Source of the DNA: Oscillospiraceae bacterium
Lineage (GTDB): Bacteria > Bacillota > Clostridia > Oscillospirales > Oscillospiraceae
Reading direction: 5' to 3'
Assembly (NCBI GenBank): GCA_902795195.1
Contig: CADBKF010000008.1
Span: 17,677-81,676 of the forward strand
Length of the DNA stretch: 64,000 bases
The notes beneath the pieces were generated by a model that worked only from the letters and a program-made list of their open reading frames with translations, searched no databases and was not told the origin of the DNA. This document shows, in pieces, positions 1-64,000 of this stretch. Within the stretch, counting starts at the first letter, position 1, and the number at the start of each line of letters is the position of its first letter. The translations under genes and the position numbers were made by a program.

Positions 1-1714
1 CGCTGGGACCGTCCAGGCCGAGCCAGTCGCCGAACTGGAAGCCGGGGCGGAAGGTATGGCTGCCGTCGGTATCCTGTCGCTCCATGTAGTCGACCCAGCC
101 CTTCATGAGCGGGTAGGCCGCGCGCAGCTCCGCCCGGCTGCCGTAGGCCCGCCAAAGCGTCATCGGCAGGAAGGTGGCGATATCGCTCCAGGCGCTGGTG
201 GCGTCGGTCTTGTGGCCCATGTTGGGCACGTAGTTCGGCACGCCCCCGCCCAGGAAGGCTTGCTCGTCCATGAGGTCCTGCTCGAACTTGCGGAAAAAGG
301 CGCGGGTGTCGCAGTGGTAGCTGGCCGTGGGGGCAAAAATCTGCGCGTCCCCGGTCCAGCCGAGGCGCTCGCTGCGCTGCGGGCAGTCGGTGGGCATGTC
401 GATGAAATTGGAGCGCAGGCCCCAGAGCGTGTTTTCATAGAGCCGGTTGATCTTGGGGTTGCCCGTCTCGATCCGGCCGATGCGCTCGAGCTGAGAGCTG
501 AGCACGCAGCCGCGGAACTGTTCTTTTTTCAATTCGCCGACCCAGCCCTGCACGCGCACATAGCGGAAGCCGAAGAACGTAAAGTGCGGGCGAATCGTCT
601 CCCGCGTGCCGCCGGAGATGTACTCAAAGCGGGAACGGGCGTCCCGATAGTTTTTGTTGTAGAAGTTCCCCTGCTGCAGGATCTCCCCGAAGTCCAGGGT
701 GATTTTGGTGCCCGTTGGGAAGTCGGCGTCAAACTCCGGGAAGCCCGCGAAGTTCTGGCCGAAATCGAGCACGGTTTCTCCGGCGGGCGTGTGCAGAATC
801 TGCTGCACCGGAAGTGTTTCCAAAACCGTGATGGGCAGGCTCAGCCGGTCGCACAGGTGGGATTTTTTCAAATTCGCGGTGTCCGGGTCCTGCTCAGGCG
901 CAGAGAGGACCTCCACGGGCTGCTCCTTCTCCGGCGCTTTGCTTCGGTCGATGCACTCGCCCCAGTAGATGCCGCTGTCCACGATCTGCGAGGGCGCCCA
1001 GGTGAAGCTACCGTCGGTTTTGAGGCACTCGCTCGTGCCGTCGGCGTATTCCAGATGCAGCTCGCCGATCACGGCCATGCGGCTGCCGTAGTTGTTTGCC
1101 TGGTTGTCCAGGCCGAACACGCCCATGTACCAGCCCTTGCCCAGCAGGAAGCGCAGCTCGTTTTCACCCTCGTGCAGCTTCTGCACAGGGAAGGTGATCG
1201 TCTGGATGCGCGTCTCGTAGTTGGTCACGCCGGGCAGCAGGTATTCCTCGCCCAGCTTTTCACCGTTTACGTAGGCTTCAAACAGTCCCACGCCCGTGGC
1301 ATAGAGCCGTGCCCGGACCAGGCCGGCTTTGACCGAAAAACGACGGCAAAGCAGCGGATGGCAGTCCTCCCCTTTCGGCGCGGCGATCCAGTCCGCGGTC
1401 CAGGGCTCGTCCATCTTGCCGGTCTCGAAGCAGGTCTCCGCCTCGGCGTGATCTCCCGCATCTCCGGTGACGCTGACCTGCAGGCGGTAGGCGTGTCTGG
1501 GCTGCAGCGGCGCGTCCAGAAGCACTCCGGCGGGATCGAGGTCCCTCTCCTGCTGCTCGGCCAGGAGATTCCCCTGCGCGTCCAGAAGCCGAATTGCGAT
1601 TCTCTCGGCGTGCTTGCTCTCTGTATCCCGCACCTTGAAGGAGGCCTCCACATGGGGCAGTGCAAAGCCCAGCGGTTCCGGGACGCCGTTGATCTTCAGT
1701 GCTTCAAGTTTCAT
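1..1714 (-). CDS. alpha-L-rhamnosidase, GH78 family (N-terminal ~571 codons; C-terminus lies beyond the window edge)
   Basis: Absent from the ORF track because it has no stop inside the window. Reading the minus strand from ATG 1714..1712 (GGGAGGA at 1727..1721) gives an open frame MKLEALKINGVPEPLGF... containing NFIDMPTDCPQRSERLGWTGDAQIFAPT, a block I recognise from GH78 catalytic domains. I checked that the frame is in phase between 1714 and 397. The 554-aa plus-strand ORF 56..1720 is its antisense shadow. Confidence 0.85.
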   Translation of the reverse strand, partial: MKLEALKINGVPEPLGFALPHVEASFKVRDTESKHAERIAIRLLDAQGNLLAEQQERDLDPAGVLLDAPLQPRHAYRLQVSVTGDAGDHAEAETCFETGKMDEPWTADWIAAPKGEDCHPLLCRRFSVKAGLVRARLYATGVGLFEAYVNGEKLGEEYLLPGVTNYETRIQTITFPVQKLHEGENELRFLLGKGWYMGVFGLDNQANNYGSRMAVIGELHLEYADGTSECLKTDGSFTWAPSQIVDSGIYWGECIDRSKAPEKEQPVEVLSAPEQDPDTANLKKSHLCDRLSLPITVLETLPVQQILHTPAGETVLDFGQNFAGFPEFDADFPTGTKITLDFGEILQQGNFYNKNYRDARSRFEYISGGTRETIRPHFTFFGFRYVRVQGWVGELKKEQFRGCVLSSQLERIGRIETGNPKINRLYENTLWGLRSNFIDMPTDCPQRSERLGWTGDAQIFAPTASYHCDTRAFFRKFEQDLMDEQAFLGGGVPNYVPNMGHKTDATSAWSDIATFLPMTLWRAYGSRAELRAAYPLMKGWVDYMERQDTDGSHTFRPGFQFGDWLGLDGPS

Positions 1715-1750
1715 TCATAGTCCTCCCAGCGACAGAAATTCTTTTCTGCA

Positions 1751-3565
1751 TCACAGCGGAAAGACCGTTCCCTCGGTGATGCCGGATTCGTTGAAGGCGT
1801 CCACGCGGACCCAGACCGGCTCGCCCTTGGTCAAGGCGCCGATCTTCTTCTCAAAGGCGCCGAGGACCATATAGCTGTGGTAGAGCTTGTCCGGCGCACA
1901 GCCCCAGAGGACGTTGTAGCCCACGGCGCCGGTGTCGGTCCAGGAAACCAGCATATCCAGATCGCCGAGGCGCTTTGCCTCTGCCCGGGGCGCTTCGGGC
2001 AGCGCGCCCTCACTCTTGCCGAAGACGCGCAGACCGGAGACACAGATCCGCTGCCGGAAGGGCAGCTCCGCCACGGTCAGCCTCAGATAGCGCACGCGAA
2101 CGCCGCCATCCGGCATCACAAAGTCGTTGCCAAGGTCCTGCGTGGCTTCGCGCTTGTCCGCGATGGGGAAATAGGTCTCGCCGTCCTCAGATCCCTCGAG
2201 CAGCCAGCGGCTCACGCGCTTCTCGGTGTCGATGTAGCGGATCTCGTGGGCGATGAGGCGGTCGACGCCCTCGGGGATCTGCGCGTCGATGCCCTCGTCC
2301 GCCAGGTTGATCTGAATCGCCCGGACGTCCTGCACAGAGCCGAGATCGACCCGGCACCATTCGTTTTCATTCCCGTCGGCGCGCCACCAGTCGCGCACGT
2401 TCTCATTGGTGACCTTCTCGGCGCCGCTGCCGGAGGAAACCGTGACCGGCTTATTATAAGACAGAAGCATGAATTCCGGCTTTGCGAAGGCGGGCGCCTC
2501 GACGTTGACCGGCCAGTCGCCGTAGCGCTGGTCGCACCAGAGCTCGCCGTCGGCGTCGAAGCCGGCCTTCCACAGGCCGAGCCGGCGCTCCATGTCGTTG
2601 TTCACGGAGATGGACATGCTGGCGGTGTGCCAGTAGTTCCCGTTCTTGTCCGCGATGGTGGAGCCGTGGCCGGCGCCGTTGATGAAGCCGCCGGGCTTGT
2701 AGGAGAAGGGATTGTTCTTCGCGAAATGGTAGGGGCCCAGCGGCTTGTCGGCCACGAGGACCGCGTCGCCGTAGACATTCAGCTGCGTGGCCGGGAAGGC
2801 GTACTGCAGATAGTATTTTCCATTGTGCTTGGTCACATAGGCGCCTTCGATATAGGGATCGTCCCCGGCAAAGCCTCTGGCCAGACGGCGCACGGCGGCC
2901 TCGTCGGTGAGCCCCTCTTTTTCCCTGAGCGCTGCGGGCATCTGCATCAGGCCCTGGAACATTTTTTCCGTCTCGGCCTCAATGTCGATTCCCGCCTTGG
3001 GGCTCACGTGGTCCATGCCGACGCGCTCATAGCCTCTGGTCTTGTTGTCCATCGTGAACATGACCTGCTGCTTACCGATGGGCTGCATGGTCTCAGGGTC
3101 GAGCTCCACACCCCAGATCGGGGTGATGTTGGAGCAGCCCCAGTAGAAATAGAAGCGGCCGTCGTCATCCACAAAGAGATCGGGGTCCCAGAAGGGGAAG
3201 GTTCCTTTGATTCTCTCCCACTGTCCGCCAAGGGGGTCCTTCGTGCGGTAGAAGTCGCAGGGCTCGCTGCGCTTGCTGGCGCAGAAATAGAGATACTCCC
3301 CTGCCGCGCGCACATCCGGCGCGTAGTCGAATACCGGGATCGGCGCTTCGAGCGGGTGGTATTCCCAGCTTACCATATCGTCCGAGACATAGAAGCCGCG
3401 GGTCATCGAGGGGAACAGATAGTGCCGGCCCTTGAACAGCACCAGCGTCGGGTCCGCCGCCTCGCGGTAGACCGACAGCTTTGCCTCTCCGAGGCCGGGC
3501 ATATTGGGCTGCTGGAAATTGTATTTATAAGGTAGGTTCAGCGGATTGCAGTAGTATTTGCTCAT
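1751..3565 (-). CDS. GH43-family glycoside hydrolase with C-terminal discoidin-like/beta-sandwich domains
   Basis: 604-aa ORF with AAGAGG upstream of ATG 3565. Propeller-type blocks typical of GH43 (ADPTLVLFKGRHYLF, DPDLFVDDDGRFYFYWG, YIEGAYVTKHNGKYYLQYA), then a WWRADGNENEWCRVDLG discoidin-like segment. Confidence 0.7.
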   Translation of the reverse strand: MSKYYCNPLNLPYKYNFQQPNMPGLGEAKLSVYREAADPTLVLFKGRHYLFPSMTRGFYVSDDMVSWEYHPLEAPIPVFDYAPDVRAAGEYLYFCASKRSEPCDFYRTKDPLGGQWERIKGTFPFWDPDLFVDDDGRFYFYWGCSNITPIWGVELDPETMQPIGKQQVMFTMDNKTRGYERVGMDHVSPKAGIDIEAETEKMFQGLMQMPAALREKEGLTDEAAVRRLARGFAGDDPYIEGAYVTKHNGKYYLQYAFPATQLNVYGDAVLVADKPLGPYHFAKNNPFSYKPGGFINGAGHGSTIADKNGNYWHTASMSISVNNDMERRLGLWKAGFDADGELWCDQRYGDWPVNVEAPAFAKPEFMLLSYNKPVTVSSGSGAEKVTNENVRDWWRADGNENEWCRVDLGSVQDVRAIQINLADEGIDAQIPEGVDRLIAHEIRYIDTEKRVSRWLLEGSEDGETYFPIADKREATQDLGNDFVMPDGGVRVRYLRLTVAELPFRQRICVSGLRVFGKSEGALPEAPRAEAKRLGDLDMLVSWTDTGAVGYNVLWGCAPDKLYHSYMVLGAFEKKIGALTKGEPVWVRVDAFNESGITEGTVFPL

Positions 3566-3591
3566 AGTTTACCTCTTTCTCAGTCGGTTTC

Positions 3592-4938
3592 TCAAAGGTT
3601 CTCTCCGTTGGATGCGATCACGGTTTTGTACCACAGGGCTGAATCCTTTACGGTGCGCTTTTGGGTCCGGTAGTCCACATAGACCAGGCCGAAGCGCGGA
3701 TCATAGCCGTCGGCCCACTCGAAGTTGTCCAGAATGCTCCAGTAGGTGTAGCCGAGAACGGGAATGCCGTCGTCCACGGCGCGCCGGAGCTCCAGCAGAT
3801 AGCGGTGCATCCAGTCCTGCCGCTGGGGATCGTGGACCTTGCCGTCGAGCATCACATGGTCGGTCCCGGCGTAGCCGTTTTCGGTGATCAGCACGGGCAG
3901 GCCGTAGCGCTCATACCAGAACTTGCTGGAGTAGTACATCGACTGCGGGGTCAGGTTCCAGTCAAAGGCGCTTCTGGGGCAGCCCTGATAGGCGTAGTTG
4001 TCGTAGCCGTCGGCAGGAGGCGGATAATCCAGGGTGCCCTGATAGCAGTTGTAGCCGTAGAAGTCCAGCTTCTGCGACACCGAGCGCCACTCCTCCTCGC
4101 TCAGGCGGTACATCCGCTCGCCGAAGAGTTCTTCGGCCTCCTCGGGATAGCGGCCAAGGAAAATCGGGTCAGCCCACCAGGTATTGGACATCACAAAGTC
4201 CCGCCGGATGGAAAGCGAGCGCCGCCGCGCTTCCTCCACCGCTTCGGGGGAGTCGTCCTTCGGCAGGAAGCAGTCGCCCGTGGGTGCCAGTCCGACCAGC
4301 GCAGAGGGGCAGTTCCTTCGCAGAACCGAGACTGCTCTGCCGTGGGCGAGCAGCAGGTTTTTGCTCACGCCGATCAGCGTGTCCTCGTCGTTTTGCTCAA
4401 ACGGGGCGTGCACGCCGATCTCCATGCCGAGGCCCACAAAGACCTGGAATTCATTGAAGGTCATCCAGGCATAGACGCGATCGCCCAGCGCCTTGGAAAC
4501 CACCTCGGCGTATTCCTCGAACCAGGCAGGGCTCTCCGGATTCTTCCAGCCGCCCTTCTCATACAGCGCCATCGGCAGATCCCAGTGGTAGAGCGTGACG
4601 AGCGGCTTGATGCCTGCCTCGATCAGCGCGTCGCACAGATTGCGGTAGAATTCAAGTCCTTTTTCGTTGACGCGGCCGGTGCCCTCGGGCAGCACCCGGG
4701 ACCAGCTGACGGAGAAGCGGTAGCTCTTGAGCCCGAGCTGCTTCATGATGGCGACGTCCTCCTTCCAGCGGTGGTAATGGTCGCAGGCCACGTCGCAGTT
4801 CTCCCCGTGCTTGATGCGGCCGCCCGCGTGCACCAGCGTGTCCCAGATGGACGGTCCGCGGCCGTCCTCATTCCATGCGCCTTCGATCTGCGGCGCAGCG
4901 CTGGCCGCACCCCAGAGAAAATCCTTTGAAAAAGCCAT
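3592..4938 (-). CDS. GH1 beta-glucosidase family enzyme
   Basis: FLWGAASAAPQIEGAWNEDGRGPSIWD, TFNEF and ITENG (the two catalytic Glu motifs of GH1). Start trimmed to ATG 4938 (MAFSKDFLWG) with GGAGGA at 4948..4943. The 47 upstream codons of the tracked ORF have no RBS. Confidence 0.9.
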   Translation of the reverse strand: MAFSKDFLWGAASAAPQIEGAWNEDGRGPSIWDTLVHAGGRIKHGENCDVACDHYHRWKEDVAIMKQLGLKSYRFSVSWSRVLPEGTGRVNEKGLEFYRNLCDALIEAGIKPLVTLYHWDLPMALYEKGGWKNPESPAWFEEYAEVVSKALGDRVYAWMTFNEFQVFVGLGMEIGVHAPFEQNDEDTLIGVSKNLLLAHGRAVSVLRRNCPSALVGLAPTGDCFLPKDDSPEAVEEARRRSLSIRRDFVMSNTWWADPIFLGRYPEEAEELFGERMYRLSEEEWRSVSQKLDFYGYNCYQGTLDYPPPADGYDNYAYQGCPRSAFDWNLTPQSMYYSSKFWYERYGLPVLITENGYAGTDHVMLDGKVHDPQRQDWMHRYLLELRRAVDDGIPVLGYTYWSILDNFEWADGYDPRFGLVYVDYRTQKRTVKDSALWYKTVIASNGENL

Positions 4939-4964
4939 ATTGTCCTCCAAAATATGATAAAGTT

Positions 4965-5534
4965 TCAGTCGTCCGTCTGATCTTGCGATGCCGCATCCTC
5001 CGGCGTGAAGCGCCGGAACTGGAAGCGCAGAAGCTGGGTGTTCACAAAGGCGGTCAGCGCGAAGCCCGCCACCAGCCACAGAAAGCTGATGCGTAAAAAT
5101 ACAAACGTATGCCGCAGCAGCAGATACAGCGGCAGAAGATTCAGCGCCGTCACCACAAGCGCGATCGGCGGATTGTTCAGCGGCAGCAGCACGGCGTTGC
5201 GCAGCGTGTTGCCGAGGCTGGTTTCATACCAGGCCAAAAGCGGCCAGACATAGGAGCTCACCACGACCAGCAGCGCCATCGGCAGCAGCAGGATCAGGGA
5301 GACCAGCAGCGATTTTTTGAAATTCTCCTTGAAGGCCTTGAAAAAGTCCGGCAGAATGGTCGGGTCCTCGTGCCGCGCCATCTTCCGGGTGACGGTGTAC
5401 ATGGCGGCGGTGGATGCGCCTGCGGTCAGCAGCGGCGCCGCGCACAGAAGCCAGAGGATGTTCAGGGCGATAAAGGACGCCGCCGTGCTGAGGATCTGAT
5501 AGATCCTGGAATCGGGATCAAACAGTCTTCTCAT
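4965..5534 (-). CDS. YesL-like (DUF624) integral membrane protein
   Basis: MRRLFDPDSRIYQILSTAASFIALNILWLLCAAPLLTAGASTAAMY... is the typical DUF624 N-terminus, followed by several TM helices. Start trimmed to ATG 5534. Sits inside the sugar-uptake operon as yesL does in Bacillus. Confidence 0.7.
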   Translation of the reverse strand: MRRLFDPDSRIYQILSTAASFIALNILWLLCAAPLLTAGASTAAMYTVTRKMARHEDPTILPDFFKAFKENFKKSLLVSLILLLPMALLVVVSSYVWPLLAWYETSLGNTLRNAVLLPLNNPPIALVVTALNLLPLYLLLRHTFVFLRISFLWLVAGFALTAFVNTQLLRFQFRRFTPEDAASQDQTDD

Positions 5535-5544
5535 CCCAGCGCCC

Positions 5545-6849
5545 TCAGACGTCAAAGACCATGCGGTCCCCCGGCTGTGCCCAGGGCGCCCAGTGCGGCA
5601 GACCCGGCCCGTTCGGCGACCCGGTTTTGATGAAATTGGTCCAGTAGTCCAGCATTCGTTCGGAGAGCGCATGGTCGGCCTCCGTCATCGGCCGCCAGCA
5701 GCGGTCCAGCGTGCCGAACATGTACCAGAGCTCGGCGGAATGGAAGGCGCCGGCGTCGTTGCCCGGCAGCTGCCGGACGAAATCATAGGCATAGACCCGG
5801 TCGTCGCTATGATTGACCCGGGCTTCCGCCCAGGCGTCCACAGCGTGGTAGACCTTGCCGCGCTCTCCGCGCGCGAGCGCCTCCGGATCGACTGCAATAT
5901 CGTTCAGGTTCGAGCCGATGAGATAGGGCACCTCGGCCACATGACCTTCATCGCGCGCCGCGTTGTAGCCCTCCTGCAGCACCCGGCCGTCGATGACCGG
6001 CGTGAAGGGCAGCTCCATCGTGGCAAAGCCCCGCATGATGATCGGGCCGGCGCCCTCCATCAGCTTCTCCAACGGCAGCGTGCGCAGCTCGTCGAGGCTT
6101 TGGACGCCGAGATTGTCGGAGATCTCCTGCCCCTCGGCCACGGCCTTTTCCAGGCTGTGGTCATAGCTCAGACCCAGGCAGCTCTGCAGGATGGCCCCTT
6201 GGATCATGCCCTTTGTCAGCGGCGAGCTCACGAGCGTCTGCACGCTCATGCCGCCGGCGCTCTGGCCCATGACCGTGATGCGGTCCCGATCGCCGCCGAA
6301 GGCCTCGATGTTCTCGTAGACCCAGCGCAGCGCGGCGATCTGGTCGAGAATGCCGTAGTTGCCGGAAACGCCGCCCTGCTCTTTGGAGAGCCAGGGGTGC
6401 GCCAGGAAGCCCATGGCGCCCAGACGGTAGTTGATGGTCACGAGGATCACGCCGCGCCGGCAGAAGGCCGCGCCGTCAAACTCCTTTTCGTGGCCGAAGC
6501 CGCCCATGAAGGCGCCGCCGTGGATCCAGAAGGCCACAGGCAGCTTTTCATCCGCCGCCTTCGCCGGGGTCCAGACGTTCAGATAGAGGCTGTCTTCGCT
6601 GACCGGGGTCTGATAGGACGCCTCATCATAGAATTCTTTATCATAAAAGGGGTCCTCGTGGACCTCCTGCATGCTCCGGGTCGGGAAGTGCACGGCCTTG
6701 CGCACGCCCTCCCAGCTCTCCGCCGGCTGCGGCGGACACCAGCGCAGTGCCCCGACCGGGGGCTTTGCATAGGGAATGCCCAGAAATACGGTATATTCAT
6801 CATGCCGGATCCCTTCCAGGATGCCGGCCTTTGTGTTCACTTGCAGCAT
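5545..6849 (-). CDS. type-B carboxylesterase (para-nitrobenzyl-esterase-like)
   Basis: GIPYAKPPVGALRW, WIHGGAFMGG and the nucleophile elbow GQSAGG. Start trimmed to ATG 6849 (MLQVNTKAG). Confidence 0.85.
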   Translation of the reverse strand: MLQVNTKAGILEGIRHDEYTVFLGIPYAKPPVGALRWCPPQPAESWEGVRKAVHFPTRSMQEVHEDPFYDKEFYDEASYQTPVSEDSLYLNVWTPAKAADEKLPVAFWIHGGAFMGGFGHEKEFDGAAFCRRGVILVTINYRLGAMGFLAHPWLSKEQGGVSGNYGILDQIAALRWVYENIEAFGGDRDRITVMGQSAGGMSVQTLVSSPLTKGMIQGAILQSCLGLSYDHSLEKAVAEGQEISDNLGVQSLDELRTLPLEKLMEGAGPIIMRGFATMELPFTPVIDGRVLQEGYNAARDEGHVAEVPYLIGSNLNDIAVDPEALARGERGKVYHAVDAWAEARVNHSDDRVYAYDFVRQLPGNDAGAFHSAELWYMFGTLDRCWRPMTEADHALSERMLDYWTNFIKTGSPNGPGLPHWAPWAQPGDRMVFDV

Positions 6850-6943
6850 ATCATTTCTCCGATTTCGATAAGAATGACAGAAAAAGGACGCACCCATTTG
6901 TCGTCAAACAAATACGTGCGTCCTCCCTTCTGATACAGTGAGT

Positions 6944-7828
6944 TTATCCCTTCACAGCGCCCATGGTGATTCCCTTGGCAAAGTATTTCTGGAAGAAGGG
7001 ATAGAGCACCAGGATCGGCAGGATGCCGACCACGGCGATGGCCATACGAACGGTCGTCGTCGGCAGATCGGCAAGGTTCACGCCCGATGTGGCGTTTGAG
7101 GCCAGGAAGGCGATGTTGTCATTGATGTTGTTCAGAATGTTTTGGATGGTATACAGGTTCTTGCCTGCGTCGTTGAGGTAGTACAGGCCGTTCTGCCAGT
7201 CGTTCCAGTAGGCGATGCCCATCATCATGCCGATCGTCGCGAGGATCGGCGTGGACAGCGGCAGCGCGACGCGGAAGAAGGTCTGGAACTCGCTGGCGCC
7301 GTCGATGCGCGCAGCCTCATAGAGGTCCTGCGGGATGCTGTTTTCAAAGTAGTTGCGCACGAGCATCACGAGGAAGGCGCTCATCAGCAGGTTCGGCACA
7401 ATGAGGCCAAAGATGGTGTTCTTCACAGCGAAGGTCTTGACGTACATGATGTAGGTCGGGACCAGGCCGCCGTTGAAGAGCATCGTGAACACGACGTACA
7501 GATTCAGGAGGCGCCGGCCGGGCAGGTTCCGGTTGGAGAGCATGTAGCCCAGAAGGGCCGTGATGATGACGCCAACCGAGGTGCCGATGGCGGTGACCAG
7601 GATGGTCATCAGATAGGCGCGGCCGAGCATGGAGGCCTGGCTGACGATGTACTCATACGCGCTCAGGGACCACTTTTCGGGCAGATAGCTGTAGCCGTTC
7701 ATCAGAGCCACCGTCTCGTCGGTGAAGGAGGCGATGATCAGCAGCACGAAGGGCGCCAGCGCCAGGAAGGAGCAGAGAATCATTACGATATTGGCTGCAA
7801 TTTTCCAGCCTTTTCCGGTATTGACCAT
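6944..7828 (-). CDS. carbohydrate ABC transporter permease (LplC/YtcP-like)
   Basis: 294 aa, six TM segments, EAA-loop-like YEAARIDGASEFQTFFRVALP. Confidence 0.9.
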   Translation of the reverse strand: MVNTGKGWKIAANIVMILCSFLALAPFVLLIIASFTDETVALMNGYSYLPEKWSLSAYEYIVSQASMLGRAYLMTILVTAIGTSVGVIITALLGYMLSNRNLPGRRLLNLYVVFTMLFNGGLVPTYIMYVKTFAVKNTIFGLIVPNLLMSAFLVMLVRNYFENSIPQDLYEAARIDGASEFQTFFRVALPLSTPILATIGMMMGIAYWNDWQNGLYYLNDAGKNLYTIQNILNNINDNIAFLASNATSGVNLADLPTTTVRMAIAVVGILPILVLYPFFQKYFAKGITMGAVKG

Positions 7829-7845
7829 GTGTCGTTCCTCCTTCC

Positions 7846-8769
7846 TCAGAACAGCGCGCTGCTCTTATCGAGCTTGGAGACAATCTTGTTGGCTCCCACG
7901 ATGAAGAGGAAGCCCACGACAGACTGCACAAAGCTGGCAGCCGAGGACATGCCCACATCGTTGTTTTTCAGCAGGGCGCGATAGACGTAGGTGTCGATGG
8001 TCTGGGTGACGCCGTAGAGCGAGCCCTGGTTCATGGGCACCTGATAGAACAGACCGAAGTCGGAGCGGAAGACCTGGCCGAGGCTCAGGATCAGCAGCAT
8101 GACCACGGTGGGGATCAGCAGCGGGATGGTGATGTTCTTGTGCTGCTGCCAGCGGGTGGCGCCGTCGAGGGTCGCGGCTTCATACAGGCTGGGGTCGATG
8201 CCCAGAATGGTGGACATGTACAGGATCATGCCGAAGCCCAGGTTGCGCCATTGGTTGACAAAGGTCAGGATAAAGGGCCACCACTTGCTCTCCTGATAGA
8301 ACGCCGGCGCGGTGCCGGTCAGACGCTCGAGCCATTTGGTGAACAGGCCGGCCGTCGGGGAGAGGTAGGCGTAGACCAGATAGGCGATGACGACCATGCT
8401 CATGAGGTAGGGCAGGAGGATGGCGGTCATATAGAATTTCTTTTTCAGCTTGCCGACGACCTCGTTGATGAGGATCGCGGCGGTGACGCCGACGATGGCG
8501 CTGAGGATGATCCAGGCAATGTTGTAGCACAGCGTGTTGCGGATCATGATCCAGGAGTCGGCTGTACGGAACAGGAACTTGAAGTTCTTGAAGCCGACCC
8601 AGGGGCTGTCCCACATGCCCTTGGTATAGCTGAAGTTTTTGAAGGCGATCTGCAGACCCGCAAGGGGCAGATAGTTGTTGATAAACAGGTAGATCAAGCC
8701 AGGCAGACCCATGAGGTAAAACGGGATCCACTGCTTGAAATTGCGTTTTTTCTTCTTGTCCTGCTTCAT
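7846..8769 (-). CDS. carbohydrate ABC transporter permease (LplB/YteP-like)
   Basis: 307 aa, YEAATLDGATRWQQHKNITIPLL EAA loop, multi-TM. Confidence 0.9.
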   Translation of the reverse strand: MKQDKKKKRNFKQWIPFYLMGLPGLIYLFINNYLPLAGLQIAFKNFSYTKGMWDSPWVGFKNFKFLFRTADSWIMIRNTLCYNIAWIILSAIVGVTAAILINEVVGKLKKKFYMTAILLPYLMSMVVIAYLVYAYLSPTAGLFTKWLERLTGTAPAFYQESKWWPFILTFVNQWRNLGFGMILYMSTILGIDPSLYEAATLDGATRWQQHKNITIPLLIPTVVMLLILSLGQVFRSDFGLFYQVPMNQGSLYGVTQTIDTYVYRALLKNNDVGMSSAASFVQSVVGFLFIVGANKIVSKLDKSSALF

Positions 8770-8871
8770 GTGCTTCCCCTCTTTTCAGATTTCTTACCAG
8801 TCTGATTGCAGTTCAGTATCATAAGGCTTCCCGCGAAGGGGAAGCCTTATGAGTATGTTTGAGATCTGCAG

Positions 8872-10401
8872 TTACTTGTTTTCAGCCAGCCATGCGTCCA
8901 GAGCGGCCTGGTTGGCGTCGATGGCGTCCTGCATGCCGGCGGCATTCAGAGCGGCAACAAGCTCGTCGACAGCGGCGTCCACGTCGGCGACCTGGCCGGC
9001 GTTCAGCGCGGGCAGGTACTGCTCGAGCAGGCTGCCGATGGCGCCGGCCTCGGCGCTGAACGGTGTGCCGTCAAAGGTGTAGCCGAAGGTCTGAGAGTAC
9101 TTGGCCTCGTTCTCGAAGGCCTTGAGCTCGTCATAGAAGCTGTCGGTCAGAGGGGCGACGATCTTGAGCATGGTGGGATCGCCGTAGTGCACGAAGCTGG
9201 CGTAGTAGCTGTTGTGGTCGGCGTTTTCGGTGCCGTCATAGGTGATGACGTTCTCGGTGCCTTCCACGGGCGCGTAGTCGGTACCCTCGACGCCGTACTG
9301 CAGCAGGTTGGCAACGTCGGCGTCGGTGTAGATCAGGTTGATCAGATCCATGGCCTTGTCGGGGCGCTTGCAGTTGGCGGCGATGCCGAGCATGAACTCA
9401 ACGGCGCCGGCGGTGGAGATGCTGGGCTCGCCCGTGCGGATGATGCCGGTCTCAAAGTTGGGGTTGAGCCAGACAGCGATCTGGTTGGGGGTGAAGGCGG
9501 TGGAGGTGCCGAAGATGTGCTGCTGAGAGAAGTACTCCTGCACGGAGGTGGTGTCGGTCAGCTGGTCGGCAGGCAGATAGCCGGCGTCGTTCCAGCTCTT
9601 GATCATCTTCCAGTAGTCACGATACTCCTGAGAGTCAAAGACGTTCACAACGGTGGTGGATTCCGCGGGATTCAGGATGCCGCCGAAGGCGCCGCCGGTG
9701 CCGAAGTAGTCGCCGCCCCAGAGGAACTTGTAGTTGAGCTGGGAGCTGGAGCCGAAGGTGGTGAAGTACACGCCGTTCTCCGCGCACTTCGCGGCGGCTG
9801 CGGTGAGCTCCTCGGCGGTCATGCCGTCGTGCATGTCAATGCCGAACTGGTCGGCGAGGGTCTTGTTGTAGACAAAGCCGCCGGACATGGCTGCATAGGG
9901 ATAGCCGCTGACGGCATAGGTGACGCCGTTGATCTTCTGCGCGGCGGCCACATGCTCGGTCACGGCCTTGACACCCTGGCCGCGGGTCTCGAGCAGATCG
10001 TCCAGAGGCAGCAGGATCTCGTTGTTCACCATGGTGTCCAGGGGGCTGGTCAGACCGGCCACAACGATGTCGAGCTTCTCATCGCCGGCAACACCCAGAG
10101 AGGTGGTGGTGGGCAGGTCGCCGATGAACACGGGAACGATGTCCACGGTGCAGTTGATCTTTTCCTTGGTGATGGCGCTGAGCGCAGCCTCGACGTTCGC
10201 GATGTTCTTGTTCTCCTCGAACAGGCCGACGAACTGGATCGAGACCTCATAGGGCTCCTCGTCGAAGTTGATGGCGGCGGGTTCGCCGTCGGCTGCCGAA
10301 GTGTCGGCGGCGGGGGTTTCGGGGTTGGTGTTGCCGCCGCAGCCTGCCAGCAGGGTTGCCAGCATCAGAACGGCAAGCAGAAGTGCCAGAGCTTTTTTCA
10401 T
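8872..10401 (-). CDS. extracellular solute-binding lipoprotein of the large LplA-like class
   Basis: MKKALALLLAVLMLATLLAGCGG lipobox signal peptide, ~500 aa, adjacent to the two permeases. Start trimmed to ATG 10401 (GGGAGGA at 10417..10411). Confidence 0.85.
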   Translation of the reverse strand: MKKALALLLAVLMLATLLAGCGGNTNPETPAADTSAADGEPAAINFDEEPYEVSIQFVGLFEENKNIANVEAALSAITKEKINCTVDIVPVFIGDLPTTTSLGVAGDEKLDIVVAGLTSPLDTMVNNEILLPLDDLLETRGQGVKAVTEHVAAAQKINGVTYAVSGYPYAAMSGGFVYNKTLADQFGIDMHDGMTAEELTAAAAKCAENGVYFTTFGSSSQLNYKFLWGGDYFGTGGAFGGILNPAESTTVVNVFDSQEYRDYWKMIKSWNDAGYLPADQLTDTTSVQEYFSQQHIFGTSTAFTPNQIAVWLNPNFETGIIRTGEPSISTAGAVEFMLGIAANCKRPDKAMDLINLIYTDADVANLLQYGVEGTDYAPVEGTENVITYDGTENADHNSYYASFVHYGDPTMLKIVAPLTDSFYDELKAFENEAKYSQTFGYTFDGTPFSAEAGAIGSLLEQYLPALNAGQVADVDAAVDELVAALNAAGMQDAIDANQAALDAWLAENK

Positions 10402-10583
10402 AAAAATATTTCCTCCCATTTTTTTCCGTGTTTTTTCGTTGAAAAAGCCGGTTTGCTGCGTTCATTATACCGATCCGACCTGCTTTTGGATAGCAATTTT
10501 CGGACCAGATGCTAGCACGATTTTGACTTTTTCCGCAATCACGTCAAAAATGAGAGGATATTTTTATGCAATTCTTACAAAAA

Positions 10584-11393
10584 TTAGGGCGTTTCGTTGG
10601 GGCTGCCGCCCTGTTGGCGGTATTCCTGCGGCGTCATGCCGGTCTCCCTTTTGAACAGGCGGGCAAAATAGGAGTAGTTGTCGTAGCCGACGCTGTCGGC
10701 CACCCGGTTGATCGGATAGTCGGTGCGCACAAGCAGCTCCCTTGCCTGGCGCAGCCGTTCCCCTGTGATATACTCCAGAACAGACAGTCCGGTCGCCTTC
10801 TTGAACAGGCGGGCCAGATACTGCTCGTTCAGATAGACCTGCTCGGCCAGCTTGGACAGATAGATCTGCTCCTGCAGGTGCTTGTGGATATAGTCCTTCA
10901 CCGTGGCGACAGCGCTTTCGCCGGAGCGGCTTCGGTTCTCGTCGGCCAGCCGGCTGAGCACATGTGCAGGGACGCTGCTGTCTTCTTTGTCGGATGGCGG
11001 ATTGCCGTTCTGGTCCGCCCGCTTCCGAAGCCGCTGGGTCACGGTAACCAGAATCCGGTCCAGCTCCTCATAGTCGATGGGTTTCAGGATATAGTCCGCG
11101 CTGCCCAGCTGCATGGCCTTGCGCATATACTCATAGTCCGCGTGACAGGTGATAAACACGCACTCCACCGCGGGATAGTGGGACTTGACCCACGCGAACA
11201 GCTCCAATCCGCTCCCCTGCGGCATCTCGATGTCACAGAGCATCACCTGGATGTCTTTCGAGGAAAACAGCTCCTGTGCCTCGCGCATGGAGTATGCGAT
11301 AGATACCTCTTCTGCACCGTATGCCTTCCAGTCCACCCGCCGCTGCAGCGCCTTGACCGCCACGGCCTCATCGTCCACCAGAATCACATTCAT
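10584..11393 (-). CDS. response regulator, CheY receiver plus AraC-type HTH (YesN-like)
   Basis: MNVILVDDE...MLCDIEMP receiver, then a C-terminal AraC HTH (YSYFARLFKRETGMTPQEYR). ATGA overlap with the upstream kinase stop. Confidence 0.9.
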   Translation of the reverse strand: MNVILVDDEAVAVKALQRRVDWKAYGAEEVSIAYSMREAQELFSSKDIQVMLCDIEMPQGSGLELFAWVKSHYPAVECVFITCHADYEYMRKAMQLGSADYILKPIDYEELDRILVTVTQRLRKRADQNGNPPSDKEDSSVPAHVLSRLADENRSRSGESAVATVKDYIHKHLQEQIYLSKLAEQVYLNEQYLARLFKKATGLSVLEYITGERLRQARELLVRTDYPINRVADSVGYDNYSYFARLFKRETGMTPQEYRQQGGSPNETP

Positions 11394-13144
11394 GCGTTTC
11401 CGACTCCTTTCTTTTCCTGTGCCTGCGGGAGCTTGCCGATCTCGCCGATCTGACTGTGTACCGTGATCATCGGCAGCAGAATCTCAACCGCCGTTCCGCC
11501 GGTCGCCTGCCGGGACAGCGCCACGCTGCCGCTGCCGCCGTAGAGCAGCTCGACCCGGTCGATGGCGTTTTGGATGCCGATGCCCAGGCTCGGGCAGATG
11601 GTACGGGTCTTCCGGAATTCCTCGATGCTCTCCAGCACCTCGTCGGAGATGCCGACTCCGGTGTCGGTCACCCGCAGCAGTAGCTGCCCGTCTGCGTTCT
11701 TTTCGGCGCTCACCCGGATCTCCACAACCGACTCGGGCAGCAGCGCGTATTTGATCGAGTTTTCCGCAAAGCTCTGCAGCAGCAGCGGCGGGATCAGGCA
11801 GTCGGAAAGATCCTCGTCGTATTCCACAACCGCCTCGAAGGTCTTGACAAAGCGGACCTTCTGGATCTCGAAATAGTTGCGCAAATGCTCCATCTCGTGG
11901 CCGAGGGGGACAAAATCCTGATAGGCGTTGACCACATATCTGAAATATCTGGACAGATACAGGATCATCCTCTGGATCAGCGGGTATTCTTCCTGCTCGT
12001 AGCTGTAGAGGATGTTCAGCGTGTTGAGAATAAAGTGCGGCTTGATCTGCTGGGCCAGGAAGCCCATCCGGATCTTCTGCGCCTTGAGCTGCTCCTCATA
12101 CACGCTGATTTTCAGCTCCTCCACCTGATCCATCATGTGGTTGAAGCTGCGGTTGATCCGGTTGAACTCAGTGCCCTGCTCCTTTTCCGGGATCCGGTAG
12201 TCCAGATCGCCGCCCTCCACGATGCCGATGGCCTTGTGAAGCCGTGAGACCGGGCCGACCATCCAGTGCTGGATCGCCAGCACCAGGATCGGCAGGGCGA
12301 TCAGCGCCGCAACGGACAGGATCTGCAGCAGCCGGATCGCAAACGGCAGTGAGCCGCTGATCTGCCGGTCCGGCACAAGCTCCAGCAAATACAGCTCCCC
12401 GGAGAAGGCCCTGGCTGTGGAAATCAGGTAGCTCTGCTTTCCGAGCTTGAGCCGCTCCGTACCCGGCTCGAGCTGCTCCGGCAGCGACGCGGTGGCAAAC
12501 AGAATGCTGCCGTCCCGGTCGGTAAAGGTAAGGATACGCCCTTCCTCCCGCGGGATCTGCTGGGCGAGACCTGCAAGCTCGATCCAGGCGCCGTACCAGA
12601 CATTCCGGTGTTTGCTCATGCTGACCAGTACGGCCCGGTCGTCCAGAGAGATCAGCTGCGTCCGCCGCCTTGGATTTTCAGGGTCGACGTTGATTGCCTC
12701 CAGGATCTTGCTGCGCACCTGGGAGCTTCGGTAGAAATCGCTCTGTGCAAACTGGTCCTTCTCAGGGAAATAGGCATAGAGTCCGCCGATCAGAAACTCG
12801 TCTTCTTTTTTCCTTCTCAGGCTCGACTTCAGATCCACCACGGACTGCAGCTGACGGTAGCGCTCCTCTTCGTTGTTGATCTCTTTGTCCCGCAGACGCA
12901 GATAGTCCGGATCGTCGATGGACAGAAGGGCCAGATAGGTGTCGGCCCGTTTTAAGGCGTCGTCGGCCAGCTTCAGGTAGAGCTCCAGCGTGTGCCGGAT
13001 CTCCATGGTGGTCTGCGCCTCGGCGTCCGCGATGACCCTCTGGCCGAGGACCAGCGTCAGCAGGTTCAGAGGGATCAGCACTGCAAAAATCAGAAACACA
13101 ACGCGGTTGATCCAGGAAGAAAAAAATCGTTTGATGTACTTCAC
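11390..13144 (-). CDS. sensor histidine kinase, YesM-like (TM - HAMP - His_kinase - HATPase)
   Basis: KPHFILNTLNILY block and a C-terminal HATPase (VTDTGVGISDE, GIGIQNAIDRVELLYG). Real start taken as GTG 13144 (VKYIKRFFSSW) with AAGGGGG 5 nt upstream. The remaining 238 upstream codons of the 823-aa tracked ORF run through repeats and antisense to the esterase gene. Confidence 0.85.
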   Translation of the reverse strand: MKYIKRFFSSWINRVVFLIFAVLIPLNLLTLVLGQRVIADAEAQTTMEIRHTLELYLKLADDALKRADTYLALLSIDDPDYLRLRDKEINNEEERYRQLQSVVDLKSSLRRKKEDEFLIGGLYAYFPEKDQFAQSDFYRSSQVRSKILEAINVDPENPRRRTQLISLDDRAVLVSMSKHRNVWYGAWIELAGLAQQIPREEGRILTFTDRDGSILFATASLPEQLEPGTERLKLGKQSYLISTARAFSGELYLLELVPDRQISGSLPFAIRLLQILSVAALIALPILVLAIQHWMVGPVSRLHKAIGIVEGGDLDYRIPEKEQGTEFNRINRSFNHMMDQVEELKISVYEEQLKAQKIRMGFLAQQIKPHFILNTLNILYSYEQEEYPLIQRMILYLSRYFRYVVNAYQDFVPLGHEMEHLRNYFEIQKVRFVKTFEAVVEYDEDLSDCLIPPLLLQSFAENSIKYALLPESVVEIRVSAEKNADGQLLLRVTDTGVGISDEVLESIEEFRKTRTICPSLGIGIQNAIDRVELLYGGSGSVALSRQATGGTAVEILLPMITVHSQIGEIGKLPQAQEKKGVGNA

Positions 13145-13163
13145 ACGCAGACCCCCTTGTTGA

Positions 13164-13200
13164 GTGAATAGAGAATAGAGAATAGAGAATAGGGAATAGG
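13164..13200. repeat. heptanucleotide tandem array, five in-phase units (GTGAATA GAGAATA x3 GGGAATA; minus strand CCTATTC/TCTATTC)
   Basis: Read directly. Exact 7-nt period. Confidence 0.9.
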
Positions 13201-13206
13201 AAAGGT

Positions 13207-13233
13207 ATTTTCCAAATCGGCGATTTGGAAAAT
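13207..13233. other. 27-bp near-perfect palindrome ATTTTCCAAATCG-G-CGATTTGGAAAAT in the kinase leader
   Basis: Read directly: 13-bp arms with a 1-nt centre. A second small hairpin GTCCC-GAA-GGGAC lies at 13245..13257. Confidence 0.85.
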
Positions 13234-13259
13234 GGATTGAAATCGTCCCGAAGGGACAC

Positions 13260-13294
13260 CGACAACTGACAACTGACCACTGGCCACTGACCAC
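13260..13294. repeat. heptanucleotide tandem array, five in-phase units (CGACAAC TGACAAC TGACCAC TGGCCAC TGACCAC; minus strand AGTGGTC type)
   Basis: Read directly. Exact 7-nt period. Confidence 0.9.
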
Positions 13295-13298
13295 TTCC

Positions 13299-13327
13299 AT
13301 TATAAATCGGATCCCCGGATTTGTCAA
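13299..13327 (-). promoter_or_regulatory. consensus sigma-70-type promoter for the yesM/yesN-like operon
   Basis: Minus strand TTGACA (13327..13322), 17-nt spacer, TATAAT (13304..13299). Both hexamers match the consensus exactly. Confidence 0.6.
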
Positions 13328-13348
13328 TTTTCGAGGGGGAGGTCGCGC

Positions 13349-13377
13349 TTGCATTCTTTGATTTTTTCTGATACAAT
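13349..13377 (+). promoter_or_regulatory. candidate promoter of the second carboxylesterase gene
   Basis: TTGCAT (13349..13354), 17 nt, TACAAT (13372..13377), about 50 nt upstream of ATG 13427. Confidence 0.5.
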
Positions 13378-13426
13378 CAGGATACGAAATAAACCGCGAT
13401 CCGCGCTGAACAAGGAGGACTTCCGC

Positions 13427-14998
13427 ATGAAACACACATTCCGCTGCGATGCAGGCACCGCGCTCATCAAGACCGAACGCGGCCTTGTCAAGGGCTACGA
13501 GCACGACGGCCTGCTGATCTTCAAGGGCATCCCCTATGCCAAAGCCAGACGCTTCCACGCGCCCGAGCCGGTCAAGCCCTGGGAAGGGGTGTTCGACGCC
13601 AGCAACTACGGCTTCGTCTGCCCGCTGCTCACAAACGACCGGCCGAACGGCGAGCTGCATGTGCCGCACCGCTTCTGGCCGATGGACGAGGACTGCCTGA
13701 ACCTGAACATCTGGACCCCCGGCACGGACGAAAAAAAGCGCCCCGTGCTGTTCTGGCTGCACGGCGGCGGCTATGAGGCCGGCTCCTCGATCGAGCATCT
13801 GGCCTACGACGGCGCAAACCTGAGCCGTCTGGGGGACGTGGTGGTCGTCTCGATCAACCACCGGCTGAACATCCTCGGCTACTTTGACCTCTCAGACTAC
13901 GGCGAGGAATACGTGAACTCCGGCAACGCCGGCGGAGACGATATCATCGCCGCGCTGCGCTGGGTGCACGAGAACATCGCCCCGTTCGGCGGCGACCCGG
14001 AGAACGTGACCGTCTTCGGTCAGTCCGGCGGCGGCGCCAAGGTCACGACGCTGCTGCAGTCACCGGCGGCGGACGGGCTCTACGCGAAGGGGCTTGTGAT
14101 GAGCGGCGTGATCGGTCCCGTGCTGTCAGACGCAGTCGGCAGCGGCCGCGATCTGGCCGAGGCCCTGATGGCGGAGCTCGGACTGCACGCGGTCAAGGAG
14201 CTCGAAACCGTGGACTACCATCTGCTGGCCGCGGCCTACCGGAAGGTCAAGCCTGCGCTGGAGAAGGCAGGCGCGTATACGGGCTGCCGGCCGCATCCCA
14301 ACGCGTTCTATCTGGGCGAGCCGGTCGCAAACGGCTTCCGGCCGGAGACGAAGGACATCCCGCTGCTGGTGGGAAGCGTCTTCGGCGAGTTCTCCTCGTT
14401 CCTGCCCAGCCCCTACGACCGCTCCAACATGAGCGAGCAGGCGCAGAAGGACGCGATTGTGGAGATGCTGGGGCAGGAAGGCGCAGACGAGCTGATCCCG
14501 CTGTTCCGCGCCGCCTATCCGGAGCGGCAGCTGATCGACCTGCTGCGGCTCGACTTCATTTTCCGTGGGCCGGAGATCCCCTACATCGCCGCGCGCAGCC
14601 GCCTGAACGACTGCACCTGGTCCTACCTGTTCAACATGGACCAGCCCATCGACGGCGGCAACACCCCCTGGCACTGCAGCGACATCCCGTATTTCTTCCA
14701 CAACCTCGACCTCGTGGAGTACCCCCACGGGCCGCAGGCGGACCCCGATCTGTCCGAACGGGTCGAAGCGCTGTGCGCAGGAAGCCTTCTGCGCTTTGCC
14801 CGGACCGGCGACCCCGCCGGAACGGCGCTCCCGGACTGGAAGCCGTGCCGGGATGGCGAGGAGCTGACGTTGCTGATCGACGAGAACCCCCGCGTTCTGC
14901 CGAATTTCGACCACAGCCTGCTCGAAGCGCACAGCCGCGTCATGGGCCCGGTCATGGCCAGGATCATGCAGGCGCTGCACGAAAACATCCAGCATTGA
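13427..14998 (+). CDS. type-B carboxylesterase (second copy)
   Basis: GIPYAKARRFHAPEP, WLHGGGYEAGS, GQSGGG. Start trimmed to ATG 13427 with AAGGAGGA at 13412..13419. Confidence 0.85.
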   Translation: MKHTFRCDAGTALIKTERGLVKGYEHDGLLIFKGIPYAKARRFHAPEPVKPWEGVFDASNYGFVCPLLTNDRPNGELHVPHRFWPMDEDCLNLNIWTPGTDEKKRPVLFWLHGGGYEAGSSIEHLAYDGANLSRLGDVVVVSINHRLNILGYFDLSDYGEEYVNSGNAGGDDIIAALRWVHENIAPFGGDPENVTVFGQSGGGAKVTTLLQSPAADGLYAKGLVMSGVIGPVLSDAVGSGRDLAEALMAELGLHAVKELETVDYHLLAAAYRKVKPALEKAGAYTGCRPHPNAFYLGEPVANGFRPETKDIPLLVGSVFGEFSSFLPSPYDRSNMSEQAQKDAIVEMLGQEGADELIPLFRAAYPERQLIDLLRLDFIFRGPEIPYIAARSRLNDCTWSYLFNMDQPIDGGNTPWHCSDIPYFFHNLDLVEYPHGPQADPDLSERVEALCAGSLLRFARTGDPAGTALPDWKPCRDGEELTLLIDENPRVLPNFDHSLLEAHSRVMGPVMARIMQALHENIQH

Positions 14999-15063
14999 AC
15001 GGCCTCTGTCGGCGTGCGCGGGACAGGCGTTCGGCAGCGTATGAGCAGGAAAGAAGGATTCCC

Positions 15064-15732
15064 ATGAAAATCACATACTGGTCGGATTACGCATGCCCCT
15101 ACTGCTACATCGGAGAGGCGAGATTGAAGAAGGCGATCTCGGAGCTTCCGGAGATCGGCGACGTAGAACTGGAGATGAAGGCGTTTCAGCTCGACCCCAC
15201 CGCAGGCGAGCACGCGACGGGCGATACTCTGACGCGATTTGCCCGCAAATACGGACTGTCGATGGAGCATGCCGCCCGGTCCATCGAGCATATCTCTCAG
15301 ATGGGCAGAGACGAAGGCCTTGATTTCAGATACGCAACGACGCTGTTCACAAACACGATGGACGCGCACCGTTTGACAAAGCTTGCGCAGAGCAAAGGCC
15401 CGGAAGCAGCAAACCGGGTGATCGAGGCGCTGTTCAAGGCGTATTTCACAGACAACAAAGAGCTGGCAGATCAAAAACTGCTGCAGCAGATCGGCGAGGA
15501 CTGCGGCTTGGACGCGGACGAAGTCAGGGCGCTTTTGACCTCGGATCAGTACCGGGAGGAAGTGCTCCTTGATGAACGCGAGGCGGCAAGATACGGCATC
15601 CACGCCGTTCCCTTCTTCGTCGTTGGGAAATACGGGATCCCCGGCGCCCTCAGTGTTGAAGATATGAAGAAAACGCTCCTGAAGGTCATGGAAGAAGATA
15701 CGGTTGGAGCTGAAAAAAGAAGGTACATGTGA
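15064..15732 (+). CDS. DsbA-family (FrnE-like) thiol oxidoreductase
   Basis: MKITYWSDYACPYCYIGE with a CPYC active site and C-terminal GIHAVPFFVV. Only the last 222 codons of the tracked 319-aa ORF are credible. Confidence 0.85.
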   Translation: MKITYWSDYACPYCYIGEARLKKAISELPEIGDVELEMKAFQLDPTAGEHATGDTLTRFARKYGLSMEHAARSIEHISQMGRDEGLDFRYATTLFTNTMDAHRLTKLAQSKGPEAANRVIEALFKAYFTDNKELADQKLLQQIGEDCGLDADEVRALLTSDQYREEVLLDEREAARYGIHAVPFFVVGKYGIPGALSVEDMKKTLLKVMEEDTVGAEKRRYM

Positions 15733-15797
15733 ACAGATCGGCGTGTCTTCTCGCTTTTCTTTCTGTGGTTTGGTACCTTTTAGCACGTCTTTCACAT

Positions 15798-15836
15798 AAA
15801 AACCGCTGGTTTTACTGCAAAATCAGCGGTTTTTTG
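15798..15836 (+). terminator. rho-independent terminator after the DsbA-like gene
   Basis: AAAACCGCTG ... CAGCGGTTTT stem followed by TTTG. Confidence 0.7.
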
Positions 15837-15946
15837 TGCTTTTCGAGCTAATTTTCGCTCGGTTTTCGTGGCTACGGTAACAAAACTGGTAACTGCACAA
15901 ATACATGGCTTACCAGTATTACTTTTATTACTTTTTTGTCTAAGCT

Positions 15947-16027
15947 ATTGATTTGTGCAATTATTTGAGTATAATAGATATTGAATTGTGCAATATAAGC
16001 TGTGATATTTAAATTGAATTGTGTATT
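15947..16027 (+). repeat. three 15-bp direct repeats (ATTGATTTGTGCAAT / ATTGAATTGTGCAAT / ATTGAATTGTGTATT) spaced exactly 33 bp apart
   Basis: Starts at 15947, 15980 and 16013. A TATAAT hexamer (15970..15975) lies between copies 1 and 2. Confidence 0.85.
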
Positions 16028-16068
16028 TTTCTATGTTTTGATTCTGTCGAAATGTGCGGGGGTGCATT

Positions 16069-17384
16069 ATGTTATATCGAAAAATCCAACCGTTTATTGA
16101 AGCCTATCTAAGATCTGATTCAAACAAGGTGCTAATCATCGATGGGGCACGGCAGATCGGGAAAACATTTATTATACGTCATGTCGGACAGCAGCTTTTC
16201 AAAAACTATATTGAGCTGAACTTTGCAGAGGATTATAACGGACCCAGGCTGTTTGAGCAGGTGCGCACGGTCAAGGATTTCTATTTCCAAGTCAGCACCG
16301 TCGCCGGTGATAAAATGGGAGATAAACAAAATACACTCATCTTCCTTGACGAGATCCAAGCATATCCCCATTTGTTGACCATGCTCAAATTTCTGAAACA
16401 AGATGACAGATATACCTACATTGCAAGCGGCTCTCTGCTGGGTGTGACCTTGAAAAAGACGACCTCCATTCCAATGAGGAATTTCTGCTGGCGAACGGAT
16501 TCAATCAGTTCGCGATCAATATGATGCGTGAGAAGTTCCTTGCCGGCGAGAGCCTGGATGTTGCTGCGCACGAAAAGGTGATGGATCTTTTCAAGAAATA
16601 CCTGTTAATCGGCGGGCTGCCCGACGCTGTAAACTCCTTTATTGCAGACACCAATATCGTGAAGGTGAGAACGATCCATCGTGATATTCGGGCGTTCTAT
16701 GCCGATGATGCGTCAAAGTATGAAGCTGACAATAACAGGAAACTGAAAATCCGCAGAATCTATGATATGATCCCCTCAAATCTGGAGAGCAAGAAGAAGC
16801 GGGTGGTCTTCCAGGAAATCGAGGACAAGCGTGGCAAGCGGTTTTCCGATTATCAGGATGAATTTGAATATCTGATTTCGGCGGGGATCGCACTGGACGT
16901 CAGCGCGATCACCACCCCCGTGTTTCCCCTTACGCAGTCCGTCGGCAAAAACCTGCTCAAGCTCTATTTGAACGATGTAGGTCTTTTGACCGATGTTTTG
17001 TACGGCAGCAATATCCGTGCGATCCTGGACGATGAGACCGGAATCAACCTCGGCTCTGTGTATGAAAGCGTGGTGGCCCAGGAGCTGGCAGCCCATGGCT
17101 ATAAGCTGTTCTACTACGATAACCGCAGCAAGGGCGAGGTGGATTACCTGATCGACGATTATGACAGCCTCTCCGCCGTCCCCATCGAGGTCAAGTCCGG
17201 CAAGGACTACACCGTTCACAGTGCGCTGAATACCTTCGTAAAGAACGACGACTATCGCGTGAAAAAGGCCTATGTGCTGTCCAATACCCGTGAGATCACA
17301 ACAAACGGCAAGATCACGTATCTGCCGATCTACGATGTGATGTTCTTCGGGGCGGGGGAGCAATCAAATGCTATCATAGGATAA
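16069..17384 (+). pseudogene. AAA-family ATPase (AAA_14 + DUF4143 type), disrupted by an internal deletion/frameshift near 16474-16480
   Basis: ORFs 16054..16524 and 16521..17384 are the two halves of one protein (Walker A DGARQIGKT, Walker B LIFLDEIQ, C-terminal GEVDYLI...PIEVKSG). After TTSIPM the frame breaks. The continuation EEFLLANGFNQFAINMMREKF is readable in another frame, and roughly 15 residues normally between these blocks appear to be missing (from memory of the family). Confidence 0.65.
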
Positions 17385-17520
17385 GAAGCAGAATAAACAA
17401 AGAGTAAAGAACGAAATAAGCTGCTTACTCAGTATGCGGACGATATCGGCAAGCGGCTGCAGCAGATGGAGCAGGAATGATCTCACACACGGCGCTTTCC
17501 CGCGCCGGAAAGGAGGGCTT

Positions 17521-19161
17521 ATGACAAAGCAACGAAAACACACGCTGCTGTTTCTCGGCTTTCTGCTGCTGGCAGGGGTCTGTCATTCCATGACGCGCAC
17601 AGGATATATGCTCATCGACACGCTGATGAACAGCGTCAGCAGCATGCTCTACCTCGGTCTGCTGCTGTTCTGGCTGATATCGGTGCAGCAGCGGCTGCTG
17701 ATCTCCAGCGCCAGAACCACCATTGTCTGGATCGTCCGGCTGATGATCGCCTGGCTGCTGACGCGAATCGTCGTATATGACTACAATGCCAGTACCTTGC
17801 TCGAGCGTTATCTCATTTATGCCTACTGGACGCCCCAGATGCTGATCCCGGCGCTGTTCTTGCTGCTCAGCCTGCAGATCCGGCAGGGCCACGCCGGGAA
17901 GCGCCGCCGGAACCCGGTGCTGGTGCTGATCCCGGGGGCAGTCTTCGCGCTGCTGGCCTGGACCAGCGACCTGCACCGGCTGATTTACCGGCCCACGGTC
18001 CCGCTTGCCTCCTTTCATGTAAAGACCGGCACCTACGGCTACGGCCCGCTGTTCTGGATCATGATGCTCTGGATGGGGCTGGCGGCTGCAACGGGCGTGG
18101 TCTTGCTGCTCCGGGAATCCGGGAATCGCAGCGCCAAGACAATCCGCCGGCTGCTGGGCATCGTGGGGCTCTGGATCGCCCTGGCGCTGCTGACGCTGCT
18201 GGTGCTGGACCGTCTGCCCATTCCCATCAAATTCTACGGCATGCCGGAGATCAATATTTTCTGTATGCTGGGCTTTCTGGAGATCTGCATCCGGGGCCGC
18301 CTGATCCCCTGCTATGAAAACTACGCCGGGTTCTTCTCCCGGCTGCAGAGCCCGGCGCTGATCACCGATCTGGCGCTGCACCCTGCCTTTGCAGCCGCCC
18401 GGACCCCGGAGGCGGACCGGGAAGCGCTGGAACAGGCCCTGCGCGCTCCCCTGCCCCTGACGGAGGATCTGACCCTCACCGGCAGAGCCGTTTCGGGCGG
18501 CTATGCCTTCTGGGTCGTCGATCAGAGCGCGGTGCACCGGGCGCAGGAGCAGCTTTCCGAGGCCAACGCGCTGCTCGAGCAGGAGAATGATCTCATCCGG
18601 GCAGAGACCGAGCAGCGGGAAAAGGACGCCTATCTGCGCTCCCGCCACCGAATCTACCACGAGATCGCCCAGGCGCTCTATCCCTGCCAGAAGCGGCTGA
18701 GCCGGCTGCTCGAGGCGGCCCGGCCCGGGACCGCGGCGTTCCGGGACCAGATCGCGCTGATCTGCGTGCTCAACGCCTATGTCAAGCGCAAGACGAATCT
18801 GCTGCTTCTGGCCGCCGAGCAGGAGCACATCAGCGCCCGTGAGCTGTTTCTTGCCCTGCAGGAGTCGGCCCGCTATCTGACGCTGGCCGGCCTGCAGACC
18901 ACCGTGGCCGAAGCGGCGGAGCGGCAGTTTGCCCCGGCGCAGGCCGTGGGGCTCTACGACGCCTTCGAGGCCCTGGCAGAGCAGCTCCTGGGCCGGGCCT
19001 CGGCGATGATGGTCTCCTGGAAGCCGGCTGGTCTGTGCCTGGCGGCCCAGACCGACGCTGCGCCGTCGTTGGAGGCCATCGCCCTGCCGGTACAGCTGCG
19101 GCGCGCCGAGGGGGCTCTTTACATGGACATTTTCTCAGAGGCAGGAGGTGCGGAAGCATGA
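17521..19161 (+). CDS. polytopic membrane sensor with degenerate histidine-kinase core (pseudo-kinase or DHp-only partner)
   Basis: ATG 17521 with AAGGAGGG upstream. About 7 TM helices in the first ~290 aa, a coiled coil, and a DHp-like LRSRHRIYHEIAQAL. The region where N/G boxes belong (GLYDAFEALAEQLLGRASAMMVSW...) lacks the Asn and Gly signatures. Confidence 0.7.
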   Translation: MTKQRKHTLLFLGFLLLAGVCHSMTRTGYMLIDTLMNSVSSMLYLGLLLFWLISVQQRLLISSARTTIVWIVRLMIAWLLTRIVVYDYNASTLLERYLIYAYWTPQMLIPALFLLLSLQIRQGHAGKRRRNPVLVLIPGAVFALLAWTSDLHRLIYRPTVPLASFHVKTGTYGYGPLFWIMMLWMGLAAATGVVLLLRESGNRSAKTIRRLLGIVGLWIALALLTLLVLDRLPIPIKFYGMPEINIFCMLGFLEICIRGRLIPCYENYAGFFSRLQSPALITDLALHPAFAAARTPEADREALEQALRAPLPLTEDLTLTGRAVSGGYAFWVVDQSAVHRAQEQLSEANALLEQENDLIRAETEQREKDAYLRSRHRIYHEIAQALYPCQKRLSRLLEAARPGTAAFRDQIALICVLNAYVKRKTNLLLLAAEQEHISARELFLALQESARYLTLAGLQTTVAEAAERQFAPAQAVGLYDAFEALAEQLLGRASAMMVSWKPAGLCLAAQTDAAPSLEAIALPVQLRRAEGALYMDIFSEAGGAEA

Positions 19162-20465
19162 CGATCCGAGACTTGCTGGTTTCCCGGAATGTGCCGGTGA
19201 TGACGCTTCTGCTGCTGCTCTTGAGCGCGCACATGCTGCTGATCCTCTTATCCCAGCACTACAAACGGGGCCGGGTCCGCGTGTGCCTGTATGTGCTCCA
19301 TGGGCTGTTCAGCTTTCTGGGCGCCTATCTTCCGCTGATGAATCTGCTTTGGTCCATTGAATTTACTGTGAAAAGGACAGGGCCAACGGCGGCCATCGCG
19401 GCCTTCGGCGCGCTTCCTGCCGCGATCGTTCTGGTCTATGAGGCCGCGACGCTCCTGATCCTTACAGCCTGCTTTGTGGAACTGCAGCACGACCGCCGGA
19501 CGCATCCGTCCTCAGACAGCATCCAGCAGGCCATGGACCTGCTGCCCACCGGCATTGCCATTGGCAGAGCCGACGGGACGGTGGCGTACTGCAACCAGAG
19601 CATGCACAGCCTGGCCCGGCAGTGCACCGGCCGGGGGCTGCATGATCTGTCCCTCCTGCAGGATGCCTGCGGCGAGGCCGGTGAGGCCCGGCTCAGCGTG
19701 CCGGACGGCTCCGCCGTCTGGCAGCTGACCAAGCAGCGCCTGCGCCTGGATGAGGAAGACTATCTCCAGTTCACGGCCGAGGAGATCACCGAGCAGGCCC
19801 GCATTTTGCAGGATCTGGAGCGCAAGCACGAGCGGCTGTTGAAGCTGCGCCGTCGGCTGGAGCTATACAACCGGCAGGCCGACCGGCTGATCATCGCCCA
19901 GGAGCTGCTCAGCGCCCGGATGGAGGTCCACAGCGCGGTGGGCAACGTGCTGCTCGAGGGCCAGCGCTATCTGCGCGGCACGGCCTCCATTGACGAGCAG
20001 CGGCTGCTGCAGTCGCTCCGATACACCAACGCCGTGCTCCTGCGGGAATATGAGCAGGACGACTCCGACCGCGACGCGCTGGCCGAGGCGCTGGAGGCCG
20101 CGGAGATTTTGGGTGTGGACGTGTCGGTCACCGGCCGCTTCCCGGATTCCGAGCCCTTCCGGGGCATTCTCGCGGCGGCCATCCGGGAATGCGCCGCCAA
20201 CACCGTCAAGCACGCCGACGGCGACCGCCTGCGCGTGGACATCCTCGACGATCCCGGCGGCGGCAGGCGCTATCTGCTGCGCTCGAACGGCACCGCGCCG
20301 GCAGGACCCATCCGGGAATCCGGCGGCCTGCTGGCCCTGCGAAGCCTGGTCGGGCGCTGGGGCGGAACGATGACCGCCCAGGCAGGCCAGGGACCGGATT
20401 GTGCCTTCTGCCTGCAGCTTGCGATTCCCGGCGATCCGGATGAAATTGGGCCGGTTGGCCCATGA
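19158..20465 (+). CDS. sensor histidine kinase (TM - PAS-like - HisKA_3-like - HATPase)
   Basis: ATG 19158 overlaps the preceding stop (ATGA), with AGGAGG at 19143..19148. PAS-like IQQAMDLLPTGIAIGRADGTVAYCNQSMHSL, H-box-like LSARMEVHSAVGNVLL, N-box IRECAANTVKHADG, G-box-like ESGGLLALRSLVGRWGGTM. Confidence 0.8.
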   Translation: MTIRDLLVSRNVPVMTLLLLLLSAHMLLILLSQHYKRGRVRVCLYVLHGLFSFLGAYLPLMNLLWSIEFTVKRTGPTAAIAAFGALPAAIVLVYEAATLLILTACFVELQHDRRTHPSSDSIQQAMDLLPTGIAIGRADGTVAYCNQSMHSLARQCTGRGLHDLSLLQDACGEAGEARLSVPDGSAVWQLTKQRLRLDEEDYLQFTAEEITEQARILQDLERKHERLLKLRRRLELYNRQADRLIIAQELLSARMEVHSAVGNVLLEGQRYLRGTASIDEQRLLQSLRYTNAVLLREYEQDDSDRDALAEALEAAEILGVDVSVTGRFPDSEPFRGILAAAIRECAANTVKHADGDRLRVDILDDPGGGRRYLLRSNGTAPAGPIRESGGLLALRSLVGRWGGTMTAQAGQGPDCAFCLQLAIPGDPDEIGPVGP

Positions 20466-20490
20466 CAAGCCCTGCCGATTCCGATATAAT
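20462..20490 (+). promoter_or_regulatory. candidate internal promoter at the end of the kinase gene
   Basis: ATGACA (20462..20467), 17 nt, TATAAT (20485..20490). Confidence 0.45.
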
Positions 20491-20551
20491 GGAATGGGAC
20501 AGGCGATGGTTTTTGCTCAATGGCCCGAATCAAACAGGGCAAACAGCGAGA

Positions 20552-20593
20552 AAAGGGCATCTGTCCGACATACGGGCGGATGCCCTCTTTTTC
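20552..20593 (+). terminator. terminator-like hairpin between kinase and regulator genes
   Basis: AGGGCATC (20554..20561) pairs with GATGCCCT (20579..20586), followed by CTTTTTC. Confidence 0.5.
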
Positions 20594-20623
20594 TACCAGA
20601 TTTCAGAGAGGACGGCGTTTGCT

Positions 20624-21265
20624 TTGGATGAGAAATACAAGGTCCTGATCGTGGACGACCAGTATGTGGCGCGCGGCTTTTTTGAGCTGCAGGTGGACAT
20701 GCTGCGGCGCTATGCGCTGGCGGCCTCCCTGTCCAGCGCCGAGCAGGCCGTGAGCTGGTGCATGGAGCACCCGGTCGATCTGGTGATTATGGATGTGGTC
20801 ATGAAATACGGCCTGAGCGGCCTGACCTGCGCCAAGACCATCAAGAACAACCACCCGCGGATCAAGGTCATTCTGACCACCTCTACCGCCGAAGCCCGAT
20901 GGATCGAGAAGGCGAAGCAGGCCGGCATCGAGGGCTTCTGGTTCAAGGAGTATTCCGGGCTCCCCCTCTCGGAGGTCATGGATCGGGTCATGGCGGGCGG
21001 CACCGTCTATCCCGAGGCGTTACCCAATCCGGAGTTCGGCGACGTGCGCAAGCTCGATCTGTCCCAGCGGGAGCTGGAGGTGCTCGGCGAGCTGACCCGG
21101 AACCTCACCAACGAGGAGATTGCGGCAAACATCGGTCTGTCCCCGAAGACCGTGAAGCGCCACATTGAAAACCTGCTGGCGAAAACCGGCTACAAAAACC
21201 GCATCGACCTGGCCGTCAACGCAAGACTCCTGGGCCTGGTGGTGCATGAGGACGAAGAGGCATAA
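20624..21265 (+). CDS. LuxR/NarL-family response regulator
   Basis: KVLIVDDQ...VIMDVVM receiver and a C-terminal LSQRELEVLGELTRNLTNEEIAANIGLSPKTVKRHIENLLAKTG HTH. Start set at in-frame TTG 20624. The 54 upstream codons of the tracked ORF (from ATG 20462) use many rare A/T-ending codons and contain the hairpin, so they are probably leader. The alternative start 20462 is not excluded. Confidence 0.8.
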   Translation: MDEKYKVLIVDDQYVARGFFELQVDMLRRYALAASLSSAEQAVSWCMEHPVDLVIMDVVMKYGLSGLTCAKTIKNNHPRIKVILTTSTAEARWIEKAKQAGIEGFWFKEYSGLPLSEVMDRVMAGGTVYPEALPNPEFGDVRKLDLSQRELEVLGELTRNLTNEEIAANIGLSPKTVKRHIENLLAKTGYKNRIDLAVNARLLGLVVHEDEEA

Positions 21266-21315
21266 CATCCACAGCGCAACACTGAAAACAGACCAAAAAG
21301 AAGGAGGAACAAACC

Positions 21316-23634
21316 ATGAAACGTACGCTATCCATTTTCCTGTGTCTTGTGATGCTGCTGGGCATTCTGCCGCTGACGGCGTTTGCCGCTACGACCATCA
21401 CAGTCATCTCCCCGTACATTCCCGACAAGTATCTTCCCTACATCGGCAGGAATGCAAGCGCTGCCGTGAGCAGCAGCTATAATTCCAATTACATCAGCAT
21501 TTATGACTCGGAATGCTATGCTTCTGCTGCTGTATGGAAGGACAATGCATTCAACAACTTCACCGGCCAGTTCGAGGAAGACCCCGCCTACTGTCTGGTG
21601 CTGACGCTGAAGGCAAACTCCGGCTATGTCTTCGGTGACAAGTCCGTCACCTCCATGGACTATGACGACTGCAGAGGCTACGAATATGTGAAACGGAGCA
21701 ACACCGAGGCCGAGCTCCGCATCTGGTTTGACTCCATTCGGGTCTATACCAACCTTGCAAACTATTTCGGCTCGGAATATTCCGGCTTTATCCCGAAGGT
21801 GGAGGCCCCGTCGATCCCCACGACGGACATGACGAAGGACCAGTATCTGGCCCAGGTCAAGCTCAGCGCGGAGGACAGCAAGTATCTGACCCTGACGGAC
21901 CTCGATCTGGACGGCATTTTCAGCGACAGCAACAAGTTCCAGTCCGGAGAGACATATATGGTCTCCTTCAGCCTGGAGGTCAAGGAGGCAATGAAGACGC
22001 AGGCCAGGTTTGACCCGGAGCTGAGCGTCGTGGCCGTGGAATACGGCAATGTGTTCCAGGAGGTGGGCTACTACCCCTTTACCGATTCTGCCTACTTTGC
22101 CTTTAACCTCAACGACGTCGTTGATCGGGTCACGAAGGTGAGCATCAGCGGCCTTGAACGGCCGGTGGTCGGGTCGGCGCCGCAGACCACGGGCTTTACG
22201 ATCGACAACGACAATCTCGAGCTGCGCTTTGACAGCTGGCGGGAGCAGGGCGGCGGCAGCGTCTCCGTCTTCCAGGAGGGCAAGACCTATCTCCTGCGGC
22301 TGCTTCTGAGCGCGAAGGATGTGAACACCGAAATTGCGATCCCCGGTCCCAGCGGCGTCTGGACCAACGCCGGTTCTGTGATTGCGGCCGGCTTCCCCGA
22401 GGTCGGTAACTTCTATGTGGACATTCAGTTCAAGGTCGGCGCCGACATGGGCACGTACACCTTTGATCTCAGCGCCGGTCCGGCGGAATATGTACCGAAC
22501 AGCGATGTATCATATGGCTGGTTTATCGTGCTGCTCGGAGGCTACGTCGATTACAAAGACAGCAAGGTCGACCTGGACAAGGACGGCATTTACGACCTTG
22601 AGCTGTTTAAGGAAGACGATACCCAGTACCTCCGGGTCCTGGACGGCACCAAGCTCTCCGGCACATACGTGATCGACTTCTCGGACAACCAGGCGGTGCA
22701 AAACCTTCTGTCCAGCGGCGGGAATGTCTACACCTCCTTCACCTTTATCTTCCCCGGAGAACCGACGCCCGGCAAGGATCTGGGCAACTATGTCTTTGAT
22801 TTCAGCAAGGGCGATCTGCTGTTTGACGTTACGCAGCTCTGCTGGAGAGAATTGAGAGACCTGGTCAATGGCGGATTCATTCCCTACAGCTCAAGTAATA
22901 TCGACCTCGACGGTGACGGTCGCTTCGACCTCCAGCAGTACAAGTCCCATTCCAACTGGTATCTCAAGCCCCATCCCGACACCAACATCAAAGACAATTA
23001 CACCTTTATCCTGCTGCAGGCGGCCAAGGACCTGTACAAGGACGGCGAGCCCTACTATTCCTCGCTCACCTTCAAGTTCACCAGTGCGCCGATCAACCCC
23101 TTCGTGGACGTCAAGGAAGGCGCCTACTACTATGACGCGGTGCTCTGGGCGGTGAATCACGACCCGCAGATCACCAACGGCGTCGACCCCACCCACTTCG
23201 GCCCCGGCCAGAACTGCACCCGCGGCCAGGTCGTGACCTTCCTCTGGCGCGCGCTCGGCAGCCCGGAGCCCGTCAGCAGCTCCACGCCCTTCACCGACGT
23301 TTCGGCCACGGCCTACTACTACAAGGCCGTCCTCTGGGCCGTGGAGAAAGAGATCACCAACGGTCTCTCGACCACGAGCTTCGGCCCCGGCAGGAGCTGC
23401 ACACGCGGCCAGGTCGTGACCTTCCTCTGGCGCACTGCAGGCAAGCCGGCGGTCACCGGCAGCAACCCCTTCACCGATGTGAAGTCCACCGATTACTACT
23501 ATGAGGCCGTCCTCTGGGCCGTGAAAAACAACGTGACCAACGGCATGAGTGCCACCACGTTCGCCCCCGCTCAGACCTGCACCCGCGGCCAGATCGTCAC
23601 CTTCCTCTACCGCGCCTTCGGCCCCAAGGGCTGA
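21316..23634 (+). CDS. secreted cell-surface protein with three C-terminal SLH domains
   Basis: Signal peptide MKRTLSIFLCLVMLLGILPLTAFA, GGAGGA RBS, and 3 x SLH (FVDVKEGAYYYDAVLWAV...TRGQVVTFLWRA). The N-terminal ~590 aa have no family I recognise. Confidence 0.85.
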   Translation: MKRTLSIFLCLVMLLGILPLTAFAATTITVISPYIPDKYLPYIGRNASAAVSSSYNSNYISIYDSECYASAAVWKDNAFNNFTGQFEEDPAYCLVLTLKANSGYVFGDKSVTSMDYDDCRGYEYVKRSNTEAELRIWFDSIRVYTNLANYFGSEYSGFIPKVEAPSIPTTDMTKDQYLAQVKLSAEDSKYLTLTDLDLDGIFSDSNKFQSGETYMVSFSLEVKEAMKTQARFDPELSVVAVEYGNVFQEVGYYPFTDSAYFAFNLNDVVDRVTKVSISGLERPVVGSAPQTTGFTIDNDNLELRFDSWREQGGGSVSVFQEGKTYLLRLLLSAKDVNTEIAIPGPSGVWTNAGSVIAAGFPEVGNFYVDIQFKVGADMGTYTFDLSAGPAEYVPNSDVSYGWFIVLLGGYVDYKDSKVDLDKDGIYDLELFKEDDTQYLRVLDGTKLSGTYVIDFSDNQAVQNLLSSGGNVYTSFTFIFPGEPTPGKDLGNYVFDFSKGDLLFDVTQLCWRELRDLVNGGFIPYSSSNIDLDGDGRFDLQQYKSHSNWYLKPHPDTNIKDNYTFILLQAAKDLYKDGEPYYSSLTFKFTSAPINPFVDVKEGAYYYDAVLWAVNHDPQITNGVDPTHFGPGQNCTRGQVVTFLWRALGSPEPVSSSTPFTDVSATAYYYKAVLWAVEKEITNGLSTTSFGPGRSCTRGQVVTFLWRTAGKPAVTGSNPFTDVKSTDYYYEAVLWAVKNNVTNGMSATTFAPAQTCTRGQIVTFLYRAFGPKG

Positions 23635-23680
23635 GTCTGACAAAACATAAGGCAGGAGCCCCGGCTCCTGCCTTATCTTG
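23095..23680 (+). repeat. direct repeat copy A (3xSLH coding region plus terminator)
   Basis: Collinear with 27398..27983 at a constant offset of 4303 nt. About nine of ten positions are identical in the stretches I compared by eye. Confidence 0.85.
23649..23680 (+). terminator. rho-independent terminator
   Basis: AAGGCAGGAGC-CCCG-GCTCCTGCCTT followed by a T-rich tail. Confidence 0.7.
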
Positions 23681-23704
23681 ATTTCCATGAAAGGATGGAT
23701 ACAT

Positions 23705-26700
23705 ATGAAACGATGGCTGTCACTTCTTCTCTGCCTGGTGCTGCTGATGTCACTGATGCCGCAGATGGCGCTCTTTGGTGCGGCCGAGGGCGGGCTTCCG
23801 GACCTTCCCAATCTGAAGATCAGCTCCGGCGGGCTGGTCACCTGGGATGAATACCCCGGCGCGGTTTACTACTATGTCTACGCCGACGTATATTGGGACA
23901 TGATCCGCATCGAAGCAGATCAGCCCCGCCGGGTGAACCTGGCCCAGCTTCTGACCGACGGCTACGCCCCCAACGGCACCTATACGCTGCAAATCTCCGC
24001 CGAGGACGCCGAGCACTTCGACATTGCCCTGTCCAGCGTCACCTACACATACACCAACGGCCTTGCGCCGCTGCCCGCCCCGGCAAATCTGCGCTGGGAG
24101 GGCTGTGAGGCGGTGTGGGATGCGGTGGAGGGCGCGTCAAACGGCTACGTCGTGACCCTGCGCAGCGCCTCCGGCGACTACACGATCGGCACCTGGAATG
24201 TCGACGAGCCCCGCTTCGACTTTTCCGATTACATTGTGTATCAGGAGACGCAATACGAGTTCCGCGTCTGTGCCAGGGGCTGCCCCAACGGCGCAAGGAG
24301 CGCCGAGGTCACCTCGCCCTCGCGGCCTGGCCGCTTCACGATGGTCGAATTCCTGCTGGATCTGAGCGGCGACTACATGTACACAGATCCCGACCCTGTG
24401 AAGGACTCCGAGGGCAACCCGATCGACCGCTACTACCTCTATCAGGCGGACGTCAACCCCGCCCAGCTGCCGCGCAGCCGCTACGCCACCGCGAGGCTCA
24501 ATCTGCGCGATCTTCTGTATCACATCAATGCGCCTGCGGGCGAATACCACTACTGGATGGGGGGCGAAAACGCCGAGGGCATGACGGTCACCAAGGAGAG
24601 CAACACCGTCAGCTATGACTACAGCCCCTATCCCGAGGCGCCCATCCAGTTCACCGGTTGGAGCTGTCCCGAGGACTGGCTGGAGGAAGTCCGCATGGAC
24701 GACATGACGGTCTACTCCTATGAGACCTTCCAGGTCCGCCAGGGCGTCAACACCTACTTCACCGTCGTCCCCGATGCGCGGCACACCATCACCGGTCTGC
24801 GGCTGAAATACGGCGGCGAGATCCACGACGATCCCGCCCGCGTCGGCAAGATGAGCACGCTCGAGGACGGCACCACCGGCTTCTGGGTGCTGCCGCCGGA
24901 CGAGGACTTCTCCATCGTCATCGATCAGGAGCGCATCTATCAGCCCCTGACCTCGGCCACGCTGCACTACGACACCACGGCCGGGCAGCCGGTCTATCAC
25001 GGCATCAGCTCCGACGAGGGCTGCTATACCTACCTCTTCAATGTGCTCGACGAAGAGGGCTTCACCTATGAGTGGCTGCTGCCCGGCAAGACCTACACCC
25101 TGGCCTTCGAGCTGAATGCGCCGAGCTACTACCGCTTCACCGAGGACGCGACCATCACCGTCAACGGCACGCCCGCCACAGTGATCAAATGGGCGGACAA
25201 CGGCGACCGGCTCTACGTCAATTACACGTTCACCGTGCCCCAGGCCGGCAGCGTCACCCTGACAGACAGCAGCAGCTATCCCAGGCTGAATCTGACCATC
25301 GACAGCAATGGCTACGCCACATGGGACAGCTTTGCCGGCGCCGCAAAGTATTATATCAGCTCCAGCGCAGGCGACGGCGAGCACCACACCGAGATCGGCT
25401 ATGACGTCAAGGCCAAGCTCGACGAGTGGAACGCCCCCACCGGCTGGTACACGCTGACCGTCGAGGCCGAGGACGCCGAGAACAGCACGCTCGCCTACGA
25501 CTACGCGGCCTACTACCACCAGGGCCTCGACCGGCTTCCCGCGCCGACGAACCTCCGCTGGGACGGCACCGTGGCCCGCTGGGACCCCGTGGAGGGCGCA
25601 AATCAGTATTATGTGGCGCTCTATGAGATGGACCGCTGCAGCCAGGTCAGCTACAAATGGGTCAGCGAGCCGGAATATGACTTTGCAGGCAGCCTCGTGA
25701 ATCAGGACACGCCCTATGCCTTCCACGTCTTCGCGTCCGGGGATACGGAGACTGCAGCGACAAGCGTCCTCTCCCCCTTCTCCCCGATCCGATACGGCCG
25801 CTTCGCCTACGGGCCGATCACGCTGACGCTCAGCGGCGATCTGGCGAGCTGGGACGCCTACACCGACACTGAGGGCCAGCTTGCGGCGTACTACTATGTG
25901 TCGATCTCGAGTTCGGAAAACTATTATGACTCCTACTTCCACACCACCGCGCTCAACCTGCGGCAGATTCTTGAGATGCTGGACGCACCCGACGGCGACT
26001 ATGAGGTCTGGGTCCATGCCTATAACGCCGAGTGGATCACCGTGTCCAAGGAAAGCAACACCGAGATCTACCACTACGCCGCTGACACCGGCCGCAGCAC
26101 CGTGCAGCTGACCGGCTGGCACTACGGCGGCGAGGCCACCAGCCACAGCGGCCTGGACGACGTCTTTATCAACAACCTGGACTACCGGGGCGGCAGAATC
26201 ACGCTCAACGTCGGCGAGACCGCCCGAGTGGAGCTGAAGCCCTATGAGCGCTACCGGATCACAAACGCCTGGCTGCGCTGCGGTGACGAGGACCGCGAGT
26301 TCCCGCTCACGCAAAAGCCTGACGGCAGCGCAACGGGCAGCTTCACGGTGCCGGACACGGACTTTGAGCTGATCCTCCGCAGCGAGTACATACTGCAGGA
26401 AATCCCTGCCATCGAGGTCAGCTTCGACGAGACGCCCGGCACATTGCTGGCGCAGACGGCCCTGGATCTGCCCGAGGGCACCAACTACACCGCCAGCATC
26501 TCCGGCATCAGCGGCCCCCACGGCGGCGGCAACACCCACCTGCGCCCCGGCGGGAGTTACATCGTGAGCCTCAGCTTCTATGCAAACTCCGACTACAAGT
26601 TCACAAGCGGCACGACCGTCACGGTCAACGGCCACAGCGTCAGCCTGGAGGATCTGAGTGAGGACGGCCGCTACTGCTACGCCACATACAGCTTCCAGGT

Positions 26701-27937
26701 CTCCTCCGAAATTAGCAGGATCACCGTGCGCGGCGTCAAGGCCCCAGCCGTCGACGAGCTGCCCGAGCTGAACCTGACGGCCGATGGAGGCGACCCCTAC
26801 CGCATCGACTGGGACAACACCAGATGGTACCGCGTGGAGAGCGAAGGCTCCTGGATACGGATGCAGGACGGCGAGGCCTTTGTCCCGGACACTGCCTACG
26901 TGCTGCAGGTAGCCTACGATCCCGCGGAGGACTGCACCTGGGCCGAGACCGTCGAGGCAGTGACCGACCTGGACGAGAGCGACCTCGGGAAGATCGACTA
27001 CATCTTTGTTGGCGACGGCTCCGGCCTGCCGAACAAGCCGAAGATCGTCGAAATCCATTTCAAGCCCTTCACCGCGGGCACGCTGATCGAGCGCGTGGAC
27101 ATCTACTGCACAAAGCCCGTGGGCGGCGCCCACCCGGATCAGCACCCCACCGTCGCAACCGACGCGCCCTACACCGTGACATTCGTCTCCTGGTATCTGT
27201 GCCAAGCGCCCTATCCGCATGTGGAGGCAGACGGCACCTTTACTGCCGGCAGCAGATACGCCCTGCGCGTCGAGATCACGCCGAAGCCCGGCTATCGCTT
27301 CAATGACGCTACGCAGTTCTTCTGCAACGGCGATCCCGCCCATGGCCGATACGGATCCTATGGCAATATGGAGTTCCGCTGGACCGCGGCGGCGGCCAAC
27401 CCCTTCGTGGACGTCAAGGAGGGCGCCTTCTACTATGACGCGGTGCTCTGGGCGGTGAACGCCGATCCGCAGATCACCAAGGGCGTCGACGACACCCACT
27501 TCGGGCCAAACCAGAACTGCACCCGCGGCCAGGTCGTGACCTTCCTCTGGCGCGCGGTCGGCAGCCCGGAGCCCGCCAGCAGCTCCACGCCCTTCACCGA
27601 CGTCTCCGCCACGGCCTTCTACTACAAGCCCGTGCTCTGGGCGGTGGAGAACGAGATCACCAACGGCCTCTCACCCACGAGCTTCGGCCCCGGCAGAAGC
27701 TGTACGCGCGGCCAGGTGGTCACCTTCCTCTGGCGCACCGCGGGCGAGCCGGCAGTCAGCGGCAGCAACCCCTTCACCGACGTGAAGTCCACCGATTATT
27801 ACTATTCCGCCGTGCTCTGGGCTGTGGAGAACAACGTGACCAACGGCCTGAGCGCCACCACCTTCGGGCCCGCCCGGACCTGTACCCGCGGCCAGATCGT
27901 CACCTTCCTCTACCGCGCCTTCGGTCCCAAGAGCTGA
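23705..27937 (+). CDS. giant secreted modular surface protein (Fn3-like modules) with three C-terminal SLH domains
   Basis: MKRWLSLLLCLVLLMSLMPQMALFGAAEG signal peptide (start trimmed to ATG 23705). Repeated LPAPxNLRW(E/D)G...W(D)xVEGA Fn3-like blocks. The C-terminal 3 x SLH is nearly identical to that of the preceding gene. Confidence 0.85.
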   Translation: MKRWLSLLLCLVLLMSLMPQMALFGAAEGGLPDLPNLKISSGGLVTWDEYPGAVYYYVYADVYWDMIRIEADQPRRVNLAQLLTDGYAPNGTYTLQISAEDAEHFDIALSSVTYTYTNGLAPLPAPANLRWEGCEAVWDAVEGASNGYVVTLRSASGDYTIGTWNVDEPRFDFSDYIVYQETQYEFRVCARGCPNGARSAEVTSPSRPGRFTMVEFLLDLSGDYMYTDPDPVKDSEGNPIDRYYLYQADVNPAQLPRSRYATARLNLRDLLYHINAPAGEYHYWMGGENAEGMTVTKESNTVSYDYSPYPEAPIQFTGWSCPEDWLEEVRMDDMTVYSYETFQVRQGVNTYFTVVPDARHTITGLRLKYGGEIHDDPARVGKMSTLEDGTTGFWVLPPDEDFSIVIDQERIYQPLTSATLHYDTTAGQPVYHGISSDEGCYTYLFNVLDEEGFTYEWLLPGKTYTLAFELNAPSYYRFTEDATITVNGTPATVIKWADNGDRLYVNYTFTVPQAGSVTLTDSSSYPRLNLTIDSNGYATWDSFAGAAKYYISSSAGDGEHHTEIGYDVKAKLDEWNAPTGWYTLTVEAEDAENSTLAYDYAAYYHQGLDRLPAPTNLRWDGTVARWDPVEGANQYYVALYEMDRCSQVSYKWVSEPEYDFAGSLVNQDTPYAFHVFASGDTETAATSVLSPFSPIRYGRFAYGPITLTLSGDLASWDAYTDTEGQLAAYYYVSISSSENYYDSYFHTTALNLRQILEMLDAPDGDYEVWVHAYNAEWITVSKESNTEIYHYAADTGRSTVQLTGWHYGGEATSHSGLDDVFINNLDYRGGRITLNVGETARVELKPYERYRITNAWLRCGDEDREFPLTQKPDGSATGSFTVPDTDFELILRSEYILQEIPAIEVSFDETPGTLLAQTALDLPEGTNYTASISGISGPHGGGNTHLRPGGSYIVSLSFYANSDYKFTSGTTVTVNGHSVSLEDLSEDGRYCYATYSFQVSSEISRITVRGVKAPAVDELPELNLTADGGDPYRIDWDNTRWYRVESEGSWIRMQDGEAFVPDTAYVLQVAYDPAEDCTWAETVEAVTDLDESDLGKIDYIFVGDGSGLPNKPKIVEIHFKPFTAGTLIERVDIYCTKPVGGAHPDQHPTVATDAPYTVTFVSWYLCQAPYPHVEADGTFTAGSRYALRVEITPKPGYRFNDATQFFCNGDPAHGRYGSYGNMEFRWTAAAANPFVDVKEGAFYYDAVLWAVNADPQITKGVDDTHFGPNQNCTRGQVVTFLWRAVGSPEPASSSTPFTDVSATAFYYKPVLWAVENEITNGLSPTSFGPGRSCTRGQVVTFLWRTAGEPAVSGSNPFTDVKSTDYYYSAVLWAVENNVTNGLSATTFGPARTCTRGQIVTFLYRAFGPKS

Positions 27938-27983
27938 CCCCCAAAAAACAAAAGGCAGGAGCCCCAGCTCCTGCCTTTCGTTC
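27398..27983 (+). repeat. direct repeat copy B (3xSLH coding region plus terminator)
   Basis: See copy A. Confidence 0.85.
27950..27978. terminator. bidirectional terminator between the SLH gene and the DUF2812 gene
   Basis: AAAAGGCAGGAGC-CCCA-GCTCCTGCCTTTC, with an A-run on one side and a T-run on the other. Confidence 0.7.
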
Positions 27984-27988
27984 TATTC

Positions 27989-28483
27989 CTATTCCCGCAA
28001 GGCGCGTTCGTTTTCCAGATAGTCGATCTTTCCCTTGAAGACGCCGCAGCCGTACATCAAAAGGGCGCAGCACAGCAGGTTCACCCAGCCGAAGTGGCTC
28101 GCATTGAAGGAGTTCATCAAGCCGATGCCCAGATTGAGGATGCCGACCAGCCCGACCATCCGGCGGATATTTTTCAAGTGATTGATCCGGGAGTCCAGAT
28201 CCGAAAACAGGTCGAACTGGCCCAGCTCGCTCCGCTTGCGGAAGTAGATCCATTTCACGACTCTGCCCAGATATTCCGCGCCGGTCTCCCGCATAAAGGC
28301 CAGATAGCCCTCGTCCTGATCGTGCATCTCCAGCCGGATCGTGTAGGCGCCCGGCTCGGTCTTTTCAAAATGATAGGTGCAGAAGCCGACGCCGACCAGG
28401 GCCCAGCCCTGCATCGCCATCTCGTTGAGCCAGCGCTCCTCTTTTTCAAAGTCCCAGACCCAGAACCATTTGCGTACCGTCAT
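27989..28483 (-). CDS. DUF2812-family membrane protein (PadR partner)
   Basis: MTVRKWFWVWDFEKEERWLNEMAMQGWALVGV is the typical DUF2812 N-terminus, with C-terminal TM helices. ATG 28483 forms an ATGA overlap with the padR stop. Alternative start at 28495. Confidence 0.75.
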   Translation of the reverse strand: MTVRKWFWVWDFEKEERWLNEMAMQGWALVGVGFCTYHFEKTEPGAYTIRLEMHDQDEGYLAFMRETGAEYLGRVVKWIYFRKRSELGQFDLFSDLDSRINHLKNIRRMVGLVGILNLGIGLMNSFNASHFGWVNLLCCALLMYGCGVFKGKIDYLENERALRE

Positions 28484-28812
28484 TCTGTCAGCCATTTTTG
28501 CGGCCCTCCCAAAACCGTTTCTCCGTTTTTTACCAGCTCTCTGAGCCGGTTCAGCTCCCCGGTGAGCACCTGCAGGCCCTTGTCGGTGAGCTGATAGTTC
28601 TTCTTTCTGCTGCCGTCCGTCACCGGCAGCTGGACGATCCAGTGCTTTTCCACCATGGCATTCAATGCCCCGTACAGCGTGCCTGCCGCCAGCCGGACCC
28701 GGCCGCCGGACATGGCCTCCACCGCCTGCATGATCCCGTAGCCGTGCTGCGGGTTGTACAGCGACAGGAGGATGTAGTACGTCGCCTCGGTCAGCACGAT
28801 ATTTTCCTGCAT
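28480..28812 (-). CDS. PadR-family transcriptional regulator
   Basis: YYILLSLYNPQHGYGIMQAV...GTLYGALNAMVEKHWI winged-helix signature, 110 aa. Confidence 0.85.
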   Translation of the reverse strand: MQENIVLTEATYYILLSLYNPQHGYGIMQAVEAMSGGRVRLAAGTLYGALNAMVEKHWIVQLPVTDGSRKKNYQLTDKGLQVLTGELNRLRELVKNGETVLGGPQKWLTE

Positions 28813-28867
28813 CGCGTTCCCTCCTTCTATCGTGCTTCGTTCTAACGTTGCACGTTATAACGTCTTC

Positions 28868-28913
28868 CGATATATCGTAAGTCTAATATATCGCATCCCG
28901 ATATATTTGTCAA
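28868..28913 (-). promoter_or_regulatory. padR promoter with overlapping CGATATAT operator-like repeats
   Basis: Minus strand TTGACA (28913..28908), 17 nt, TATATT (28890..28885). Inverted repeat ATATATCG-N5-CGATATAT at 28886..28906 fills the spacer and overlaps the -10 hexamer. Palindrome CGATATATCG at 28868..28877. Confidence 0.6.
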
Positions 28914-29047
28914 GAGGGAAAGCGAAATTTTCTGAGATTTTTTTCATATACTCCGCTCTTTTTTCCGTCGCCCCGCTGTTGCGCTGGGCCGGGTTTTGTG
29001 CTAGACTGAGAAAAAGCGGCAAAAATCGGTTATTTTGAGAGGTTTGC

Positions 29048-30244
29048 ATGAAAGAGTTGACAAAAGAGCAGGCGCGGCGCTTCATACTTGCAAAGCAGGG
29101 TCTGCTGGGACGCTATCGCTTCTCCGGCAAAGCGGGGGCGCTCTGCTATATCCGGCAGGCAGGCTGCATTCAGTACGACCCCGTGGACGTCTGCGGCAAG
29201 AGCGCGGAGCTGACCCTGCAGTCGCGGGTCCGCGGCTTCCGGAAAACCATGCTGCAGGAGCTGCTGTATCAGGACAGGAAGCTCGTGGACTACGCCGACA
29301 AGGAGCTGTCGATCTGGCCGGCGGAGGATTGGCCGTACTTTTCGCCCTATCGTGCGCGCAGCCGCGCCATGGGCGAAGACTTCGAGGGCCTGGCCGGGCT
29401 CGAGGCGCAGGCGCTTGCCTACATCCGGGAAAACGGCCCTGTCTCGAGCGACACGCTGCCGATCGAGGGCGAGATCTTCTGGCACTCGTCGATGCACTGG
29501 AGCGGCAACTGGCACAGGAAATCGCAGGCGGCCCGCTCGGTGCTCGAACAGCTATACACGGACGGCGCGCTGCTGATCCACCACAAAAACGGCGCCCGGA
29601 AATTCTACGATCTGGCCGAGCGCTGCCTGGAGCCGCAGCTTTTGCACGCAGAGAATCCCTGCCCGGACGACGATGCGCTGCTGTGCTGGCGGGTGCTGCG
29701 CCGTATCGGGGCGGTGGGACTGCTGTGGAACAAGAGCTCCCCCGCCCTTCTCGGCATCCGGCTGGACGCCGAGACTCGCAGGCGCATCTTCTCGCAGCTC
29801 GAGGCGCGCGGAGCGATCCTGCCCGCCCGCGTGGAGGGAATAAAGCCGGTGTTCGTTTATCGTGCGGAGGACGAGGCGCTCATGCAGGCGGCATGCGCCG
29901 GAACGCTGGACGCAGGGCCGCGCATGGAGCTTCTGGCCCCGCTCGACCCCCTGCTCTGGGACAAGCAGCTGGTCGCCGCTCTCTGGGATTTTGAGTACAG
30001 CTGGGAGATCTACACCCCGGCGGAAAAGCGGAAGTACGGCTACTACACCCTGCCGATCCTCTGGGGCGAGCGCTTCATCGGGCGCATCGAGGCCGCCGCG
30101 GACCGAAAATCCGGAACGTTGTTTGTGAAAAACATCTGGTACGAGCCCGGCGTCCGAAGAACAAAGAAGCTGCAGGCCGCGATGGATCGAACGCTCCGCA
30201 GATTTGCCGCGTTCAACGACTGCGAAGCAGTGGATATGGCGTAA
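29048..30244 (+). CDS. YcaQ/AlkZ-like winged-helix DNA glycosylase family protein (DUF1006)
   Basis: MKELTKEQARRFILAKQGLLG N-terminus and YGYYTLPILWGERFIGRIE near the C-terminus, both typical of the family. Confidence 0.7.
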   Translation: MKELTKEQARRFILAKQGLLGRYRFSGKAGALCYIRQAGCIQYDPVDVCGKSAELTLQSRVRGFRKTMLQELLYQDRKLVDYADKELSIWPAEDWPYFSPYRARSRAMGEDFEGLAGLEAQALAYIRENGPVSSDTLPIEGEIFWHSSMHWSGNWHRKSQAARSVLEQLYTDGALLIHHKNGARKFYDLAERCLEPQLLHAENPCPDDDALLCWRVLRRIGAVGLLWNKSSPALLGIRLDAETRRRIFSQLEARGAILPARVEGIKPVFVYRAEDEALMQAACAGTLDAGPRMELLAPLDPLLWDKQLVAALWDFEYSWEIYTPAEKRKYGYYTLPILWGERFIGRIEAAADRKSGTLFVKNIWYEPGVRRTKKLQAAMDRTLRRFAAFNDCEAVDMA

Positions 30245-30249
30245 AAATG

Positions 30250-30283
30250 AACCCGCCCGGTGTACTGTTCCGGGCGGGTTTTG
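30250..30283 (+). terminator. terminator hairpin, copy 1 of a duplicated element
   Basis: AACCCGCCCGG-TGTACTGTT-CCGGGCGGGTT TTG. Confidence 0.7.
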
Positions 30284-30733
30284 CAGCATGTCAAAAAACT
30301 GCCGGGAGGTGTGCAGTTGGTTGAACCGAGTGCATTCTCATCCCCCGTCATTGCGAACCAGTGCGCACACTGGTGTGGCAATCCGTTCCCTTGGCGCTTC
30401 ACTCACCGGGTCCTGCCTCCGGCGGCCCTATTTTCTTTGGTTCTTGGCCAAAGAAAATAGGGGAAAAGAAAGGCCGCTTTCCTTCGCGGAAGCTTTCCCG
30501 GCAACCATCGTAACTTTTTGCGGGTCGAGGGCGTTTGGGTACCTGGGAAGGGATTTGACTTGTGTTCTATCCCCGCGCTACCCCGCGACGCAAAACGGGC
30601 TTGCGGGAGACGCCCGTTTTACTGCTATCGCGCTGGCTTTGACCCGAGCGTGGTGCACTGCTCCATCGGTCCATATCCAAGTGCCATACGATATTTCGTC
30701 AAAATTCGTGACGTATGCTTTTTCGACAGTATG

Positions 30734-30772
30734 AAAACCCGCCCGGTGTACAGTACCGGGCGGGTTTTGTTT
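30734..30772 (-). terminator. terminator hairpin, copy 2 of the duplicated element
   Basis: AAAACCCGCCCGG-TGTACAGTA-CCGGGCGGGTTTT. Differs from copy 1 only in the loop. Confidence 0.7.
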
Positions 30773-30773
30773 G

Positions 30774-31760
30774 TCAGCGCTGGCCGTACCAGGCGGCGCG
30801 GTCCAGGCGGTAGCAGTGAAAGCCGTCTGTCTCCGTCTGAAAGGCAAAGCCGAGCTTTTCCAGCACGTGCCGGCTTCTGAGGTTTTTGACCAGGGCGTCT
30901 GCCGTGACGGCCTGCAGCTCCAGCGTGTCAAAGGCGTAGCGCAGTCCCAGCCGCTCGGCCTGTGTGCCGAGGCCCCGGCCCTTGACGCTGTCGTTTTGCA
31001 GGTGGATGCTGAGCTCGCAGGTGCCGCTGCTTCGGCCGATATGCCGCAGGCCCAGCTCGCCGATCACGCGGCCCTCGAACAGCACGGCAAAGCAGAGGCT
31101 GTCTGCTTCTGCGCTGCGCATGTCAAAAAACGCGTCCACCTTCTCCGGGCTGTAGCGGTACTGCTTCGCCTTCTCAAACAGCGCCATGTCCAGAAAGATG
31201 GCCGGGTCATAGACAAAATCGCGGTAGAGCGCGTGCATGTACGCGCGCGTCATCGGCACGAGCGAGACGGCCGGGGCGAGGTATTCATAGGCGATGCGCG
31301 GCGTGCCGTCCGCCACGTGGATGACGCCGCAGCGGCGGAAGCCCCAGGCCTCGATGCGCCGCTGCATCGGCAGGTTGTCTGCGTGCGTGTCCACGCGGAT
31401 GTGGTCGGAAAAGCGCAGGCAGAATTCGACACAGGCCCGGAACACGCCGTGGGCTCTCCCGTCGCCTGCCAGCCGGTGGATCGTCACGTAGGGTGCGTCG
31501 CTGCCCCAGGCGCCGTCCTCAATCACGCGGTAGGTCGGCTCGTCCCCAGGCTGCAGCTTGAACACGCCGTGCACGGCGCCCTGCTCGGTCAGCACGTAGG
31601 CGCCCTTCTGCGCAATATCGGCCTCCAGCAGCGCCCGCGTGGGATAGAAATGCCCCCACTGCGTGGGATTCCCGCTGCGGATCATAAAATCCTGCGCGCT
31701 TCGGTAGATCTCCATGATGCGGCCCAGATCATCCGGGGCCGCCTGTCGGATCTGCAGCAT
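30774..31760 (-). CDS. tandem (fused) GNAT-family N-acetyltransferase, two acetyltransferase domains
   Basis: ATG 31760 (MLQIRQAAPDDLGRIMEIY) with GGAGGG 7 nt upstream. The second domain begins at ...LVPMTRAYMHALYRDFVYDPAIFLDM. There is no stop or RBS between the domains. The upstream 200 codons of the tracked 528-aa ORF are antisense to the ADH gene. Confidence 0.75.
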   Translation of the reverse strand: MLQIRQAAPDDLGRIMEIYRSAQDFMIRSGNPTQWGHFYPTRALLEADIAQKGAYVLTEQGAVHGVFKLQPGDEPTYRVIEDGAWGSDAPYVTIHRLAGDGRAHGVFRACVEFCLRFSDHIRVDTHADNLPMQRRIEAWGFRRCGVIHVADGTPRIAYEYLAPAVSLVPMTRAYMHALYRDFVYDPAIFLDMALFEKAKQYRYSPEKVDAFFDMRSAEADSLCFAVLFEGRVIGELGLRHIGRSSGTCELSIHLQNDSVKGRGLGTQAERLGLRYAFDTLELQAVTADALVKNLRSRHVLEKLGFAFQTETDGFHCYRLDRAAWYGQR

Positions 31761-31874
31761 CGTGTTTCCCTCCTTGTGTTCGCTTGTATCGTATCCGCTC
31801 GGCCGGCGGACGCGGAAAACGCGCGCTTCGCCTTGCGCCCGGGCGGGTTTTGTGTTAAAATGGAGCGGGAGATG

Positions 31875-32990
31875 ATGAATATGGAATTTTTTATGCCCAC
31901 ACGCCTGATCACCGGAGAACACTGCGTGATGGAAAACCGCCGGCGGCTCGCCGCATTCGGCAGCCGCTGCCTGATCGTGACCGGCGGCAGCGGGGCCAGG
32001 CGCTCCGGCGCGCTGGCCGATCTGACCGCCGCGCTCGAGGCTGAGGGCGTCACCTATGAGATATTTGACCGGATCACGCCGAACCCCGCCGTCTCGCTCT
32101 GCCAGGCCGGCGGGCAGGCGGCAGCGGCCTTCCGGGCCCAATTTGTGGTCGGCGTCGGCGGCGGCTCGCCCCTGGACGCGGCCAAAGCCGTGGCGGTCTT
32201 CGCCGCCAACCTGGAGATGACGGAGGCGGAGTTTTATTCCGCCGACTGGCCGCGGCCGCCGCTGCCCATCGTCCTGGTGGGCACCACCGCCGGCACCGGC
32301 AGCGAGGTCACCTCGGTCGCCGTGCTCACCGACGGCGCCGGCAGAAAGCACAGCATCCACGACGACCGGCTCTATGCCGCCCTCGCGCTAGGCGATGCCC
32401 GCTACACCATGACCCTGCCCCAGGATGTGACGCTCTCGACCGGCATCGACGCCGTCGCCCACTGCGTGGAGAGCGCCTTCAGCAAAAAGGCCGACCGGCT
32501 CTCCCGCCTGTTTGCCGCCGAGGGCGTGCGTCTGGCGGTCCCGGCGCTCAGCGCCGCTGCCGGGGCTGACACCGCGCCGGATGCGCAGACGCGCGCGCAG
32601 CTCTATGCCGCGTCCATCCTGGGCGGTCTCGCCATCAACCGCACCGGCACGGTCTTCCCGCACAACGTGGGCTATTATCTGACCGAGCGCTGGGGCATCC
32701 CCCACGGCTTTGCCTGCGCGGTCTTCCTGCCGGATCTGCTGGACCATGTGGCGCAAAGCGCGCCGGCGCTGGCCGAAGACTTTTACCGCGCCGCCGGGGT
32801 CTCGGCGGACGAGCTGCGCCAGCTGGTCCGTGCGTGCCTGCCGCCCATGAACGCCTGCGCGACCGAGGCTGAGCTGCGTGCCGCCCTGCCCCGCTGGCAG
32901 AACAACGGCTCGGTGAAAAACACCGTCGGCGCCGTCAGCCAGGAACAAATTTTCACCGCTCTGAAGCAGCTGCTGGTGGATCGCGCCTGA
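31875..32990 (+). CDS. iron-containing alcohol dehydrogenase family protein
   Basis: GGGSPLDAAKAVA, VGTTAGTGSEVT and GIDAVAHCVES motifs. Several close ATGs (31860, 31872, 31875, 31881, 31893), so the exact start is uncertain. The N-terminal half of the tracked 739-aa ORF is antisense to the GNAT gene. Confidence 0.8.
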   Translation: MNMEFFMPTRLITGEHCVMENRRRLAAFGSRCLIVTGGSGARRSGALADLTAALEAEGVTYEIFDRITPNPAVSLCQAGGQAAAAFRAQFVVGVGGGSPLDAAKAVAVFAANLEMTEAEFYSADWPRPPLPIVLVGTTAGTGSEVTSVAVLTDGAGRKHSIHDDRLYAALALGDARYTMTLPQDVTLSTGIDAVAHCVESAFSKKADRLSRLFAAEGVRLAVPALSAAAGADTAPDAQTRAQLYAASILGGLAINRTGTVFPHNVGYYLTERWGIPHGFACAVFLPDLLDHVAQSAPALAEDFYRAAGVSADELRQLVRACLPPMNACATEAELRAALPRWQNNGSVKNTVGAVSQEQIFTALKQLLVDRA

Positions 32991-33112
32991 GAAATCGCCT
33001 GCCCTCCCCGGGATGGCAAAAATTGTCTGTTCAGATGCTGTTTTGATCCCGCTTCGTCCACAGACGGATGCCGGTTCCCGATAGTCTTGTTCCAACAAAG
33101 GAGGACAAGACC

Positions 33113-34135
33113 ATGATCGAACAAATCCGTCTCGAACAGGCACAGGCGCTCGACGCCTTTGTGCAGGCGCACCCGCGCGGACATTTCATGCAGAGCTCTC
33201 TCTGGGGCCGCGTCAAGCAAGGCTGGCCCTGGACCGCGTTTCTGCTGCAGGACGAGCGCACCGGCGAGATCCGCGGCAGCCTCGCGCTGCTGCGGCACGA
33301 TCTGCGGCATCTGCCCGGCTGCTGCTTTTTCTATGCCCCGCGCGGGCCGATCTGCGATGACGCCGCGTCCTTTCGCGCCCTGGTGGAGGCCGCCGCCGGA
33401 TATGCCAGGGCGCACGGCGCCTATCTTCTGCGCATCGACCCGGAGATTTCGGAAACCGACACCGGCTTTGCAGCGCTTGCCGCCAAGATGGGCTTTCACA
33501 TCAATCAGGCGCAGGATTTTTCCCTGTTTCAGCCGCGTCTGTGCTATCTCAGCGATCTGCGCGGCAAGGACGCGCAAAGTCTGCAGGCGGGTTATCGCCG
33601 CTCCACCAGGAGCAACATCCGCAAGGCGCTGCGCGGCCCGCTGACAGTACGGCGCGGCGATCGGGACGATCTTCCGGCATTCTGCCGCATGATGGCAAAA
33701 ACAGGCGCAAAAAACGGGTTCACGCCCCGCCCGCGATCCTATTTTCAGGCGCTGCTGGATGGGCTTGGCGCTCACGCAAGGCTGTATCTTGCAGAGCTGA
33801 GCGGCAGACCGGTTGCCGCAGCGATCTCCGTGATCTACGCGCGAACCTGCTCGTTTTGCTACGGCTGCTCCGAGGAGGCCGGGGACAAGCTCCACGCAAA
33901 CGAGCTGCTGCAGTGGGAAATGCAGAATGAGGCCATCGCCCTGGGCTGCGAGCGCTTCGATTTTCGCGGCGTTGAGGGGCCGCCGGAGGAATCCAATCCC
34001 CACTATGGGTTGCACCGGTACAAGCAGGGCTTCGGCGCTGCCTTCACCGCCTGGATCGGACAGCTGGATCTTCCCCTTCGTCCGCTGCTCTACACCCTGG
34101 TGGAGCACCTGGCCGTACACCGTTTTCACTTTTGA
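33113..34135 (+). CDS. FemAB-family peptidoglycan-bridge aminoacyltransferase-like protein
   Basis: MIEQIRLEQAQALDAFVQAHPRGHFMQSSLWGRVK and YFYAPRGP typical of the Fem/MurM family. AAAGGAGGA at 33097..33105. Confidence 0.75.
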   Translation: MIEQIRLEQAQALDAFVQAHPRGHFMQSSLWGRVKQGWPWTAFLLQDERTGEIRGSLALLRHDLRHLPGCCFFYAPRGPICDDAASFRALVEAAAGYARAHGAYLLRIDPEISETDTGFAALAAKMGFHINQAQDFSLFQPRLCYLSDLRGKDAQSLQAGYRRSTRSNIRKALRGPLTVRRGDRDDLPAFCRMMAKTGAKNGFTPRPRSYFQALLDGLGAHARLYLAELSGRPVAAAISVIYARTCSFCYGCSEEAGDKLHANELLQWEMQNEAIALGCERFDFRGVEGPPEESNPHYGLHRYKQGFGAAFTAWIGQLDLPLRPLLYTLVEHLAVHRFHF

Positions 34136-34148
34136 TGTAGGGCCTCCC

Positions 34149-35024
34149 TCACGCGTCCGCCGGGCCTCTGTGGAGCTCCTGGTAGGCCGAGGGAGACAGG
34201 CCGAATTCTTTCTGGAAGGCGCGGTAGAAGCTGGAATAGTCGCCGAAGCCGTAGCGAAGATACAGCTCGGTGATCTTCGCGCCCGAGCGGATCGCCGCGG
34301 CGCAGGCGGCCAGGCGCTTTTTGGTGATGTACTGGTGCACCGAAAGGCCGACGCTCTCCTGGAACAGGTGCGCCACGTAGTATTTGCTGAGGTAAAATTC
34401 CCCGGCGATGCGCTCAAGCGAGAGCGGCTCCTCAAGGTGGGTGTCGATGAAGGCCGTGATGGCCTCGTATTTCGAGACGCTCTCCTGCCGGGCGCCGGTC
34501 TGGGCCTGCTCGTGCACGAGGCGGTTGAGCTGCAAAAGCAGCTGGCAGATGTAGAGGCCAATTTGGGTCTGCTTGCCGTAGCGCTCGGTGTGCAGCTCGT
34601 CGAGCAGGGCAAAGAGCGAGCCGCGCAGCGCGTTGAAGCTTAGAAGGTCAAAGTGGTGGCGGTAGGCGCCGCGCTCTGCCAGCGCAAGCAGCGCGCTGTA
34701 GTCCGCAGATTGGGCGGTCAACGCCCGGCAGTAGTCCCGGCCGAGCCAGAGCACAAAGCGCCGGTAGGGCACGGTCTCATCCTGGATCAGCGCCCGGTGC
34801 TGCACGCCCGGCGGGACCACGATCACGTCGCCCTGCTGCAGAACATAGCGCTCGCGCCCGATCTCCATGCAGACCGCGCCCTCGACAAAGAAATAGAACT
34901 CATAATAATCGTGCGCGTGGCTGCCCACGCTGCGAAAATGCAGATCGCTGTAATAGTAGATCTCATAATCCTTCGAGAGCATGTACTGCCTCGGATTGAA
35001 CACAGAAGACCGTCGTTTCGACAT
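34149..35024 (-). CDS. AraC-family transcriptional regulator (cupin + HTH)
   Basis: N-terminal cupin (HAHDYYEFYFFVEG), C-terminal FGDYSSFYRAFQKEFGLSPSAY. Confidence 0.85.
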   Translation of the reverse strand: MSKRRSSVFNPRQYMLSKDYEIYYYSDLHFRSVGSHAHDYYEFYFFVEGAVCMEIGRERYVLQQGDVIVVPPGVQHRALIQDETVPYRRFVLWLGRDYCRALTAQSADYSALLALAERGAYRHHFDLLSFNALRGSLFALLDELHTERYGKQTQIGLYICQLLLQLNRLVHEQAQTGARQESVSKYEAITAFIDTHLEEPLSLERIAGEFYLSKYYVAHLFQESVGLSVHQYITKKRLAACAAAIRSGAKITELYLRYGFGDYSSFYRAFQKEFGLSPSAYQELHRGPADA

Positions 35025-35040
35025 ACGCCCCTCCTTATAA

Positions 35041-35075
35041 AACTAACCACTAACCACTAACAACTACCCACTATT
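35041..35075. repeat. heptanucleotide tandem array, five in-phase units (AACTAAC CACTAAC CACTAAC AACTACC CACTATT; minus strand AGTGGTT type)
   Basis: Read directly. Fills the whole space between the -10 box and the RBS of the AraC gene. Confidence 0.9.
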
Positions 35076-35100
35076 ATAACAACTTTTGCAAACTATGCAA
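35073..35100 (-). promoter_or_regulatory. near-consensus promoter of the AraC gene 34149..35024
   Basis: Minus strand TTGCAT (35100..35095), 16 nt, TATAAT (35078..35073). Confidence 0.55.
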
Positions 35101-35164
35101 CAATCAAAGCAATTCTTTTTCTGACTTTTTTACGGTATGCTCAAAGAAAAAACGGAGGGTTCCT

Positions 35165-36646
35165 ATGAAGGCGTTTATGGATCGAGATTTTTTGCTGCAA
35201 AGCAGCACGGCGCAGCGGCTGTACCACGAGGCCGCAGCCGGCTGCCCCATCATTGACTACCACTGCCACCTGAGCGCGCAGGAGATTTATGAGGACCGGC
35301 GCTTTGAGAACATCACGCAGGTCTGGCTGGGCGGCGACCACTACAAGTGGCGGCTCATGCGGAGCTTCGGCGTCGATGAGCGCAGGATCACCGGCGATAG
35401 CTCCGACCGCGAGAAGTTCCAGGCCTGGGCCGAGACCCTGGCGCTGGCGATCGGCAACCCCCTGTATCACTGGAGCCACCTGGAGCTGCGCAACTATTTC
35501 GGCTTTGAGGGCACGCTGAACGGCGAGACCGCCGAGGCCGTCTGGCAGCTGTGCAACGTGAAGCTGGCCCGGCCCGAGTTCTCCGCCCGGAGCCTGATTC
35601 AGCGCTCGAACGTCGAGGTCATCTGCACGACCGACGACCCGGCGGATTCGCTGGAATGGCACGAGAAGCTCGCCCGAGTCTGTCATTCTGAGCAAAGCGA
35701 AGAATCTCATGCTGAGTCTGGGACAGATTCTTCGGCGCAAGCGCCTCAGAATGACAATGCGGAAGGCTTTTCCGTCAAGGTGCGGCCGAGCTTCCGCCCG
35801 GACAAGGCGATCTGCCTTGAAAAGGCGGACTATGCCGCCTATCTGGAAACGCTCGGCGCTGCAGCCGGCTGCAAGATCGACTCCTTCGCCTCTCTCTGCA
35901 AGGCCCTGGCACAGCGGGCGGACTTCTTTGACCGCCTGGGCTGCCGCGTGTCGGACCACGGCCTGGCGGCGGTGCCCTACGCTGAGGCAGACGCCGACAC
36001 CGTGGAGGCCATCTTCCAAAAGCGCCTGGCAGGCGAGGCCCTGTCCGTACTCGAGCTCGCGCAGTTCAAAACCGCGCTGCTCGTGTTCCTCGGCCGCATC
36101 TACGCCGAGAAAGGCTGGGTCATGCAGCTGCACTTCGGCGTCATCCGCGACAATTCCAAGCGCGTCTTCCGCGCCCTGGGCCCGGACGCCGGCATCGACT
36201 CCATCGGCGACGCGGCCTCGATCCAGGATCTGGCCTGCTTCCTCAACGCGCTCGACGAAACCGATCAGCTGCCCCGGACCATCCTCTACTCCCTGAACCC
36301 CAACGACAACGCGGCGCTGGGCACGGTCATGGGCTGCTTCCAGCAGGGCGGCATCCCCGGCAAGCTGCAGCTCGGCAGCGCCTGGTGGTTCAACGACCAC
36401 CGGCCCGGCATGGAGGCCCAGCTCACCGCGCTGGCAAGCCTCGGCCACCTGGCGACCTTCGTCGGCATGCTGACCGACTCCCGCTCCTTCCTCAGCTACG
36501 CCCGGCACGAATATTTCCGCCGCATCCTCTGCAACCTGCTCGGCACCTGGGTGGAAAACGGCGAATATCCCGCCGACATGGCCGCCCTGACCACGATCGT
36601 GCGCGGCATCTGCCACGACAACGCCGCCCGCTATTTCGCATTCTGA
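35165..36646 (+). CDS. uxaC: glucuronate isomerase carrying an in-frame ~28-codon palindromic-element insertion
   Basis: DYHCHL, GDHYKWR, GNPLYHWSHLELR, MLTDSRSFLSYARHEYFRRILC are all UxaC hallmarks. 493 aa against the ~470 aa I remember for the family. Confidence 0.9.
   Translation: MKAFMDRDFLLQSSTAQRLYHEAAAGCPIIDYHCHLSAQEIYEDRRFENITQVWLGGDHYKWRLMRSFGVDERRITGDSSDREKFQAWAETLALAIGNPLYHWSHLELRNYFGFEGTLNGETAEAVWQLCNVKLARPEFSARSLIQRSNVEVICTTDDPADSLEWHEKLARVCHSEQSEESHAESGTDSSAQAPQNDNAEGFSVKVRPSFRPDKAICLEKADYAAYLETLGAAAGCKIDSFASLCKALAQRADFFDRLGCRVSDHGLAAVPYAEADADTVEAIFQKRLAGEALSVLELAQFKTALLVFLGRIYAEKGWVMQLHFGVIRDNSKRVFRALGPDAGIDSIGDAASIQDLACFLNALDETDQLPRTILYSLNPNDNAALGTVMGCFQQGGIPGKLQLGSAWWFNDHRPGMEAQLTALASLGHLATFVGMLTDSRSFLSYARHEYFRRILCNLLGTWVENGEYPADMAALTTIVRGICHDNAARYFAF
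35682..35755. repeat. nested-palindrome element GTCATTCTGAG...GAAGAATCT / AGATTCTTC...CTCAGAATGAC inside uxaC
   Basis: An 11-bp outer arm pair and a 9-bp inner arm pair, read directly. Translates as CHSEQSEESHAESGTDSSAQAPQND. Confidence 0.85.
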
Positions 36647-36655
36647 ATAAGCGCA

Positions 36656-36690
36656 AAAACGCCCGATTCCGACGAATCGGGCGTTTTTCG
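36656..36690 (+). terminator. rho-independent terminator after uxaC
   Basis: AAAAACGCCCGATTC-CGAC-GAATCGGGCGTTTTT. Confidence 0.8.
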
Positions 36691-36711
36691 CTTTACCTCG
36701 GGTGTTTTTTG

Positions 36712-36720
36712 TGCTACAAT
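36712..36720 (+). promoter_or_regulatory. extended -10 element (TGcTACAAT) upstream of the second AraC gene
   Basis: TG at 36712..36713, TACAAT at 36715..36720, about 33 nt upstream of ATG 36753. Confidence 0.4.
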
Positions 36721-36752
36721 GGCAGAAAGCACACTGCAAGGGAGGACAGTTC

Positions 36753-37703
36753 ATGGACAGCAGCATCCTCAATCGCCTGGCTGAGATCACGCCCGAGGAG
36801 CAGGCCATTTTATCCGGCACGCGGCGGGTCGACCGCTCGATCTACATGGACGGCAGCCGCGACGTCGTCACCGGCGACAAGCTGCTCGACCCGGGCAAGC
36901 AGATCACGATCCGGCCGCACACCCGCTTTGTGGCCTTCCCGACCCACACGCACGACTATGTGGAGCTGGTCTACATGTGCCAGGGCAGCACCACCCACAC
37001 CGTCAACGGCGAGCGCATCGTGCTGCGCGCCGGTGAGATCCTCATGCTCGGTCAGAACGCCACGCAGGCCATCGAGCCCGCCGGCACGGAAGATCTGGCG
37101 GTCAACTTCATCGTCCGGCCCTCGTTTTTTTCGAGCGTCCTGCCCTATCTGGGCGAGCAGCAGACGCCCCTGCACCGCTTCATCCTCTCATGCCTGACCG
37201 GCGAGGCGGAGACCGGTTGGCTGCTCTTCCGCGCCGCGGAAATCCTGCCGATCCAGAACCTGGTGGAGAACCTGCTCTGGACCCTGATGCGCGACACGCC
37301 CAACAAGCGCGGCATCCATCAGCTGACCGTGGGCCTGCTGTTTGCGGAGCTGCTCAACCACACCGAGACGCTGCAGTTTTCCTCCCGGGAGCAGACGCTG
37401 CTCATCACGGTGCTGCGCTACATCGAGGAGCACTATTCTGACGGCTCGCTGCAGCAGGTCGCAGACCAAACCCACTACACTCTGCCGGCCCTGTCGCGGC
37501 TGATCCGGCAGAAGACCGGCAAGACCTACACCGAGCTCGTGCAGGAAAAGCGCATGTCCCAGGCGGCATGGCTGCTGCGCAACACCGACCGCCGGGTGGA
37601 CGAGATCGCAAGGCTCGTCGGTTATGAGAACGTGAGCTATTTCCATCGCCTGTTCGCCTCGGTGTTCGGGCAGTCGCCGAAGCATTTCCGGGACTGCAAA
37701 TAA
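36753..37703 (+). CDS. AraC-family regulator (cupin + HTH), likely regulator of the downstream rha-type operon
   Basis: Start trimmed to ATG 36753 (GGGAGGAC at 36740..36747). Cupin HTHDYVELVYMCQG, HTH YENVSYFHRLFASVFGQSPKHF. Confidence 0.8.
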   Translation: MDSSILNRLAEITPEEQAILSGTRRVDRSIYMDGSRDVVTGDKLLDPGKQITIRPHTRFVAFPTHTHDYVELVYMCQGSTTHTVNGERIVLRAGEILMLGQNATQAIEPAGTEDLAVNFIVRPSFFSSVLPYLGEQQTPLHRFILSCLTGEAETGWLLFRAAEILPIQNLVENLLWTLMRDTPNKRGIHQLTVGLLFAELLNHTETLQFSSREQTLLITVLRYIEEHYSDGSLQQVADQTHYTLPALSRLIRQKTGKTYTELVQEKRMSQAAWLLRNTDRRVDEIARLVGYENVSYFHRLFASVFGQSPKHFRDCK

Positions 37704-37730
37704 GGACACTTTTTTGCGCAAAAAACGATA

Positions 37731-37759
37731 TTGCATCCGCCCCCTGCTTCTGGTATGAT
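37731..37759 (+). promoter_or_regulatory. candidate rhaB promoter
   Basis: TTGCAT (37731..37736), 17 nt, TATGAT (37754..37759) preceded by TG. Confidence 0.5.
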
Positions 37760-37785
37760 AGCTTCAGAAACAGGGGGCGTTTTTT

Positions 37786-39084
37786 ATGAAATATTACCTT
37801 GCAATCGACATCGGCGCATCCTCGGGCCGGCACATCGTGGGCTGGACGGAGGATGGCGCGCTCAAAACCGAAGAGCTCTACCGCTTCCCCAACGGGGTGC
37901 AGTCGCAGGACGGGCACCTGATCTGGGACATCGAGGCGCTGCTTTCCCACGTGAAGGCCGGCATCGACGCGGCGCTCGAACAATTCCCGCAGATCGAGAG
38001 CCTGTCCATCGACACCTGGGGCTGCGACTACGTGCTGCTGCGCGGCGACGAGGCCGTCCTGCCCTGCTATGCCTACCGCGACGGGCGCACCGAGGAAGTG
38101 ATCCCGGCGGTGCACCGGAAGATGCCGTTTTTCGAGCTCTACGCGCACACCGGCTGCCAGTTCCAGCCCTTCAACACGGTCTACCAGCTCTGCGCCGATC
38201 TGGCGACGGGCCGGCTCGAGGGCGCGACGGACTTCCTGATGGTGCCGGAGTATCTCATGTACCGGCTCACCGGCGTGAAGTCCAAGGAGTACACCAACGC
38301 CACCACGACCGGGCTCGTCAACGCCCGCACCTACGAGTATGACCGCGAGATCATCTCCCGCCTGGGTCTGCCGGCGCAGCTCTTCCCCGCGCTGCAGCAG
38401 CCGGGCACCGAGATCGGCAGCTACAAGGGCATCCGCGTGCTGCTCTGCCCCACCCACGACACCGCCTCGGCGGTCGAGGGCATTGATTTTGCAGCAGACA
38501 AGCCCATGCAAGGCGCGTCCCTGCAGGCTGTTCCCTACATCTCCTCCGGCACCTGGTCGCTGCTGGGTCTGCGCACGCCGGTGGCGCTCACCGATGAGCG
38601 CAGCCAGGCCGGCAACTGGTCCAATGAGGGCGGCGTTGGCTACAACCGCTACCAGAAGAACATCATGGGCATGTGGCTGGTCAACCGCCTGCGCGACGAG
38701 CTCTGTCCGGGCAAGCCCTTCCCCGAGATCGTGGCGCTGGCCAAGCAAAGCCGCTTCGACGGCCTGGTCAATGCCGACGGCGAGAGCTTCCTGGCGCCCG
38801 AGCGCATGAAGGACGCCTTCGACGAGGCGCTGGAGCAGCAGCCCGAGACCATGGGCGACTATTTCCGCTGCGCCTACCGCAGCCTGGCGCTCAGCTACAA
38901 GAACGCGCTCGACGAGCTTGAGCGCAACACCGGCAGAAAATTCGACCGTCTTGTCATCGTCGGCGGCGGCGCGAAAAACCAGTTTTTGAACGACCTCACC
39001 GCGCATTTCACCGCAAAGCAAGTCATCGCCCTGCCCGTCGAGGCCACGGCCTTGGGCAATCTGAAAATTCAAATGAACGCATAA
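37786..39084 (+). CDS. rhaB: rhamnulokinase (FGGY family)
   Basis: YLAIDIGASSGRHIVG, SIDTWGCDYVLL, YAYRDGRT, FQPFNTVYQL parallel the E. coli RhaB blocks as I remember them. Confidence 0.8.
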   Translation: MKYYLAIDIGASSGRHIVGWTEDGALKTEELYRFPNGVQSQDGHLIWDIEALLSHVKAGIDAALEQFPQIESLSIDTWGCDYVLLRGDEAVLPCYAYRDGRTEEVIPAVHRKMPFFELYAHTGCQFQPFNTVYQLCADLATGRLEGATDFLMVPEYLMYRLTGVKSKEYTNATTTGLVNARTYEYDREIISRLGLPAQLFPALQQPGTEIGSYKGIRVLLCPTHDTASAVEGIDFAADKPMQGASLQAVPYISSGTWSLLGLRTPVALTDERSQAGNWSNEGGVGYNRYQKNIMGMWLVNRLRDELCPGKPFPEIVALAKQSRFDGLVNADGESFLAPERMKDAFDEALEQQPETMGDYFRCAYRSLALSYKNALDELERNTGRKFDRLVIVGGGAKNQFLNDLTAHFTAKQVIALPVEATALGNLKIQMNA

Positions 39085-39088
39085 TTCT

Positions 39089-39166
39089 GTAGGGGGCGGC
39101 GTCCTCGACGCCCCGAATATTCCAGTCTTCTGACAATCGCGGGGCGTCGAGGACGCCGCCCCCTAC
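39089..39166. repeat. nested-palindrome (REP-like) element, copy 1
   Basis: 27-nt arms GTAGGGGGCGGCGTCCTCGACGCCCCG (39089..39115) and the exact reverse complement (39140..39166), with a 24-nt spacer. Each arm contains its own hairpin GGCGTC-CTC-GACGCC. Confidence 0.9.
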
Positions 39167-39186
39167 ACAATCAACGGAGGGAAAAC

Positions 39187-40608
39187 ATGTTAGTCAACAC
39201 CACTGCCCGCGTCGGCGTATTCGCCATCGCTCTGGGGGCATATCTGCCCCAGTTCCCGTCCCTGGTGCCTGAGTTCGAGGCCCAGTACGCAGACTTCAAG
39301 ACCCGCATCCCCGCCTCTGTCGAGCTGATCGACGGCGGCATCGTCACCACGAAGGAAAAGGCCATGGAGGCCGGCGACAAGTTCCGCGCCGCCGACGTCG
39401 ACCTTGTAATCCTCCAGCTTCTGACCTACGCGACCTCCTACAACATGCTGCCCGCGGTGCGGGATCTGGATGTGCCGGTGCTGCTGGTGAACCTCCAGAA
39501 GAAAAAGGCCCCGGATTACGCCAACACCGACACCGCCACGTGGCTGGGCGAGCTCTACGCCTGCGGCGCGGTGGGCGAGATGGTGGCAGACCTCGAGCGT
39601 GCCGGCAAGCGTCACGCGGTCCTCACCGGCGTGGTCGAGGGCGGCGATCCCCATGTGGACGCCGAGATCGCCGACTGGTGCCGCGCCGCGCAGGTGCGCA
39701 GGCGTTTCCGCGACACGAATCTGGCCCAGATCGGCCGGCCCTACCCCGGCATGATGGACCTGTACATCGACGAGACCAACCTCTACCACAGAATGTGGCT
39801 CTACACCAAGCAGTTCGACTGGGAAAAGATGTGGGCCATCGCCGACGACATCACGGACGAATCCGCCATCCGCGCCAAGGCCGAGGATATCCTGGACACC
39901 TTCGAGATTGAGGGCGGCGCAACGGTCGAGACCGTGTGGGATATGGCGAAATATGTCGTGGCCTTCGAGCAGTGGGTCAGAGACGAGAAGCTGGGCTTCG
40001 TGGCCTCCCACTACGACGGCTTTGCCCAGGGCGTGGCCGGCAAGCTCGACTCCATGCTGATCCCCGCCTTCTCGATGCTCATCAAGCAGGGCACCGCCTG
40101 CGCGGTCGAGGGCGACATCAAGGTCGCGATGGCGATGAGCATCCTCAAGACGATCTCCGGCATGGGCCAGCTCTCTGAAATGTACTCCATCGACTTCGAC
40201 GAGGACATCTGCATCATCGGCCACTCCGGCTCCGGCGACGCCGATATTTCCAAGGCCAAGAAGCCCACGATGAAGATCGTGCCCGTCTTCCACGGCAAGA
40301 CCGGCGGCGGCTATCTGACCCAGTTCTACCCCGCGCCCGGCCCCGTGACCTACCTCGGCATCACCCAGGACCGCGACGGCCGCTTCAAGTTCGTTGTGGC
40401 CGAGGGCGTGAACGAGGAAGGCCCCATCTTCACCTTCGGCGACACCAACATGCGCACCCGCTTTGCCTGCAGCGCCAGAGAGTTCTGCGACAGATGGAGC
40501 GAGGCCGGCCCCACCCACCACATGGCGGCGGCCTCCGGCCGCTGGATCGACACGATCCTGAAGGTCTCCAAGATCTTCAACGTGCCGGTCGATATCATTA
40601 CGAGATAA
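39187..40608 (+). CDS. L-arabinose/L-fucose-isomerase-superfamily sugar isomerase (putative non-RhaA L-rhamnose isomerase)
   Basis: 473 aa. Blocks ACAVEGDIKVAMAMSILK, LSEMYSIDFD...IIGHSGSGD and GPTHHMAA align in my reading with the AraA catalytic Glu/His blocks. No resemblance to RhaA. Confidence 0.65.
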   Translation: MLVNTTARVGVFAIALGAYLPQFPSLVPEFEAQYADFKTRIPASVELIDGGIVTTKEKAMEAGDKFRAADVDLVILQLLTYATSYNMLPAVRDLDVPVLLVNLQKKKAPDYANTDTATWLGELYACGAVGEMVADLERAGKRHAVLTGVVEGGDPHVDAEIADWCRAAQVRRRFRDTNLAQIGRPYPGMMDLYIDETNLYHRMWLYTKQFDWEKMWAIADDITDESAIRAKAEDILDTFEIEGGATVETVWDMAKYVVAFEQWVRDEKLGFVASHYDGFAQGVAGKLDSMLIPAFSMLIKQGTACAVEGDIKVAMAMSILKTISGMGQLSEMYSIDFDEDICIIGHSGSGDADISKAKKPTMKIVPVFHGKTGGGYLTQFYPAPGPVTYLGITQDRDGRFKFVVAEGVNEEGPIFTFGDTNMRTRFACSAREFCDRWSEAGPTHHMAAASGRWIDTILKVSKIFNVPVDIITR

Positions 40609-40618
40609 CGAAATAATC

Positions 40619-40698
40619 CGTAGGGGGCGGCGTCCTCGACGCCCCGAACCTTTCCACATACAAAGACCTGCGGGGCGTCGAGGACGCCGCCCCCTACG
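40619..40698. repeat. nested-palindrome (REP-like) element, copy 2
   Basis: Same 27-nt arms as copy 1, extended by one bp (40619..40646 and 40671..40698), again with a 24-nt spacer of different sequence. Confidence 0.9.
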
Positions 40699-40714
40699 AT
40701 TTGGAGGAACAACC

Positions 40715-41527
40715 ATGAAAGACATTTTAACTGCCCCTTATGTCATTGAGCTCGTCCGCACCCTCACCAACATGTACGCCCACGGCTGGGATGAGCGCAA
40801 CGGCGGCAACGTGTCCGTGCTGCTGGACGAGGCCGCGCTGGCCGATTATCTGGATCTCAAGGCCGTCATCCGCACCATCCCCACCGGCTTCGAGGCCCCC
40901 GAGCTGGAGGGCAAATACTTCCTCGTCACCGGCACCGGCAAGTATTTCAAGAACGTGCAGTATGACCCGGCTGCCAACCTGGGCATCGTCCGTCTGATCG
41001 ACGGCGGCCGCACCGCGGAGCTGCTCTGGGGCTACACCGACGGCGGCAAGTTCACCTCCGAGTTCCCGGCCCACATGATGAGCCACGTGGCCCGCCTGAA
41101 GGTCGACCCCGAAAACCGCATCGTGATGCACTGCCACCCCGCCAACCTGCTGGCCATGACCTATGTGCATGACCTGGACGAGATCAAGTTCACCCGCACG
41201 CTGTGGCAGATGTGCACCGAGTGCATCGTGGTCTTCCCCGACGGCGTGAACGTGCTGCCCTGGATGCTCTGCGGCACCAACGAGATCGGCGAGGCCACTG
41301 CAAAGAAGATGGAGACCGCCCGCCTGGTCGTCTGGTCCCAGCACGGCATCTACGGCGCGGGCAAGGATCTTGACGAGACCTTCGGCCTCATTGAGACCGC
41401 CGAGAAGGCCGCCGAGATCTACATGAAGATCGCCCACCTGCCGCTGGTCAATACGATCTCCGACGAGGCCATGCACCAGCTTGAGGCCCGCTTCGGCGTC
41501 AAGGCCAGAGACGGCTATCTGAGCTGA
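40715..41527 (+). CDS. rhaD: rhamnulose-1-phosphate aldolase (class II aldolase)
   Basis: GWDERNGGNVSVLL, FLVTGTGKYFKNVQYDPAANLGIV, MHCHPANLLAMTYV, ECIVVFPDGVNVLPWM, ETFGLIETAEKAAE closely parallel E. coli RhaD. Confidence 0.85.
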   Translation: MKDILTAPYVIELVRTLTNMYAHGWDERNGGNVSVLLDEAALADYLDLKAVIRTIPTGFEAPELEGKYFLVTGTGKYFKNVQYDPAANLGIVRLIDGGRTAELLWGYTDGGKFTSEFPAHMMSHVARLKVDPENRIVMHCHPANLLAMTYVHDLDEIKFTRTLWQMCTECIVVFPDGVNVLPWMLCGTNEIGEATAKKMETARLVVWSQHGIYGAGKDLDETFGLIETAEKAAEIYMKIAHLPLVNTISDEAMHQLEARFGVKARDGYLS

Positions 41528-41537
41528 ACCATAAAAA

Positions 41538-41579
41538 ACAATTCCGGCGGCGCATTCTGCCCGCCGGAATTGTCTTTTC
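41538..41579 (+). terminator. rho-independent terminator after rhaD
   Basis: ACAATTCCGGCGG-loop-CCGCCGGAATTGT CTTTT. Confidence 0.8.
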
Positions 41580-41646
41580 CCGCCCGGATTGCGAGGCTTG
41601 ACAGGCGGGCCGAAACATGGTACGATCCGCACAGGAGACGGATGCT

Positions 41647-42966
41647 ATGAAACACAAACTCGATCTTCGACAATGGAATATTCCCTACATCGGCCAGCGG
41701 ATCATGAAGACGACCGTGGCGGTGTTTTTGTGTCTGCTGGCCTATCTGCTGCTGGGCTACCGCGGCAGCACGATCCCCACCGAGGCTGCCATCACCGCGA
41801 TCATCTGCATGCAGCCCTTCGTCAGCCGCACCAAGCAGTATGCCATCACCCGCACGATCGGCACGCTGATCGGCTCGTTCTGGGGGCTTCTGACGCTGGT
41901 GCTGCTCTATTCGGTGCCGGCCATCGGCCAGTGGCTGCCGCTGCCGCATCTGTGCATGGCCATCGGTGTGATGCTCTCGCTCTACAGCGCGAATCTGCTG
42001 CACCGGACCGAGGCTGCCAGCCAGGCCGCCATCGTCTTTTTGTGCATCGTCATCGCCTTTCCGGAGGTGGACGCGCCGCTGCAGCGGGCCGGCCTGCGCA
42101 TCGCGGACGTCTTTCTCGGCACGCTGATCGCGATCGCGGTCAACACCTTCCGCCTGCCGCGCAGAAAGCAGCCGGACACGGTTTACTTTGTGCGCACGCG
42201 GGACCTTGTGCCCGACCGCTTCTCGCAGATTACGCCCACGGTGCTCTTCCGGCTCAACCGGTTGTATGAGGACGGGGCAAAGATCTGCCTGGTCAGCGAG
42301 CACGCGCCCGCCTTCTTCACCCAGCAGATGAACGCGGTCAAGATGAACGTGCCGCTGATCGTCATGGACGGCGCCGCGATTTTTGACGAAAACAAGAACT
42401 GCTTTTTGAAGGAGAACACCATCGCCAAGGCCGACTCCGCCCGGGTGCGCAACCAGCTCGACACCCTGGGGCTGAGCTACTTTATCTACACCATCCACCG
42501 TGACAAGACCTGCATTTTCCACCGCGGACGCTACCGCCCGGAGGAAAATCTGCTCATCGACCGCATGAAGCGCTCGCCCTACCGCAACTATCTCGAGGGC
42601 GAGATCTACGAGGCGGCGGAGATCGTCTATTTCAAGATCATCGCGCAGACCGCCGAGGTGCAGGAGCTTGAGGAGGACGTGCGCAGCGTGCTGCCGACGC
42701 AGAAATACCGCATCGTGACCAAACCCCAGGCCGGCGCCGAGGGGCTGAGCGGCATCTATATCTACGCCGAAGGCTCGAACCCCGAGACGGCAAAGGCCGA
42801 GCTCATGAAGCTGCTGCGCCAGCAGGACCCCCAGCTCAAGCCGCTGAACATGACGCTCAAAACCGGCTACCGCACCGAGCACGACGCCATCCGCCTGCTG
42901 CACAGCATCGAAAGCCACTTTGAGCCGGTCATCTTCCGTAAACGCAGGAGTGCAGCGAGGAGTTAG
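41647..42966 (+). CDS. FUSC/ArAE-like membrane domain fused to a Cof/HAD-like domain lacking the DxD nucleophile motif
   Basis: Start trimmed to ATG 41647. N-terminal ~170 aa with 4-5 TM (RIMKTTVAVFLCLLAYLL...). The C-terminal ~270 aa is HAD-IIB-like, but the position of motif I reads FVRTRDLV. Confidence 0.6.
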   Translation: MKHKLDLRQWNIPYIGQRIMKTTVAVFLCLLAYLLLGYRGSTIPTEAAITAIICMQPFVSRTKQYAITRTIGTLIGSFWGLLTLVLLYSVPAIGQWLPLPHLCMAIGVMLSLYSANLLHRTEAASQAAIVFLCIVIAFPEVDAPLQRAGLRIADVFLGTLIAIAVNTFRLPRRKQPDTVYFVRTRDLVPDRFSQITPTVLFRLNRLYEDGAKICLVSEHAPAFFTQQMNAVKMNVPLIVMDGAAIFDENKNCFLKENTIAKADSARVRNQLDTLGLSYFIYTIHRDKTCIFHRGRYRPEENLLIDRMKRSPYRNYLEGEIYEAAEIVYFKIIAQTAEVQELEEDVRSVLPTQKYRIVTKPQAGAEGLSGIYIYAEGSNPETAKAELMKLLRQQDPQLKPLNMTLKTGYRTEHDAIRLLHSIESHFEPVIFRKRRSAARS

Positions 42967-43065
42967 GGGTCAGGGGTCAGGGGCCAGGAGTCAGTGGACA
43001 GTTGAAAGTGGAAAGTGGAAAGATGTTCCATTCCCTCCTCGTTCCTCACTGACCACTAACCACTC
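42963..43065. repeat. array of ~15 in-phase heptanucleotides whose motif drifts (TCAGGGG -> TCAGTGG -> AAAGTGG -> TTCCATT -> CACTGAC/CACTAAC)
   Basis: Read directly. The phase is kept across the whole 103 nt. The left and right thirds are roughly reverse-complementary. Confidence 0.85.
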
Positions 43066-43130
43066 AAAAAAAAGGGCAAAGCACCAACGCGCCTGCCGGA
43101 GGCAGCTGCGTTGATGCTTTGCCCTTTTTA
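43066..43130. terminator. long bidirectional terminator hairpin
   Basis: A8-GGGCAAAGCA...TGCTTTGCCC-T5, with an inner helix CAACGC-CTGCC-GGA-GGCAG-TGCGTTG. Confidence 0.75.
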
Positions 43131-43189
43131 TATTCGGAACGCCGCCCTGAAAATCGTCGTCCGGAGAAATGTCGTCCGGAAAAACGCCG

Positions 43190-43399
43190 TCAGTGGACGG
43201 GCTGGGGCATGTGCTCGTGGAGTCTTTGGAGGCCGATTTCGTACTGCGCCTGCGAGATCGCGTTCCGGACCCGGAGGGTCTCGAGCATCTCCAGTTCACG
43301 CTGATACATCGCGCGCAGCTTCTGCTGGCGGGTCATCCGCTCCCACTCGCGCTGCTGCGCGCTGGGCTGACGCAAATCGGTTGCAACGTCGATTGCCAT
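43190..43399 (-). CDS. small (69 aa) helical protein with SHOCT-like C-terminal motif; function unknown
   Basis: ATG 43399 with GAGGGGG 7 nt upstream. MAIDVATDLRQPSAQQREWERMTRQQKLRAMYQRELEMLETLRVRNAISQAQYEIGLQRL... Confidence 0.55.
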   Translation of the reverse strand: MAIDVATDLRQPSAQQREWERMTRQQKLRAMYQRELEMLETLRVRNAISQAQYEIGLQRLHEHMPQPVH

Positions 43400-43427
43400 T
43401 TGTATTCCCCCTCGATGAACTCTATGT

Positions 43428-43456
43428 ATTATAGCCCATCGAGGGGAAAAAGGCAA
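43428..43456 (-). promoter_or_regulatory. promoter of the 69-aa gene, bracketed by a 10-bp inverted repeat
   Basis: Minus strand TTGCCT (43456..43451), 17 nt, TATAAT (43433..43428). Arms CCCCTCGATG/CATCGAGGGG at 43408..43417 and 43437..43446. Confidence 0.55.
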
Positions 43457-43511
43457 CGGCGAATTGCGGAAAATCCTAGCCAAAAAATTTTTGAAAATCT
43501 GGTGAATCTGC

Positions 43512-46475
<2,964 letters not shown>

Positions 46476-46585
46476 TTATTATACTCCAAATCCGTCCGGA
46501 TTGCAACGGCTGGCGGCTGATTGCCGGGGCTTTTTCTTTTCCTGTGCCGGTTTGTGAAAAAAGTGTGGCGTTTTTCAGAGCATTG

Positions 46586-46594
46586 TGCTATAAT
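46586..46594 (+). promoter_or_regulatory. extended -10 element (TGcTATAAT) upstream of maf
   Basis: TG at 46586..46587, TATAAT at 46589..46594. Followed by a GC-rich leader hairpin CTGCCGCCC...GGGCGGGCAG. Confidence 0.45.
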
Positions 46595-46667
46595 AGATAG
46601 ACTTCACAGGAAACTTGACTGCCGCCCCGCGGAAGGACCGCGTTGGGCGGGCAGAGAAGGACAGAGC

Positions 46668-47255
46668 ATGGCAATCATTCTTGCTTCCAAATCGCCCCGC
46701 CGGCAGGAGCTGCTGCGGCTGCTGGGGCTGGATTTTACGATCATGACCGAGGACGTGGACGAGCGCATGGACCCGGCCCTGCCACCGGCGGGCGAGGTCG
46801 CCCGCGTGAGCGAAAAAAAGGCAGCTGCCGTGCTGCCGCAGGTAGCGCCGGAGGATCTGGTGGTCTGCGCCGACACCATCGTGGTGCTCGGCGGCGAGAT
46901 CATGGGAAAGCCGAAGGATGCATCCGACGCCTACCGGATGCTGGAAAGGCTTTCGGGCAAGGCGCACACGGTCTACACCGCGGTCACGGTCTGCTGCCAC
47001 GGCCGCAGCACCACCCGTGTCGAGGCCACGCAGGTCCATTTCCGGCCTCTGTCCGAGCGCGAGATCCGCGCCTATGTGGCAAGCGGCGAGCCCATGGACA
47101 AGGCCGGCGCCTACGGCATCCAGGGCCGGGCCTCCGTCTTTGTGACGGGGATCGAGGGCGACTACTTCAATGTGATGGGGCTGCCGGTCTGTATGCTGAC
47201 CGGGATGCTCCGCGATTACGGCATTTCCATTCTGGAGGAGGACCGAAATCCTTGA
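46668..47255 (+). CDS. maf: Maf-family nucleoside triphosphate pyrophosphatase / septum formation protein
   Basis: MAIILASKSPRRQELLRLLGL..., DKAGAYGIQG. Start trimmed to ATG 46668. Confidence 0.85.
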   Translation: MAIILASKSPRRQELLRLLGLDFTIMTEDVDERMDPALPPAGEVARVSEKKAAAVLPQVAPEDLVVCADTIVVLGGEIMGKPKDASDAYRMLERLSGKAHTVYTAVTVCCHGRSTTRVEATQVHFRPLSEREIRAYVASGEPMDKAGAYGIQGRASVFVTGIEGDYFNVMGLPVCMLTGMLRDYGISILEEDRNP

Positions 47256-48085
47256 AAAAGAAACTGACTGCAAAGACAAAGGCGATCCTGGCCCTGGCGC
47301 TGGTGCTGGCGGCGGTGGTCACGATCGTCGGCGCGCTGACGCTGGCGACGCCGCCGGGAGAAAACGTCGTGCAGACGATCCTCTCCCCCTTCCGCGCCGC
47401 GGCCAACGCGATCGTGCGGCAGGCCGAGCGCTACTATAATTATATCTTCCAGTACGAGGCGCTGGAGGCCGACAACGAGGCCCTGCGCGCCCGCGTGATG
47501 CAGATGGAGGACGAGATCCGCACCGCCGACGAGCTGCAGCGCGAAAACGAGCGCTTGCGCCAGCTGCTGAATCTGACCAAGGAGCACGAGGACTACGAGC
47601 TGGTCTCGGCCTATATCGTGGCCTGGGAGGAGAGCAACTGGAAGAGCACCTTCACGATCGGCAAGGGCACCAACTCCGGCATCGAGGTAGGCCTGGTCGC
47701 CATCACCGAGTATGGCCAGGTGGTGGGCCTTGTGACGGACGTCGGCCCGAACTGGGCCACAGTCACGACCGTGCTGGACTCGGCCTCCGAGATCAGCGCC
47801 ACCGTCGCCTCCACGGGCTACAACGGCATCGTCGAGGGCGCATACGCCACCGGGCAGGAGGGCCTGCTCCGCATGAGCTACCTGCCGACCGACTCGGTGC
47901 TGCGAAACAACGACCAGGTGCTGACCACCGGCTCGACGGTCTACCCGCGCCGGCTCATCATCGGCTATATCGTGGACGCCGACATCGACGAGACCGGCGT
48001 TGCCAAGTACGCGATCCTGCAGCCCGCCGCCGACTTCGACGACATCGAGCAGGTGTTTATCATCACCAACTACGAGAATCAATAG
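47252..48085 (+). CDS. mreC: rod shape-determining protein MreC
   Basis: TTG 47252 (GGAGGAGGAC 8 nt upstream) overlapping the maf stop. N-terminal TM, a coiled coil (LEADNEALRARVMQMEDEIR), and a C-terminal beta domain. Confidence 0.8.
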   Translation: MKKKLTAKTKAILALALVLAAVVTIVGALTLATPPGENVVQTILSPFRAAANAIVRQAERYYNYIFQYEALEADNEALRARVMQMEDEIRTADELQRENERLRQLLNLTKEHEDYELVSAYIVAWEESNWKSTFTIGKGTNSGIEVGLVAITEYGQVVGLVTDVGPNWATVTTVLDSASEISATVASTGYNGIVEGAYATGQEGLLRMSYLPTDSVLRNNDQVLTTGSTVYPRRLIIGYIVDADIDETGVAKYAILQPAADFDDIEQVFIITNYENQ

Positions 48086-48125
48086 CGCGGCGCGCGATTC
48101 ATTTTCTGCGAAAGGAGGGGCTGCG

Positions 48126-48659
48126 ATGTTTCAGCATTTCCATCTGACCCGGCGGCAGTGGTTCGGCATACTCAAGTGGTCGGTCTATGTGCTGGTGTTT
48201 CTGCTCACGGTCGTGACGCAGTCGGCCATTTTGTCCCGGCTGCGGCCGTTCGGGCTGAAATTCAACGTCGTGCCCATCCTGCTGGTGTGCATCTGCCTGC
48301 GCGAGGGGCCGGAAAAGGGCGGTCTGTTCGTGCTGCTGGGCTCCACCTTCTATGCTCTCTCGGGCGTGGATATGGGCAACGTGTCGCTGCTCGTCGTCAC
48401 GGTGTGCGCGGTGCTGTCTGCTTTTCTCTGCCAGACCGTACTGGCTGACCGCATCATCTCCGCAGCGGTCTGCTGCTTTGCGACGTTGCTCATCAACAGC
48501 AGCCTCATCTTTGCCTACAAGCTGCTGCTCGGGCTCGTGCAGCCACGGAGCTGGCTCACCGTGCTGCTGCCAAGCGCCGCGCTGTCGATGCTCTTTTTTC
48601 CGCTGACCTATCTTCTGGTCAAAGCCATTTCCCGGATCGGAGGCGACCATGGCGTATAA
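48126..48659 (+). CDS. mreD: rod shape-determining protein MreD
   Basis: ATG 48126 after GAAAGGAGGGG. 177-aa polytopic membrane protein located between mreC and PBP2. Confidence 0.7.
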   Translation: MFQHFHLTRRQWFGILKWSVYVLVFLLTVVTQSAILSRLRPFGLKFNVVPILLVCICLREGPEKGGLFVLLGSTFYALSGVDMGNVSLLVVTVCAVLSAFLCQTVLADRIISAAVCCFATLLINSSLIFAYKLLLGLVQPRSWLTVLLPSAALSMLFFPLTYLLVKAISRIGGDHGV

Positions 48660-50721
48660 CACAAGACTGCGGCTGACGCTGTTTCTGCTGCTGTTTGTCG
48701 GGGCGCTGACCTTCTTCACGGTCAGGCTCTACAGCCTGCAGGTGGTCAACAACGAGCAGACCACCTCGGGCTCCGGCACCTTCACCTACGACACCCGCGT
48801 CAGAGCCGCCCGCGGCGAGATCCTCGACCGCAACGGCAACGTGCTGGTCTCCAACCGGGCCAGCTACGACCTCATCATCACCAACTACGCGCTCTTCAAT
48901 GCGCCGGACCCCAACGAGTCGCTGCGGCAGCTCGTGGCGCTCGGCAACGAGCTGGGCGTGGAGTTCACAGACCATCTGCCCATCACGAAGACCAAGCCCT
49001 ACGCCTACACCGAGGCCGCCTCCGTGGGCCGGTGGAGCTATTATTTCAGCGAGTTCCTCAGCCACTACGACTGGGACCCGGACATCGCCGCGCCGCAGCT
49101 GTTCAAGCTCATGCGCGCCCGCTTCCACATCCCCAACGACTGGACCGACGAGGAGGTCCGCGGGGTCATCGGCATCCGCTACGAGCTCGATCTGCGCTAC
49201 TACACGGCGCTTGCCACCTACACGCTGATGGAGGACGTGGACGCCACGCAGCTGGCTGAGCTCATGGAGCTCTCCACGCCCGGCATGAGCGTGATGTCGA
49301 GCACCGTGCGCGAATACAGCACGCAGTACGCCGCCCACATCCTCGGCCGCATCGGCCCGATGGACCCGGACGAGTACGAGGAGCTCAAGGATCAGGGCTA
49401 CGCCATGGACGCCTACGTGGGCAAGGACGGCCTGGAAAAGGTCTTTGAAAAGGAGCTGCACGGCACCGACGGTCTGCTTCGCACCACGGTCGACCGCGAC
49501 GGCAACGTGCTCAACCAGACCTATGTCAAGGCTCCGGTGGCCGGCAACAACGTCGAACTGACGCTGGATATCGACCTGCAGATGTCCACCGAGAAGGCCC
49601 TCGAGGCCACGATCCTGAACCTGCGGGAGACCGGCGTCAACGGCAAGCACGAGGGCGAGGACGCCAAGGGCGGCGCCGCGGTGGTCATCGACGTGCACAC
49701 CGGCGAGGTCCTCGCCTGTGCGAGCTATCCCACCTACGACATTTCCACCTACTCCGAGAACTTCAACGAGCTGGCGGCAGACCCCTACTCTCCTCTGTTC
49801 AACCGGGCGCTCGGCGCAGCCTATCCGCCCGGCTCCACGTTCAAGATGGTCACCTCCATCGCGGCGCTGCAGTCGGACAAGGGCATCACCCGCCTCACGC
49901 CGGTCGAGGACCGCGGCATCTACACCTACTACGACGACTACCAGCCCGCCTGCTACTACTACACAAGCTACCATATGACGCACGGCATCGTGAACGTGGA
50001 AAAGGCGCTGGCCGTGTCCTGCAACTACTATTTCTACGAGGTCGGCCGCATGATCGGCTGGCGGCAGATCGACAAGGTGGCCAAGGCCTTCGGCCTCGGC
50101 GAGAGCACCGGCATCGAGCTGCCCGAGGAGCTTGGCCGCCGCGGCAACCCCGACACCAAGAAGGAGCTCTACGCCGATTATCCGGAGCTGCAGGCCTGGA
50201 CCGGCGGCGACACGCTGTCGCTGGCGATCGGCCAGTCGGAATGCCGCTTTACGCCGCTGCAGCTGGCGGTCTACACCGCCGCGCTGGCCAATGGCGGCAC
50301 CCGCTACCGCGCGACCTTCCTCTCGCGCATCATCTCCTCGGACTATCAGGACCTCATCTACCAGACCGAGCCCGAGGTCATGAGCAAGGTCACGATCACC
50401 GACGAGGCCTACCAGGCCTACACGACCGGCATGCGCATGGCCGTCACCGACGAGAACGGCACGGCAAACAAGGTCTTTGGCGACTACGAGATCCCGGTGT
50501 GCGCCAAGACCGGCACCGCGCAGCACGGCTCGGCCGGCTCGGACCACGCCTCCTATGTCTGCTACGCGCCCGCCGACGACCCGCAGATCGCGATCGCGGT
50601 CTATGTCGAAAACGGCGCCCAGGGCGGCGTTCTGGGCAACGTGGCCAAGGCCATCTTCGACGTCTATTTTGCCACTGTCTACCAAAACGACGTCGTCCAG
50701 CCGGAAAACGCACCCAACTAA
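48649..50721 (+). CDS. mrdA: penicillin-binding protein 2 (class B transpeptidase)
   Basis: N-terminal TM, PBP dimerisation domain, STFK (PGSTFKMVT), SCN and KTGTA motifs. Confidence 0.85.
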   Translation: MAYNTRLRLTLFLLLFVGALTFFTVRLYSLQVVNNEQTTSGSGTFTYDTRVRAARGEILDRNGNVLVSNRASYDLIITNYALFNAPDPNESLRQLVALGNELGVEFTDHLPITKTKPYAYTEAASVGRWSYYFSEFLSHYDWDPDIAAPQLFKLMRARFHIPNDWTDEEVRGVIGIRYELDLRYYTALATYTLMEDVDATQLAELMELSTPGMSVMSSTVREYSTQYAAHILGRIGPMDPDEYEELKDQGYAMDAYVGKDGLEKVFEKELHGTDGLLRTTVDRDGNVLNQTYVKAPVAGNNVELTLDIDLQMSTEKALEATILNLRETGVNGKHEGEDAKGGAAVVIDVHTGEVLACASYPTYDISTYSENFNELAADPYSPLFNRALGAAYPPGSTFKMVTSIAALQSDKGITRLTPVEDRGIYTYYDDYQPACYYYTSYHMTHGIVNVEKALAVSCNYYFYEVGRMIGWRQIDKVAKAFGLGESTGIELPEELGRRGNPDTKKELYADYPELQAWTGGDTLSLAIGQSECRFTPLQLAVYTAALANGGTRYRATFLSRIISSDYQDLIYQTEPEVMSKVTITDEAYQAYTTGMRMAVTDENGTANKVFGDYEIPVCAKTGTAQHGSAGSDHASYVCYAPADDPQIAIAVYVENGAQGGVLGNVAKAIFDVYFATVYQNDVVQPENAPN

Positions 50722-50725
50722 CGCA

Positions 50726-50757
50726 CAGCGGACCCCATTTCGGGGTCCGCTGTTTCA
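50726..50757 (+). terminator. rho-independent terminator after PBP2
   Basis: CAGCGGACCCC-ATTTC-GGGGTCCGCTG TTTC. Confidence 0.75.
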
Positions 50758-50796
50758 TTCCAAATGTAAACATTCAAAGAACATTTCGGAAAAGTG

Positions 50797-50825
50797 TTGC
50801 AAATTGTAACTTTTCATGCTATACT
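50797..50825 (+). promoter_or_regulatory. candidate promoter of the SLH-M15 peptidase gene
   Basis: TTGCAA (50797..50802), 17 nt, TATACT (50820..50825). Confidence 0.55.
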
Positions 50826-50884
50826 GCAAGCATCAAAATCGGCGTGGTCCAACTTGGACGCGCTTTGGGAAGGGAGGTCGTCGG

Positions 50885-52768
50885 ATGCTGCAAAAAAGCC
50901 TGTCGATTTTGCTGGCGGCCGTGCTGCTGTTGGGCTGCATGAGCCCGGTCTTTGCCGAGGAGCCCCAGCCGCATTGGGGTGAGAACGCCCTTGCGCGTAT
51001 GGAAGCGCTCGGTCTCTTCTCCGGGCACTACGGCGAGGATTACCAGCCGGACGACCTCATGACCCGCGCCATGTTCGTGACCGTCCTGGGCCGGATGGTG
51101 GACGCCAATCCAGAATTCTGGGACCGCGACGATCTGACCCTGATCTTCTCCGATGTCGACCCCGACGCCTATTACGCCCCCTACCTCAGCTGGGCGGTGC
51201 ACACCGGCGTGGTCAGCGGCTCCGGCCACGGCCTGTTCGGCCCGGACGAGCTGCTCACACGCGAGCAGATGGCACAGATGATTGCAAACTTCCTGGTGGT
51301 TTCCGGCACGGAGCTGGAGCCGCCCAGCCTGGCAAACGCCCTGCAAACCGGCGCGCAGCCCGAAAACGAGGCCAAGCTGAATGAGCCTGAGCCCGGCCCC
51401 GACACCGAAGCGGCCCCGGCTGAGACCCTGGCGGTCATCACCCCGGAGATGCACGAGGCGGCAGAGGCCGCCCGGGAGACCGAAGCGCCCGCGGAGCAAG
51501 CCTCGGACGGGAGCGCCGCGCCTGAGGACGCGCCTGCCGCACAGTCGGGCCTGGCCCTGCGCACGCGGGACAACAGCCTGCAGAACGTGCACCGGCAGAT
51601 GCTCGGCCAGAAGGAGGCTCCGCTGGAAACCGAGGCCCTGCTCATGGGCTACTTCACCGACGCTGCGGACATCGCCCCCTGGGCCAGAGTCGGCGTCTGC
51701 CTGCTGGTCAGCCAGCATGTGATCGGCGGCCGGCTCAACCCCGACGGCGGCTACCGCTTTGACCCGCAGGACGGCACGACTCGCGCAGAGTGCGCGGTGC
51801 TGATCTGCCGTTTGCTCGATCTGATGCGCCCGGCTGCCCAGGTCCTGCAGGACCCGGTCTCTCTGGTGCTCAACGATTCGTATCTGGAGCTGGAGGTCGA
51901 TGCGCAGACGAATCTGGTCGCCTCCGTGTTCCCGATGGATGTCTCCAACCAGACCGTGGTCTGGTACGCCGAGGACCCCGAGATCCTCTCGGTGGACATT
52001 GACGGCGGCATCGTGGCCCTGGCGCCCGGTGAGACCGTGGTGCACGCGGTGTGCAGCAACCTCATTGAGGAGCTCTGCGTCGTCCGCGTGATGGCCCCGC
52101 CGGAACCCGAGCCCGAGCCCGAAACCGAGGCGCCCACGGAGCCTGAGACCGAAGCGCCTGCAGAAGCTGAAACAGAAGCACCCGCCGAGCCGGAACCGGA
52201 AGCAGCCATCGAAGCGCCCGACGAGCCCGAGACTGTCCGCACGATCGGCAGCGCCGATATGAGCGAGCACGAGAAGGATCTGATGATCTTCGGGCAGGAC
52301 GTGGCCGACCCGCGCCTGTACTACAGCAGCGACGACGCCGCCTTGGCCCACCAGACCGTGATCGTGGTCAAGACCTGGGATCTGGCCGAGGACGGCACCA
52401 AATACACCCGCACCTGGAACCTGCAGGTACACGAGAACATCGCGGCCACCGCGCAGGCGATCTTCGACGAGATCTACGAGCACCCCGAGATGCCGGTCAT
52501 TCACTCCATGGGCGGCTGGCGGCCCAACGCCGGCAAGTCCGAGCATCAGCCCGGTCTGGCCATCGACATCAACTGGCTGGAAAACTACTACTGCGACCCC
52601 AACGGCAAGGCCATCACCGGCTACTACTTCAAGCCGGGCGAGGACCCCTACTCCATCCCCGTTGGCGGCGCGATCGACCAGATCTTCAGCAAATACGGCT
52701 TTATCCGCGGCATCAACTGGCGCAGCGGATATCGCGACTACATGCACTATTCGTTCTACGGAACATAA
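50885..52768 (+). CDS. cell-wall hydrolase: signal peptide - SLH domains - Big_2-like - acidic Pro/Glu linker - M15 (VanY/LAS-type) peptidase domain
   Basis: Start trimmed to ATG 50885 (GGGAGG upstream). SLH-type LMTRAMFVTVLGRM. Big_2-like VVWYAEDPEILSVDIDGGIVALAPGETVVHAV. SEHQPGLAIDIN and DYMHYSF zinc ligand motifs. Confidence 0.75.
   Translation: MLQKSLSILLAAVLLLGCMSPVFAEEPQPHWGENALARMEALGLFSGHYGEDYQPDDLMTRAMFVTVLGRMVDANPEFWDRDDLTLIFSDVDPDAYYAPYLSWAVHTGVVSGSGHGLFGPDELLTREQMAQMIANFLVVSGTELEPPSLANALQTGAQPENEAKLNEPEPGPDTEAAPAETLAVITPEMHEAAEAARETEAPAEQASDGSAAPEDAPAAQSGLALRTRDNSLQNVHRQMLGQKEAPLETEALLMGYFTDAADIAPWARVGVCLLVSQHVIGGRLNPDGGYRFDPQDGTTRAECAVLICRLLDLMRPAAQVLQDPVSLVLNDSYLELEVDAQTNLVASVFPMDVSNQTVVWYAEDPEILSVDIDGGIVALAPGETVVHAVCSNLIEELCVVRVMAPPEPEPEPETEAPTEPETEAPAEAETEAPAEPEPEAAIEAPDEPETVRTIGSADMSEHEKDLMIFGQDVADPRLYYSSDDAALAHQTVIVVKTWDLAEDGTKYTRTWNLQVHENIAATAQAIFDEIYEHPEMPVIHSMGGWRPNAGKSEHQPGLAIDINWLENYYCDPNGKAITGYYFKPGEDPYSIPVGGAIDQIFSKYGFIRGINWRSGYRDYMHYSFYGT
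52121..52192 (+). repeat. 3 x 24-nt tandem coding repeat (ETEAPTEP / ETEAPAEA / ETEAPAEP) in the linker
   Basis: Read directly. Confidence 0.85.
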
Positions 52769-52833
52769 TCGCAACATCATCCGCGCTCCCCGTCCCCCGG
52801 CGGAGAGCGCTTTTCAAAGGCACAGGAGGCACA

Positions 52834-53388
52834 ATGGATTTATTGGAACAGCTGCGGCGCTATGTGCCGTTCAACGAGCAGGAGGCCATGGACCGAGCAG
52901 AGCTCATCCGCCTTTTGGAGTCCGGCGAGGCGCTCTACACCCGCGACAACCGCTCCCGGCATCTGACCGCCTCGTGCTGGGTCGTGAGCCCGGACCGGCA
53001 GAAGGTCCTCATGGCCTACCACAAGATCTACGACTCCTGGGCCTGGCTGGGCGGCCACGCCGACGGCGAGCACGATCTTCTGCAGGTCGCCGCCAGAGAG
53101 CTGCAGGAGGAAAGCGGCCTGCAGCAGGCAAGGCCGGTCTCAGACGAAATCTTTTCCCTGGAAATCCTTACCGTGGACGGCCATGAGAAGCGCGGGCAGT
53201 ACGTCAGCTCCCATCTGCACCTGAATGTGACCTACCTCTTTGAGGCCGATCCGACGCTGCCGCTGCGCAGCAATCCCGACGAGAACGCCGGCGTGGCCTG
53301 GTTCGGCCGGGACGAATGCCTGCAAAAATCCACCGAGCCGTGGTTTTGCAGACGCATATACGGAAAATTGTTGAAAAAATTTCCGTAA
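52834..53388 (+). CDS. NUDIX hydrolase
   Basis: Nudix box GGHADGEHDLLQVAARELQEESGL. AGGAGG RBS. Confidence 0.85.
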   Translation: MDLLEQLRRYVPFNEQEAMDRAELIRLLESGEALYTRDNRSRHLTASCWVVSPDRQKVLMAYHKIYDSWAWLGGHADGEHDLLQVAARELQEESGLQQARPVSDEIFSLEILTVDGHEKRGQYVSSHLHLNVTYLFEADPTLPLRSNPDENAGVAWFGRDECLQKSTEPWFCRRIYGKLLKKFP

Positions 53389-53442
53389 CGCATCTTTTTT
53401 GTGAATTTTTTGAAAATAATCCTTCAAAATGTGAAAAAAAGC

Positions 53443-53471
53443 TTGACCGATTGTTACAAATGTATTAGTAT
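53443..53471 (+). promoter_or_regulatory. candidate promoter of the RHH gene
   Basis: TTGACC (53443..53448), 17 nt, TAGTAT (53466..53471). Confidence 0.5.
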
Positions 53472-53489
53472 AACCCCAGAGGTGATTGT

Positions 53490-53714
53490 ATGAGCCAACC
53501 GGTGTTTCAGATTCCACAGAAAAAGTATGTGGAAGAGTCTGTCGTGATCTCCATGCGCCTGCCCAAGGACATGCTGCGCGACCTGGACGAGGCCGCCAAG
53601 CTGAGCGGCCGTCCTCGCAATGAGGTCCTGTCGCTGGCTCTGGAATTCGCCCTGCATCACATGGTCATCACCCCGGCGGACAAGCCGGTCGTGACCGTGG
53701 CCGGGCGGGAATAG
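53490..53714 (+). CDS. ribbon-helix-helix (CopG-like) small DNA-binding protein
   Basis: VVISMRLPKDMLRDLDEAAKLSGRPRNEVLSLALEFAL has the beta-strand/helix/helix pattern of RHH proteins. 74 aa. No adjacent toxin-like ORF. Confidence 0.65.
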   Translation: MSQPVFQIPQKKYVEESVVISMRLPKDMLRDLDEAAKLSGRPRNEVLSLALEFALHHMVITPADKPVVTVAGRE

Positions 53715-53724
53715 ATCACAAAAA

Positions 53725-53763
53725 ACAGCGCCCCGGGAGCAATCCCGCGGCGCTGTCTCTTTA
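53725..53763 (+). terminator. rho-independent terminator after the RHH gene
   Basis: ACAGCGCC(CCGGGA-GCAA-TCCCG)GGCGCTGT CTCTTT. Confidence 0.7.
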
Positions 53764-53768
53764 TACTA

Positions 53769-53912
53769 GAATGCAATAAAACCATTTATAATGGTTTTAT
53801 TCGTCGAACACTGAAAGCGTTCGACGCTCCGCATGAAATGCGGAGGCATTCGTACGTATTGGCATCTGCGGCGTTCGCCGCAGGCAATAAAACGATTCAA
53901 TCGTTTTATTGC
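53769..53912. other. cluster of five abutting hairpins; the first three are closed by a 6-bp helix into a linker-free four-way junction (candidate structured RNA or DNA element)
   Basis: GAATGC [AATAAAACCATT/AATGGTTTTATT] [CGTCGAAC/GTTCGACG] [CTCCGCAT/ATGCGGAG] GCATTC (53769..53851), then CTGCGGCG/CGCCGCAG (53866..53883) and GCAATAAAACGATT/AATCGTTTTATTGC (53884..53912). The pairings were read directly. Function is unknown. Confidence 0.5.
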
Positions 53913-53928
53913 AGTTCAGTATTATTTT

Positions 53929-54807
53929 TCATATGTTCTTGAGGATCTCCCGGATCTCTTCGGGCGTGAATTTGTACTCTGTGTCGCAGAACTGGCACTC
54001 GATGTTCATCGTCTCGCCCTCGTCTGCCAGGCTCTGCAGCTCCTTGCGGCCCAGGCTGATCAGCGTGCGCTCCACGCGCTCGCGCGTGCAGTAGCAGCGG
54101 TAGCTGACCGGCTCCGGGTCGAAGAATTCGACCGCATCGGTGCCCAGGGCGGCAATCAGCATTTCCTCCAGCGTCATGCCCCGGTCGAGCATGGCCGAGA
54201 CCGGGCCGGCCTGCTCGATCGACTGCTCCAGCCGGCCGATCACGGACTCCGGCGCGCCTGGCAGCAGCTGCAGGATGTAGCCGCCCGCAGCGTGGACGTG
54301 GTAGTCCACGTCCACCAGAACGCCCAGCGCGCAGGCGGACGGGGTCTGCTCGCTCTGGGCAAGGTAGGCCGTCACGTCCTCGCCGATCTCGCCGGAGACC
54401 AGCTTCACCGAGCCCACATAGGGCTCCTTCATCTGCAGGTCGCGGATGACCGTGAGCAGGCCGTCGCTGCCGACGCTCGCGCCGACGTCCAGCTTGCCCT
54501 GGTATTTTTTGACCAGCGGCACCTGCGGGTTGGTCACGTAGCCGCGCACGTTGCCGGCGGCGTCGGACACGCACAGGATCGTGCCGATCGGGCCGCCGCC
54601 CTTGATCTGCAGGGTCAGCGAGCCATTTTCGATCTTCTGCATGTTGCCCAGCATTGAGCAGGCCGACAGGGCTCTGCCCAGGGCAGCGGTTGCGTTGGGG
54701 GTGGTATGGTGGATCTGCCGCGCGCGCTCTGCCAGATCGGTCGAGCGGATGGCCACGGCCTTGACCCAGCCGTCTCGCGTCATGGCGCGTAAAATATGGT
54801 CTGTCAT
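53929..54807 (-). CDS. hslO: Hsp33 redox-regulated chaperone
   Basis: C-terminal zinc centre CYCTRERV...CQFCDTEYKF. 292 aa. Confidence 0.9.
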   Translation of the reverse strand: MTDHILRAMTRDGWVKAVAIRSTDLAERARQIHHTTPNATAALGRALSACSMLGNMQKIENGSLTLQIKGGGPIGTILCVSDAAGNVRGYVTNPQVPLVKKYQGKLDVGASVGSDGLLTVIRDLQMKEPYVGSVKLVSGEIGEDVTAYLAQSEQTPSACALGVLVDVDYHVHAAGGYILQLLPGAPESVIGRLEQSIEQAGPVSAMLDRGMTLEEMLIAALGTDAVEFFDPEPVSYRCYCTRERVERTLISLGRKELQSLADEGETMNIECQFCDTEYKFTPEEIREILKNI

Positions 54808-54823
54808 GTGATTCTCCTATGGT

Positions 54824-55561
54824 TTACGGTTTTTCGGCGGCAAAGAAGATGCGCTGCTCGTTTTCTCCGGGCGTTTCCACGCTGCGGTCGCCGAACGAGC
54901 GGATGTGCGTGAAGCCGGCCTCGGCCAGCCAGGCGATCAGCTCGTCCTCGGTGTAGGCGTACTCCCGGTGCAGCTCCTGGCTGCGCTGCCATAGCCTGCC
55001 CCGTCGCTGGAACACATCCATGCCGTAGCTGCAGATGCGGCTTTCCTCGTCGAAATCCGCCCGCCAGACGCAGTAGACCTCGTCGTCCTCGTCGAGGAAG
55101 ATCTGCCCGTCGAGGCCGCGCAGCTTGCAGGCCGAGTTGATGTCAAAGACGAACAGGCCGCCGGGATTGAGGCTCTTATAAACCCGCTTCATCGTCTCGC
55201 GGCAGTCGGCGGGATCGGTCAGATAGTTGATCCCGTCGAGGCAGCAGACGGCAAAGTCCACCGGCTGCGGCAGGCGCAGGCGCTGCATCCTCTGGCGGAT
55301 GAAATAGGGCGGGTTGTCGAGCCCGGAGGCCTTGTCATAGGCCTCGGTCAGCATTTCCTCCGAGGCGTCCACGCCCAGCACCGAGAGCCCCTCCCCTGCC
55401 AAAAGCACCGACAGCGAGCCCGTGCCGCAGGCGAGGTCCAGCGCGCTTTCCGGCGTTTTGTCATAAAGCTGCCAGATGGTCTTGTAGAATTTGAGCAGAT
55501 CCTCGTAGGGGATGTCCTGGGTCAGCCGGTCGTAGGACGCGGCCAGCGCTTCATATGCCAT
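54824..55561 (-). CDS. class I SAM-dependent methyltransferase
   Basis: Motif I LDLACGTGSLS. 245 aa. Confidence 0.8.
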   Translation of the reverse strand: MAYEALAASYDRLTQDIPYEDLLKFYKTIWQLYDKTPESALDLACGTGSLSVLLAGEGLSVLGVDASEEMLTEAYDKASGLDNPPYFIRQRMQRLRLPQPVDFAVCCLDGINYLTDPADCRETMKRVYKSLNPGGLFVFDINSACKLRGLDGQIFLDEDDEVYCVWRADFDEESRICSYGMDVFQRRGRLWQRSQELHREYAYTEDELIAWLAEAGFTHIRSFGDRSVETPGENEQRIFFAAEKP

Positions 55562-55570
55562 GCTTCCTCC

Positions 55571-55604
55571 AAAAAGCCGACGCCGTTTTTCGCGGCGCCG
55601 GCTT
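55571..55604 (-). terminator. terminator after ftsZ
   Basis: Minus strand AAGCCGGCGCCG-loop-CGGCGTCGGCTT TTT, immediately before the methyltransferase RBS. Confidence 0.6.
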
Positions 55605-55621
55605 TGTCTGTTCTGTGGTGC

Positions 55622-56716
55622 TTACTTCTTGAAGATCGAGAAGATCGCGTCGATGTCGTTGATGTCGCCGTTGTCAGCGGGTGCGGTGGGACGGGGCGTT
55701 CTGCCGTAGTCGCTGCTGAGGTTGGAGAAGGACTTGCGCTCGGGCTTCTTCTCCTCCTTCTTGGCCTCGTCGGCAAAGCCGGTGGCGATGACGGTCACGC
55801 GCATTTCATCCTCAAACTCCTCGCTGAAGGTGGCGCCGAAGATGATGTTGGCGTCGGGGTTGGCCGCCTCCATGACGATGTTGGCGGCGGTCTCGACGTC
55901 GTCCAGACCCAGGTCAGCCGCGCCGGTGACGTTGATCAGAACGCCGGTGGCGCCGTTGATGGAGGTCTCCAGCAAGGGGCTGGCAACCGCGGTCATAGCG
56001 GCCTGCTCGGCCTTCTCGCGGCCGGAGGCGGTGCCCACGCCCATGTGGGCGCGGCCGGCGTTCTTCATGATGGCGGAGACGTCGGCAAAGTCGAGGTTGA
56101 TGATGACGCGGTCGGAGTAGCCGACCAGCTCGGAGATGGAGGTCACCGCCTGCTTGAGCACGTCGTCGGCAATGCCGAAGGCGTTGGCAAAGGTGATCTT
56201 CTGGTCGGTGACGTATTTCAGCCGGTCGTTGGGAATGACGATCAGGGAGTCGACCTTCTCGGACAGGGCCTTGATGCCCTCGTCGGCCTGGCGCATACGG
56301 TTGGCGCCCTCAAACTTGAAGGGGCGGGTCACAACGCCGACGGTGAGGATGCCGGCCTCGTGGGCCAGATCGGCAATGATGGGCGCTGCGCCGGTGCCGG
56401 TGCCGCCGCCCATGCCGGCGGTGATGAAGACCATGTCGGTGCCCTCAAGGCACTTGGAGATGGCCGCTCTGCTCTCCTCGGCGGACTTTTTGCCGATTTC
56501 GGGCTTGGAGCCTGCGCCCATGCCGCCGGTCAGCTTCTCGCCGATCTGCAGCTTGTTGGGGCACTTGGACTTGTTGAGGTCCTGACGGTCTGTATTGATG
56601 ACCATGAATTCCACGCCATCGACGGCGGAATTGATCATGCGGTTGACAACATTATTGCCGGCGCCGCCCACGCCGATGACTTTAATCGCAACTACTTTTT
56701 CGGGATAATCAGCCAT
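55622..56716 (-). CDS. ftsZ: cell division GTPase FtsZ
   Basis: IKVIGVGGAGNNVVNRM and the tubulin signature GGGTGTGAAP. Confidence 0.95.
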   Translation of the reverse strand: MADYPEKVVAIKVIGVGGAGNNVVNRMINSAVDGVEFMVINTDRQDLNKSKCPNKLQIGEKLTGGMGAGSKPEIGKKSAEESRAAISKCLEGTDMVFITAGMGGGTGTGAAPIIADLAHEAGILTVGVVTRPFKFEGANRMRQADEGIKALSEKVDSLIVIPNDRLKYVTDQKITFANAFGIADDVLKQAVTSISELVGYSDRVIINLDFADVSAIMKNAGRAHMGVGTASGREKAEQAAMTAVASPLLETSINGATGVLINVTGAADLGLDDVETAANIVMEAANPDANIIFGATFSEEFEDEMRVTVIATGFADEAKKEEKKPERKSFSNLSSDYGRTPRPTAPADNGDINDIDAIFSIFKK

Positions 56717-56839
56717 GGAACAATCCTCCTATGTATCTATCGTTGGTCTGCTCTGCCACCGGCGCAGCCGGGTTTCAGGCGCTGCCCGCCTGCGGCTGTA
56801 TGCTAGTGTTTGCAGAGGTATTTACATTTATACGCTTCT

Positions 56840-56868
56840 ATTTTAGCTTGATTTGTGCGCTAGGTCAA
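56840..56868 (-). promoter_or_regulatory. candidate ftsZ promoter in the ftsQ-ftsZ gap
   Basis: Minus strand TTGACC (56868..56863), 17 nt, TAAAAT (56845..56840). Confidence 0.55.
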
Positions 56869-56921
56869 TAGGAATTTCGGGTTTTTTGCAAATTTTGCGA
56901 AAAAATTTACAATCTGTCGGA

Positions 56922-57830
56922 TCACTCGAAGGGCTGGAATCTGGCGTTGCGTCCCTCGGCGAAGGTGATGTCGATGACGCCGGAAAGGTAGGTCTGGTTC
57001 TGGGCCTTGAACTCGTCGAGCACGCCCTTGAGATAGGCGAACTTGTAGGCCAGCTCATCCGTCGTGCCCAGGTGGATCTCGTACTGGCTGCCGTACCAGA
57101 GGACGATGTCGTAGGAGGCGCTCACGTCCAGGGTCACGATCTTCTTGGCGATCTCGGCCGAATCCTCCAGCGCCTGCAGCACCTGCAGGACCGCCGTGCG
57201 CTTGGCTGCGTTCTCGGTCTCATCGGTGCCCTCGGCGCCGGCGGCCTGGATCGTGCCGCCGATCGTCGGCTGCTGGATCGTCATGCCCTCGACGGTCAGA
57301 TGCTTTCTGGCCTCCTGCTCGGTGCTCTGCTCGAGGACCCTGCCCTCGCAGTTGATGAGCCACCACTGCCCTGCCTCGTCGCAGACGGCGTAGGTGATCT
57401 CAAACTCGGTGATGAGCAGCGTCACGGAGCTGGGGAAGCTCCGCTTGACCTGGACCTGGCTCACATAGGGCAGCGCGGTTTTGATGTGCGCGGCCACGGC
57501 AGCCTTGTTGAGCGTGAGCAGGTTGTCGCCCACCTCGATGCCGGAGGCCTCGATGATCTCCTCCGAGCTGTAATAACGCTTCTCCGAACCCGTCGCGGCG
57601 GGCAGCTCCTGCTCGGAGAGCGTCTGGCCTCCGACGTCGAAGGCCACGGCGATGTGCTGGATCTTGAAGAAGATCACAAAGCCCAGAATAATGGCCGCCG
57701 CCACGCCCAGCATCGTCAGCAGCTTGATGCGGAAGGCCGAGCGGTTCATGCGGTGCACGCGCTTTTTCGGCTGCTTCTGCACCGGCTCCACCCGTTTGAT
57801 CGCGGGCTCTTTTCTCGTTTCGTTGTCCAT
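56922..57830 (-). CDS. ftsQ: cell division protein FtsQ/DivIB (TM + POTRA)
   Basis: Single TM (LLTMLGVAAAIILGFVIFF) and a POTRA-like segment. Position is between murA and ftsZ. Confidence 0.75.
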   Translation of the reverse strand: MDNETRKEPAIKRVEPVQKQPKKRVHRMNRSAFRIKLLTMLGVAAAIILGFVIFFKIQHIAVAFDVGGQTLSEQELPAATGSEKRYYSSEEIIEASGIEVGDNLLTLNKAAVAAHIKTALPYVSQVQVKRSFPSSVTLLITEFEITYAVCDEAGQWWLINCEGRVLEQSTEQEARKHLTVEGMTIQQPTIGGTIQAAGAEGTDETENAAKRTAVLQVLQALEDSAEIAKKIVTLDVSASYDIVLWYGSQYEIHLGTTDELAYKFAYLKGVLDEFKAQNQTYLSGVIDITFAEGRNARFQPFE

Positions 57831-57840
57831 AGCTTGTTCC

Positions 57841-59085
57841 TCAGGTGAATTGTGTCACGTCCGCGCCGAGTCTGCGGCAGCCTTCGCACAGCTGCTCGTA
57901 GCCGCGCGATAAGTGCTGCGCATCCATGATGCGGCTCACGCCCTCTGCCGACAAGGCTGCGATCAGCATGGCCATGCCGCCGCGCAGGTCGGTTGCCTCC
58001 ATCTCTGCGCCCCGGAGCCGGCTGACCCCGCGCACACTGGCCACGCGGCCGCTCACGCGGATGTCCGCTCCCAGGGCCCGGAGGGCCGGCACATGGCGAT
58101 AGCGGTTTTCAAAAACGGTCTCGCAGAAGACCGTGACCCCCCTGGCCCGCAGCAGCGCCGCCATGAGCGGCGCCTGGGCGTCGGTGGGAAAGTCCGGATA
58201 GGGGCCGGTCACCACGGGCGCGATGGCCTGCAGCGGCCCGGCGGAAAGCCAGATGCGGCTGTCGGTTGTCTGCACGCTGCAGCCGGCTGCCTGCAGGGCC
58301 GTCAGCACCGGGGCCAAGGTGTCCGGGCGGATGCCGGTCAGGCGGATCTCACCGCCGGCTGCAGCCGCAGCGCACAGCCAGCTGGCTGCCGCCATGCGGT
58401 CCGGCATCACGCGGTAGTCCGCGCCGCGATCTGGCCCGCGCAGGATCCGGATGTGCCCGGTGCCTGCGCCGCGGATGTCCGCCCCGCAGCGGTTGAGAAA
58501 GCCGGCCAGATCCTCGATCTCGGGTTCCCGGGCAGCGCCTAGGATGGTCACCGGGCCCTGCGCGCCGCAGCCTGCCAGCAGCAGGTTTTCGGTCGCGCCG
58601 ACGCTGGGATAGCGCAGGATCACGGTGCCGCCGCGCAGGGGGCCCCTGCAGCGGATCGTGCTGCCGTCCACATCGATTGTGGCGCCCAGCGCCTCGAGGC
58701 CGGACAGGTGCAGATCCAACGGGCGTGCGCCCAGCACGCAGCCGCCCGGCAGCGGGACGCTCGCCTCGCCGCAGGCGCACACGAGCGCGCCGAGAAAGCT
58801 GACCGACGCGCGCATCTTCCCGGCCGGTTCCGGCGGGAGCGCCGCGCAGCAAAGGCTGCCGGCGTCGATCGTTGCGCCGCTGCGGTCAAATGTCGCCGCG
58901 CAGCCCAGGGCCTTCAGAATTTCGATGGCGGTATGTACGTCGCTGATGTCCGGGCAGCCGCGCAGCGTGCAGCGCTTTCCGGTGCACAATGTCGCCGCCA
59001 GCAGCGGCAGCGCGGCATTTTTCGACCCCTGCACCGCCAGCGTCCCGCGCAGCGGCCGGCCGCCCCGTACTTGAATGAAGCTCAT
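57841..59085 (-). CDS. murA: UDP-N-acetylglucosamine 1-carboxyvinyltransferase
   Basis: MSFIQVRGGRPLRGTLAVQGSKNAALPLLAATL. Start trimmed to ATG 59085. Confidence 0.85.
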   Translation of the reverse strand: MSFIQVRGGRPLRGTLAVQGSKNAALPLLAATLCTGKRCTLRGCPDISDVHTAIEILKALGCAATFDRSGATIDAGSLCCAALPPEPAGKMRASVSFLGALVCACGEASVPLPGGCVLGARPLDLHLSGLEALGATIDVDGSTIRCRGPLRGGTVILRYPSVGATENLLLAGCGAQGPVTILGAAREPEIEDLAGFLNRCGADIRGAGTGHIRILRGPDRGADYRVMPDRMAAASWLCAAAAAGGEIRLTGIRPDTLAPVLTALQAAGCSVQTTDSRIWLSAGPLQAIAPVVTGPYPDFPTDAQAPLMAALLRARGVTVFCETVFENRYRHVPALRALGADIRVSGRVASVRGVSRLRGAEMEATDLRGGMAMLIAALSAEGVSRIMDAQHLSRGYEQLCEGCRRLGADVTQFT

Positions 59086-59138
59086 ACCTCTCCCCCACAT
59101 GATGGTTTTGCCATCCTATGCAGGAGAAATCAAAAACG

Positions 59139-60263
59139 TTATGCGTTTGAGAGTTCGAAGATCGTTTGCAGGATCCGCTCGGCGGAGTCCACCACGGCCA
59201 TGTTAGACAGGTTCGAGCGCATCCGGTCGCGGGCGGACTGGTCCGCCAGCAGGCGCTTCGCCTCGTTGTAGAGGACCTCGCCGTCGCAGTCGGCCTCGCG
59301 CAGGACGACCGCGCCGCCGCCGCGCTCGAGCACGCGGGCGTTCTTTTCCTGGTGGTTGTCGGTCACGTTGGGCGACGGCACGATGATGCAGGGCGTGCCC
59401 GCCGCCATGATCTCGTTGAGCGTGGAAGCGCCGGCCCGCGTGATGAACAGGTCGGCCGCGGCCATGAGCTCGGGCATGTTGAAGATGTACTCGCGCATGT
59501 CAATTTCAGGATGCGCCGCCAGGTCCACGCCGCGCTCTTTGACATAGTCCGGCATCCAGCGCCAGCCATAGGAGCCGGTCGCGTGGATGTGCCGCCAGGG
59601 CGTGCCGTCGCGGCACTCCAGAGCCATGAAATCGGCGATCTTCTTGTTCATTTCCCGGGCGCCCAGGCTGCCCCAGGCGGAAATCACCAGCGGGCGGTCG
59701 CCCAGGCCGAGCTTTTCTCTGGCGCCCGAGCGCCGGGTGTAGAGGAACTCCTCGCGCACCGGCATGCCCACGACCGCCACGCGCTCGGGGTTGTTATAGT
59801 AATTGCGGCTCTCCTCGAAGCTGACCAGAATCCGGCTCGCGGTGTCGGCCACCATGCGGGTGGTCAGGCCCGGGACCGCGTTGGCCTCGTGCACCGCCGT
59901 GGGAACGCCGCGCTTGGCGCCCATCTTGAGCATCGGAAAGCTCGCGTAGCCGCCGGTGCCGACGATCACGTCGGGCTGAAATTCCTTCAAAATGCGGTCG
60001 GCCTTGCGCATGGAGCCGGCGATATTTGCGGCGGTCGCCACATTGTGCGCCACAGCCTTGGGGCTGAGGGAGCGTTGATAATTTGAAATTTTCAGGGTTT
60101 CGAGCCGGAAGCCCTCTCTGGGGACCAGCTTGTTTTCCATGCCGTCCTCGGCGCCGACAAAGAGGATCTCGGCGTCCGGCTTACGGCTCTGCAGCAGCTT
60201 AGCAACGGCGATGGCCGGGTTGATGTGCCCGCCCGTGCCGCCGCAGGTGAAGATGACTCTCAT
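59139..60263 (-). CDS. murG: undecaprenyldiphospho-muramoylpentapeptide beta-N-acetylglucosaminyltransferase
   Basis: MRVIFTCGGTGGHINPAIAVA and C-terminal RAGASTLNEIMAAGTPCIIVP. Confidence 0.9.
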   Translation of the reverse strand: MRVIFTCGGTGGHINPAIAVAKLLQSRKPDAEILFVGAEDGMENKLVPREGFRLETLKISNYQRSLSPKAVAHNVATAANIAGSMRKADRILKEFQPDVIVGTGGYASFPMLKMGAKRGVPTAVHEANAVPGLTTRMVADTASRILVSFEESRNYYNNPERVAVVGMPVREEFLYTRRSGAREKLGLGDRPLVISAWGSLGAREMNKKIADFMALECRDGTPWRHIHATGSYGWRWMPDYVKERGVDLAAHPEIDMREYIFNMPELMAAADLFITRAGASTLNEIMAAGTPCIIVPSPNVTDNHQEKNARVLERGGGAVVLREADCDGEVLYNEAKRLLADQSARDRMRSNLSNMAVVDSAERILQTIFELSNA

Positions 60264-61480
60264 GCGATGCGAACCTCCTTATTGGTGCACCAGCGCGAAA
60301 TGCTGAGCACGATGCCCATTTCCGCCAGCTGGATCACCAGCGCCGTGCCGCCGTAGGAGAAGAACGGCAGCGAGATACCCGTGGAGGGCAGCAGATTGGA
60401 AACCACCGCCATATTGAGGAAGACCTGCAGCGCCAGCAGCGTCGTCAGGCCCGCCGCCACAAGCGTGCCGAAGCGGTCACGTGCGTGCAGGGCGATCCAG
60501 TAGCCCCGCAGGATCAGCAGCACGAAGAGCAGAATGATGCCCGCCGCACCGATGAAGCCCAGCTCCTCGCAGACGATGGCGAAGATGTAGTCGTTGTGCT
60601 CCTCGGGCAGATACAGATATTTCTGCCGGGAGTGGCCGAAGCCCAGACCTAGAAAGCCGCCCGAGCCGATGGCGTAGCGCGACTGGATGATCTGATAGCC
60701 CGTGTCCTCGGCGTCATTTTCCGGGTGGAGCCAGGCGGTGATGCGGTCGCCTGTGTAGCCCTTGCTGCTTAAGTACACGAAGACGAACACCACACCCATG
60801 AGCAGGCCCACGCCGAACCATCTGGCCTTGGTGCCGCCCAGGAACATCATCGTGGCGCCCAGGGCCAGGATGATCACCGTGGCGGACATGTGCGGCTCGA
60901 GATAGAGCAGCACCGCCATCACGCCCAGCACCAGCGCATAGGGCAGAACGCCGTACTGGAAGGTGTCCATTTTGTCCTTCCAGACCGACATCATTGAGGC
61001 AAAGGAGAGCACCACGGCGATCTTGGCGATCTCCGAGGGCTGGAAGTTCTGGCCCAGAATGACGATCCAGCGGCGCGCGCCGTTGGCCTTGACGCCCACA
61101 AAGGGCACCATCAGCAGCAGCACCAGCGACACCGCCAGCGCCAGCATCGACAGGCGGTGGAAGATGAAGTAGTTCAGGCGGCTGACCACCAGCATCACCA
61201 CGATGCCGAAGGCCGCAAAGCCCGCCTGGCGCACAAAGTAATAGGCCGCGTTTCCGGTGTCGTGGAGGGCTCTTGCGTAGCTGGCCGAGAACATCATCAA
61301 AAGCCCGATGGCGACCAGCAGCAGCGTCAGCACCAGATAGGGAATGTCGAGCATGCCCGTGCTGTCAAAAACCTGGCCCTCGTCGCCCTCGAGCGCGCCG
61401 ATCGGGTTGCCGGCGCGGTTGGTTTTCAGCCGCGGCTCCTGCGGCAGCGCGTCCTTGTTCAGTTTTTTCGCAGCAGCCAT
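60260..61480 (-). CDS. ftsW: FtsW/RodA/SpoVE-family peptidoglycan glycosyltransferase
   Basis: Polytopic SEDS protein (GARRWI, LPEEHNDYIFA, LPFFSYGGTA). ATGA overlap with murG. Confidence 0.85.
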   Translation of the reverse strand: MAAAKKLNKDALPQEPRLKTNRAGNPIGALEGDEGQVFDSTGMLDIPYLVLTLLLVAIGLLMMFSASYARALHDTGNAAYYFVRQAGFAAFGIVVMLVVSRLNYFIFHRLSMLALAVSLVLLLMVPFVGVKANGARRWIVILGQNFQPSEIAKIAVVLSFASMMSVWKDKMDTFQYGVLPYALVLGVMAVLLYLEPHMSATVIILALGATMMFLGGTKARWFGVGLLMGVVFVFVYLSSKGYTGDRITAWLHPENDAEDTGYQIIQSRYAIGSGGFLGLGFGHSRQKYLYLPEEHNDYIFAIVCEELGFIGAAGIILLFVLLILRGYWIALHARDRFGTLVAAGLTTLLALQVFLNMAVVSNLLPSTGISLPFFSYGGTALVIQLAEMGIVLSISRWCTNKEVRIA

Positions 61481-61516
61481 AAATGAACAACCTTTCCTGC
61501 AGAATCGGGTGACGCC

Positions 61517-62509
61517 TTACCGGATGAGCGGCTGCACCGCATAGAAGGCCAGCGCGCAGAAGAGAACGCTCACGCTCACAAAGACGATCCAGATCTTGAC
61601 CTCGCTCCAGTCGCACATCTCAAAGTGGTGGTGGATCGGCGTCATCTTGAAGATGCGCTTGCCGTGGGTGAGCTTGAAGTAGCTGACCTGCATCATGACC
61701 GAGAGGGTCTCGACAATGTAGACGATGCCGACCAGGATCAGGATCAGCGGCATATCCAGGGCAAAGGCCAGGCCGCACACCGCGCCGCCGAGAAACAGCG
61801 AGCCGGTGTCGCCCATGAAGGTCTTGGCCGGGTGGAAGTTGTAGCACAGGAAGCCGCCCAGCGCGCCGAAGAGCGCCGCCGGGAAGATGGCAAGCTCGGT
61901 CTTCTTGAGCAGCACCGCCGTCAGCAGGAAGAAGACCATGACCGGCATGGTCACGCCGGTTGCAAGGCCGTCGATGCCGTCGGTCAGATTGACCGCGTTC
62001 ACGGTGCCGACGATCACGAACATGGCAAAGAAGATATAGATGATCGGGTGGATCTGCCAGCGAAGGGTCGTAAACGGGATCCACAGCTCGCAGCTCATCA
62101 CGTCGCGCTGGTAGAGGATGAACAGATACAGGGCCGAGGCGATCAGCTGCAGGGCGAATTTCTGCCCGGATTTGAGGCCCTCGTTCTGCTTCTTTTTGAC
62201 CTTGAGAAAGTCGTCGGAAAAGCCGATCAGGCCGAACACCAGGGCAAACAGGAACACAAACACCGAGGTCCAGCGCTGCCAGATCAGCGTCATGATCAGA
62301 ATGCCGATGAACGAGGCGCAGATGAAGATGATGCCGCCCATGGCAGGCGTGCCCGCCTTGGAGTTGTGCCACTTCGGACCGACCTCGCGGATGGACTGGC
62401 CGGCCTTGAGCGCCCGCAGCATGGGGATGATGAACTTGCCCAGGATCAGCGCGATCACGAAGCAGACCGGGATCATGGCCAGCAGTAAAATCAGTCTTGT
62501 GTTCAGCAT
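61517..62509 (-). CDS. mraY: phospho-N-acetylmuramoyl-pentapeptide transferase
   Basis: Start trimmed to ATG 62509 (GGAGG 6 nt upstream). NAVNLTDGIDGLA and HHHFE motifs. Confidence 0.9.
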   Translation of the reverse strand: MLNTRLILLLAMIPVCFVIALILGKFIIPMLRALKAGQSIREVGPKWHNSKAGTPAMGGIIFICASFIGILIMTLIWQRWTSVFVFLFALVFGLIGFSDDFLKVKKKQNEGLKSGQKFALQLIASALYLFILYQRDVMSCELWIPFTTLRWQIHPIIYIFFAMFVIVGTVNAVNLTDGIDGLATGVTMPVMVFFLLTAVLLKKTELAIFPAALFGALGGFLCYNFHPAKTFMGDTGSLFLGGAVCGLAFALDMPLILILVGIVYIVETLSVMMQVSYFKLTHGKRIFKMTPIHHHFEMCDWSEVKIWIVFVSVSVLFCALAFYAVQPLIR

Positions 62510-62551
62510 GGGAATTCCTCCGTTTTTTTGCTTTGGTTGCGGGCAATTGCA

Positions 62552-62632
62552 CCGTAGTGGCCGATGCCCACATCGGCCATCTCGCCGTAAGGCGCTTCGC
62601 GCTATGGCCGATGTGGGCATCGGCCACTACGG
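62552..62632. repeat. nested-palindrome (REP-like) element between murF and mraY
   Basis: 29-nt arms CCGTAGTGGCCGATGCCCACATCGGCCAT (62552..62580) and the reverse complement (62604..62632), with a 23-nt spacer. Each arm contains the hairpin GGCCGATG-CCCA-CATCGGCC. Confidence 0.9.
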
Positions 62633-62636
62633 GCTA

Positions 62637-63989
62637 TTATTCTGCCAGAAACAGCTCCAGCACGCGCTCCATGTGCATGCCGTGGCTGCCCTTGAAGAGC
62701 AGCACGTCGCCGGGACGGGCGATTTCCTTCAGGGCATCCGCCATGGCGGCGTGTTCGGTAAAGTGGCGGGCGGAGACCGCGTCCATACCGGCGGCTCTGG
62801 CGCCGTCTACGGTGAAGCGGCTGCACTCGCCGTAGGCAAAGAGCAGGTCTGCCGCCTTTGCCGCCAGCTCGCCGGTGTGATAATGCGCCTGCTCGGCGGT
62901 CTGGCCGAGCTCGAGCATGTCGCCCAGCACGGCGATGCGCCTGCCGCCGGTTTTGCGGCCGGCCAGCACGCTCAGCGCTGCCGCGGTGGACTCGGGGCCG
63001 GCGTTGTAACAGTCGGCGATGATCGAGAAGCCGTTTTGCGCAAAGCTCCTCTGCCGGTCGCCGGTGTTGGCGAAGCTCGCCAGCGCCTCGGTGATCTGCC
63101 GGGGCGCTACGCCGGCGCACAGGCCGACGGCAGTGGCCGCCAGCGCGTCATAGACATGGTGTCGGCCCTCCACCGGAAGCGTCACGCGGAAGTCCGCGCC
63201 CAGGCCCGTGACCCGGAACGCGGTGCTGCCGGCGCTGCTCTCGAGCTCGCTTGCGCGCAGGTCGCAGTTGGTGTCGATGCCGAAAAAGATGGGCGTCTGC
63301 TCGATTTTCGCGTTTCGCAGCAGCGGCTCGTCGCCGTTGAGAATCACCCTGCCGCCGGGACGCAGGCCCTCGAGGATCTCGAGCTTGGCCTTCAGAATGC
63401 CCTCGCGGGAGCCCAGATATTCGATGTGCATCGTGCCGATGTTCGTAATGACCGCGATGTCCGGCTGCGCGATGCCGGTGAGATAGGAGATCTCACCGAA
63501 GTGGTTCATGCCCATCTCGGTGACCGCCATCTGGCAGTCCTCCGGGATCGAGAGCACGGTCATCGGCAGGCCGATGTGGTTGTTGAAGTTCGCGGCGGTC
63601 TTGTGGACCGAAAACGCCGCAGCCAGCACCGCCGCGGTCATCTCCTTGGTGGTGGTTTTGCCCACGCTGCCGGTGATGCCGACGACCCTGGTATCAAGGC
63701 GCTGCCGCCAGGCACGGGCAATGTCGCCAAGGGCCTTGAGCGGATCGGCGCAGATCAGCACCGGAATGCCGTCCAGCGCCCGCCTGCCCAGCACCGCGGC
63801 CGCACCGCGCGCCATGGCCATGGGCGCAAAGTCGTGGCCGTCTCTGGCGCCCTCGAGCGCCACAAACAGCTGCCCGGCACCGATCGTCCGCGAATCGGCG
63901 GACGCGCCGAAAAATGTCAGATTTTCATATTCCGCCGCGATCGTCCCGTGACAGGCAAGCGCAGCTTCTTTCAGTGTCATAAAGCTCAT
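62637..63989 (-). CDS. murF: UDP-N-acetylmuramoyl-tripeptide--D-alanyl-D-alanine ligase
   Basis: GITGSVGKTTTKEM P-loop, Mur ligase middle and C-terminal domains. Start is either 63989 or 63980. Confidence 0.85.
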   Translation of the reverse strand: MSFMTLKEAALACHGTIAAEYENLTFFGASADSRTIGAGQLFVALEGARDGHDFAPMAMARGAAAVLGRRALDGIPVLICADPLKALGDIARAWRQRLDTRVVGITGSVGKTTTKEMTAAVLAAAFSVHKTAANFNNHIGLPMTVLSIPEDCQMAVTEMGMNHFGEISYLTGIAQPDIAVITNIGTMHIEYLGSREGILKAKLEILEGLRPGGRVILNGDEPLLRNAKIEQTPIFFGIDTNCDLRASELESSAGSTAFRVTGLGADFRVTLPVEGRHHVYDALAATAVGLCAGVAPRQITEALASFANTGDRQRSFAQNGFSIIADCYNAGPESTAAALSVLAGRKTGGRRIAVLGDMLELGQTAEQAHYHTGELAAKAADLLFAYGECSRFTVDGARAAGMDAVSARHFTEHAAMADALKEIARPGDVLLFKGSHGMHMERVLELFLAE

Positions 63990-64000
63990 ACCAAAATTCT

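Follow-up and report, generated by a model that had tools for sequence, protein, structure and literature searches.

Heptanucleotide arrays in the leader of a yesM/yesN-like operon as probable arms of a partly decayed repeat element in an Oscillospiraceae bacterium

About 153 nt of the leader of a yesM/yesN-like operon (13318..13166, minus strand, in a stretch of 64,000 nucleotides of Oscillospiraceae DNA, here called the window) represent, with a probability of roughly 0.6, an old copy, in part decayed, of a small repeat element without coding sequence. An intact copy has five G-rich heptads, a two-hairpin core and five complementary C-rich heptads, whose arms close a stem of about 30 bp. The repeat anatomy of the leader, a second copy in the same organism, an insertion polymorphism, a change of copy number in one arm and the absence of the arrays from more distant orthologues were all observed. 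The leader arrays belong to the widespread class of heptanucleotide repeats, as a variant with paired arms and a conserved core.

Read along the minus strand, the leader runs from TTGACA-17-TATAAT through five G-rich heptads, a hairpin, a 27-nt palindrome and five C/U-rich heptads to the RBS and the GTG of the YesM-like kinase. The promoter, both five-heptad arrays, the hairpin, the palindrome and the RBS with its GTG had been reported in a preliminary description of this DNA and were all recovered at the same minus-strand positions:

13299..13327, minus strand: sigma-70-type promoter, TTGACA at 13327..13322, 17-nt spacer and TATAAT at 13304..13299, agreeing with the consensus at 12 of 12 positions
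13261..13295, minus strand: 5' G-rich arm, AGTGGTC AGTGGCC AGTGGTC AGTTGTC AGTTGTC, in phase, after GGA (sequence, TRF and motif count)
13245..13257, minus strand: core hairpin 1, GTCCC-TTC-GGGAC, inside the conserved GGTGTCCCTTCGGGACGAT (present in MFE and centroid folds)
13207..13233, minus strand: core hairpin 2, a perfect 27-nt palindrome, ATTTTCCAAATCG-C-CGATTTGGAAAAT (single occurrence in the window)
13166..13200, minus strand: 3' C/U-rich arm, CCTATTC twice and TCTATTC three times (sequence, TRF and motif count)
13142..13158, minus strand: RBS AAGGGGG (13158..13152) and GTG (13144..13142) of the YesM-like histidine kinase (sequence)

The promoter scan of 12900-13600 gave TTGACA-17-TATAAT as its only promoter-like match; the promoter sequence is unchanged in the relatives L121, L122 and L123, and L124 has TTGACA-17-TATAAA at the equivalent position. 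The leader is flanked by divergent genes, an esterase and the kinase. The kinase gene (11390..13144) carries the Pfam domains His_kinase, HAMP and HATPase_c, which bear out the earlier naming of a YesM/YesN-like two-component system, and an identical 584-aa product is called on ENA contigs. Both leader arrays were assigned period 7 by TRF, with 4.9 and 5.6 copies, and the C/U-rich one is free of G and stops about 7 nt before the SD. The loop of hairpin 1 reads TTC on the minus strand and GAA on the plus strand. As the arrays are placed between a conserved sigma-70-type promoter and the RBS, they should form part of the 5' UTR.

The folding energy of the leader equals that of shuffled sequences (z = +0.3), by which a structured leader RNA was ruled out, and the Rfam covariance models gave no match in the window at the gathering score and none in 13100-13450 at E <= 1. 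Between the two arms three helices of 5 bp each, G-U pairs included, are predicted (-8.8 kcal/mol), and the fold with paired arms should lie about 2 kcal/mol above the MFE. With the arms of the leader copy predicted to pair barely if at all, the arrays should be left single-stranded on either side of two small hairpins. The leader is, as far as its sequence tells, neither a conserved regulator of the operon nor a bespoke regulatory RNA.

Repeat periods of 4-12 were scanned in the window and only period 7 was enriched. All five arrays of this period are intergenic, though about 86% of the window is coding, and seven array loci were found in about 82 kb of this organism. The pattern greatly exceeds chance, with 11 matches to two AGTNGNN units plus AGTNG at <=1 mismatch against 0.14 expected, and four matches to the CTATTC array against 0 expected, in the window. 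Positions 1-2 of the heptad are invariably AG in the G-rich arrays of the window. The further heptad loci and an adjoining hairpin are as follows:

35038..35078, minus strand: TGtTATAAT, then AGTGGGT AGTTGTT AGTGGTT AGTGGTT AGTTTTA, then RBS and ATG (35024) of an AraC-family gene (sequence and motif count)
42958..43065, plus strand: inverted heptad pair, a G-rich arm (AGGGGTC.., AGTGGAA..) and then a C-rich arm (..CACTGACCACTAACCACT), folding as a long imperfect hairpin
43069..43129, plus strand: long hairpin resembling a terminator, flanked by runs of A and T and directly following the heptad hairpin (fold prediction)
27983..27994, plus strand: CTATTC CTATTC, a minimal remnant that overlaps the stop of a DUF2812 gene (27989..28495, minus strand)

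The promoter-plus-heptads layout had been claimed to recur at 35025..35101, and TGtTATAAT does directly abut AGTGGTY-type heptads there, but the promoter scan found no -35 for this array, which is itself predicted to be unstructured. The array noted at 42963..43065 proved to be related as an inverted heptad pair; it is no promoter leader. Its G-rich arm begins at the stop codon of the gene 41617..42966, and a terminator-like hairpin follows.

Evidence for such an element comes from the region between secA and mraZ of the same organism (L458), where about 153 nt of the leader recur, with the layout of five heptads, core and five heptads at 3123-3250 and homology extending over 3101..3250 against 13318..13166 of the window. 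The core spans GGTGTCCCTTCGGGACGAT to ATTTTCCAAATCNCCGATTTGGAAAAT; the 19-mer of hairpin 1 is identical in both copies and the palindrome differs by one loop base. The five heptads of the L458 5' arm align with the five of the leader, and its 3' arm has five CACTGAC-type units where the leader has YCTATTC units. An insertion of 210 nt contains this copy; it ends in 15-nt inverted repeats (87% complementarity) and is bordered by an 8-bp target duplication, TATAATTC / TACAATTC, read directly from the sequence. At secA-mraZ a 218-bp presence/absence polymorphism was observed, present in L458 and L461 and absent from the close relatives L459, L460 and L462, with flanks otherwise near-identical. 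The insertion of the L458 copy is recent and strain-polymorphic, and may be described as MITE-like. The intact copy is predicted to fold with -58.6 and -64.5 kcal/mol (z = -8.8 and -8.4), its arms pairing over about 30 bp to enclose the core in a stem of great stability, whereas the leader arms barely pair.

Two copies of the element were seen, from part of the genome, and presence or absence with intact flanks was found for the second copy only. No terminal inverted repeats or target duplication could be recognised at the leader copy, where the terminal repeats of the L458 copy are found no better than by chance, and we therefore infer any mobility of the leader copy from the L458 copy. Searches of annotated plasmids and phages gave no match to the element, and viral contigs gave none to its core.

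The homology with L458 already begins some 27 nt before the 5' arm, with matches at 16 of 22 aligned bases. The leader spacer and -10 lie within the common segment and the -35 lies outside it. The earlier suggestion of a portable promoter cassette therefore holds in part: heptads, hairpin and palindrome form a dispersed repeat whose other copy lies in a strain-polymorphic insertion, but the promoter is not carried along, and no consensus promoter was found in the L458 copy. The element would lie between the -35 and the RBS and its own sequence would supply the spacer and the -10, from which it follows that transcription should begin in the first heptad and that the whole element would become 5' UTR. 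The effect expected is modest: the leader would be lengthened from about 25 nt to about 150 nt, and a G-free C/U tract would directly precede the SD. Some observations count against the main reading. The -35 and its flank (TTGACAAAT) are common to the element-free orthologue L124, which bears on where the element begins on the left and on where the -10 came from, and there is no simple route from the unit of the L458 copy to the YCTATTC unit of the leader 3' arm. Derivation of YCTATTC from CCACT-type units by C-to-T changes with G-U pairing kept was considered and rejected, as no register can be assigned and two random heptads may well pair over 5 bp.

Comparison with relatives points to turnover of the arms. 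The closest relative (L123, 89% kinase identity) keeps the promoter and the palindrome unchanged and has about one unit in the 5' arm against five in the window; its 3' arm also has five units, as CCTATTC four times and TCTATTC once. The orthologous leaders of L124 (70% kinase identity) and L125 (57%) are short and have no heptads. With heptads missing from these two and about one left in the 5' arm of the 89% relative, the idea of a leader dedicated to regulating this operon, as raised in the preliminary description, was not sustained. The arms would change by slipped-strand expansion, contraction and homogenisation, and such slippage would account for one versus five units in the closest relative as well as for the differing unit mix and sequence of the 3' arm. 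The copy-number differences looked for among strains were found between metagenome strain pairs with common flanks (at least 8 units in L409 versus 4 in L422; 8 in L334 and L380 versus 3 in L368) as well as in L123, but the leader and 35038..35078 arrays are identical across the available strain-level contigs.

Among the other explanations, a rheostat of expression or an RNase III-processed leader may be considered first, in which arm length sets a 5'-UTR hairpin and copy number tunes the kinase and its regulator. The model is (ATCTTTC)n of Haemophilus influenzae hmw1A/hmw2A, the sole case of the promoter-array-start layout known to have been dissected experimentally, for which a hairpin, RNase III cleavage and an inverse relation of copy number and expression have been demonstrated (PMC12721329). 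There the transcribed array, a pyrimidine-rich arm, base-pairs with a G-rich partner, RNase III cuts the hairpin and change of copy number needs transcription (PMC12721329). The leader array is likewise placed between promoter and start codon, its transcription being predicted; its arms can form the pairing within 2 kcal/mol of the MFE described above, and the intact copy is predicted to form a dsRNA stem of about 30 bp. The pairing predicted in the leader is weak, the leader is no more structured than its shuffles, the closest relative lacks the 5' arm and so can dispense with the pairing, and the arrays do not differ between independent strain-level contigs. In addition, hmw encodes an adhesin, whereas a sugar-sensing two-component operon is atypical as a contingency locus. 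We regard this explanation as unlikely.

The arrays may also be plain simple-sequence repeats, that is, two independent microsatellites slipping in place within an unconstrained leader, with no element and no function. The unequal copy numbers of relatives and metagenome strains agree with it, and heptanucleotides are reported as the most abundant class of long SSRs, with slippage of the polymerase given as their cause (Mrazek 2007, as cited in PMC4679880). Independent slippage would not give five units, an identical core and again five units in L458, and the arms are mutually complementary in other copies and other genomes. A further point against it is a strong strand bias relative to genes. 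In a census of AGT-type arrays among the matches listed, with gene positions taken by a long-ORF heuristic, a long-ORF stop lies ahead of the G-rich strand in 100 of the 246 arrays listed and ahead of the C-rich strand in 28, and a start comes next after the C-rich strand in 63 and after the G-rich strand in 40. For these reasons plain repeats are rather improbable.

Binding of a single-strand-binding protein (cold-shock-domain, S1, or a HutP/TRAP-like multimer) to the arrays, as a landing pad controlling translation or mRNA stability, has a small chance of being correct. The footprint of a cold-shock-domain protein is roughly 7 nt. In favour of such binding are the predicted lack of structure in the leader and 35038..35078 arrays, the position of the G-free C/U-rich array just 5' of the SD, the invariant AG of the G-rich heptads, and C-rich arrays directly 5' of start codons in many genomes and phages, a position shared by TAACTGA repeats (PMC4679880). 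The wide variation of the units between copies and arms (AGTGGTC, AGTTGTC, YCTATTC, CACTGAC) speaks against one sequence-specific binder, the arrays are not kept in orthologous leaders, and no candidate protein gene was found in the window. A DNA-level operator, with YesN or another factor binding the palindrome and perhaps the heptads at the divergent esterase/kinase promoters, is very improbable, as the palindrome, though perfect and kept in the 89% relative between divergent genes, occurs with the hairpin at the unrelated secA-mraZ site in a strain-polymorphic insertion and is absent with it from the orthologous yesM promoters (L124, L125), and as sites spaced by a 7-bp period do not stay on the same face of the helix. 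The palindrome occurs once in the window even with <=3 mismatches allowed, and the idea of a repeated operator was dropped for the window.

Similar arrays, in which a G-rich arm lies on the 5' side and a C-rich arm on the 3' side, were found in many phyla and in phages. The -10-then-AGTGGTY layout was met again within the window and in a Ruminococcus MAG (L147), as well as in metagenomes, where the gap from TATAAT to the array peaks at 0-5 nt. This recurring -10 abutting the G-rich arm, together with the strong cross-phylum strand bias, suggests selection, for which a mere decayed insertion does not account and which counts against the main reading. Promoter plus array as a general feature of phages was ruled out, as TATAAT-N2-8-(AGTGGNN)2AGTGG gave 0 matches in all viral contigs (1 in reverse orientation and 0 with a scrambled hexamer) and a -10-like box lies near only 12 of the 204 viral and 7 of the 246 genomic arrays among the matches listed.

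In other genomes heptad arrays also flank 23S-rRNA-IVS-type four-helix-bundle genes. The uncharacterised protein concerned, PF05635 (the '23S rRNA intervening sequence protein'), is an Avd-like four-helix bundle that forms pentamers; L147 and XCC0516 are examples of loci where arrays flank it. Among 32 loci chosen by the PF05635 protein alone, 22 carry an array of period 7 in the 200 nt upstream, and a complementary one often follows downstream. The converse, that such a gene lies beside most arrays, was rejected, as only 9 of about 420 array-selected loci listed have it; the link holds from protein to array and not from array to protein. We tentatively consider, as a broader idea of limited likelihood, that inverted heptad arrays are the stems of cross-phylum IVS-like or MITE-like modules with frequent PF05635 cargo, that this protein or the machinery moving or processing the modules creates, binds or maintains the arrays including cyanobacterial STRR, and that the leader is an ORF-less member which landed at a -10 box. 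In the 23S rRNA IVS with a PF05635 ORF a stem of inverted arms encloses the cargo as in the present element, but there the location is rRNA and the cargo an ORF, and here an mRNA leader and two small hairpins. The leader is not itself a 23S-IVS-type module, since jackhmmer found no four-helix-bundle ORF in the window.

The preliminary description knew of no equivalent in Firmicutes, but the heptanucleotide class as such is known, from STRR, TAACTGA and GGGNATC repeats and from the hmw 5'-UTR (ATCTTTC)n rheostat. As a class such repeats are over-represented in bacteria (Mrazek 2007, as cited in PMC4679880 and PMC4692102), and the STRR of cyanobacteria go back to Mazel 1990, as cited in PMC4692102 and PMC4679880; no report of such repeats for Clostridia was found in the literature. 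The leader arrays have the properties of heptanucleotide LSSRs, with at least four tandem units, a non-coding position, many loci and copy number varying among relatives. They resemble STRR and long heptanucleotide SSRs in tandem 7-nt units, intergenic sites, many loci per genome and variable copy number, and the genome scan for leader-type units matched many heterocystous cyanobacteria. The STRR units are CCCCAGT, TTGGTCA and CAACAGT, against AGTGGTC, AGTTGTC and YCTATTC here, and STRR belong to heterocystous cyanobacteria, against an Oscillospiraceae-type Clostridium here with arrays as paired arms around a conserved core. With differing units and nearest homologues in Oscillospiraceae, the leader would not count among cyanobacterial STRR proper.

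TAACTGA repeats (Beggiatoaceae, Cyanobacteria and Bacteroidetes; PMC4679880) adjoin start codons as heptad arrays do here, and the tandem complement of AGTTGTC, CAACTGA, is one base off; AGTTATC, the tandem complement of TAACTGA, shares arrays with AGTGGTC in viral contigs. In Beggiatoa the ACT-containing strand is the sense strand, right at the start codon, and replaces the SD, whereas the leader has its G-rich strand as sense at the 5' end and a normal SD. Having CAACTGA / CCACTGA on the antisense strand and a clear SD, the leader would fall outside this class, for which S1, Csp and CsrA have been proposed as binders (PMC4679880). The GGGNATC / GGGGAYT heptamers of Xanthomonas and Nostoc are mostly transcribed, are not tied to surface genes and have no reported link to mobile elements (PMC4692102). 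Their G-rich motif lies on the coding strand after stops and on the non-coding strand before starts (PMC4692102), which matches the orientation measured here. The G-quadruplex proposed for them needs four G-tracts; AGTGGTC has GG only and the 42958..43065 array three GGGG tracts, which are too short or too few, so a G-quadruplex was rejected and the leader appears not to belong to that class (at least four consecutive tracts of at least three G).

Bacterial MITEs that come to lie in 5' UTRs, such as Neisseria Correia elements and pneumococcal BOX/RUP, are short and non-coding, with inverted termini and target duplications, lie between promoters and genes and are co-transcribed. Such MITEs fold into long hairpins, and those of the Correia type serve as substrates of RNase III and may supply promoter boxes. 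The likeness is one of general layout; unlike the element here, Correia and BOX/RUP are not known to have tandem heptad arms.

The record of heptanucleotide repeats in bacteria goes back to 1990, and in many genomes they are the most frequent of the long simple repeats. As the probable arms of a definable element with a conserved, structured core and a recent polymorphic insertion, the arrays make origin and turnover tractable within a single lineage of gut Clostridium. Arms around a cargo were seen widely, in different phyla and in phages, and the enclosed Avd-like family, itself uncharacterised, gives a testable candidate partner. An element right after a -10 box would become the 5' end of an mRNA, and this may be a general route to rewriting leaders. 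In annotation, such leaders should be masked as repeat elements and not taken as operon-specific riboregulators.

The smallest locus is the one first noted as a related array at 27981..27996. It is limited to CTATTCCTATTC, two copies at period 6 (27983..27994), which is still unexpected by chance, and a terminator hairpin adjoins this remnant.

The leader between the promoter and the GTG of the YesM-like kinase is read, with a probability of roughly 0.6, as a structured, MITE-like element with heptad arms that is present in the 5′ UTR as a decayed copy, its arms evolving by slippage. The layout of promoter, two heptad arrays and two palindromes given in the preliminary description was borne out by reading of the minus strand, where the following features were located.

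Features of the leader (minus strand, window positions)
13327..13299: promoter, TTGACA (13327..13322), 17-nt spacer, TATAAT (13304..13299), 12/12 consensus match
13295..13261: after GGA, five in-phase heptads AGTGGTC AGTGGCC AGTGGTC AGTTGTC AGTTGTC
13257..13245: hairpin GTCCC-TTC-GGGAC
13233..13207: perfect 27-nt palindrome
13200..13166: five heptads, CCTATTC twice and TCTATTC three times
13144: GTG of the kinase, preceded by the RBS AAGGGGG

This promoter was the sole promoter-like site found by scanning 12900-13600. The kinase (584 aa; His_kinase, HAMP and HATPase_c domains) is followed downstream by an AraC-type response regulator, a DUF3502 binding protein and two permeases, and the divergent neighbour, a carboxylesterase gene, starts at 13427. 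The leader is predicted to fold into two small hairpins alone, with no excess of stability over shuffled sequence (z = +0.3), and Rfam gave no match for the window or the leader.

A second copy was found on L458, a contig from another sample which has the window's MurF-like protein exactly, reaches about 10 kb beyond the window end and carries four additional heptad loci. Its secA-mraZ heptad locus aligns to the leader from end to end: five G-rich heptads come first, then GGTGTCCCTTCGGGACGAT without any change, the palindrome altered at one loop base, ACCTT and five C-rich heptads. The homology starts about 27 nt before the 5′ arm, so the repeated segment takes in the leader's spacer and -10 box but leaves out the -35. 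The arms of the secA-mraZ copy are mutually complementary, with a predicted RNA stem of about 30 bp closing both hairpins and predicted folds of -58.6 and -64.5 kcal/mol for the two strands (z about -8.5).

The secA-mraZ spacers of contigs with 99%-identical MraZ (L458-L462) fall in two classes, 492-493 nt with the element in L458 and L461 and 274 nt without it in L459, L460 and L462, the flanks being otherwise nearly identical. By junction reading the insert in L458 is 210 nt long (3078-3287) and has 15-nt inverted termini (GTATCTGTTCAGTCG / CGAATGAACAGTTAC), with the target directly repeated over 8 bp (TATAATTC / TACAATTC), and these are hallmarks of a MITE-like insertion. Such terminal inverted repeats and target duplication were looked for at the leader copy and none were found; as this copy is also common to a sibling lineage without the secA-mraZ insertion, it is read as older and decayed, and we infer its mobility from the other copy. 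The earlier proposal of a transcribed leader and portable promoter cassette holds in part: the transcribed leader is predicted and the module recurs in a polymorphic insertion, with the -35 left out of the repeated segment.

Orthologous operons were also compared. Contigs with an identical kinase have an identical leader, and the closest relative (89% kinase identity) keeps the promoter and palindrome, has only AGAGGTC AGTGTCC in place of the five 5′ heptads and has a 3′ array of five units in another mix (CCTATTC four times, TCTATTC once); copy number in the 5′ arm differs in this relative and not among the contigs with the identical kinase. Orthologues at 70% and 57% identity have the same downstream operon and, behind promoters of TTGACA-17-TATAAA or TTGCAT-17-TATGAT, short leaders of about 25-40 nt, in which no heptads or palindrome were found. 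Since the promoter is retained there without them, the yesM promoter is probably genuine and old, and the roughly 125 extra leader nucleotides would be a lineage-specific addition with arms changing in copy number. A dedicated regulatory role, as first suggested, finds no support in these orthologues or in the reduced arm of the 89% relative.

Heptad arrays far exceed chance expectation in the window; a scan of periods 4 to 12 gave arrays at period 7 only, and all five lie in non-coding DNA, which makes up about 14% of the window. The related sites named earlier are all real and heterogeneous, with promoter-then-heptads at the first only.

Other heptad sites in the window
35038..35078: TGtTATAAT directly joined to five AGTGGTY-type heptads, ahead of the RBS of an AraC-family gene
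42958..43065: inverted heptad pair beginning at a stop codon, terminator downstream
27983..27994: two-copy remnant

In phages and in most phyla a -10 box is seldom found beside the G-rich arm; the window has two cases and the Ruminococcus MAG locus L147 one (TGgTATAAT, 7 nt, (AGTGGTT)4, RBS). When metagenomes were scanned for TATAAT and an array 0-30 nt apart, with arrays then extended leftward by a heuristic of our own without scrambled-hexamer control, 54 of the 121 gaps measured -1 to 5 nt and each bin beyond 10 nt held about 2.5, and under the same extension a TGn extended -10 was present in 13/68 near and 2/53 far cases. The target duplication TATAATTC at the polymorphic insertion, a single event, suggests that a preference for -10-like targets may be one cause of this adjacency. 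Metagenome loci with identical upstream sequence (terminator, then TGgTATAAT) differ in (AGTGGCT)n, at least 8 in L409 and 4 in L422, and 8 in L334/L380 and 3 in L368; this shows directly that arrays abutting a promoter can be polymorphic in copy number.

In L147 (3180-3700) the arrays flank a 119-aa ORF matching PF05635 (23S rRNA intervening sequence protein, IVP; an Avd-like four-helix bundle) at E = 1e-42. Nine of all fetched loci have a PF05635 gene, and eight of these have arrays within about 100 nt on both sides; the array-selected loci with a flanked gene are L147, L144, L303, L323, L343, L355, L374 and L246. In these eight the genes are embedded between inverted arrays, G-rich arm upstream and C-rich arm downstream. 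Reciprocally, among 32 viral loci picked by PF05635 protein alone (L424-L455; about 24 distinct, the rest near-duplicates), a period-7 array was present within 200 nt upstream in 22 and downstream, usually as reverse complement, in 12, against 0-3 for other periods. PF05635 crystal structures are pentameric, and 2GSC is from the heptamer-rich Xanthomonas campestris. No PF05635 gene was found in the 64-kb window, and no report of such genes between heptad arrays in the literature search. In L303 and L425 (350-1000) the IVP gene with its heptad arms lies apparently within a single uninterrupted long ORF, the sequence to either side of it looking like coding DNA, and could be an intervening element inside a protein-coding gene.

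The arrays extend to viruses and other genomes. A scan for four AGTNGNN units gave at least 120 matches in viral contigs of 21-71% G+C, many of those listed being inverted pairs or adjoining start codons, and the CTATTCN x4 motif recurs in 54 viral stretches. The 10-kb phage contig L027 (IMGVR_UViG_3300047586_000106) has about 20 AGTGGTC/GACCACT arrays, and nearly all its gaps read stop, (CAGTGGN)n, loop, (NCCACTG)n, start; nearly every one consists of a hairpin of heptads or else of C-rich units running up to a start codon without visible SD. With a stricter pattern, the matches listed among species-representative genomes were mainly Acidobacteriota, Planctomycetota, Cyanobacteria, Chloroflexota and Bacteroidota with just four Firmicutes, which makes this Clostridium lineage unusual for its phylum. 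By a crude ORF heuristic on the 246 arrays among the matches listed, the G-rich strand lies within 30 nt after a long-ORF stop in 100 (C-rich, 28) and the C-rich strand before a long-ORF start in 63 (G-rich, 40); Rehm et al. give the same strand rule for GGGNATC repeats (PMC4692102). Since an inverted pair has its G-rich arm first whichever strand is read, that order belongs to the element itself rather than to the direction of the genes.

Contrary to what had been supposed, the repeat class is not new: heptanucleotide repeats are already recognised as an over-represented class according to the citations of Mrazek 2007 in PMC4679880 and PMC4692102, and STRR, TAACTGA repeats beside start codons (PMC4679880) and G-rich heptamers (PMC4692102) are known. 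The sole dissected case among them is Haemophilus hmw1A, in whose transcript the (ATCTTTC)n arm forms a hairpin with a G-rich arm and is cut there by RNase III, while copy-number change depends on transcription (PMC12721329). The leader layout matches this on paper, but its predicted arm pairing is weak. The literature search gave no paper on such arrays in Clostridia, nor on heptads that form the arms of an element whose core is conserved.

Other repeats were also noted. In L458 the secA-to-CAT gap (136-282; both genes minus strand) is nearly all heptads, a short G-rich arm after the secA stop and then about 16 C-rich units to the next gene's RBS. Just past the window end (L458 8080-8430), a 42-nt unit (caccgcaccccgtagcggccgggttgcccggccaaaaac) is repeated in tandem about ten times between the PBP gene and murE, immediately 3′ of an 11-copy AGTGGTT/AGCGGCT array and REP-like hairpins. 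Two G+C-rich inverted-repeat copies (CGTAGGGGGCGGCGTCCTCGACGCCCCG, 24 nt, complement) occupy successive intergenic gaps at 39084-39171 and 40619-40698 of the window; in L458 (about 7990-8070) similar GTAGGGGC hairpins come after heptad arrays, as they do in several metagenome matches (L314, L318, L368, L380). A 15-nt tandem repeat (AACGCCGTCCGGAAA, 3.6 copies, 43138-43191) shares the intergenic gap of the inverted pair at 42958..43065, 3′ of the terminator hairpin. A 180-nt tandem repeat (2.4 copies, 75% identity, 23170-23608) lies within a 772-aa ORF (21316..23634) adjoining the gene for a 1419-aa SLH-domain protein.

Follow-up and report, generated by a model that had tools for sequence, protein, structure and literature searches.

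A membrane pseudo-kinase paired with a kinase-type partner in a three-gene regulatory cassette next to large surface-protein genes of an Oscillospiraceae bacterium

We analysed a window of 64,000 nucleotides from an Oscillospiraceae bacterium, in which three consecutive genes, referred to here as genes 1, 2 and 3, are followed by two genes for secreted proteins with SLH domains. The features of the locus are as follows.

16054..17384, + strand: split AAA_14/DUF4143 ATPase gene in a low-GC islet; upstream context, outside the module
17521..19161, + strand: gene 1, 546 aa, membrane pseudo-histidine-kinase
18646..18660, + strand: codons for HRIYH (His376 and His380), DHp helix 1 of gene 1
18784..18798, + strand: KRKTN, DHp helix 2 of gene 1
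19158..20465, + strand: gene 2, 435 aa, DesK-like kinase with three transmembrane (TM) helices and a PAS domain; its start overlaps the gene 1 stop as ATGA
20283..20291, + strand: non-canonical G1 box of gene 2, S-N-G for D-x-G
20462..20490, + strand: promoter-like site, ATGACA-17 nt-TATAAT, overlapping the gene 2 stop
20554..20593, + strand: 14-bp GC-rich hairpin with a T-run in the interval from gene 2 to gene 3, resembling a terminator or attenuator
20624..21265, + strand: gene 3, response regulator of the NarL/LuxR type, 213 aa from TTG, receiver intact
21316..23634, + strand: secreted protein of 772 aa, three SLH domains at the C-terminus, 50 nt beyond gene 3
23647-23676 and 27951-27978: terminator-like hairpins
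23678..27937, + strand: secreted protein of about 1,410 aa, likely start ATG 23705, three SLH domains at the C-terminus

The three genes are real, with the coordinates and the ATGA overlap given to genes 1 and 2 by an earlier, sequence-only reading of the window. The ATG of gene 1 is preceded by the ribosome-binding site GGAAAGGAGGG, and the N-termini of homologues align to the same codon. For gene 3, the comparison of sequences points to TTG 20624 as the most likely start. A start at 20462 was considered and rejected: the ATG of gene 3 in the closest relative (L001) aligns with TTG 20624, and the stretch 20466-20623 behaves as non-coding DNA, because its indels relative to L001 are not multiples of three. 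Starting at this TTG, gene 3 would therefore lack translational coupling to gene 2. The promoter-like site over the end of gene 2 agrees with the consensus at 11 of 12 positions, and its TATAAT block is kept in L001 amid otherwise divergent non-coding DNA. The leader fold ahead of gene 3 scored z = -4.19, and strong hairpins occupy the same position between genes 2 and 3 in about a dozen related loci; the hairpin leader had no match in Rfam. Gene 3 itself had been taken for a LuxR-type regulator, and Pfam agrees, with matches to Response_reg (E = 1e-16) and GerE (E = 4e-15). Residues D11, D12, D57, T86 and K108 are conserved at 95% or above in 42 orthologues.

No terminator was predicted between gene 3 and the gene for the 772-aa protein. 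Pfam matches of the two SLH proteins were limited to the three C-terminal domains of each, in line with the initial impression that their N-terminal regions belong to no recognised family; the 772-aa protein has a signal-peptide-like N-terminus, and the protein of about 1,410 aa a signal-peptide-like segment after M10. The AT-rich islet described on the other side of the module was also found, the GC content being 0.42-0.52 across 15500-17500 and 0.60-0.68 nearby.

In gene 1, residues 1-260 form about eight TM helices. A PAS-like domain (268-334) and a coiled coil come next, followed by a DHp-like hairpin (371-433) and, at 439-538, a CA-like domain of the alpha/beta type. It had been described as a 7-TM protein. 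The N-terminus indeed matched HisKA_7TM in Pfam (PF16927; residues 47-234, E = 8e-11, 42.7 bits against a gathering cut-off of 28.6), as do distant members of the gene 1 family, and is polytopic, but it has eight hydrophobic helices, also in the AF2 model, and not seven. In the AF2 model (pLDDT 81), the order of secondary-structure elements fits a DHp hairpin followed by an alpha/beta CA fold, with a CA-like domain that has no lid helix. The top Foldseek matches, ChpT, CpxA and DesK, were weak (E = 4e-3 to 5e-2; TM-score by target 0.3-0.46). Neither the alignment nor the model revealed, in the C-terminal domain, the N-box, G-boxes or ATP lid expected of the GHKL domain in a class I histidine kinase, bearing out the claim that the N-box Asn and the G-boxes are lacking. 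A recognisable HATPase domain was sought by profile and not found: gene 1 had no HisKA or HATPase family match in Pfam, NCBIfam was empty, and no sequence or profile similarity was detected to solved kinases or to gene 2.

The membrane domain of gene 1 gave only weak, generic 7TM matches in Foldseek, as might be the case if the protein had a role of its own apart from gene 2, such as that of a transporter-like membrane protein, and were only co-expressed with the two-component system. We regard this as quite improbable. The cytoplasmic half has a kinase-core-like fold in the predicted model, and even very distant members of the family keep the same trio, the start/stop overlap and strict adjacency of genes 1 and 2 persisting down to about 25% identity.

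The DHp region is the best-conserved part of gene 1. Within KRKTN, K422 and R423 are invariant family-wide and N426 is nearly so; Y379 in helix 1 is likewise invariant or nearly invariant. In canonical kinases the DHp domain alone suffices for phosphatase activity, and this peak of conservation would suit a dedicated phosphatase or sink, one that binds the phosphorylated regulator through its DHp-like helices and works against gene 2 as a kinase. The phosphatase motifs are E/DxxT/N in HisKA and DxxxQ in HisKA_3. Neither is present beside a conserved His in gene 1, which moreover has no profile similarity to the DHp domain of any kinase, and we hold a phosphatase or sink to be decidedly unlikely.

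The motif SRHRIYHEIAQAL, as first described in gene 1, was found. Among 118 close-clade relatives, H376 is present in 117 and H380 in 115. In distant syntenic copies the same positions are occupied by Asn, Asp or other residues, and 86 of 122 representatives of the gene 1 family have no His anywhere in DHp helix 1. The two His residues are clade-specific and not a feature of the family, and we therefore read gene 1 as a pseudo-kinase and not as a phosphotransfer protein. Within the window's own clade, H376 and H380 may have a phospho-accepting or metal-binding role. Possibly this clade has a split kinase: within a DHp heterodimer, the ATP-binding domain of gene 2 would phosphorylate gene 1 at His376 or His380, and gene 1 would pass the phosphoryl group to the regulator. 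Such a system would resemble the three-protein HK1/HK2/TcrA system of Mycobacterium tuberculosis or a ChpT-like phosphotransferase. The near-invariance of the two His residues in the close clade, the tight coupling of genes 1 and 2 and the identity of the best fold match of gene 1, the phosphotransferase ChpT, are consistent with it. We nevertheless find it unlikely, given that most of the gene 1 family keeps the same trio without a His in the helix, that gene 2 retains an invariant His258 of its own and that the locus has no intermediate receiver domain, gene 3 being the sole receiver in the trio across loci. The lack of the His in most of the family and of an intermediate receiver also disfavours the earlier suggestion of gene 1 as a phosphotransfer partner.

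ChpT does not autophosphorylate; it is soluble and acts through an essential His33 between the receiver domains of a phosphorelay (PMC3433190). Together with Spo0B it provides the best fold matches to gene 1 (PDB 4qpk, 4qpj, 4fmt), with a shared DHp hairpin and a CA-like domain minus the ATP lid. Gene 1 differs from ChpT in being membrane-bound, in belonging to a mostly His-less family and in lying at a locus without an extra receiver. A phosphotransferase of the ChpT/Spo0B type was rejected for gene 1 on the grounds that the His is not conserved and that only one receiver, gene 3, is found across loci.

Gene 2 comprises three TM helices, a PAS domain (residues 119-209), a DHp domain with His258 (codon 19929-19931) and a DesK-like CA domain (307-423). 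Its AF2 model has a pLDDT of 87, and its outer loop has just 24 residues. The fold matches PAS-kinases and DesK (Foldseek, E = 5e-14 to 1e-9), the profile matches the DesK CA domain (E = 1.9e-8), and the H-box resembles H-x-x-x-G-Q/N. H258 is present in all 116 relatives and is kept in distant ones too; N348 of the N-box is found in 115 of the 116, and G389, G390 and L391 of the G2-box in every one, while K351, H352 and R395 are invariant or nearly so. In these respects the complete kinase core attributed to gene 2 stands, but its G1 box departs from it. Position 376, which aligns to the first D of SDDG in DesK, is S in 62 of the relatives, N in 32, G in 12, T in 9 and D in a single one, so that the Asp is replaced in 115 of 116; distant relatives have N. 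The G1-box Asp contacts adenine in canonical GHKL ATPases, and because it is missing the kinase activity of gene 2 is not assured. Nor did the window's copy match HisKA_3 or HATPase_c in Pfam, PF02518 being found in just a few homologues.

The replaced Asp and the missing HATPase_c match would both fit an explanation in which neither protein is an ATP-dependent kinase: the phosphate on the regulator would come from another kinase or from a small donor such as acetyl phosphate, and the complex of genes 1 and 2 would serve only as a signal-controlled phosphatase. The near-invariance of the N-box Asn, K351, H352, the G2-box and R395, however, argues for a working nucleotide pocket under selection, and an Asn or Ser could still hydrogen-bond to adenine. 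We consider this explanation highly improbable.

In its CA profile, core fold and H-box, and in having a REC plus GerE partner, gene 2 is like DesK/DesR and other HisKA_3 plus NarL-type pairs (PDB 3ehg, 5iuj, 7ssj). It differs from DesK in the Ser or Asn for the G1 Asp, in an inserted PAS domain, in that the standard Pfam models HisKA_3 and HATPase_c miss the window's copy, and in the pseudo-kinase gene joined to its start. With three TM helices and its short outer loop, gene 2 may also be likened to the intramembrane-sensing kinases. These depend on accessory membrane proteins; in BceRS-AB a co-encoded membrane partner gives the input to such a kinase. LiaS is a HisKA_3 kinase with a NarL-type regulator. 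In LiaFSR, a kinase with minimal extracellular loops receives its input from a co-encoded membrane partner (PMC10269926). Genes 1 and 2 are like both systems in combining a small-loop kinase with a co-encoded membrane partner, but the partner, gene 1, is kinase-like in fold and neither LiaF-type nor an ABC transporter.

The trio is syntenic in nearly all of 67 related loci, and in essentially all of those where the sequence extends far enough; the 4-nt start/stop overlap is present at 36 or more of 59 gene 1/gene 2 junctions. Permuted gene orders occur, as in L018 and L024, but there the sub-units formed by genes 1 and 2 and by gene 3 and the giant gene are still intact. At 23 or more of 38 loci, the regulator gene is followed by one that codes for a giant secreted protein whose domains vary, which agrees with the view of the whole block as one unit. 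The adhesin-like domains of these neighbours include BspA-type LRR, Listeria-Bacteroides repeats, Ig-like, CBM_X2 and SLH. Conservation of the trio next to SLH genes, also proposed at the outset, held only in part: synteny extends across the three genes, but SLH domains lie alongside them in only 3 loci. What the cassette is linked to is giant surface proteins, variable in their domains, and not SLH proteins in particular. The family of the gene 1 module has 1,916 representatives at 50% identity and is often present in several copies per genome; the cassette is common in gut Clostridia. Low-depth rumen metatranscriptome contigs, which are sparse and unstranded and may include DNA, span parts of all four genes.

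The analysis supports the view that gene 1 resembles a kinase without being catalytic, and that its pairing with a kinase-type partner is tight and conserved. We lean towards a model in which the gene 1 pseudo-kinase and the gene 2 kinase act as one sensor complex that drives the gene 3 regulator and the adjoining surface-protein gene or genes. The 4-nt start/stop overlap would allow the two proteins to be made in fixed proportion, and most likely they assemble into a single sensor complex. The eight TM helices and the PAS-like domain of gene 1 would supply the input, presumably a membrane or ligand signal. Through contacts in the membrane and between DHp-like helices, gene 1 would set the kinase/phosphatase balance of gene 2, with the modulation presumably running in that direction. 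Gene 2, a PAS kinase of the DesK/HisKA_3 type that lies in the membrane and has hardly any extracellular loop, would autophosphorylate on His258 and transfer the phosphate to Asp57 of gene 3. Phosphorylated gene 3 would then drive its own transcription unit, from the promoter-like site that overlaps the gene 2 stop through the hairpin leader and into the giant surface-protein gene or genes, its putative regulon.

By analogy, the best reading of gene 1 is that of a RocA/CovS-like accessory pseudo-kinase fixed in an operon. RocA of Streptococcus pyogenes is a six-TM pseudo-kinase that binds the bona fide sensor kinase CovS in the membrane, and its DHp His is dispensable (PMC7028121). The match to gene 1 is one of architecture only: a polytopic membrane N-terminus leads into a DHp and then a degenerate CA domain. 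RocA is encoded at a different place from covRS, an OmpR-type system, whereas gene 1 overlaps its kinase gene and the regulator is NarL-type; most gene 1 family members lack altogether the His that is dispensable in RocA. RetS/GacS and LadS of Pseudomonas aeruginosa offer another comparison, in that direct contact lets a receptor of the 7TM type, kinase-like in its cytoplasmic part, modulate a second kinase (PMC4866733). RetS, however, is a hybrid kinase with receivers and a periplasmic domain, encoded apart from its partner in a Gram-negative bacterium, and gene 1 has neither a receiver nor recognisable ATP-binding motifs.

A wider proposal is tentative and, in our estimation, rather doubtful. 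The trio would stand for a class of sensor kinases in gut and rumen Clostridia that is large (about 1,900 clusters at 50% identity), so far unrecognised and obligately heteromeric. Its input subunit would be an 8-TM pseudo-kinase that is blind to ATP and lacks the His. The catalytic subunit would be a DesK-like kinase that systematically has Ser or Asn for the adenine-contacting Asp, possibly with altered nucleotide recognition; the pair would form a dedicated on/off switch for the adjoining giant adhesin-like surface protein.

Genes 1 and 2 are labelled 'hypothetical protein' wherever any source names them and are missed by standard kinase models, so that a census of two-component systems in rumen and gut Clostridia would not count the cassette. 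Our best reading, again by analogy, is that the cassette, though unannotated, would work like accessory pseudo-kinase systems already known elsewhere. If the model is true, the cassette offers a way to study how gut bacteria associated with fibre switch the largest of their surface proteins, a natural pseudo-kinase that is fixed in an operon with its partner kinase and suits structural work on kinase/pseudo-kinase heteromers, and a test of whether a GHKL kinase works without the G1 aspartate. The host of the cassette is a rumen bacterium.

The three genes under study lie on the forward strand at the following positions:

17521..19161, + strand: gene 1, a 546-aa ORF, coding for the polytopic pseudo-histidine-kinase
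19158..20465, + strand: gene 2, a 435-aa ORF, coding for the PAS-containing, DesK-like kinase
20624..21265, + strand: gene 3, 213 aa from a TTG codon, coding for the NarL/LuxR-type response regulator; start assigned by comparison with L001, the closest relative

The start of gene 1 at 17521 has GGAAAGGAGGG on its 5' side, and the N-termini of the homologues begin at the same position. HisKA_7TM was its sole Pfam match (residues 47-234), with 42.7 bits where the cut-off is 28.6; an NCBIfam search gave none, and comparison with solved structures by single sequence, 25-sequence profile or C-terminal module profile retrieved no kinase. AlphaFold2, given 118 sequences, produced a model with a mean pLDDT of 81 (85-93 across residues 380-540). 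Eight membrane helices come first; a long helix then connects a small PAS-like alpha/beta domain (268-334) to a hairpin of two helices (371-399 and 407-433), and a C-terminal alpha/beta domain (439-538) comes last. Hydrophobicity and the positive-inside rule likewise fit eight TM segments with both termini cytoplasmic. In the C-terminal domain the structural elements follow one another as they do in the ATP-binding domain of the gene 2 model, except that the lid helix is missing. In Foldseek, where all scores were weak, the top matches were to the phosphotransferase ChpT (4qpk, 4qpj; E 4e-3), others were to the kinase cores of CpxA, DesK, QseC and EL346, and the membrane part retrieved generic 7TM receptors. 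In ChpT, the textbook example, a DHp is joined to a CA-like domain whose ATP lid has been lost, and the protein cannot autophosphorylate (PMC3433190). Thus, the sequence-only reading was right to describe gene 1 as kinase-like yet devoid of the N-box and G-boxes. An unrelated membrane function, with which the weak generic receptor matches would agree, receives smaller weight beside the kinase-like C-terminal half. The profiles of gene 1 and gene 2, when compared with each other, showed no similarity, so that an origin of gene 1 as a duplicate of gene 2 is not detectable.

That reading had also offered gene 1 as a phosphotransfer partner. Among 118 close homologues, H376 is present in 117 and H380 in 115. 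Distant copies that still belong to a trio, however, have N/D, G/R, N/A, T/E or A/S at positions 376/380. A profile of the C-terminal module, searched against a library clustered at 50% identity, matched 1,916 representatives at E <= 1e-3 (1,409 at E <= 1e-10). We aligned the 122 representatives longer than 450 residues from the best 150 of these 1,916 matches: N predominates at position 376 and D at position 380, and in 86 of the 122 the helix lacks His altogether. Invariant across the aligned family are K422 and R423 (helix 2) and E448, and nearly so Y379, N426 and E487. Ten distant members examined carried HisKA_7TM at most, and a HATPase domain was absent from all ten. Since the histidines are not conserved family-wide, phosphotransfer cannot, as judged from these alignments, be what the family as a whole does, and would at most be a clade-specific addition. 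Non-conservation of the histidines and absence of a second receiver speak against gene 1 as a phosphotransfer partner and are the grounds on which a phosphorelay reading of the trio is rejected. A kinase split between two proteins in this clade would suit the histidines of the close homologues and not the rest of the family, and carries smaller weight; so does gene 1 as a dedicated phosphatase. H376 and H380 (window 18646-18660) share one face of the helix at a spacing of four residues and are His in this clade only, with N and D elsewhere; we speculate that such an i/i+4 pair might bind a metal where the helix dimerises.

Gene 2 shares an ATGA with the gene 1 stop. In its model (pLDDT 87) a membrane part of three TM helices, whose outer loop is 24 residues long, precedes a PAS domain (119-209); His258 lies on the long helix that comes next, ahead of the second DHp helix and a compact CA domain. 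Foldseek matched it to PAS-kinases (YF1, E 5e-14) and DesK (E 3e-10), and the family profile matched the ATP-binding domains of DesK, DevS, DosT and VraS (best E 1.9e-8); Pfam matched neither HATPase_c nor HisKA_3 in the window copy. In 116 relatives H258, E344, H352, G389, G390, L391 and R395 are invariant, and N348 and K351 are each kept in 115. In canonical GHKL proteins the Asp of the G1 box contacts adenine. The corresponding position of gene 2, which aligns with the first D of the SDDG of DesK, is S in 62 of the 116 relatives, N in 32, G in 12, T in 9 and D in one; in relatives of 24-36% identity it is Asn. The kinase core, previously called complete, therefore holds as to His258, N348 and G389-L391 and shows one systematic departure, the replaced G1-box Asp. 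A complex acting only as a phosphatase might accommodate that departure, and is given smaller weight beside the otherwise preserved core.

The regulator ORF, on the + strand, ends at 21265 and contains Response_reg and GerE domains (Pfam). Relative to L001, the segment 20466-20623 carries indels of 8, 18, 34, 11 and 4 nt, and the ATG of the L001 regulator aligns with TTG 20624, which has GAGAGGA on its 5' side; gene 3 therefore spans 20624..21265, and the same comparison speaks against a start at ATG 20462. In 42 orthologues, D11, D12, D57, T86 and K108 reach 95% conservation or more, and the receiver is predicted to be phosphorylation-competent and in need of a donor. Two features lie ahead of gene 3:

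20462-20490, + strand: promoter-like ATGACA-17-TATAAT, 11 of 12 consensus positions, overlapping the gene 2 stop
20554-20593, + strand: 14-bp hairpin and T-run, about 60 nt 3' of the promoter-like site and 5' of the TTG start

The -10 block is conserved in L001 within an otherwise divergent spacer, and a hairpin also occurs in the L001 leader. The fold of the window leader is much more stable than that of shuffled sequence (z = -4.19), and no Rfam family matched it. Strong hairpins stand at the same place in about a dozen related loci, counting only stems of at least 9 bp as meaningful in a scan that admits shorter ones. The leader hairpin may act as an attenuator.

Scanning species-representative genomes gave 67 loci, every one of them in a MAG of rumen or gut Clostridia (Oscillospiraceae, Lachnospiraceae, Christensenellales and Erysipelotrichaceae). 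Wherever the contig permits, gene 2 directly follows gene 1, with the single exception of L032; at least 36 of 59 junctions have a 4-nt overlap, and several more have ATGA or GTGA at the stop. Gene 3 is close by in almost all loci, L029 being the only long locus without it, and its place varies: together with a gene for a giant surface protein it lies upstream of genes 1 and 2 in L018 and L024, it is just upstream of gene 1 in L026, and in L045, L046 and L048 (Lachnospiraceae) two giant genes of about 1,200-1,370 aa with no Pfam match (about 13000-20800 in L045) separate it from gene 2. These permuted orders thus reveal two stable sub-units, gene 1 with gene 2 and gene 3 with a giant gene. Two members from the His-less part of the gene 1 family likewise sit in such a trio, in which the three genes all overlap. 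Copies of the cassette have accumulated within genomes: two loci are present in several MAGs (e.g., L012/L019, L013/L053, L021/L064), and second trios about 25% identical to the main one occur in tandem in L045 (88-3748 beside 10001-21531) and divergently in L057 (6069-9425, - strand, beside 10001-13854). Several Lachnospiraceae loci have gene 2 together with two paralogous genes for NarL-type regulators: these are adjacent in L031, L035 and L041, and in L038 the second lies 5.6 kb off, on the opposite strand, past the giant gene.

In the window, two large ORFs with C-terminal SLH domains follow gene 3:

21316..23634, + strand: first SLH gene, starting 50 nt after gene 3
23678..27937, + strand: second SLH gene

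No terminator was predicted between gene 3 and the first SLH gene. Among the 38 loci with at least 1.5 kb past gene 3, a large same-strand ORF (at least 800 aa, or at least 400 aa when cut by the contig end) begins within 1.5 kb of gene 3 in at least 23, 18 of these ORFs having a signal-peptide-like start; ORF maps give several further cases. Their domains vary (BspA-type LRR_5, Listeria-Bacteroides repeats, Big_3, CBM_X2, DUF6273, or none recognised), and among the 67 loci SLH genes lie near the trio in L001, L050 and L065 only. The proposed tie to SLH giants thus survives as a link to surface giants, which is real but not SLH-specific.

With little better than even confidence, we favour a reading in which gene 1 is an accessory pseudo-kinase locked into one operon with gene 2, the partner kinase, which would feed the NarL-type regulator gene 3, which in turn would control the adjacent giant surface-protein gene. 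Gene 1 might act in the manner of RocA on CovS (PMC7028121) or RetS on GacS (PMC4866733), and the trio resembles intramembrane-sensing kinases reliant on a membrane partner. We found no description of the trio in the literature, only analogues (RocA, RetS, ChpT and 'incomplete' archaeal kinases), and sources name the members of this large family 'hypothetical protein' only. As a whole, the sequence-only observation was largely right, with four corrections, and its interpretation is partly supported.

The C-terminal SLH regions of the two window proteins (23056-23628 and 27308-27931) are 80-86% identical in protein and the N-terminal parts unrelated, a pattern consistent with a repeated SLH anchor cassette. 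For the second protein, ATG 23705 (MKRWLSLLLCLV..., signal-peptide-like) is a likelier start than TTG 23678, immediately before which stands a terminator hairpin (23647-23676). Window 50975-51283 has weak SLH-like similarity to both proteins (30%, E about 1e-3).

Upstream of gene 1, GC drops to 0.42-0.52 over 15500-17500. This islet contains:

16054-17384: AAA_14/DUF4143 ATPase gene, broken into two ORFs that overlap

The broken gene has the appearance of a foreign acquisition that has decayed. Rumen metatranscriptome contigs, too sparse and unstranded to define transcription units or a hairpin effect, cover parts of genes 1, 2 and 3 and of the first SLH gene at a depth of 2-7 and show that the locus is probably transcribed in vivo.

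Follow-up and report, generated by a model that had tools for sequence, protein, structure and literature searches.

A heptanucleotide repeat array between the promoter and the start codon of an AraC-family regulator gene in a rumen Oscillospiraceae bacterium

Introduction

The region in front of an AraC-family regulator gene in a rumen Oscillospiraceae bacterium is largely made of in-phase heptanucleotides of the AGTGGTT type, placed between a promoter-like sequence and the Shine-Dalgarno (SD) sequence. Such an arrangement raises the question of whether heptads and promoter form one regulatory unit that is carried from gene to gene, or whether the repeats have an origin of their own and, if so, whether the gene makes any use of them. 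The window (the whole stretch of 64,000 nucleotides that was analysed, whose positions are used throughout) contains a second place, at 13260..13327, where promoter-like boxes and similar heptads precede another regulator gene. In the initial annotation the two places were taken as independent copies of one promoter-plus-leader architecture, and common descent as a mobile promoter module was suggested as a point to test.

The locus is analysed here together with its orthologs and with the repeat content of the whole genome. The genome is a rumen Oscillospiraceae metagenome-assembled genome (MAG) of 2.39 Mb in 94 contigs, with 60.9% GC and 93% completeness. Genes were called crudely, from ORF length, GC3 skew and RBS-based start choice, so that distances to stop codons are reliable and distances to start codons approximate.

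Results

The array, the leader and the gene

The features of the locus are the following.

35073..35105, minus strand: promoter block and probable operator GATTGTTGCATAGTTTGCAAAAGTTGTTATAAT, shared with orthologous AraC-type loci
35100..35095, minus strand: -35-like TTGCAT, read from the sequence
35081..35073, minus strand: extended -10 TGTTATAAT, formed by TGT (35081..35079) before TATAAT
35078..35073, minus strand: -10 TATAAT, after a 16-nt spacer from TTGCAT
35038..35072, minus strand: solo G-rich array of five in-phase heptads, with five AGK cores at 7-nt spacing
35072..35066, minus strand: heptad 1, AGTGGGT
35065..35059, minus strand: heptad 2, AGTTGTT
35058..35052, minus strand: heptad 3, AGTGGTT
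35051..35045, minus strand: heptad 4, AGTGGTT
35044..35038, minus strand: heptad 5, AGTTTTA
35034..35028, minus strand: Shine-Dalgarno GGAGGGG, separated from heptad 5 by TAA
35024..35022, minus strand: ATG start of the AraC-family gene, separated from GGAGGGG by CGT
34149..35024, minus strand: AraC-family regulator gene, with cupin/AraC_binding and HTH_18 domains
35165..36646, plus strand: uxaC, glucuronate isomerase, the divergent neighbour (domain and gene annotation)

From 35105 down to 35022 the minus strand reads GATTGTTGCATAGTTTGCAAAAGTTGTTATAAT, five heptads, TAA, GGAGGGG, CGT and ATG, all within a divergent intergenic region of 140 nt. This reading confirms the earlier anatomy of promoter, in-phase heptads, SD and ATG, and the accompanying claim that the leader consists of heptads mostly stands, provided that the promoter is used. 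The AraC-family gene is probably a hexuronate regulator.

Tandem Repeats Finder (TRF) reports the stretch 35042-35073 as a period-7 repeat of 4.6 copies with 88% matches and a score of 50. The array 35038..35072 is equally readable as five TAG-N4 units. Four such units in a row (TAG-N4 x4) have four matches in the window, two at the studied array and two at 13169-13199, and the corresponding value in 100 dinucleotide-preserving shuffles of the window is 0.00. A second TATAAG is present at 35040..35035 (minus strand).

Several structural roles were considered and rejected. The G-tracts of the array are GGG, G, GG and GG, of which only three have at least two G's, fewer than the four tracts needed for a G-quadruplex. 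An attenuator or structured leader of the AraC-family gene is discarded on two grounds, since the leader folds no better than its shuffles (z = 0.39) and a terminator scan found no terminator between the array and the ATG. A known RNA element is ruled out by Rfam, of which no family reaches the gathering score anywhere in the window or matches 34900-35250 at E <= 1.

The array is bordered by the conserved promoter block on one side and by the SD on the other. There is no inverted (C-rich) partner arm within 150 nt, and the locus carries neither a PF05635 ORF nor a double-hairpin core as cargo. The sequence TTATAA is found on both flanks (TTATAA...TTATAA). This pair was considered as a target-site duplication and is treated as a coincidence, given that flanking direct repeats are not in excess genome-wide: among 376 arrays, the longest common substring of the flanks reaches at least 5 nt in 53 (45±6 when permuted) and at least 6 nt in 16 (14±3 when permuted).

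The promoter block in orthologous loci

The -35-like TTGCAT matches TTGACA at three of six positions, which is why a strict consensus scan lists no promoter there. The putative promoter of the AraC-family gene is called from its extended -10 and from the conservation of the surrounding block at orthologous loci. Orthologous regulator genes were taken from species genomes and metagenomes, and their upstream regions were read. At least 15 MAGs, with the labels Oscillospiraceae, Lachnospiraceae, Erysipelotrichaceae, Clostridiales or Bacillota, have the block TTGTTGCAnnnATTGCAAAnnTTGnTATAAT in front of their orthologous AraC-type gene, and none of these carries heptads. The form of the block in orthologs is TTGTTGCA(A/T)AnATTGCAAAnnTTG(C/T)TATAAT. 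The closest orthologs, with 72-73% protein identity, read TTGCATATATTGCAAATCTTGCTATAATAGAG(A/G)GGGTGATGCATATG, also without heptads. Their upstream region ends in ...TTGCTATAATAGAG(A/G)GGGTGATGCATATG, so that an SD-like G-run follows almost directly after the -10. The orthologs sit divergent to uxuA-like or uxaC genes, as judged by eye from the N-termini of the neighbours.

Heptads are absent from all orthologous loci examined, and a metagenome scan for further orthologs returned proteins of at most 73% identity. Two other assemblies that encode an identical AraC protein carry an identical array, which is weak evidence, both assemblies being from the same study. The cassette described in the initial annotation is therefore not conserved as a unit at orthologous loci, where the promoter block is kept and the heptads are missing. 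Since the promoter is conserved in orthologs that have no heptads, it is old, indeed ancestral, and the heptads are a lineage-specific addition. By the same comparison, the ~38 nt of heptads between TATAAT-AG and GGAGGGG are best read as an insertion specific to this lineage. The conserved block is probably the regulator's own operator as well. Because this block lies on the uxaC side of the array, the control of uxaC should be unaffected.

A genome-wide family of heptad arrays

The studied array is one of many. TRF finds 456 arrays of period 7 with at least 3.5 copies in the genome, compared with 65 of period 6 and 51 of period 8, which corresponds to a density of ~190 per Mb. By the crude gene calls, 17 of the 456 lie inside genes, a strong intergenic bias. 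On the G-rich strand, the unit of the family can be written AGKGRWH. The main units are AGTGGAA (69), AGGCAAT (62), AGGGATC (54) and GAGGAGT (36), followed by AGGGGTC (31), AGTGGAC (26), AGGGAAT (20) and AGTGGTT (14).

The consensus unit contains AG in 95% of the indel-free arrays. The mismatch within arrays at positions 1 to 7 of A-G-K-G-R-W-H is 1.7, 1.3, 4.3, 12.9, 11.9, 7.5 and 17.3%, and the protected feature of the arrays is an AG(K) every 7 nt. Runs of at least four AGK cores number ~370 at period 7 and at most ~16 at periods 5, 6, 8 and 9. The length of the in-phase runs is also characteristic: 153 have three cores, 90 four, 148 five, 35 six and 23 seven, and 236 of the 456 arrays have 4.0-4.9 copies. 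The typical array has five AG(K) cores over ~31 nt, five being the modal length, and the studied array, with exactly five cores, is a family member of typical length.

The units turn over between species, as they differ among congeners. The pattern AGTGGNN x3, which occurs 104 times in this genome, is seen 0-3 times per genome in 27 congeners. The more general AGKNNNN x5 has tens to hundreds of matches in most congeners, built from other units, and is rare outside the genus. A GTAG-hairpin REP-like element follows within 20 nt in 24% of the heptad arrays. Weak Y1-transposase-like ORFs are present in the genome.

Position and orientation of the arrays

The arrays follow a strict orientation rule with respect to the nearest stop or start codon. 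In the 30 nt that follow stop codons, 110 arrays have the G-rich strand as the sense strand and 10 have it as the antisense strand; in the 30 nt that precede start codons, the numbers are 10 sense and 27 antisense. About 95 arrays overlap a stop codon or begin within 10 nt of it. When the orientation is tallied by the direction of the flanking genes alone there is no bias, and the rule appears only when the distance to the nearest stop or start is considered. Neighbouring arrays in inverted orientation are ordered G-then-C in 34 cases and C-then-G in one, and 371 of the 456 arrays have no inverted partner within 150 nt. The two places first described in the window both lie in front of regulator genes; over the 456 arrays the heptads are not specific to such genes, their usual place being just after stop codons. 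An example from the window is the following.

42958..43070, plus strand: composite heptad array starting at the stop codon of a FUSC/HAD gene, of the after-stop, G-sense class

This array consists of AGGGGTC x4, then AGTGGAA-type units, then C-rich inverted units and then a terminator hairpin.

The class of the studied array depends on the gene from which it is viewed. It is sense and lies 13 nt before the ATG of the araC-type gene, with the last AGK core 17 nt before this ATG, and is thus one of the rare arrays of this kind. Viewed from uxaC, whose start is 91 nt away, it is an upstream array with the G-rich strand antisense, which is the common class. The layout of G-array, SD and ATG is also found before PF05635 ORFs and before about three other host genes.

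Heptad arrays as arms of PF05635 cassettes

The genome has eight PF05635 genes, which encode Avd-like four-helix-bundle proteins. Six to seven of the eight are flanked by a G-rich array upstream and by its complement downstream. The G-arm comes right after the stop codon of the preceding gene, and its last unit, AGGAG, serves as SD. The C-rich arm lies downstream of the ORF, just before the SD of the next gene. This cassette order (stop, G-arm, cargo, C-arm, SD, start) explains the orientation rule of the arrays. Each PF05635 paralog has its own heptad unit type, such as AGGGGTC in the arms at C17:10470 and AGGCAAT in those at C32:8342.

The same arrangement of inverted arms is found in 17 of 20 PF05635 genes sampled from congeners and two other families. 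The arms in the cassettes of relatives include TAGTCAC, AGGCACC, TAGTTGC/TAGTTGT and AGTTGAA, the latter two types flanking PF05635 genes in the relatives G055 and G003. In three species an orthologous cassette stands behind the same host gene, with AGGCAAT arms in two of them and AGGCAGT in the third, and the change from AGGCAAT to AGGCAGT is matched in the C-rich arm. PF05635 copy number and heptad counts are correlated across 61 genomes (Spearman rho 0.63) and within the genus (rho 0.72), both values being without phylogenetic correction. The relatives G024 and G050 have arrays and no PF05635 gene.

A second type of element has the same arms and no ORF. The place at 13260..13327 that had been paired with the studied locus belongs to it.

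13160..13300, minus strand: ORF-less heptad-armed element in three parts (the 'first cassette')

Its G-rich arm, the array 13257-13295, reads AGTGGTC AGTGGCC AGTGGTC AGTTGTC AGTTGTC; its core is a double hairpin of 58-63 nt; and its C/U-rich arm reads CTATTCC CTATTCT x3. The element is part of the leader region of the gene for a YesM-type histidine kinase (11390-13144). The genome has 6-8 copies of such arm/double-hairpin/arm elements, and arms of the AGTGGTT/AGTGGTC/AGTTGTC type flank the core element both at C8:88450-88510 and at 13160-13300 of the window. One of the two hairpins in the ORF-less core of the window has 91% identity, over 34 nt, with a hairpin that neighbours a PF05635 gene in a congener. 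In this genus, heptad arrays are the inverted terminal arms of PF05635 cassettes and of ORF-less hairpin derivatives.

The studied array has the traits of such arms, namely heptads with an AG(K) core, five cores and a unit type that is used as arms elsewhere. No PF05635 gene in the 93%-complete assembly is flanked by AGTGG-type arms, and a gene of this kind may be missing from it. Retro-mobility by a reverse transcriptase like that of diversity-generating retroelements (DGRs) was rejected, as the assembly has no RVT_1 reverse transcriptase gene. In the PDB, the PF05635 proteins of the genome have as relatives 2gsc (from Xanthomonas campestris; E = 3.6e-21) and 2rld, both deposited with five chains. 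A link between heptad repeats and PF05635 cassettes was not found in the searchable literature.

Discussion

Origin and role of the studied array

The best explanation is that the studied array is a passive solo array or arm of an STRR-like, genome-wide heptad family, situated behind an ancestral promoter; we give this reading a probability of about 0.68. In this species only, one G-rich array of ~38 nt would have entered between the old extended -10 and the SD, or, as an alternative origin, would have grown from the ancestral TATAAT-AG-AGGGG sequence. Transcription would start ~7 nt after TATAAT and yield an mRNA leader with four to five heptads, and a leader of ~10-20 nt would consequently have become an unstructured, G/U-rich 5' UTR of ~45-50 nt. 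The array would be tolerated and not used, with at most a modest change in translation or mRNA stability. It is considered passive because it brought no promoter, introduces no terminator or significant RNA structure and has no recognisable partner arm. Since, like most of the family, it has no inverted partner within 150 nt, its status as a relic arm is something that we infer, and growth in place by slippage from the ancestral TAATAGAGGGG seed would look the same. Pure passivity is hard to square with the protected AG(K) core and the pronounced peak at five cores, which would suggest that the arrays are under selection or copied from a fixed template. The layout of G-array, SD and ATG, shared with the PF05635 ORFs, may point to a role of the array in translation.

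An ordinary simple sequence repeat (SSR), made by slippage from the TATAAT-AG seed (TAATAG) and having no link to any element, is unlikely and comes next in order; the array would then perhaps be a phase-variable tract that sets the length of the leader. Polymerase slippage is the published proposal of Mrazek 2007 for the over-representation of heptanucleotides, according to the accounts in PMC4679880 and PMC4692102. It would agree with the several promoters of the genome that read TATAAT-AG and then directly an array, with the presence of AATAG within common units and with the lack of a target-site duplication signal at the array flanks. However, slippage predicts monotonic lengths and a uniform decay of the units, and not a five-core mode or a protected AG(K). 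In addition, imperfect units, with three different sequences among five, are a poor substrate, and the identical array of the two assemblies mentioned above also speaks against it, with little weight given their common study.

The five-core mode and the protected core would be accounted for if the array were a putative five-core platform that an oligomeric protein reads in the form of RNA or single-stranded DNA, with a pentameric PF05635 protein as the candidate. Translation or stability of the regulator mRNA would thereby be tied to the PF05635 protein. The evidence that makes this reading worth stating, improbable as we judge it, is of three kinds. Variation at AG(K) is 5-10 times lower than at the other positions of the unit, and the runs have their sharp mode at exactly five cores. 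The PDB relatives 2gsc and 2rld have five chains each, and Avd, which PF05635 resembles (PMC10053308), forms a pentameric barrel with positive charge (PMC6182149). Finally, each paralog has its own unit type, the arms co-vary between orthologous cassettes, and the PF05635 ORFs themselves are preceded by G-array, SD and ATG. Against this, the terminal repeats of a mobile element would be just as likely to have arms of fixed length, and the match between paralog and unit type is also predicted by common descent of whole cassettes. Furthermore, no paralog in the assembly has AGTGG-type arms, and the arrays occur in both orientations relative to transcription. A wider version, which must be regarded as speculative and doubtful, holds that the family is a self-propagating protein/nucleic-acid system in which five AG(K) sites fit five PF05635 subunits and solo arrays in leaders, such as the studied one, place host genes under control of the cassette protein; it would then be a mobile or regulatory element of a new kind. 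If it were true, the heptamer repeats of cyanobacteria and Xanthomonas would be the same PF05635-linked system.

The promoter-module and HutP readings

According to the initial annotation, promoter and heptad leader would have been inserted together in front of regulator genes, by common descent with the place at 13260..13327. Both window loci indeed have a -10 directly followed by AGTGG-type heptads before a regulatory gene, and about six arrays of the genome abut a promoter-like site. The promoter of the studied gene, however, is ancestral, being conserved without heptads, and the other array (13257-13295) is an arm of the ORF-less hairpin element and not a second copy of a promoter-plus-leader architecture. 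When the two cassettes are aligned pairwise from the -35 to the last heptad, they agree in the heptads only: the spacers show no relation to each other and the -10 boxes do not line up. Recurrence had been offered as an argument against chance. For the heptads the argument stands, as they recur far beyond chance; for the promoters it does not, as promoter-like sites abut 6 of the 912 ends of arrays, a number below the 16.3±4.1 obtained for random intergenic positions. The two window loci share a repeat family and not a promoter module, and we regard a mobile module of this kind as very improbable.

The weakest candidate is an antiterminator site of the HutP type. HutP of the Bacillus subtilis hut system recognises UAG triplets with 4-nt spacers. 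Five UAG at exact 7-nt spacing do stand on the sense strand of the leader, but such a site is hardly credible here, as PF09021 is absent from the genome and from 27 congeners (the same search detects it in B. subtilis, used as a control, and in five further genera of the order), no terminator separates the array from the start codon, and most arrays of the family carry CAG or AAG, not UAG.

Implications

For the locus itself, the main outcome is a correction: the promoter is that of the regulator gene, and the heptads are a species-specific add-on. In the annotation of hexuronate genes and in regulon work, the control region should be taken as the TTGTTGCA...TATAAT block and the heptads as an insertion. 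For the repeats, a gut Firmicute lineage with a very high density of arrays is added to the bacteria that accumulate heptanucleotide repeats, and any explanation is now constrained by the protected AG(K) core, the five-core mode and the strict stop/start orientation rule. If the link to PF05635 is causal, the STRR puzzle of more than thirty years becomes testable.

Comparison with known systems

The regular NAG cores in a 5' leader recall the sites of HutP and TRAP, which consist of (U/G)AG triplets bound by a ring-shaped protein, and the 7-nt spacing of the studied array is that of HutP sites. The differences are the lack of a HutP gene in the genus and of a terminator, and the occurrence of the arrays genome-wide and mostly 3' of genes.

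Like REP/BIME sequences with their RAYT transposases, the arrays are abundant, intergenic and often placed after stop codons. A REP consists of one palindrome headed by a conserved GTAG, whereas the arrays described here are tandem heptads. Unlike the arrays associated with REP-like elements, the studied array has no adjacent hairpin.

Intervening sequences (IVS) of 23S rRNA with an S23p/PF05635 ORF are known, for example, from Coxiella (PMC4990558). As in IVS, the heptad arms flank the same protein family, are inverted and are able to form a long stem around the ORF. Unlike IVS, the cassettes of this genome lie between protein-coding genes and not in rRNA. They are not DGRs, in which Avd is an accessory protein, since the genome has no reverse transcriptase. 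The studied array differs from IVS and PF05635 cassettes in having neither ORF nor partner arm.

MacGregor 2015 described TAACTGA direct repeats in marine Beggiatoaceae, cyanobacteria and Bacteroidetes (PMC4679880). These are also heptamer arrays, of 2-6 copies, found mostly a few nucleotides upstream of start codons (PMC4679880), and the complement TCAGTTA contains the AGT core (AGTTATC, compared with AGTTGTT here). The TAACTGA repeats have one nearly invariant unit and a sense strand of pyrimidine type, whereas many units are present here and the G-rich strand is sense. A binding protein is known neither for the TAACTGA repeats nor for the present arrays.

The closest relatives of the family are the heptanucleotide long SSRs of Mrazek et al. 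2007, as described in PMC4679880, and the STRR heptamers of Calothrix and Nostoc (Mazel 1990), as described in PMC4692102. To the same kind belong, in the account of Rehm 2015 (PMC4692102), GGGAATC of Xanthomonas and GGGGAYT of Nostoc, whose G-rich strand is the sense strand directly behind stop codons and the antisense strand directly ahead of ORFs. The closest solved structure of a PF05635 protein, 2gsc, comes from X. campestris, also a heptamer-rich species in Rehm et al. The STRR, the long SSRs, the GGGNATC and the TAACTGA repeats have no known function (PMC4692102, PMC4679880). With these repeats the present arrays have in common the period of 7, hundreds of copies, the strong intergenic bias and about four full units, as well as the orientation rule, hairpins formed by inverted pairs and units that differ between related species. 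The AGGGATC and AGGGAAT units found here are one step from GGGAATC.

There are also differences. The host, an Oscillospiraceae (Bacillota) from the rumen, has a small, 2.4-Mb genome of 61% GC, in which many unit types that share only the AG(K) core coexist. The studied array stands in the rare orientation at an araC-type start, and its AGTGGTT/AGTTGTT units have too few G-tracts for a canonical G-quadruplex, unlike the GGGNATC/GGGGAYT class. What is new here is the lineage, the density, the multi-unit family sharing only the AG(K) core and the link to PF05635 cassettes. The kind of repeat is known and is met here in a new lineage, and the studied array is an ordinary, if slightly atypical, example of it.

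Promoter and probable operator block of the AraC-type gene

The five heptads under study lie between an extended -10 promoter and the start of the AraC-type gene. The sequences bordering them on the minus strand of the window are:

35073-35110 (-), block TTGTTGCAnnnATTGCAAAnnTTGnTATAAT, with GATTGCTTT ahead of it
35035-35040 and 35074-35079 (-), direct repeat TTATAA, one copy on each side of the array

The TTGTTGCAnnnATTGCAAAnnTTGnTATAAT block and the preceding GATTGCTTT are conserved upstream of the gene at the orthologous loci retrieved from relatives (L001-L018 and L083-L092), which belong to several Clostridia families, and the gene is transcribed divergently from a uxuA- or uxaC-like neighbour. 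The block looks like the operator of the regulator joined to an extended -10 promoter. The TTATAA pair is treated as a coincidence, since no target-site-duplication signal was found at heptad arrays genome-wide. The second copy makes TATAAG, 9 nt ahead of the ATG, which could act as an alternative -10 box.

Heptad-armed elements

The genome of the window carries eight genes of the PF05635 family (Avd-like four-helix-bundle), located (contig:position) at C3:13283, C32:8342, C39:1963, C17:10470, C30:35282, C41:10264, C29:199 and C1:35928. Six or seven of them are cassettes with inverted heptad arms, placed between host genes, and the unit type of the arms differs from one cassette to the next. 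The upstream arm-plus-SD module of the C39 cassette is present in triplicate.

A second element lacks an ORF. Its conserved double-hairpin core (GGTGTCCCTTCGGGACG... and TTTTCCAAATCGCCGATTTGGAAAA) is preceded by a heptad arm rich in G and followed by one rich in C. The sites of this element are:

window 13160-13300, with two arms from different unit families, not complementary
C8:88450-88510
C14:52465-52586
C39:11985
C54:2394
C28:9306
C23:4243

REP-like and other dispersed repeats

REP-like elements, composed of a GTAG head and a hairpin, exceed 500 copies in the same genome (for example C10:52260-52380, C28:463-620 and C24:4511-4640), and genome-wide 24% of the heptad arrays are followed by one within 20 nt. 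Their families include GTAGTGGCCGAT (131 copies), GTAGGGACAAGC (91), GTAGGGGACGGC (68), GTAGGGGCGAGC (67) and GTAGGGACGAGC (67). Weak Y1-transposase (RAYT-like) ORFs occur at C17:27835, C17:23108 and C6:28305. A further dispersed repeat, ATGTCATTCTGAG(C/G)...GAAGAATCT, is often located behind heptad arrays across the genome (for example C2:44240, C2:69740 and C17:11350). Shortly past the terminator behind the heptad cluster at 42958-43070 stands a tandem repeat:

window 43138-43191, 15-nt unit AACGCCGTCCGGAAA, 3.6 copies

PF05635 cassettes in related genomes

Two relatives contain many period-7 arrays and no PF05635 gene, namely G024 (80+43 pattern hits) and G050 (16+92 pattern hits), and are exceptions to the correlation between PF05635 copy number and heptad counts. 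In three other species the same PF05635 cassette is placed behind one host gene (loci L179, L184 and L182 of genomes G009, G041 and G011, respectively). The arms are built of AGGCAAT in two of these species and of AGGCAGT in the third, and the downstream arm carries the complementary change, which points to co-variation of the arms or gene conversion between them.
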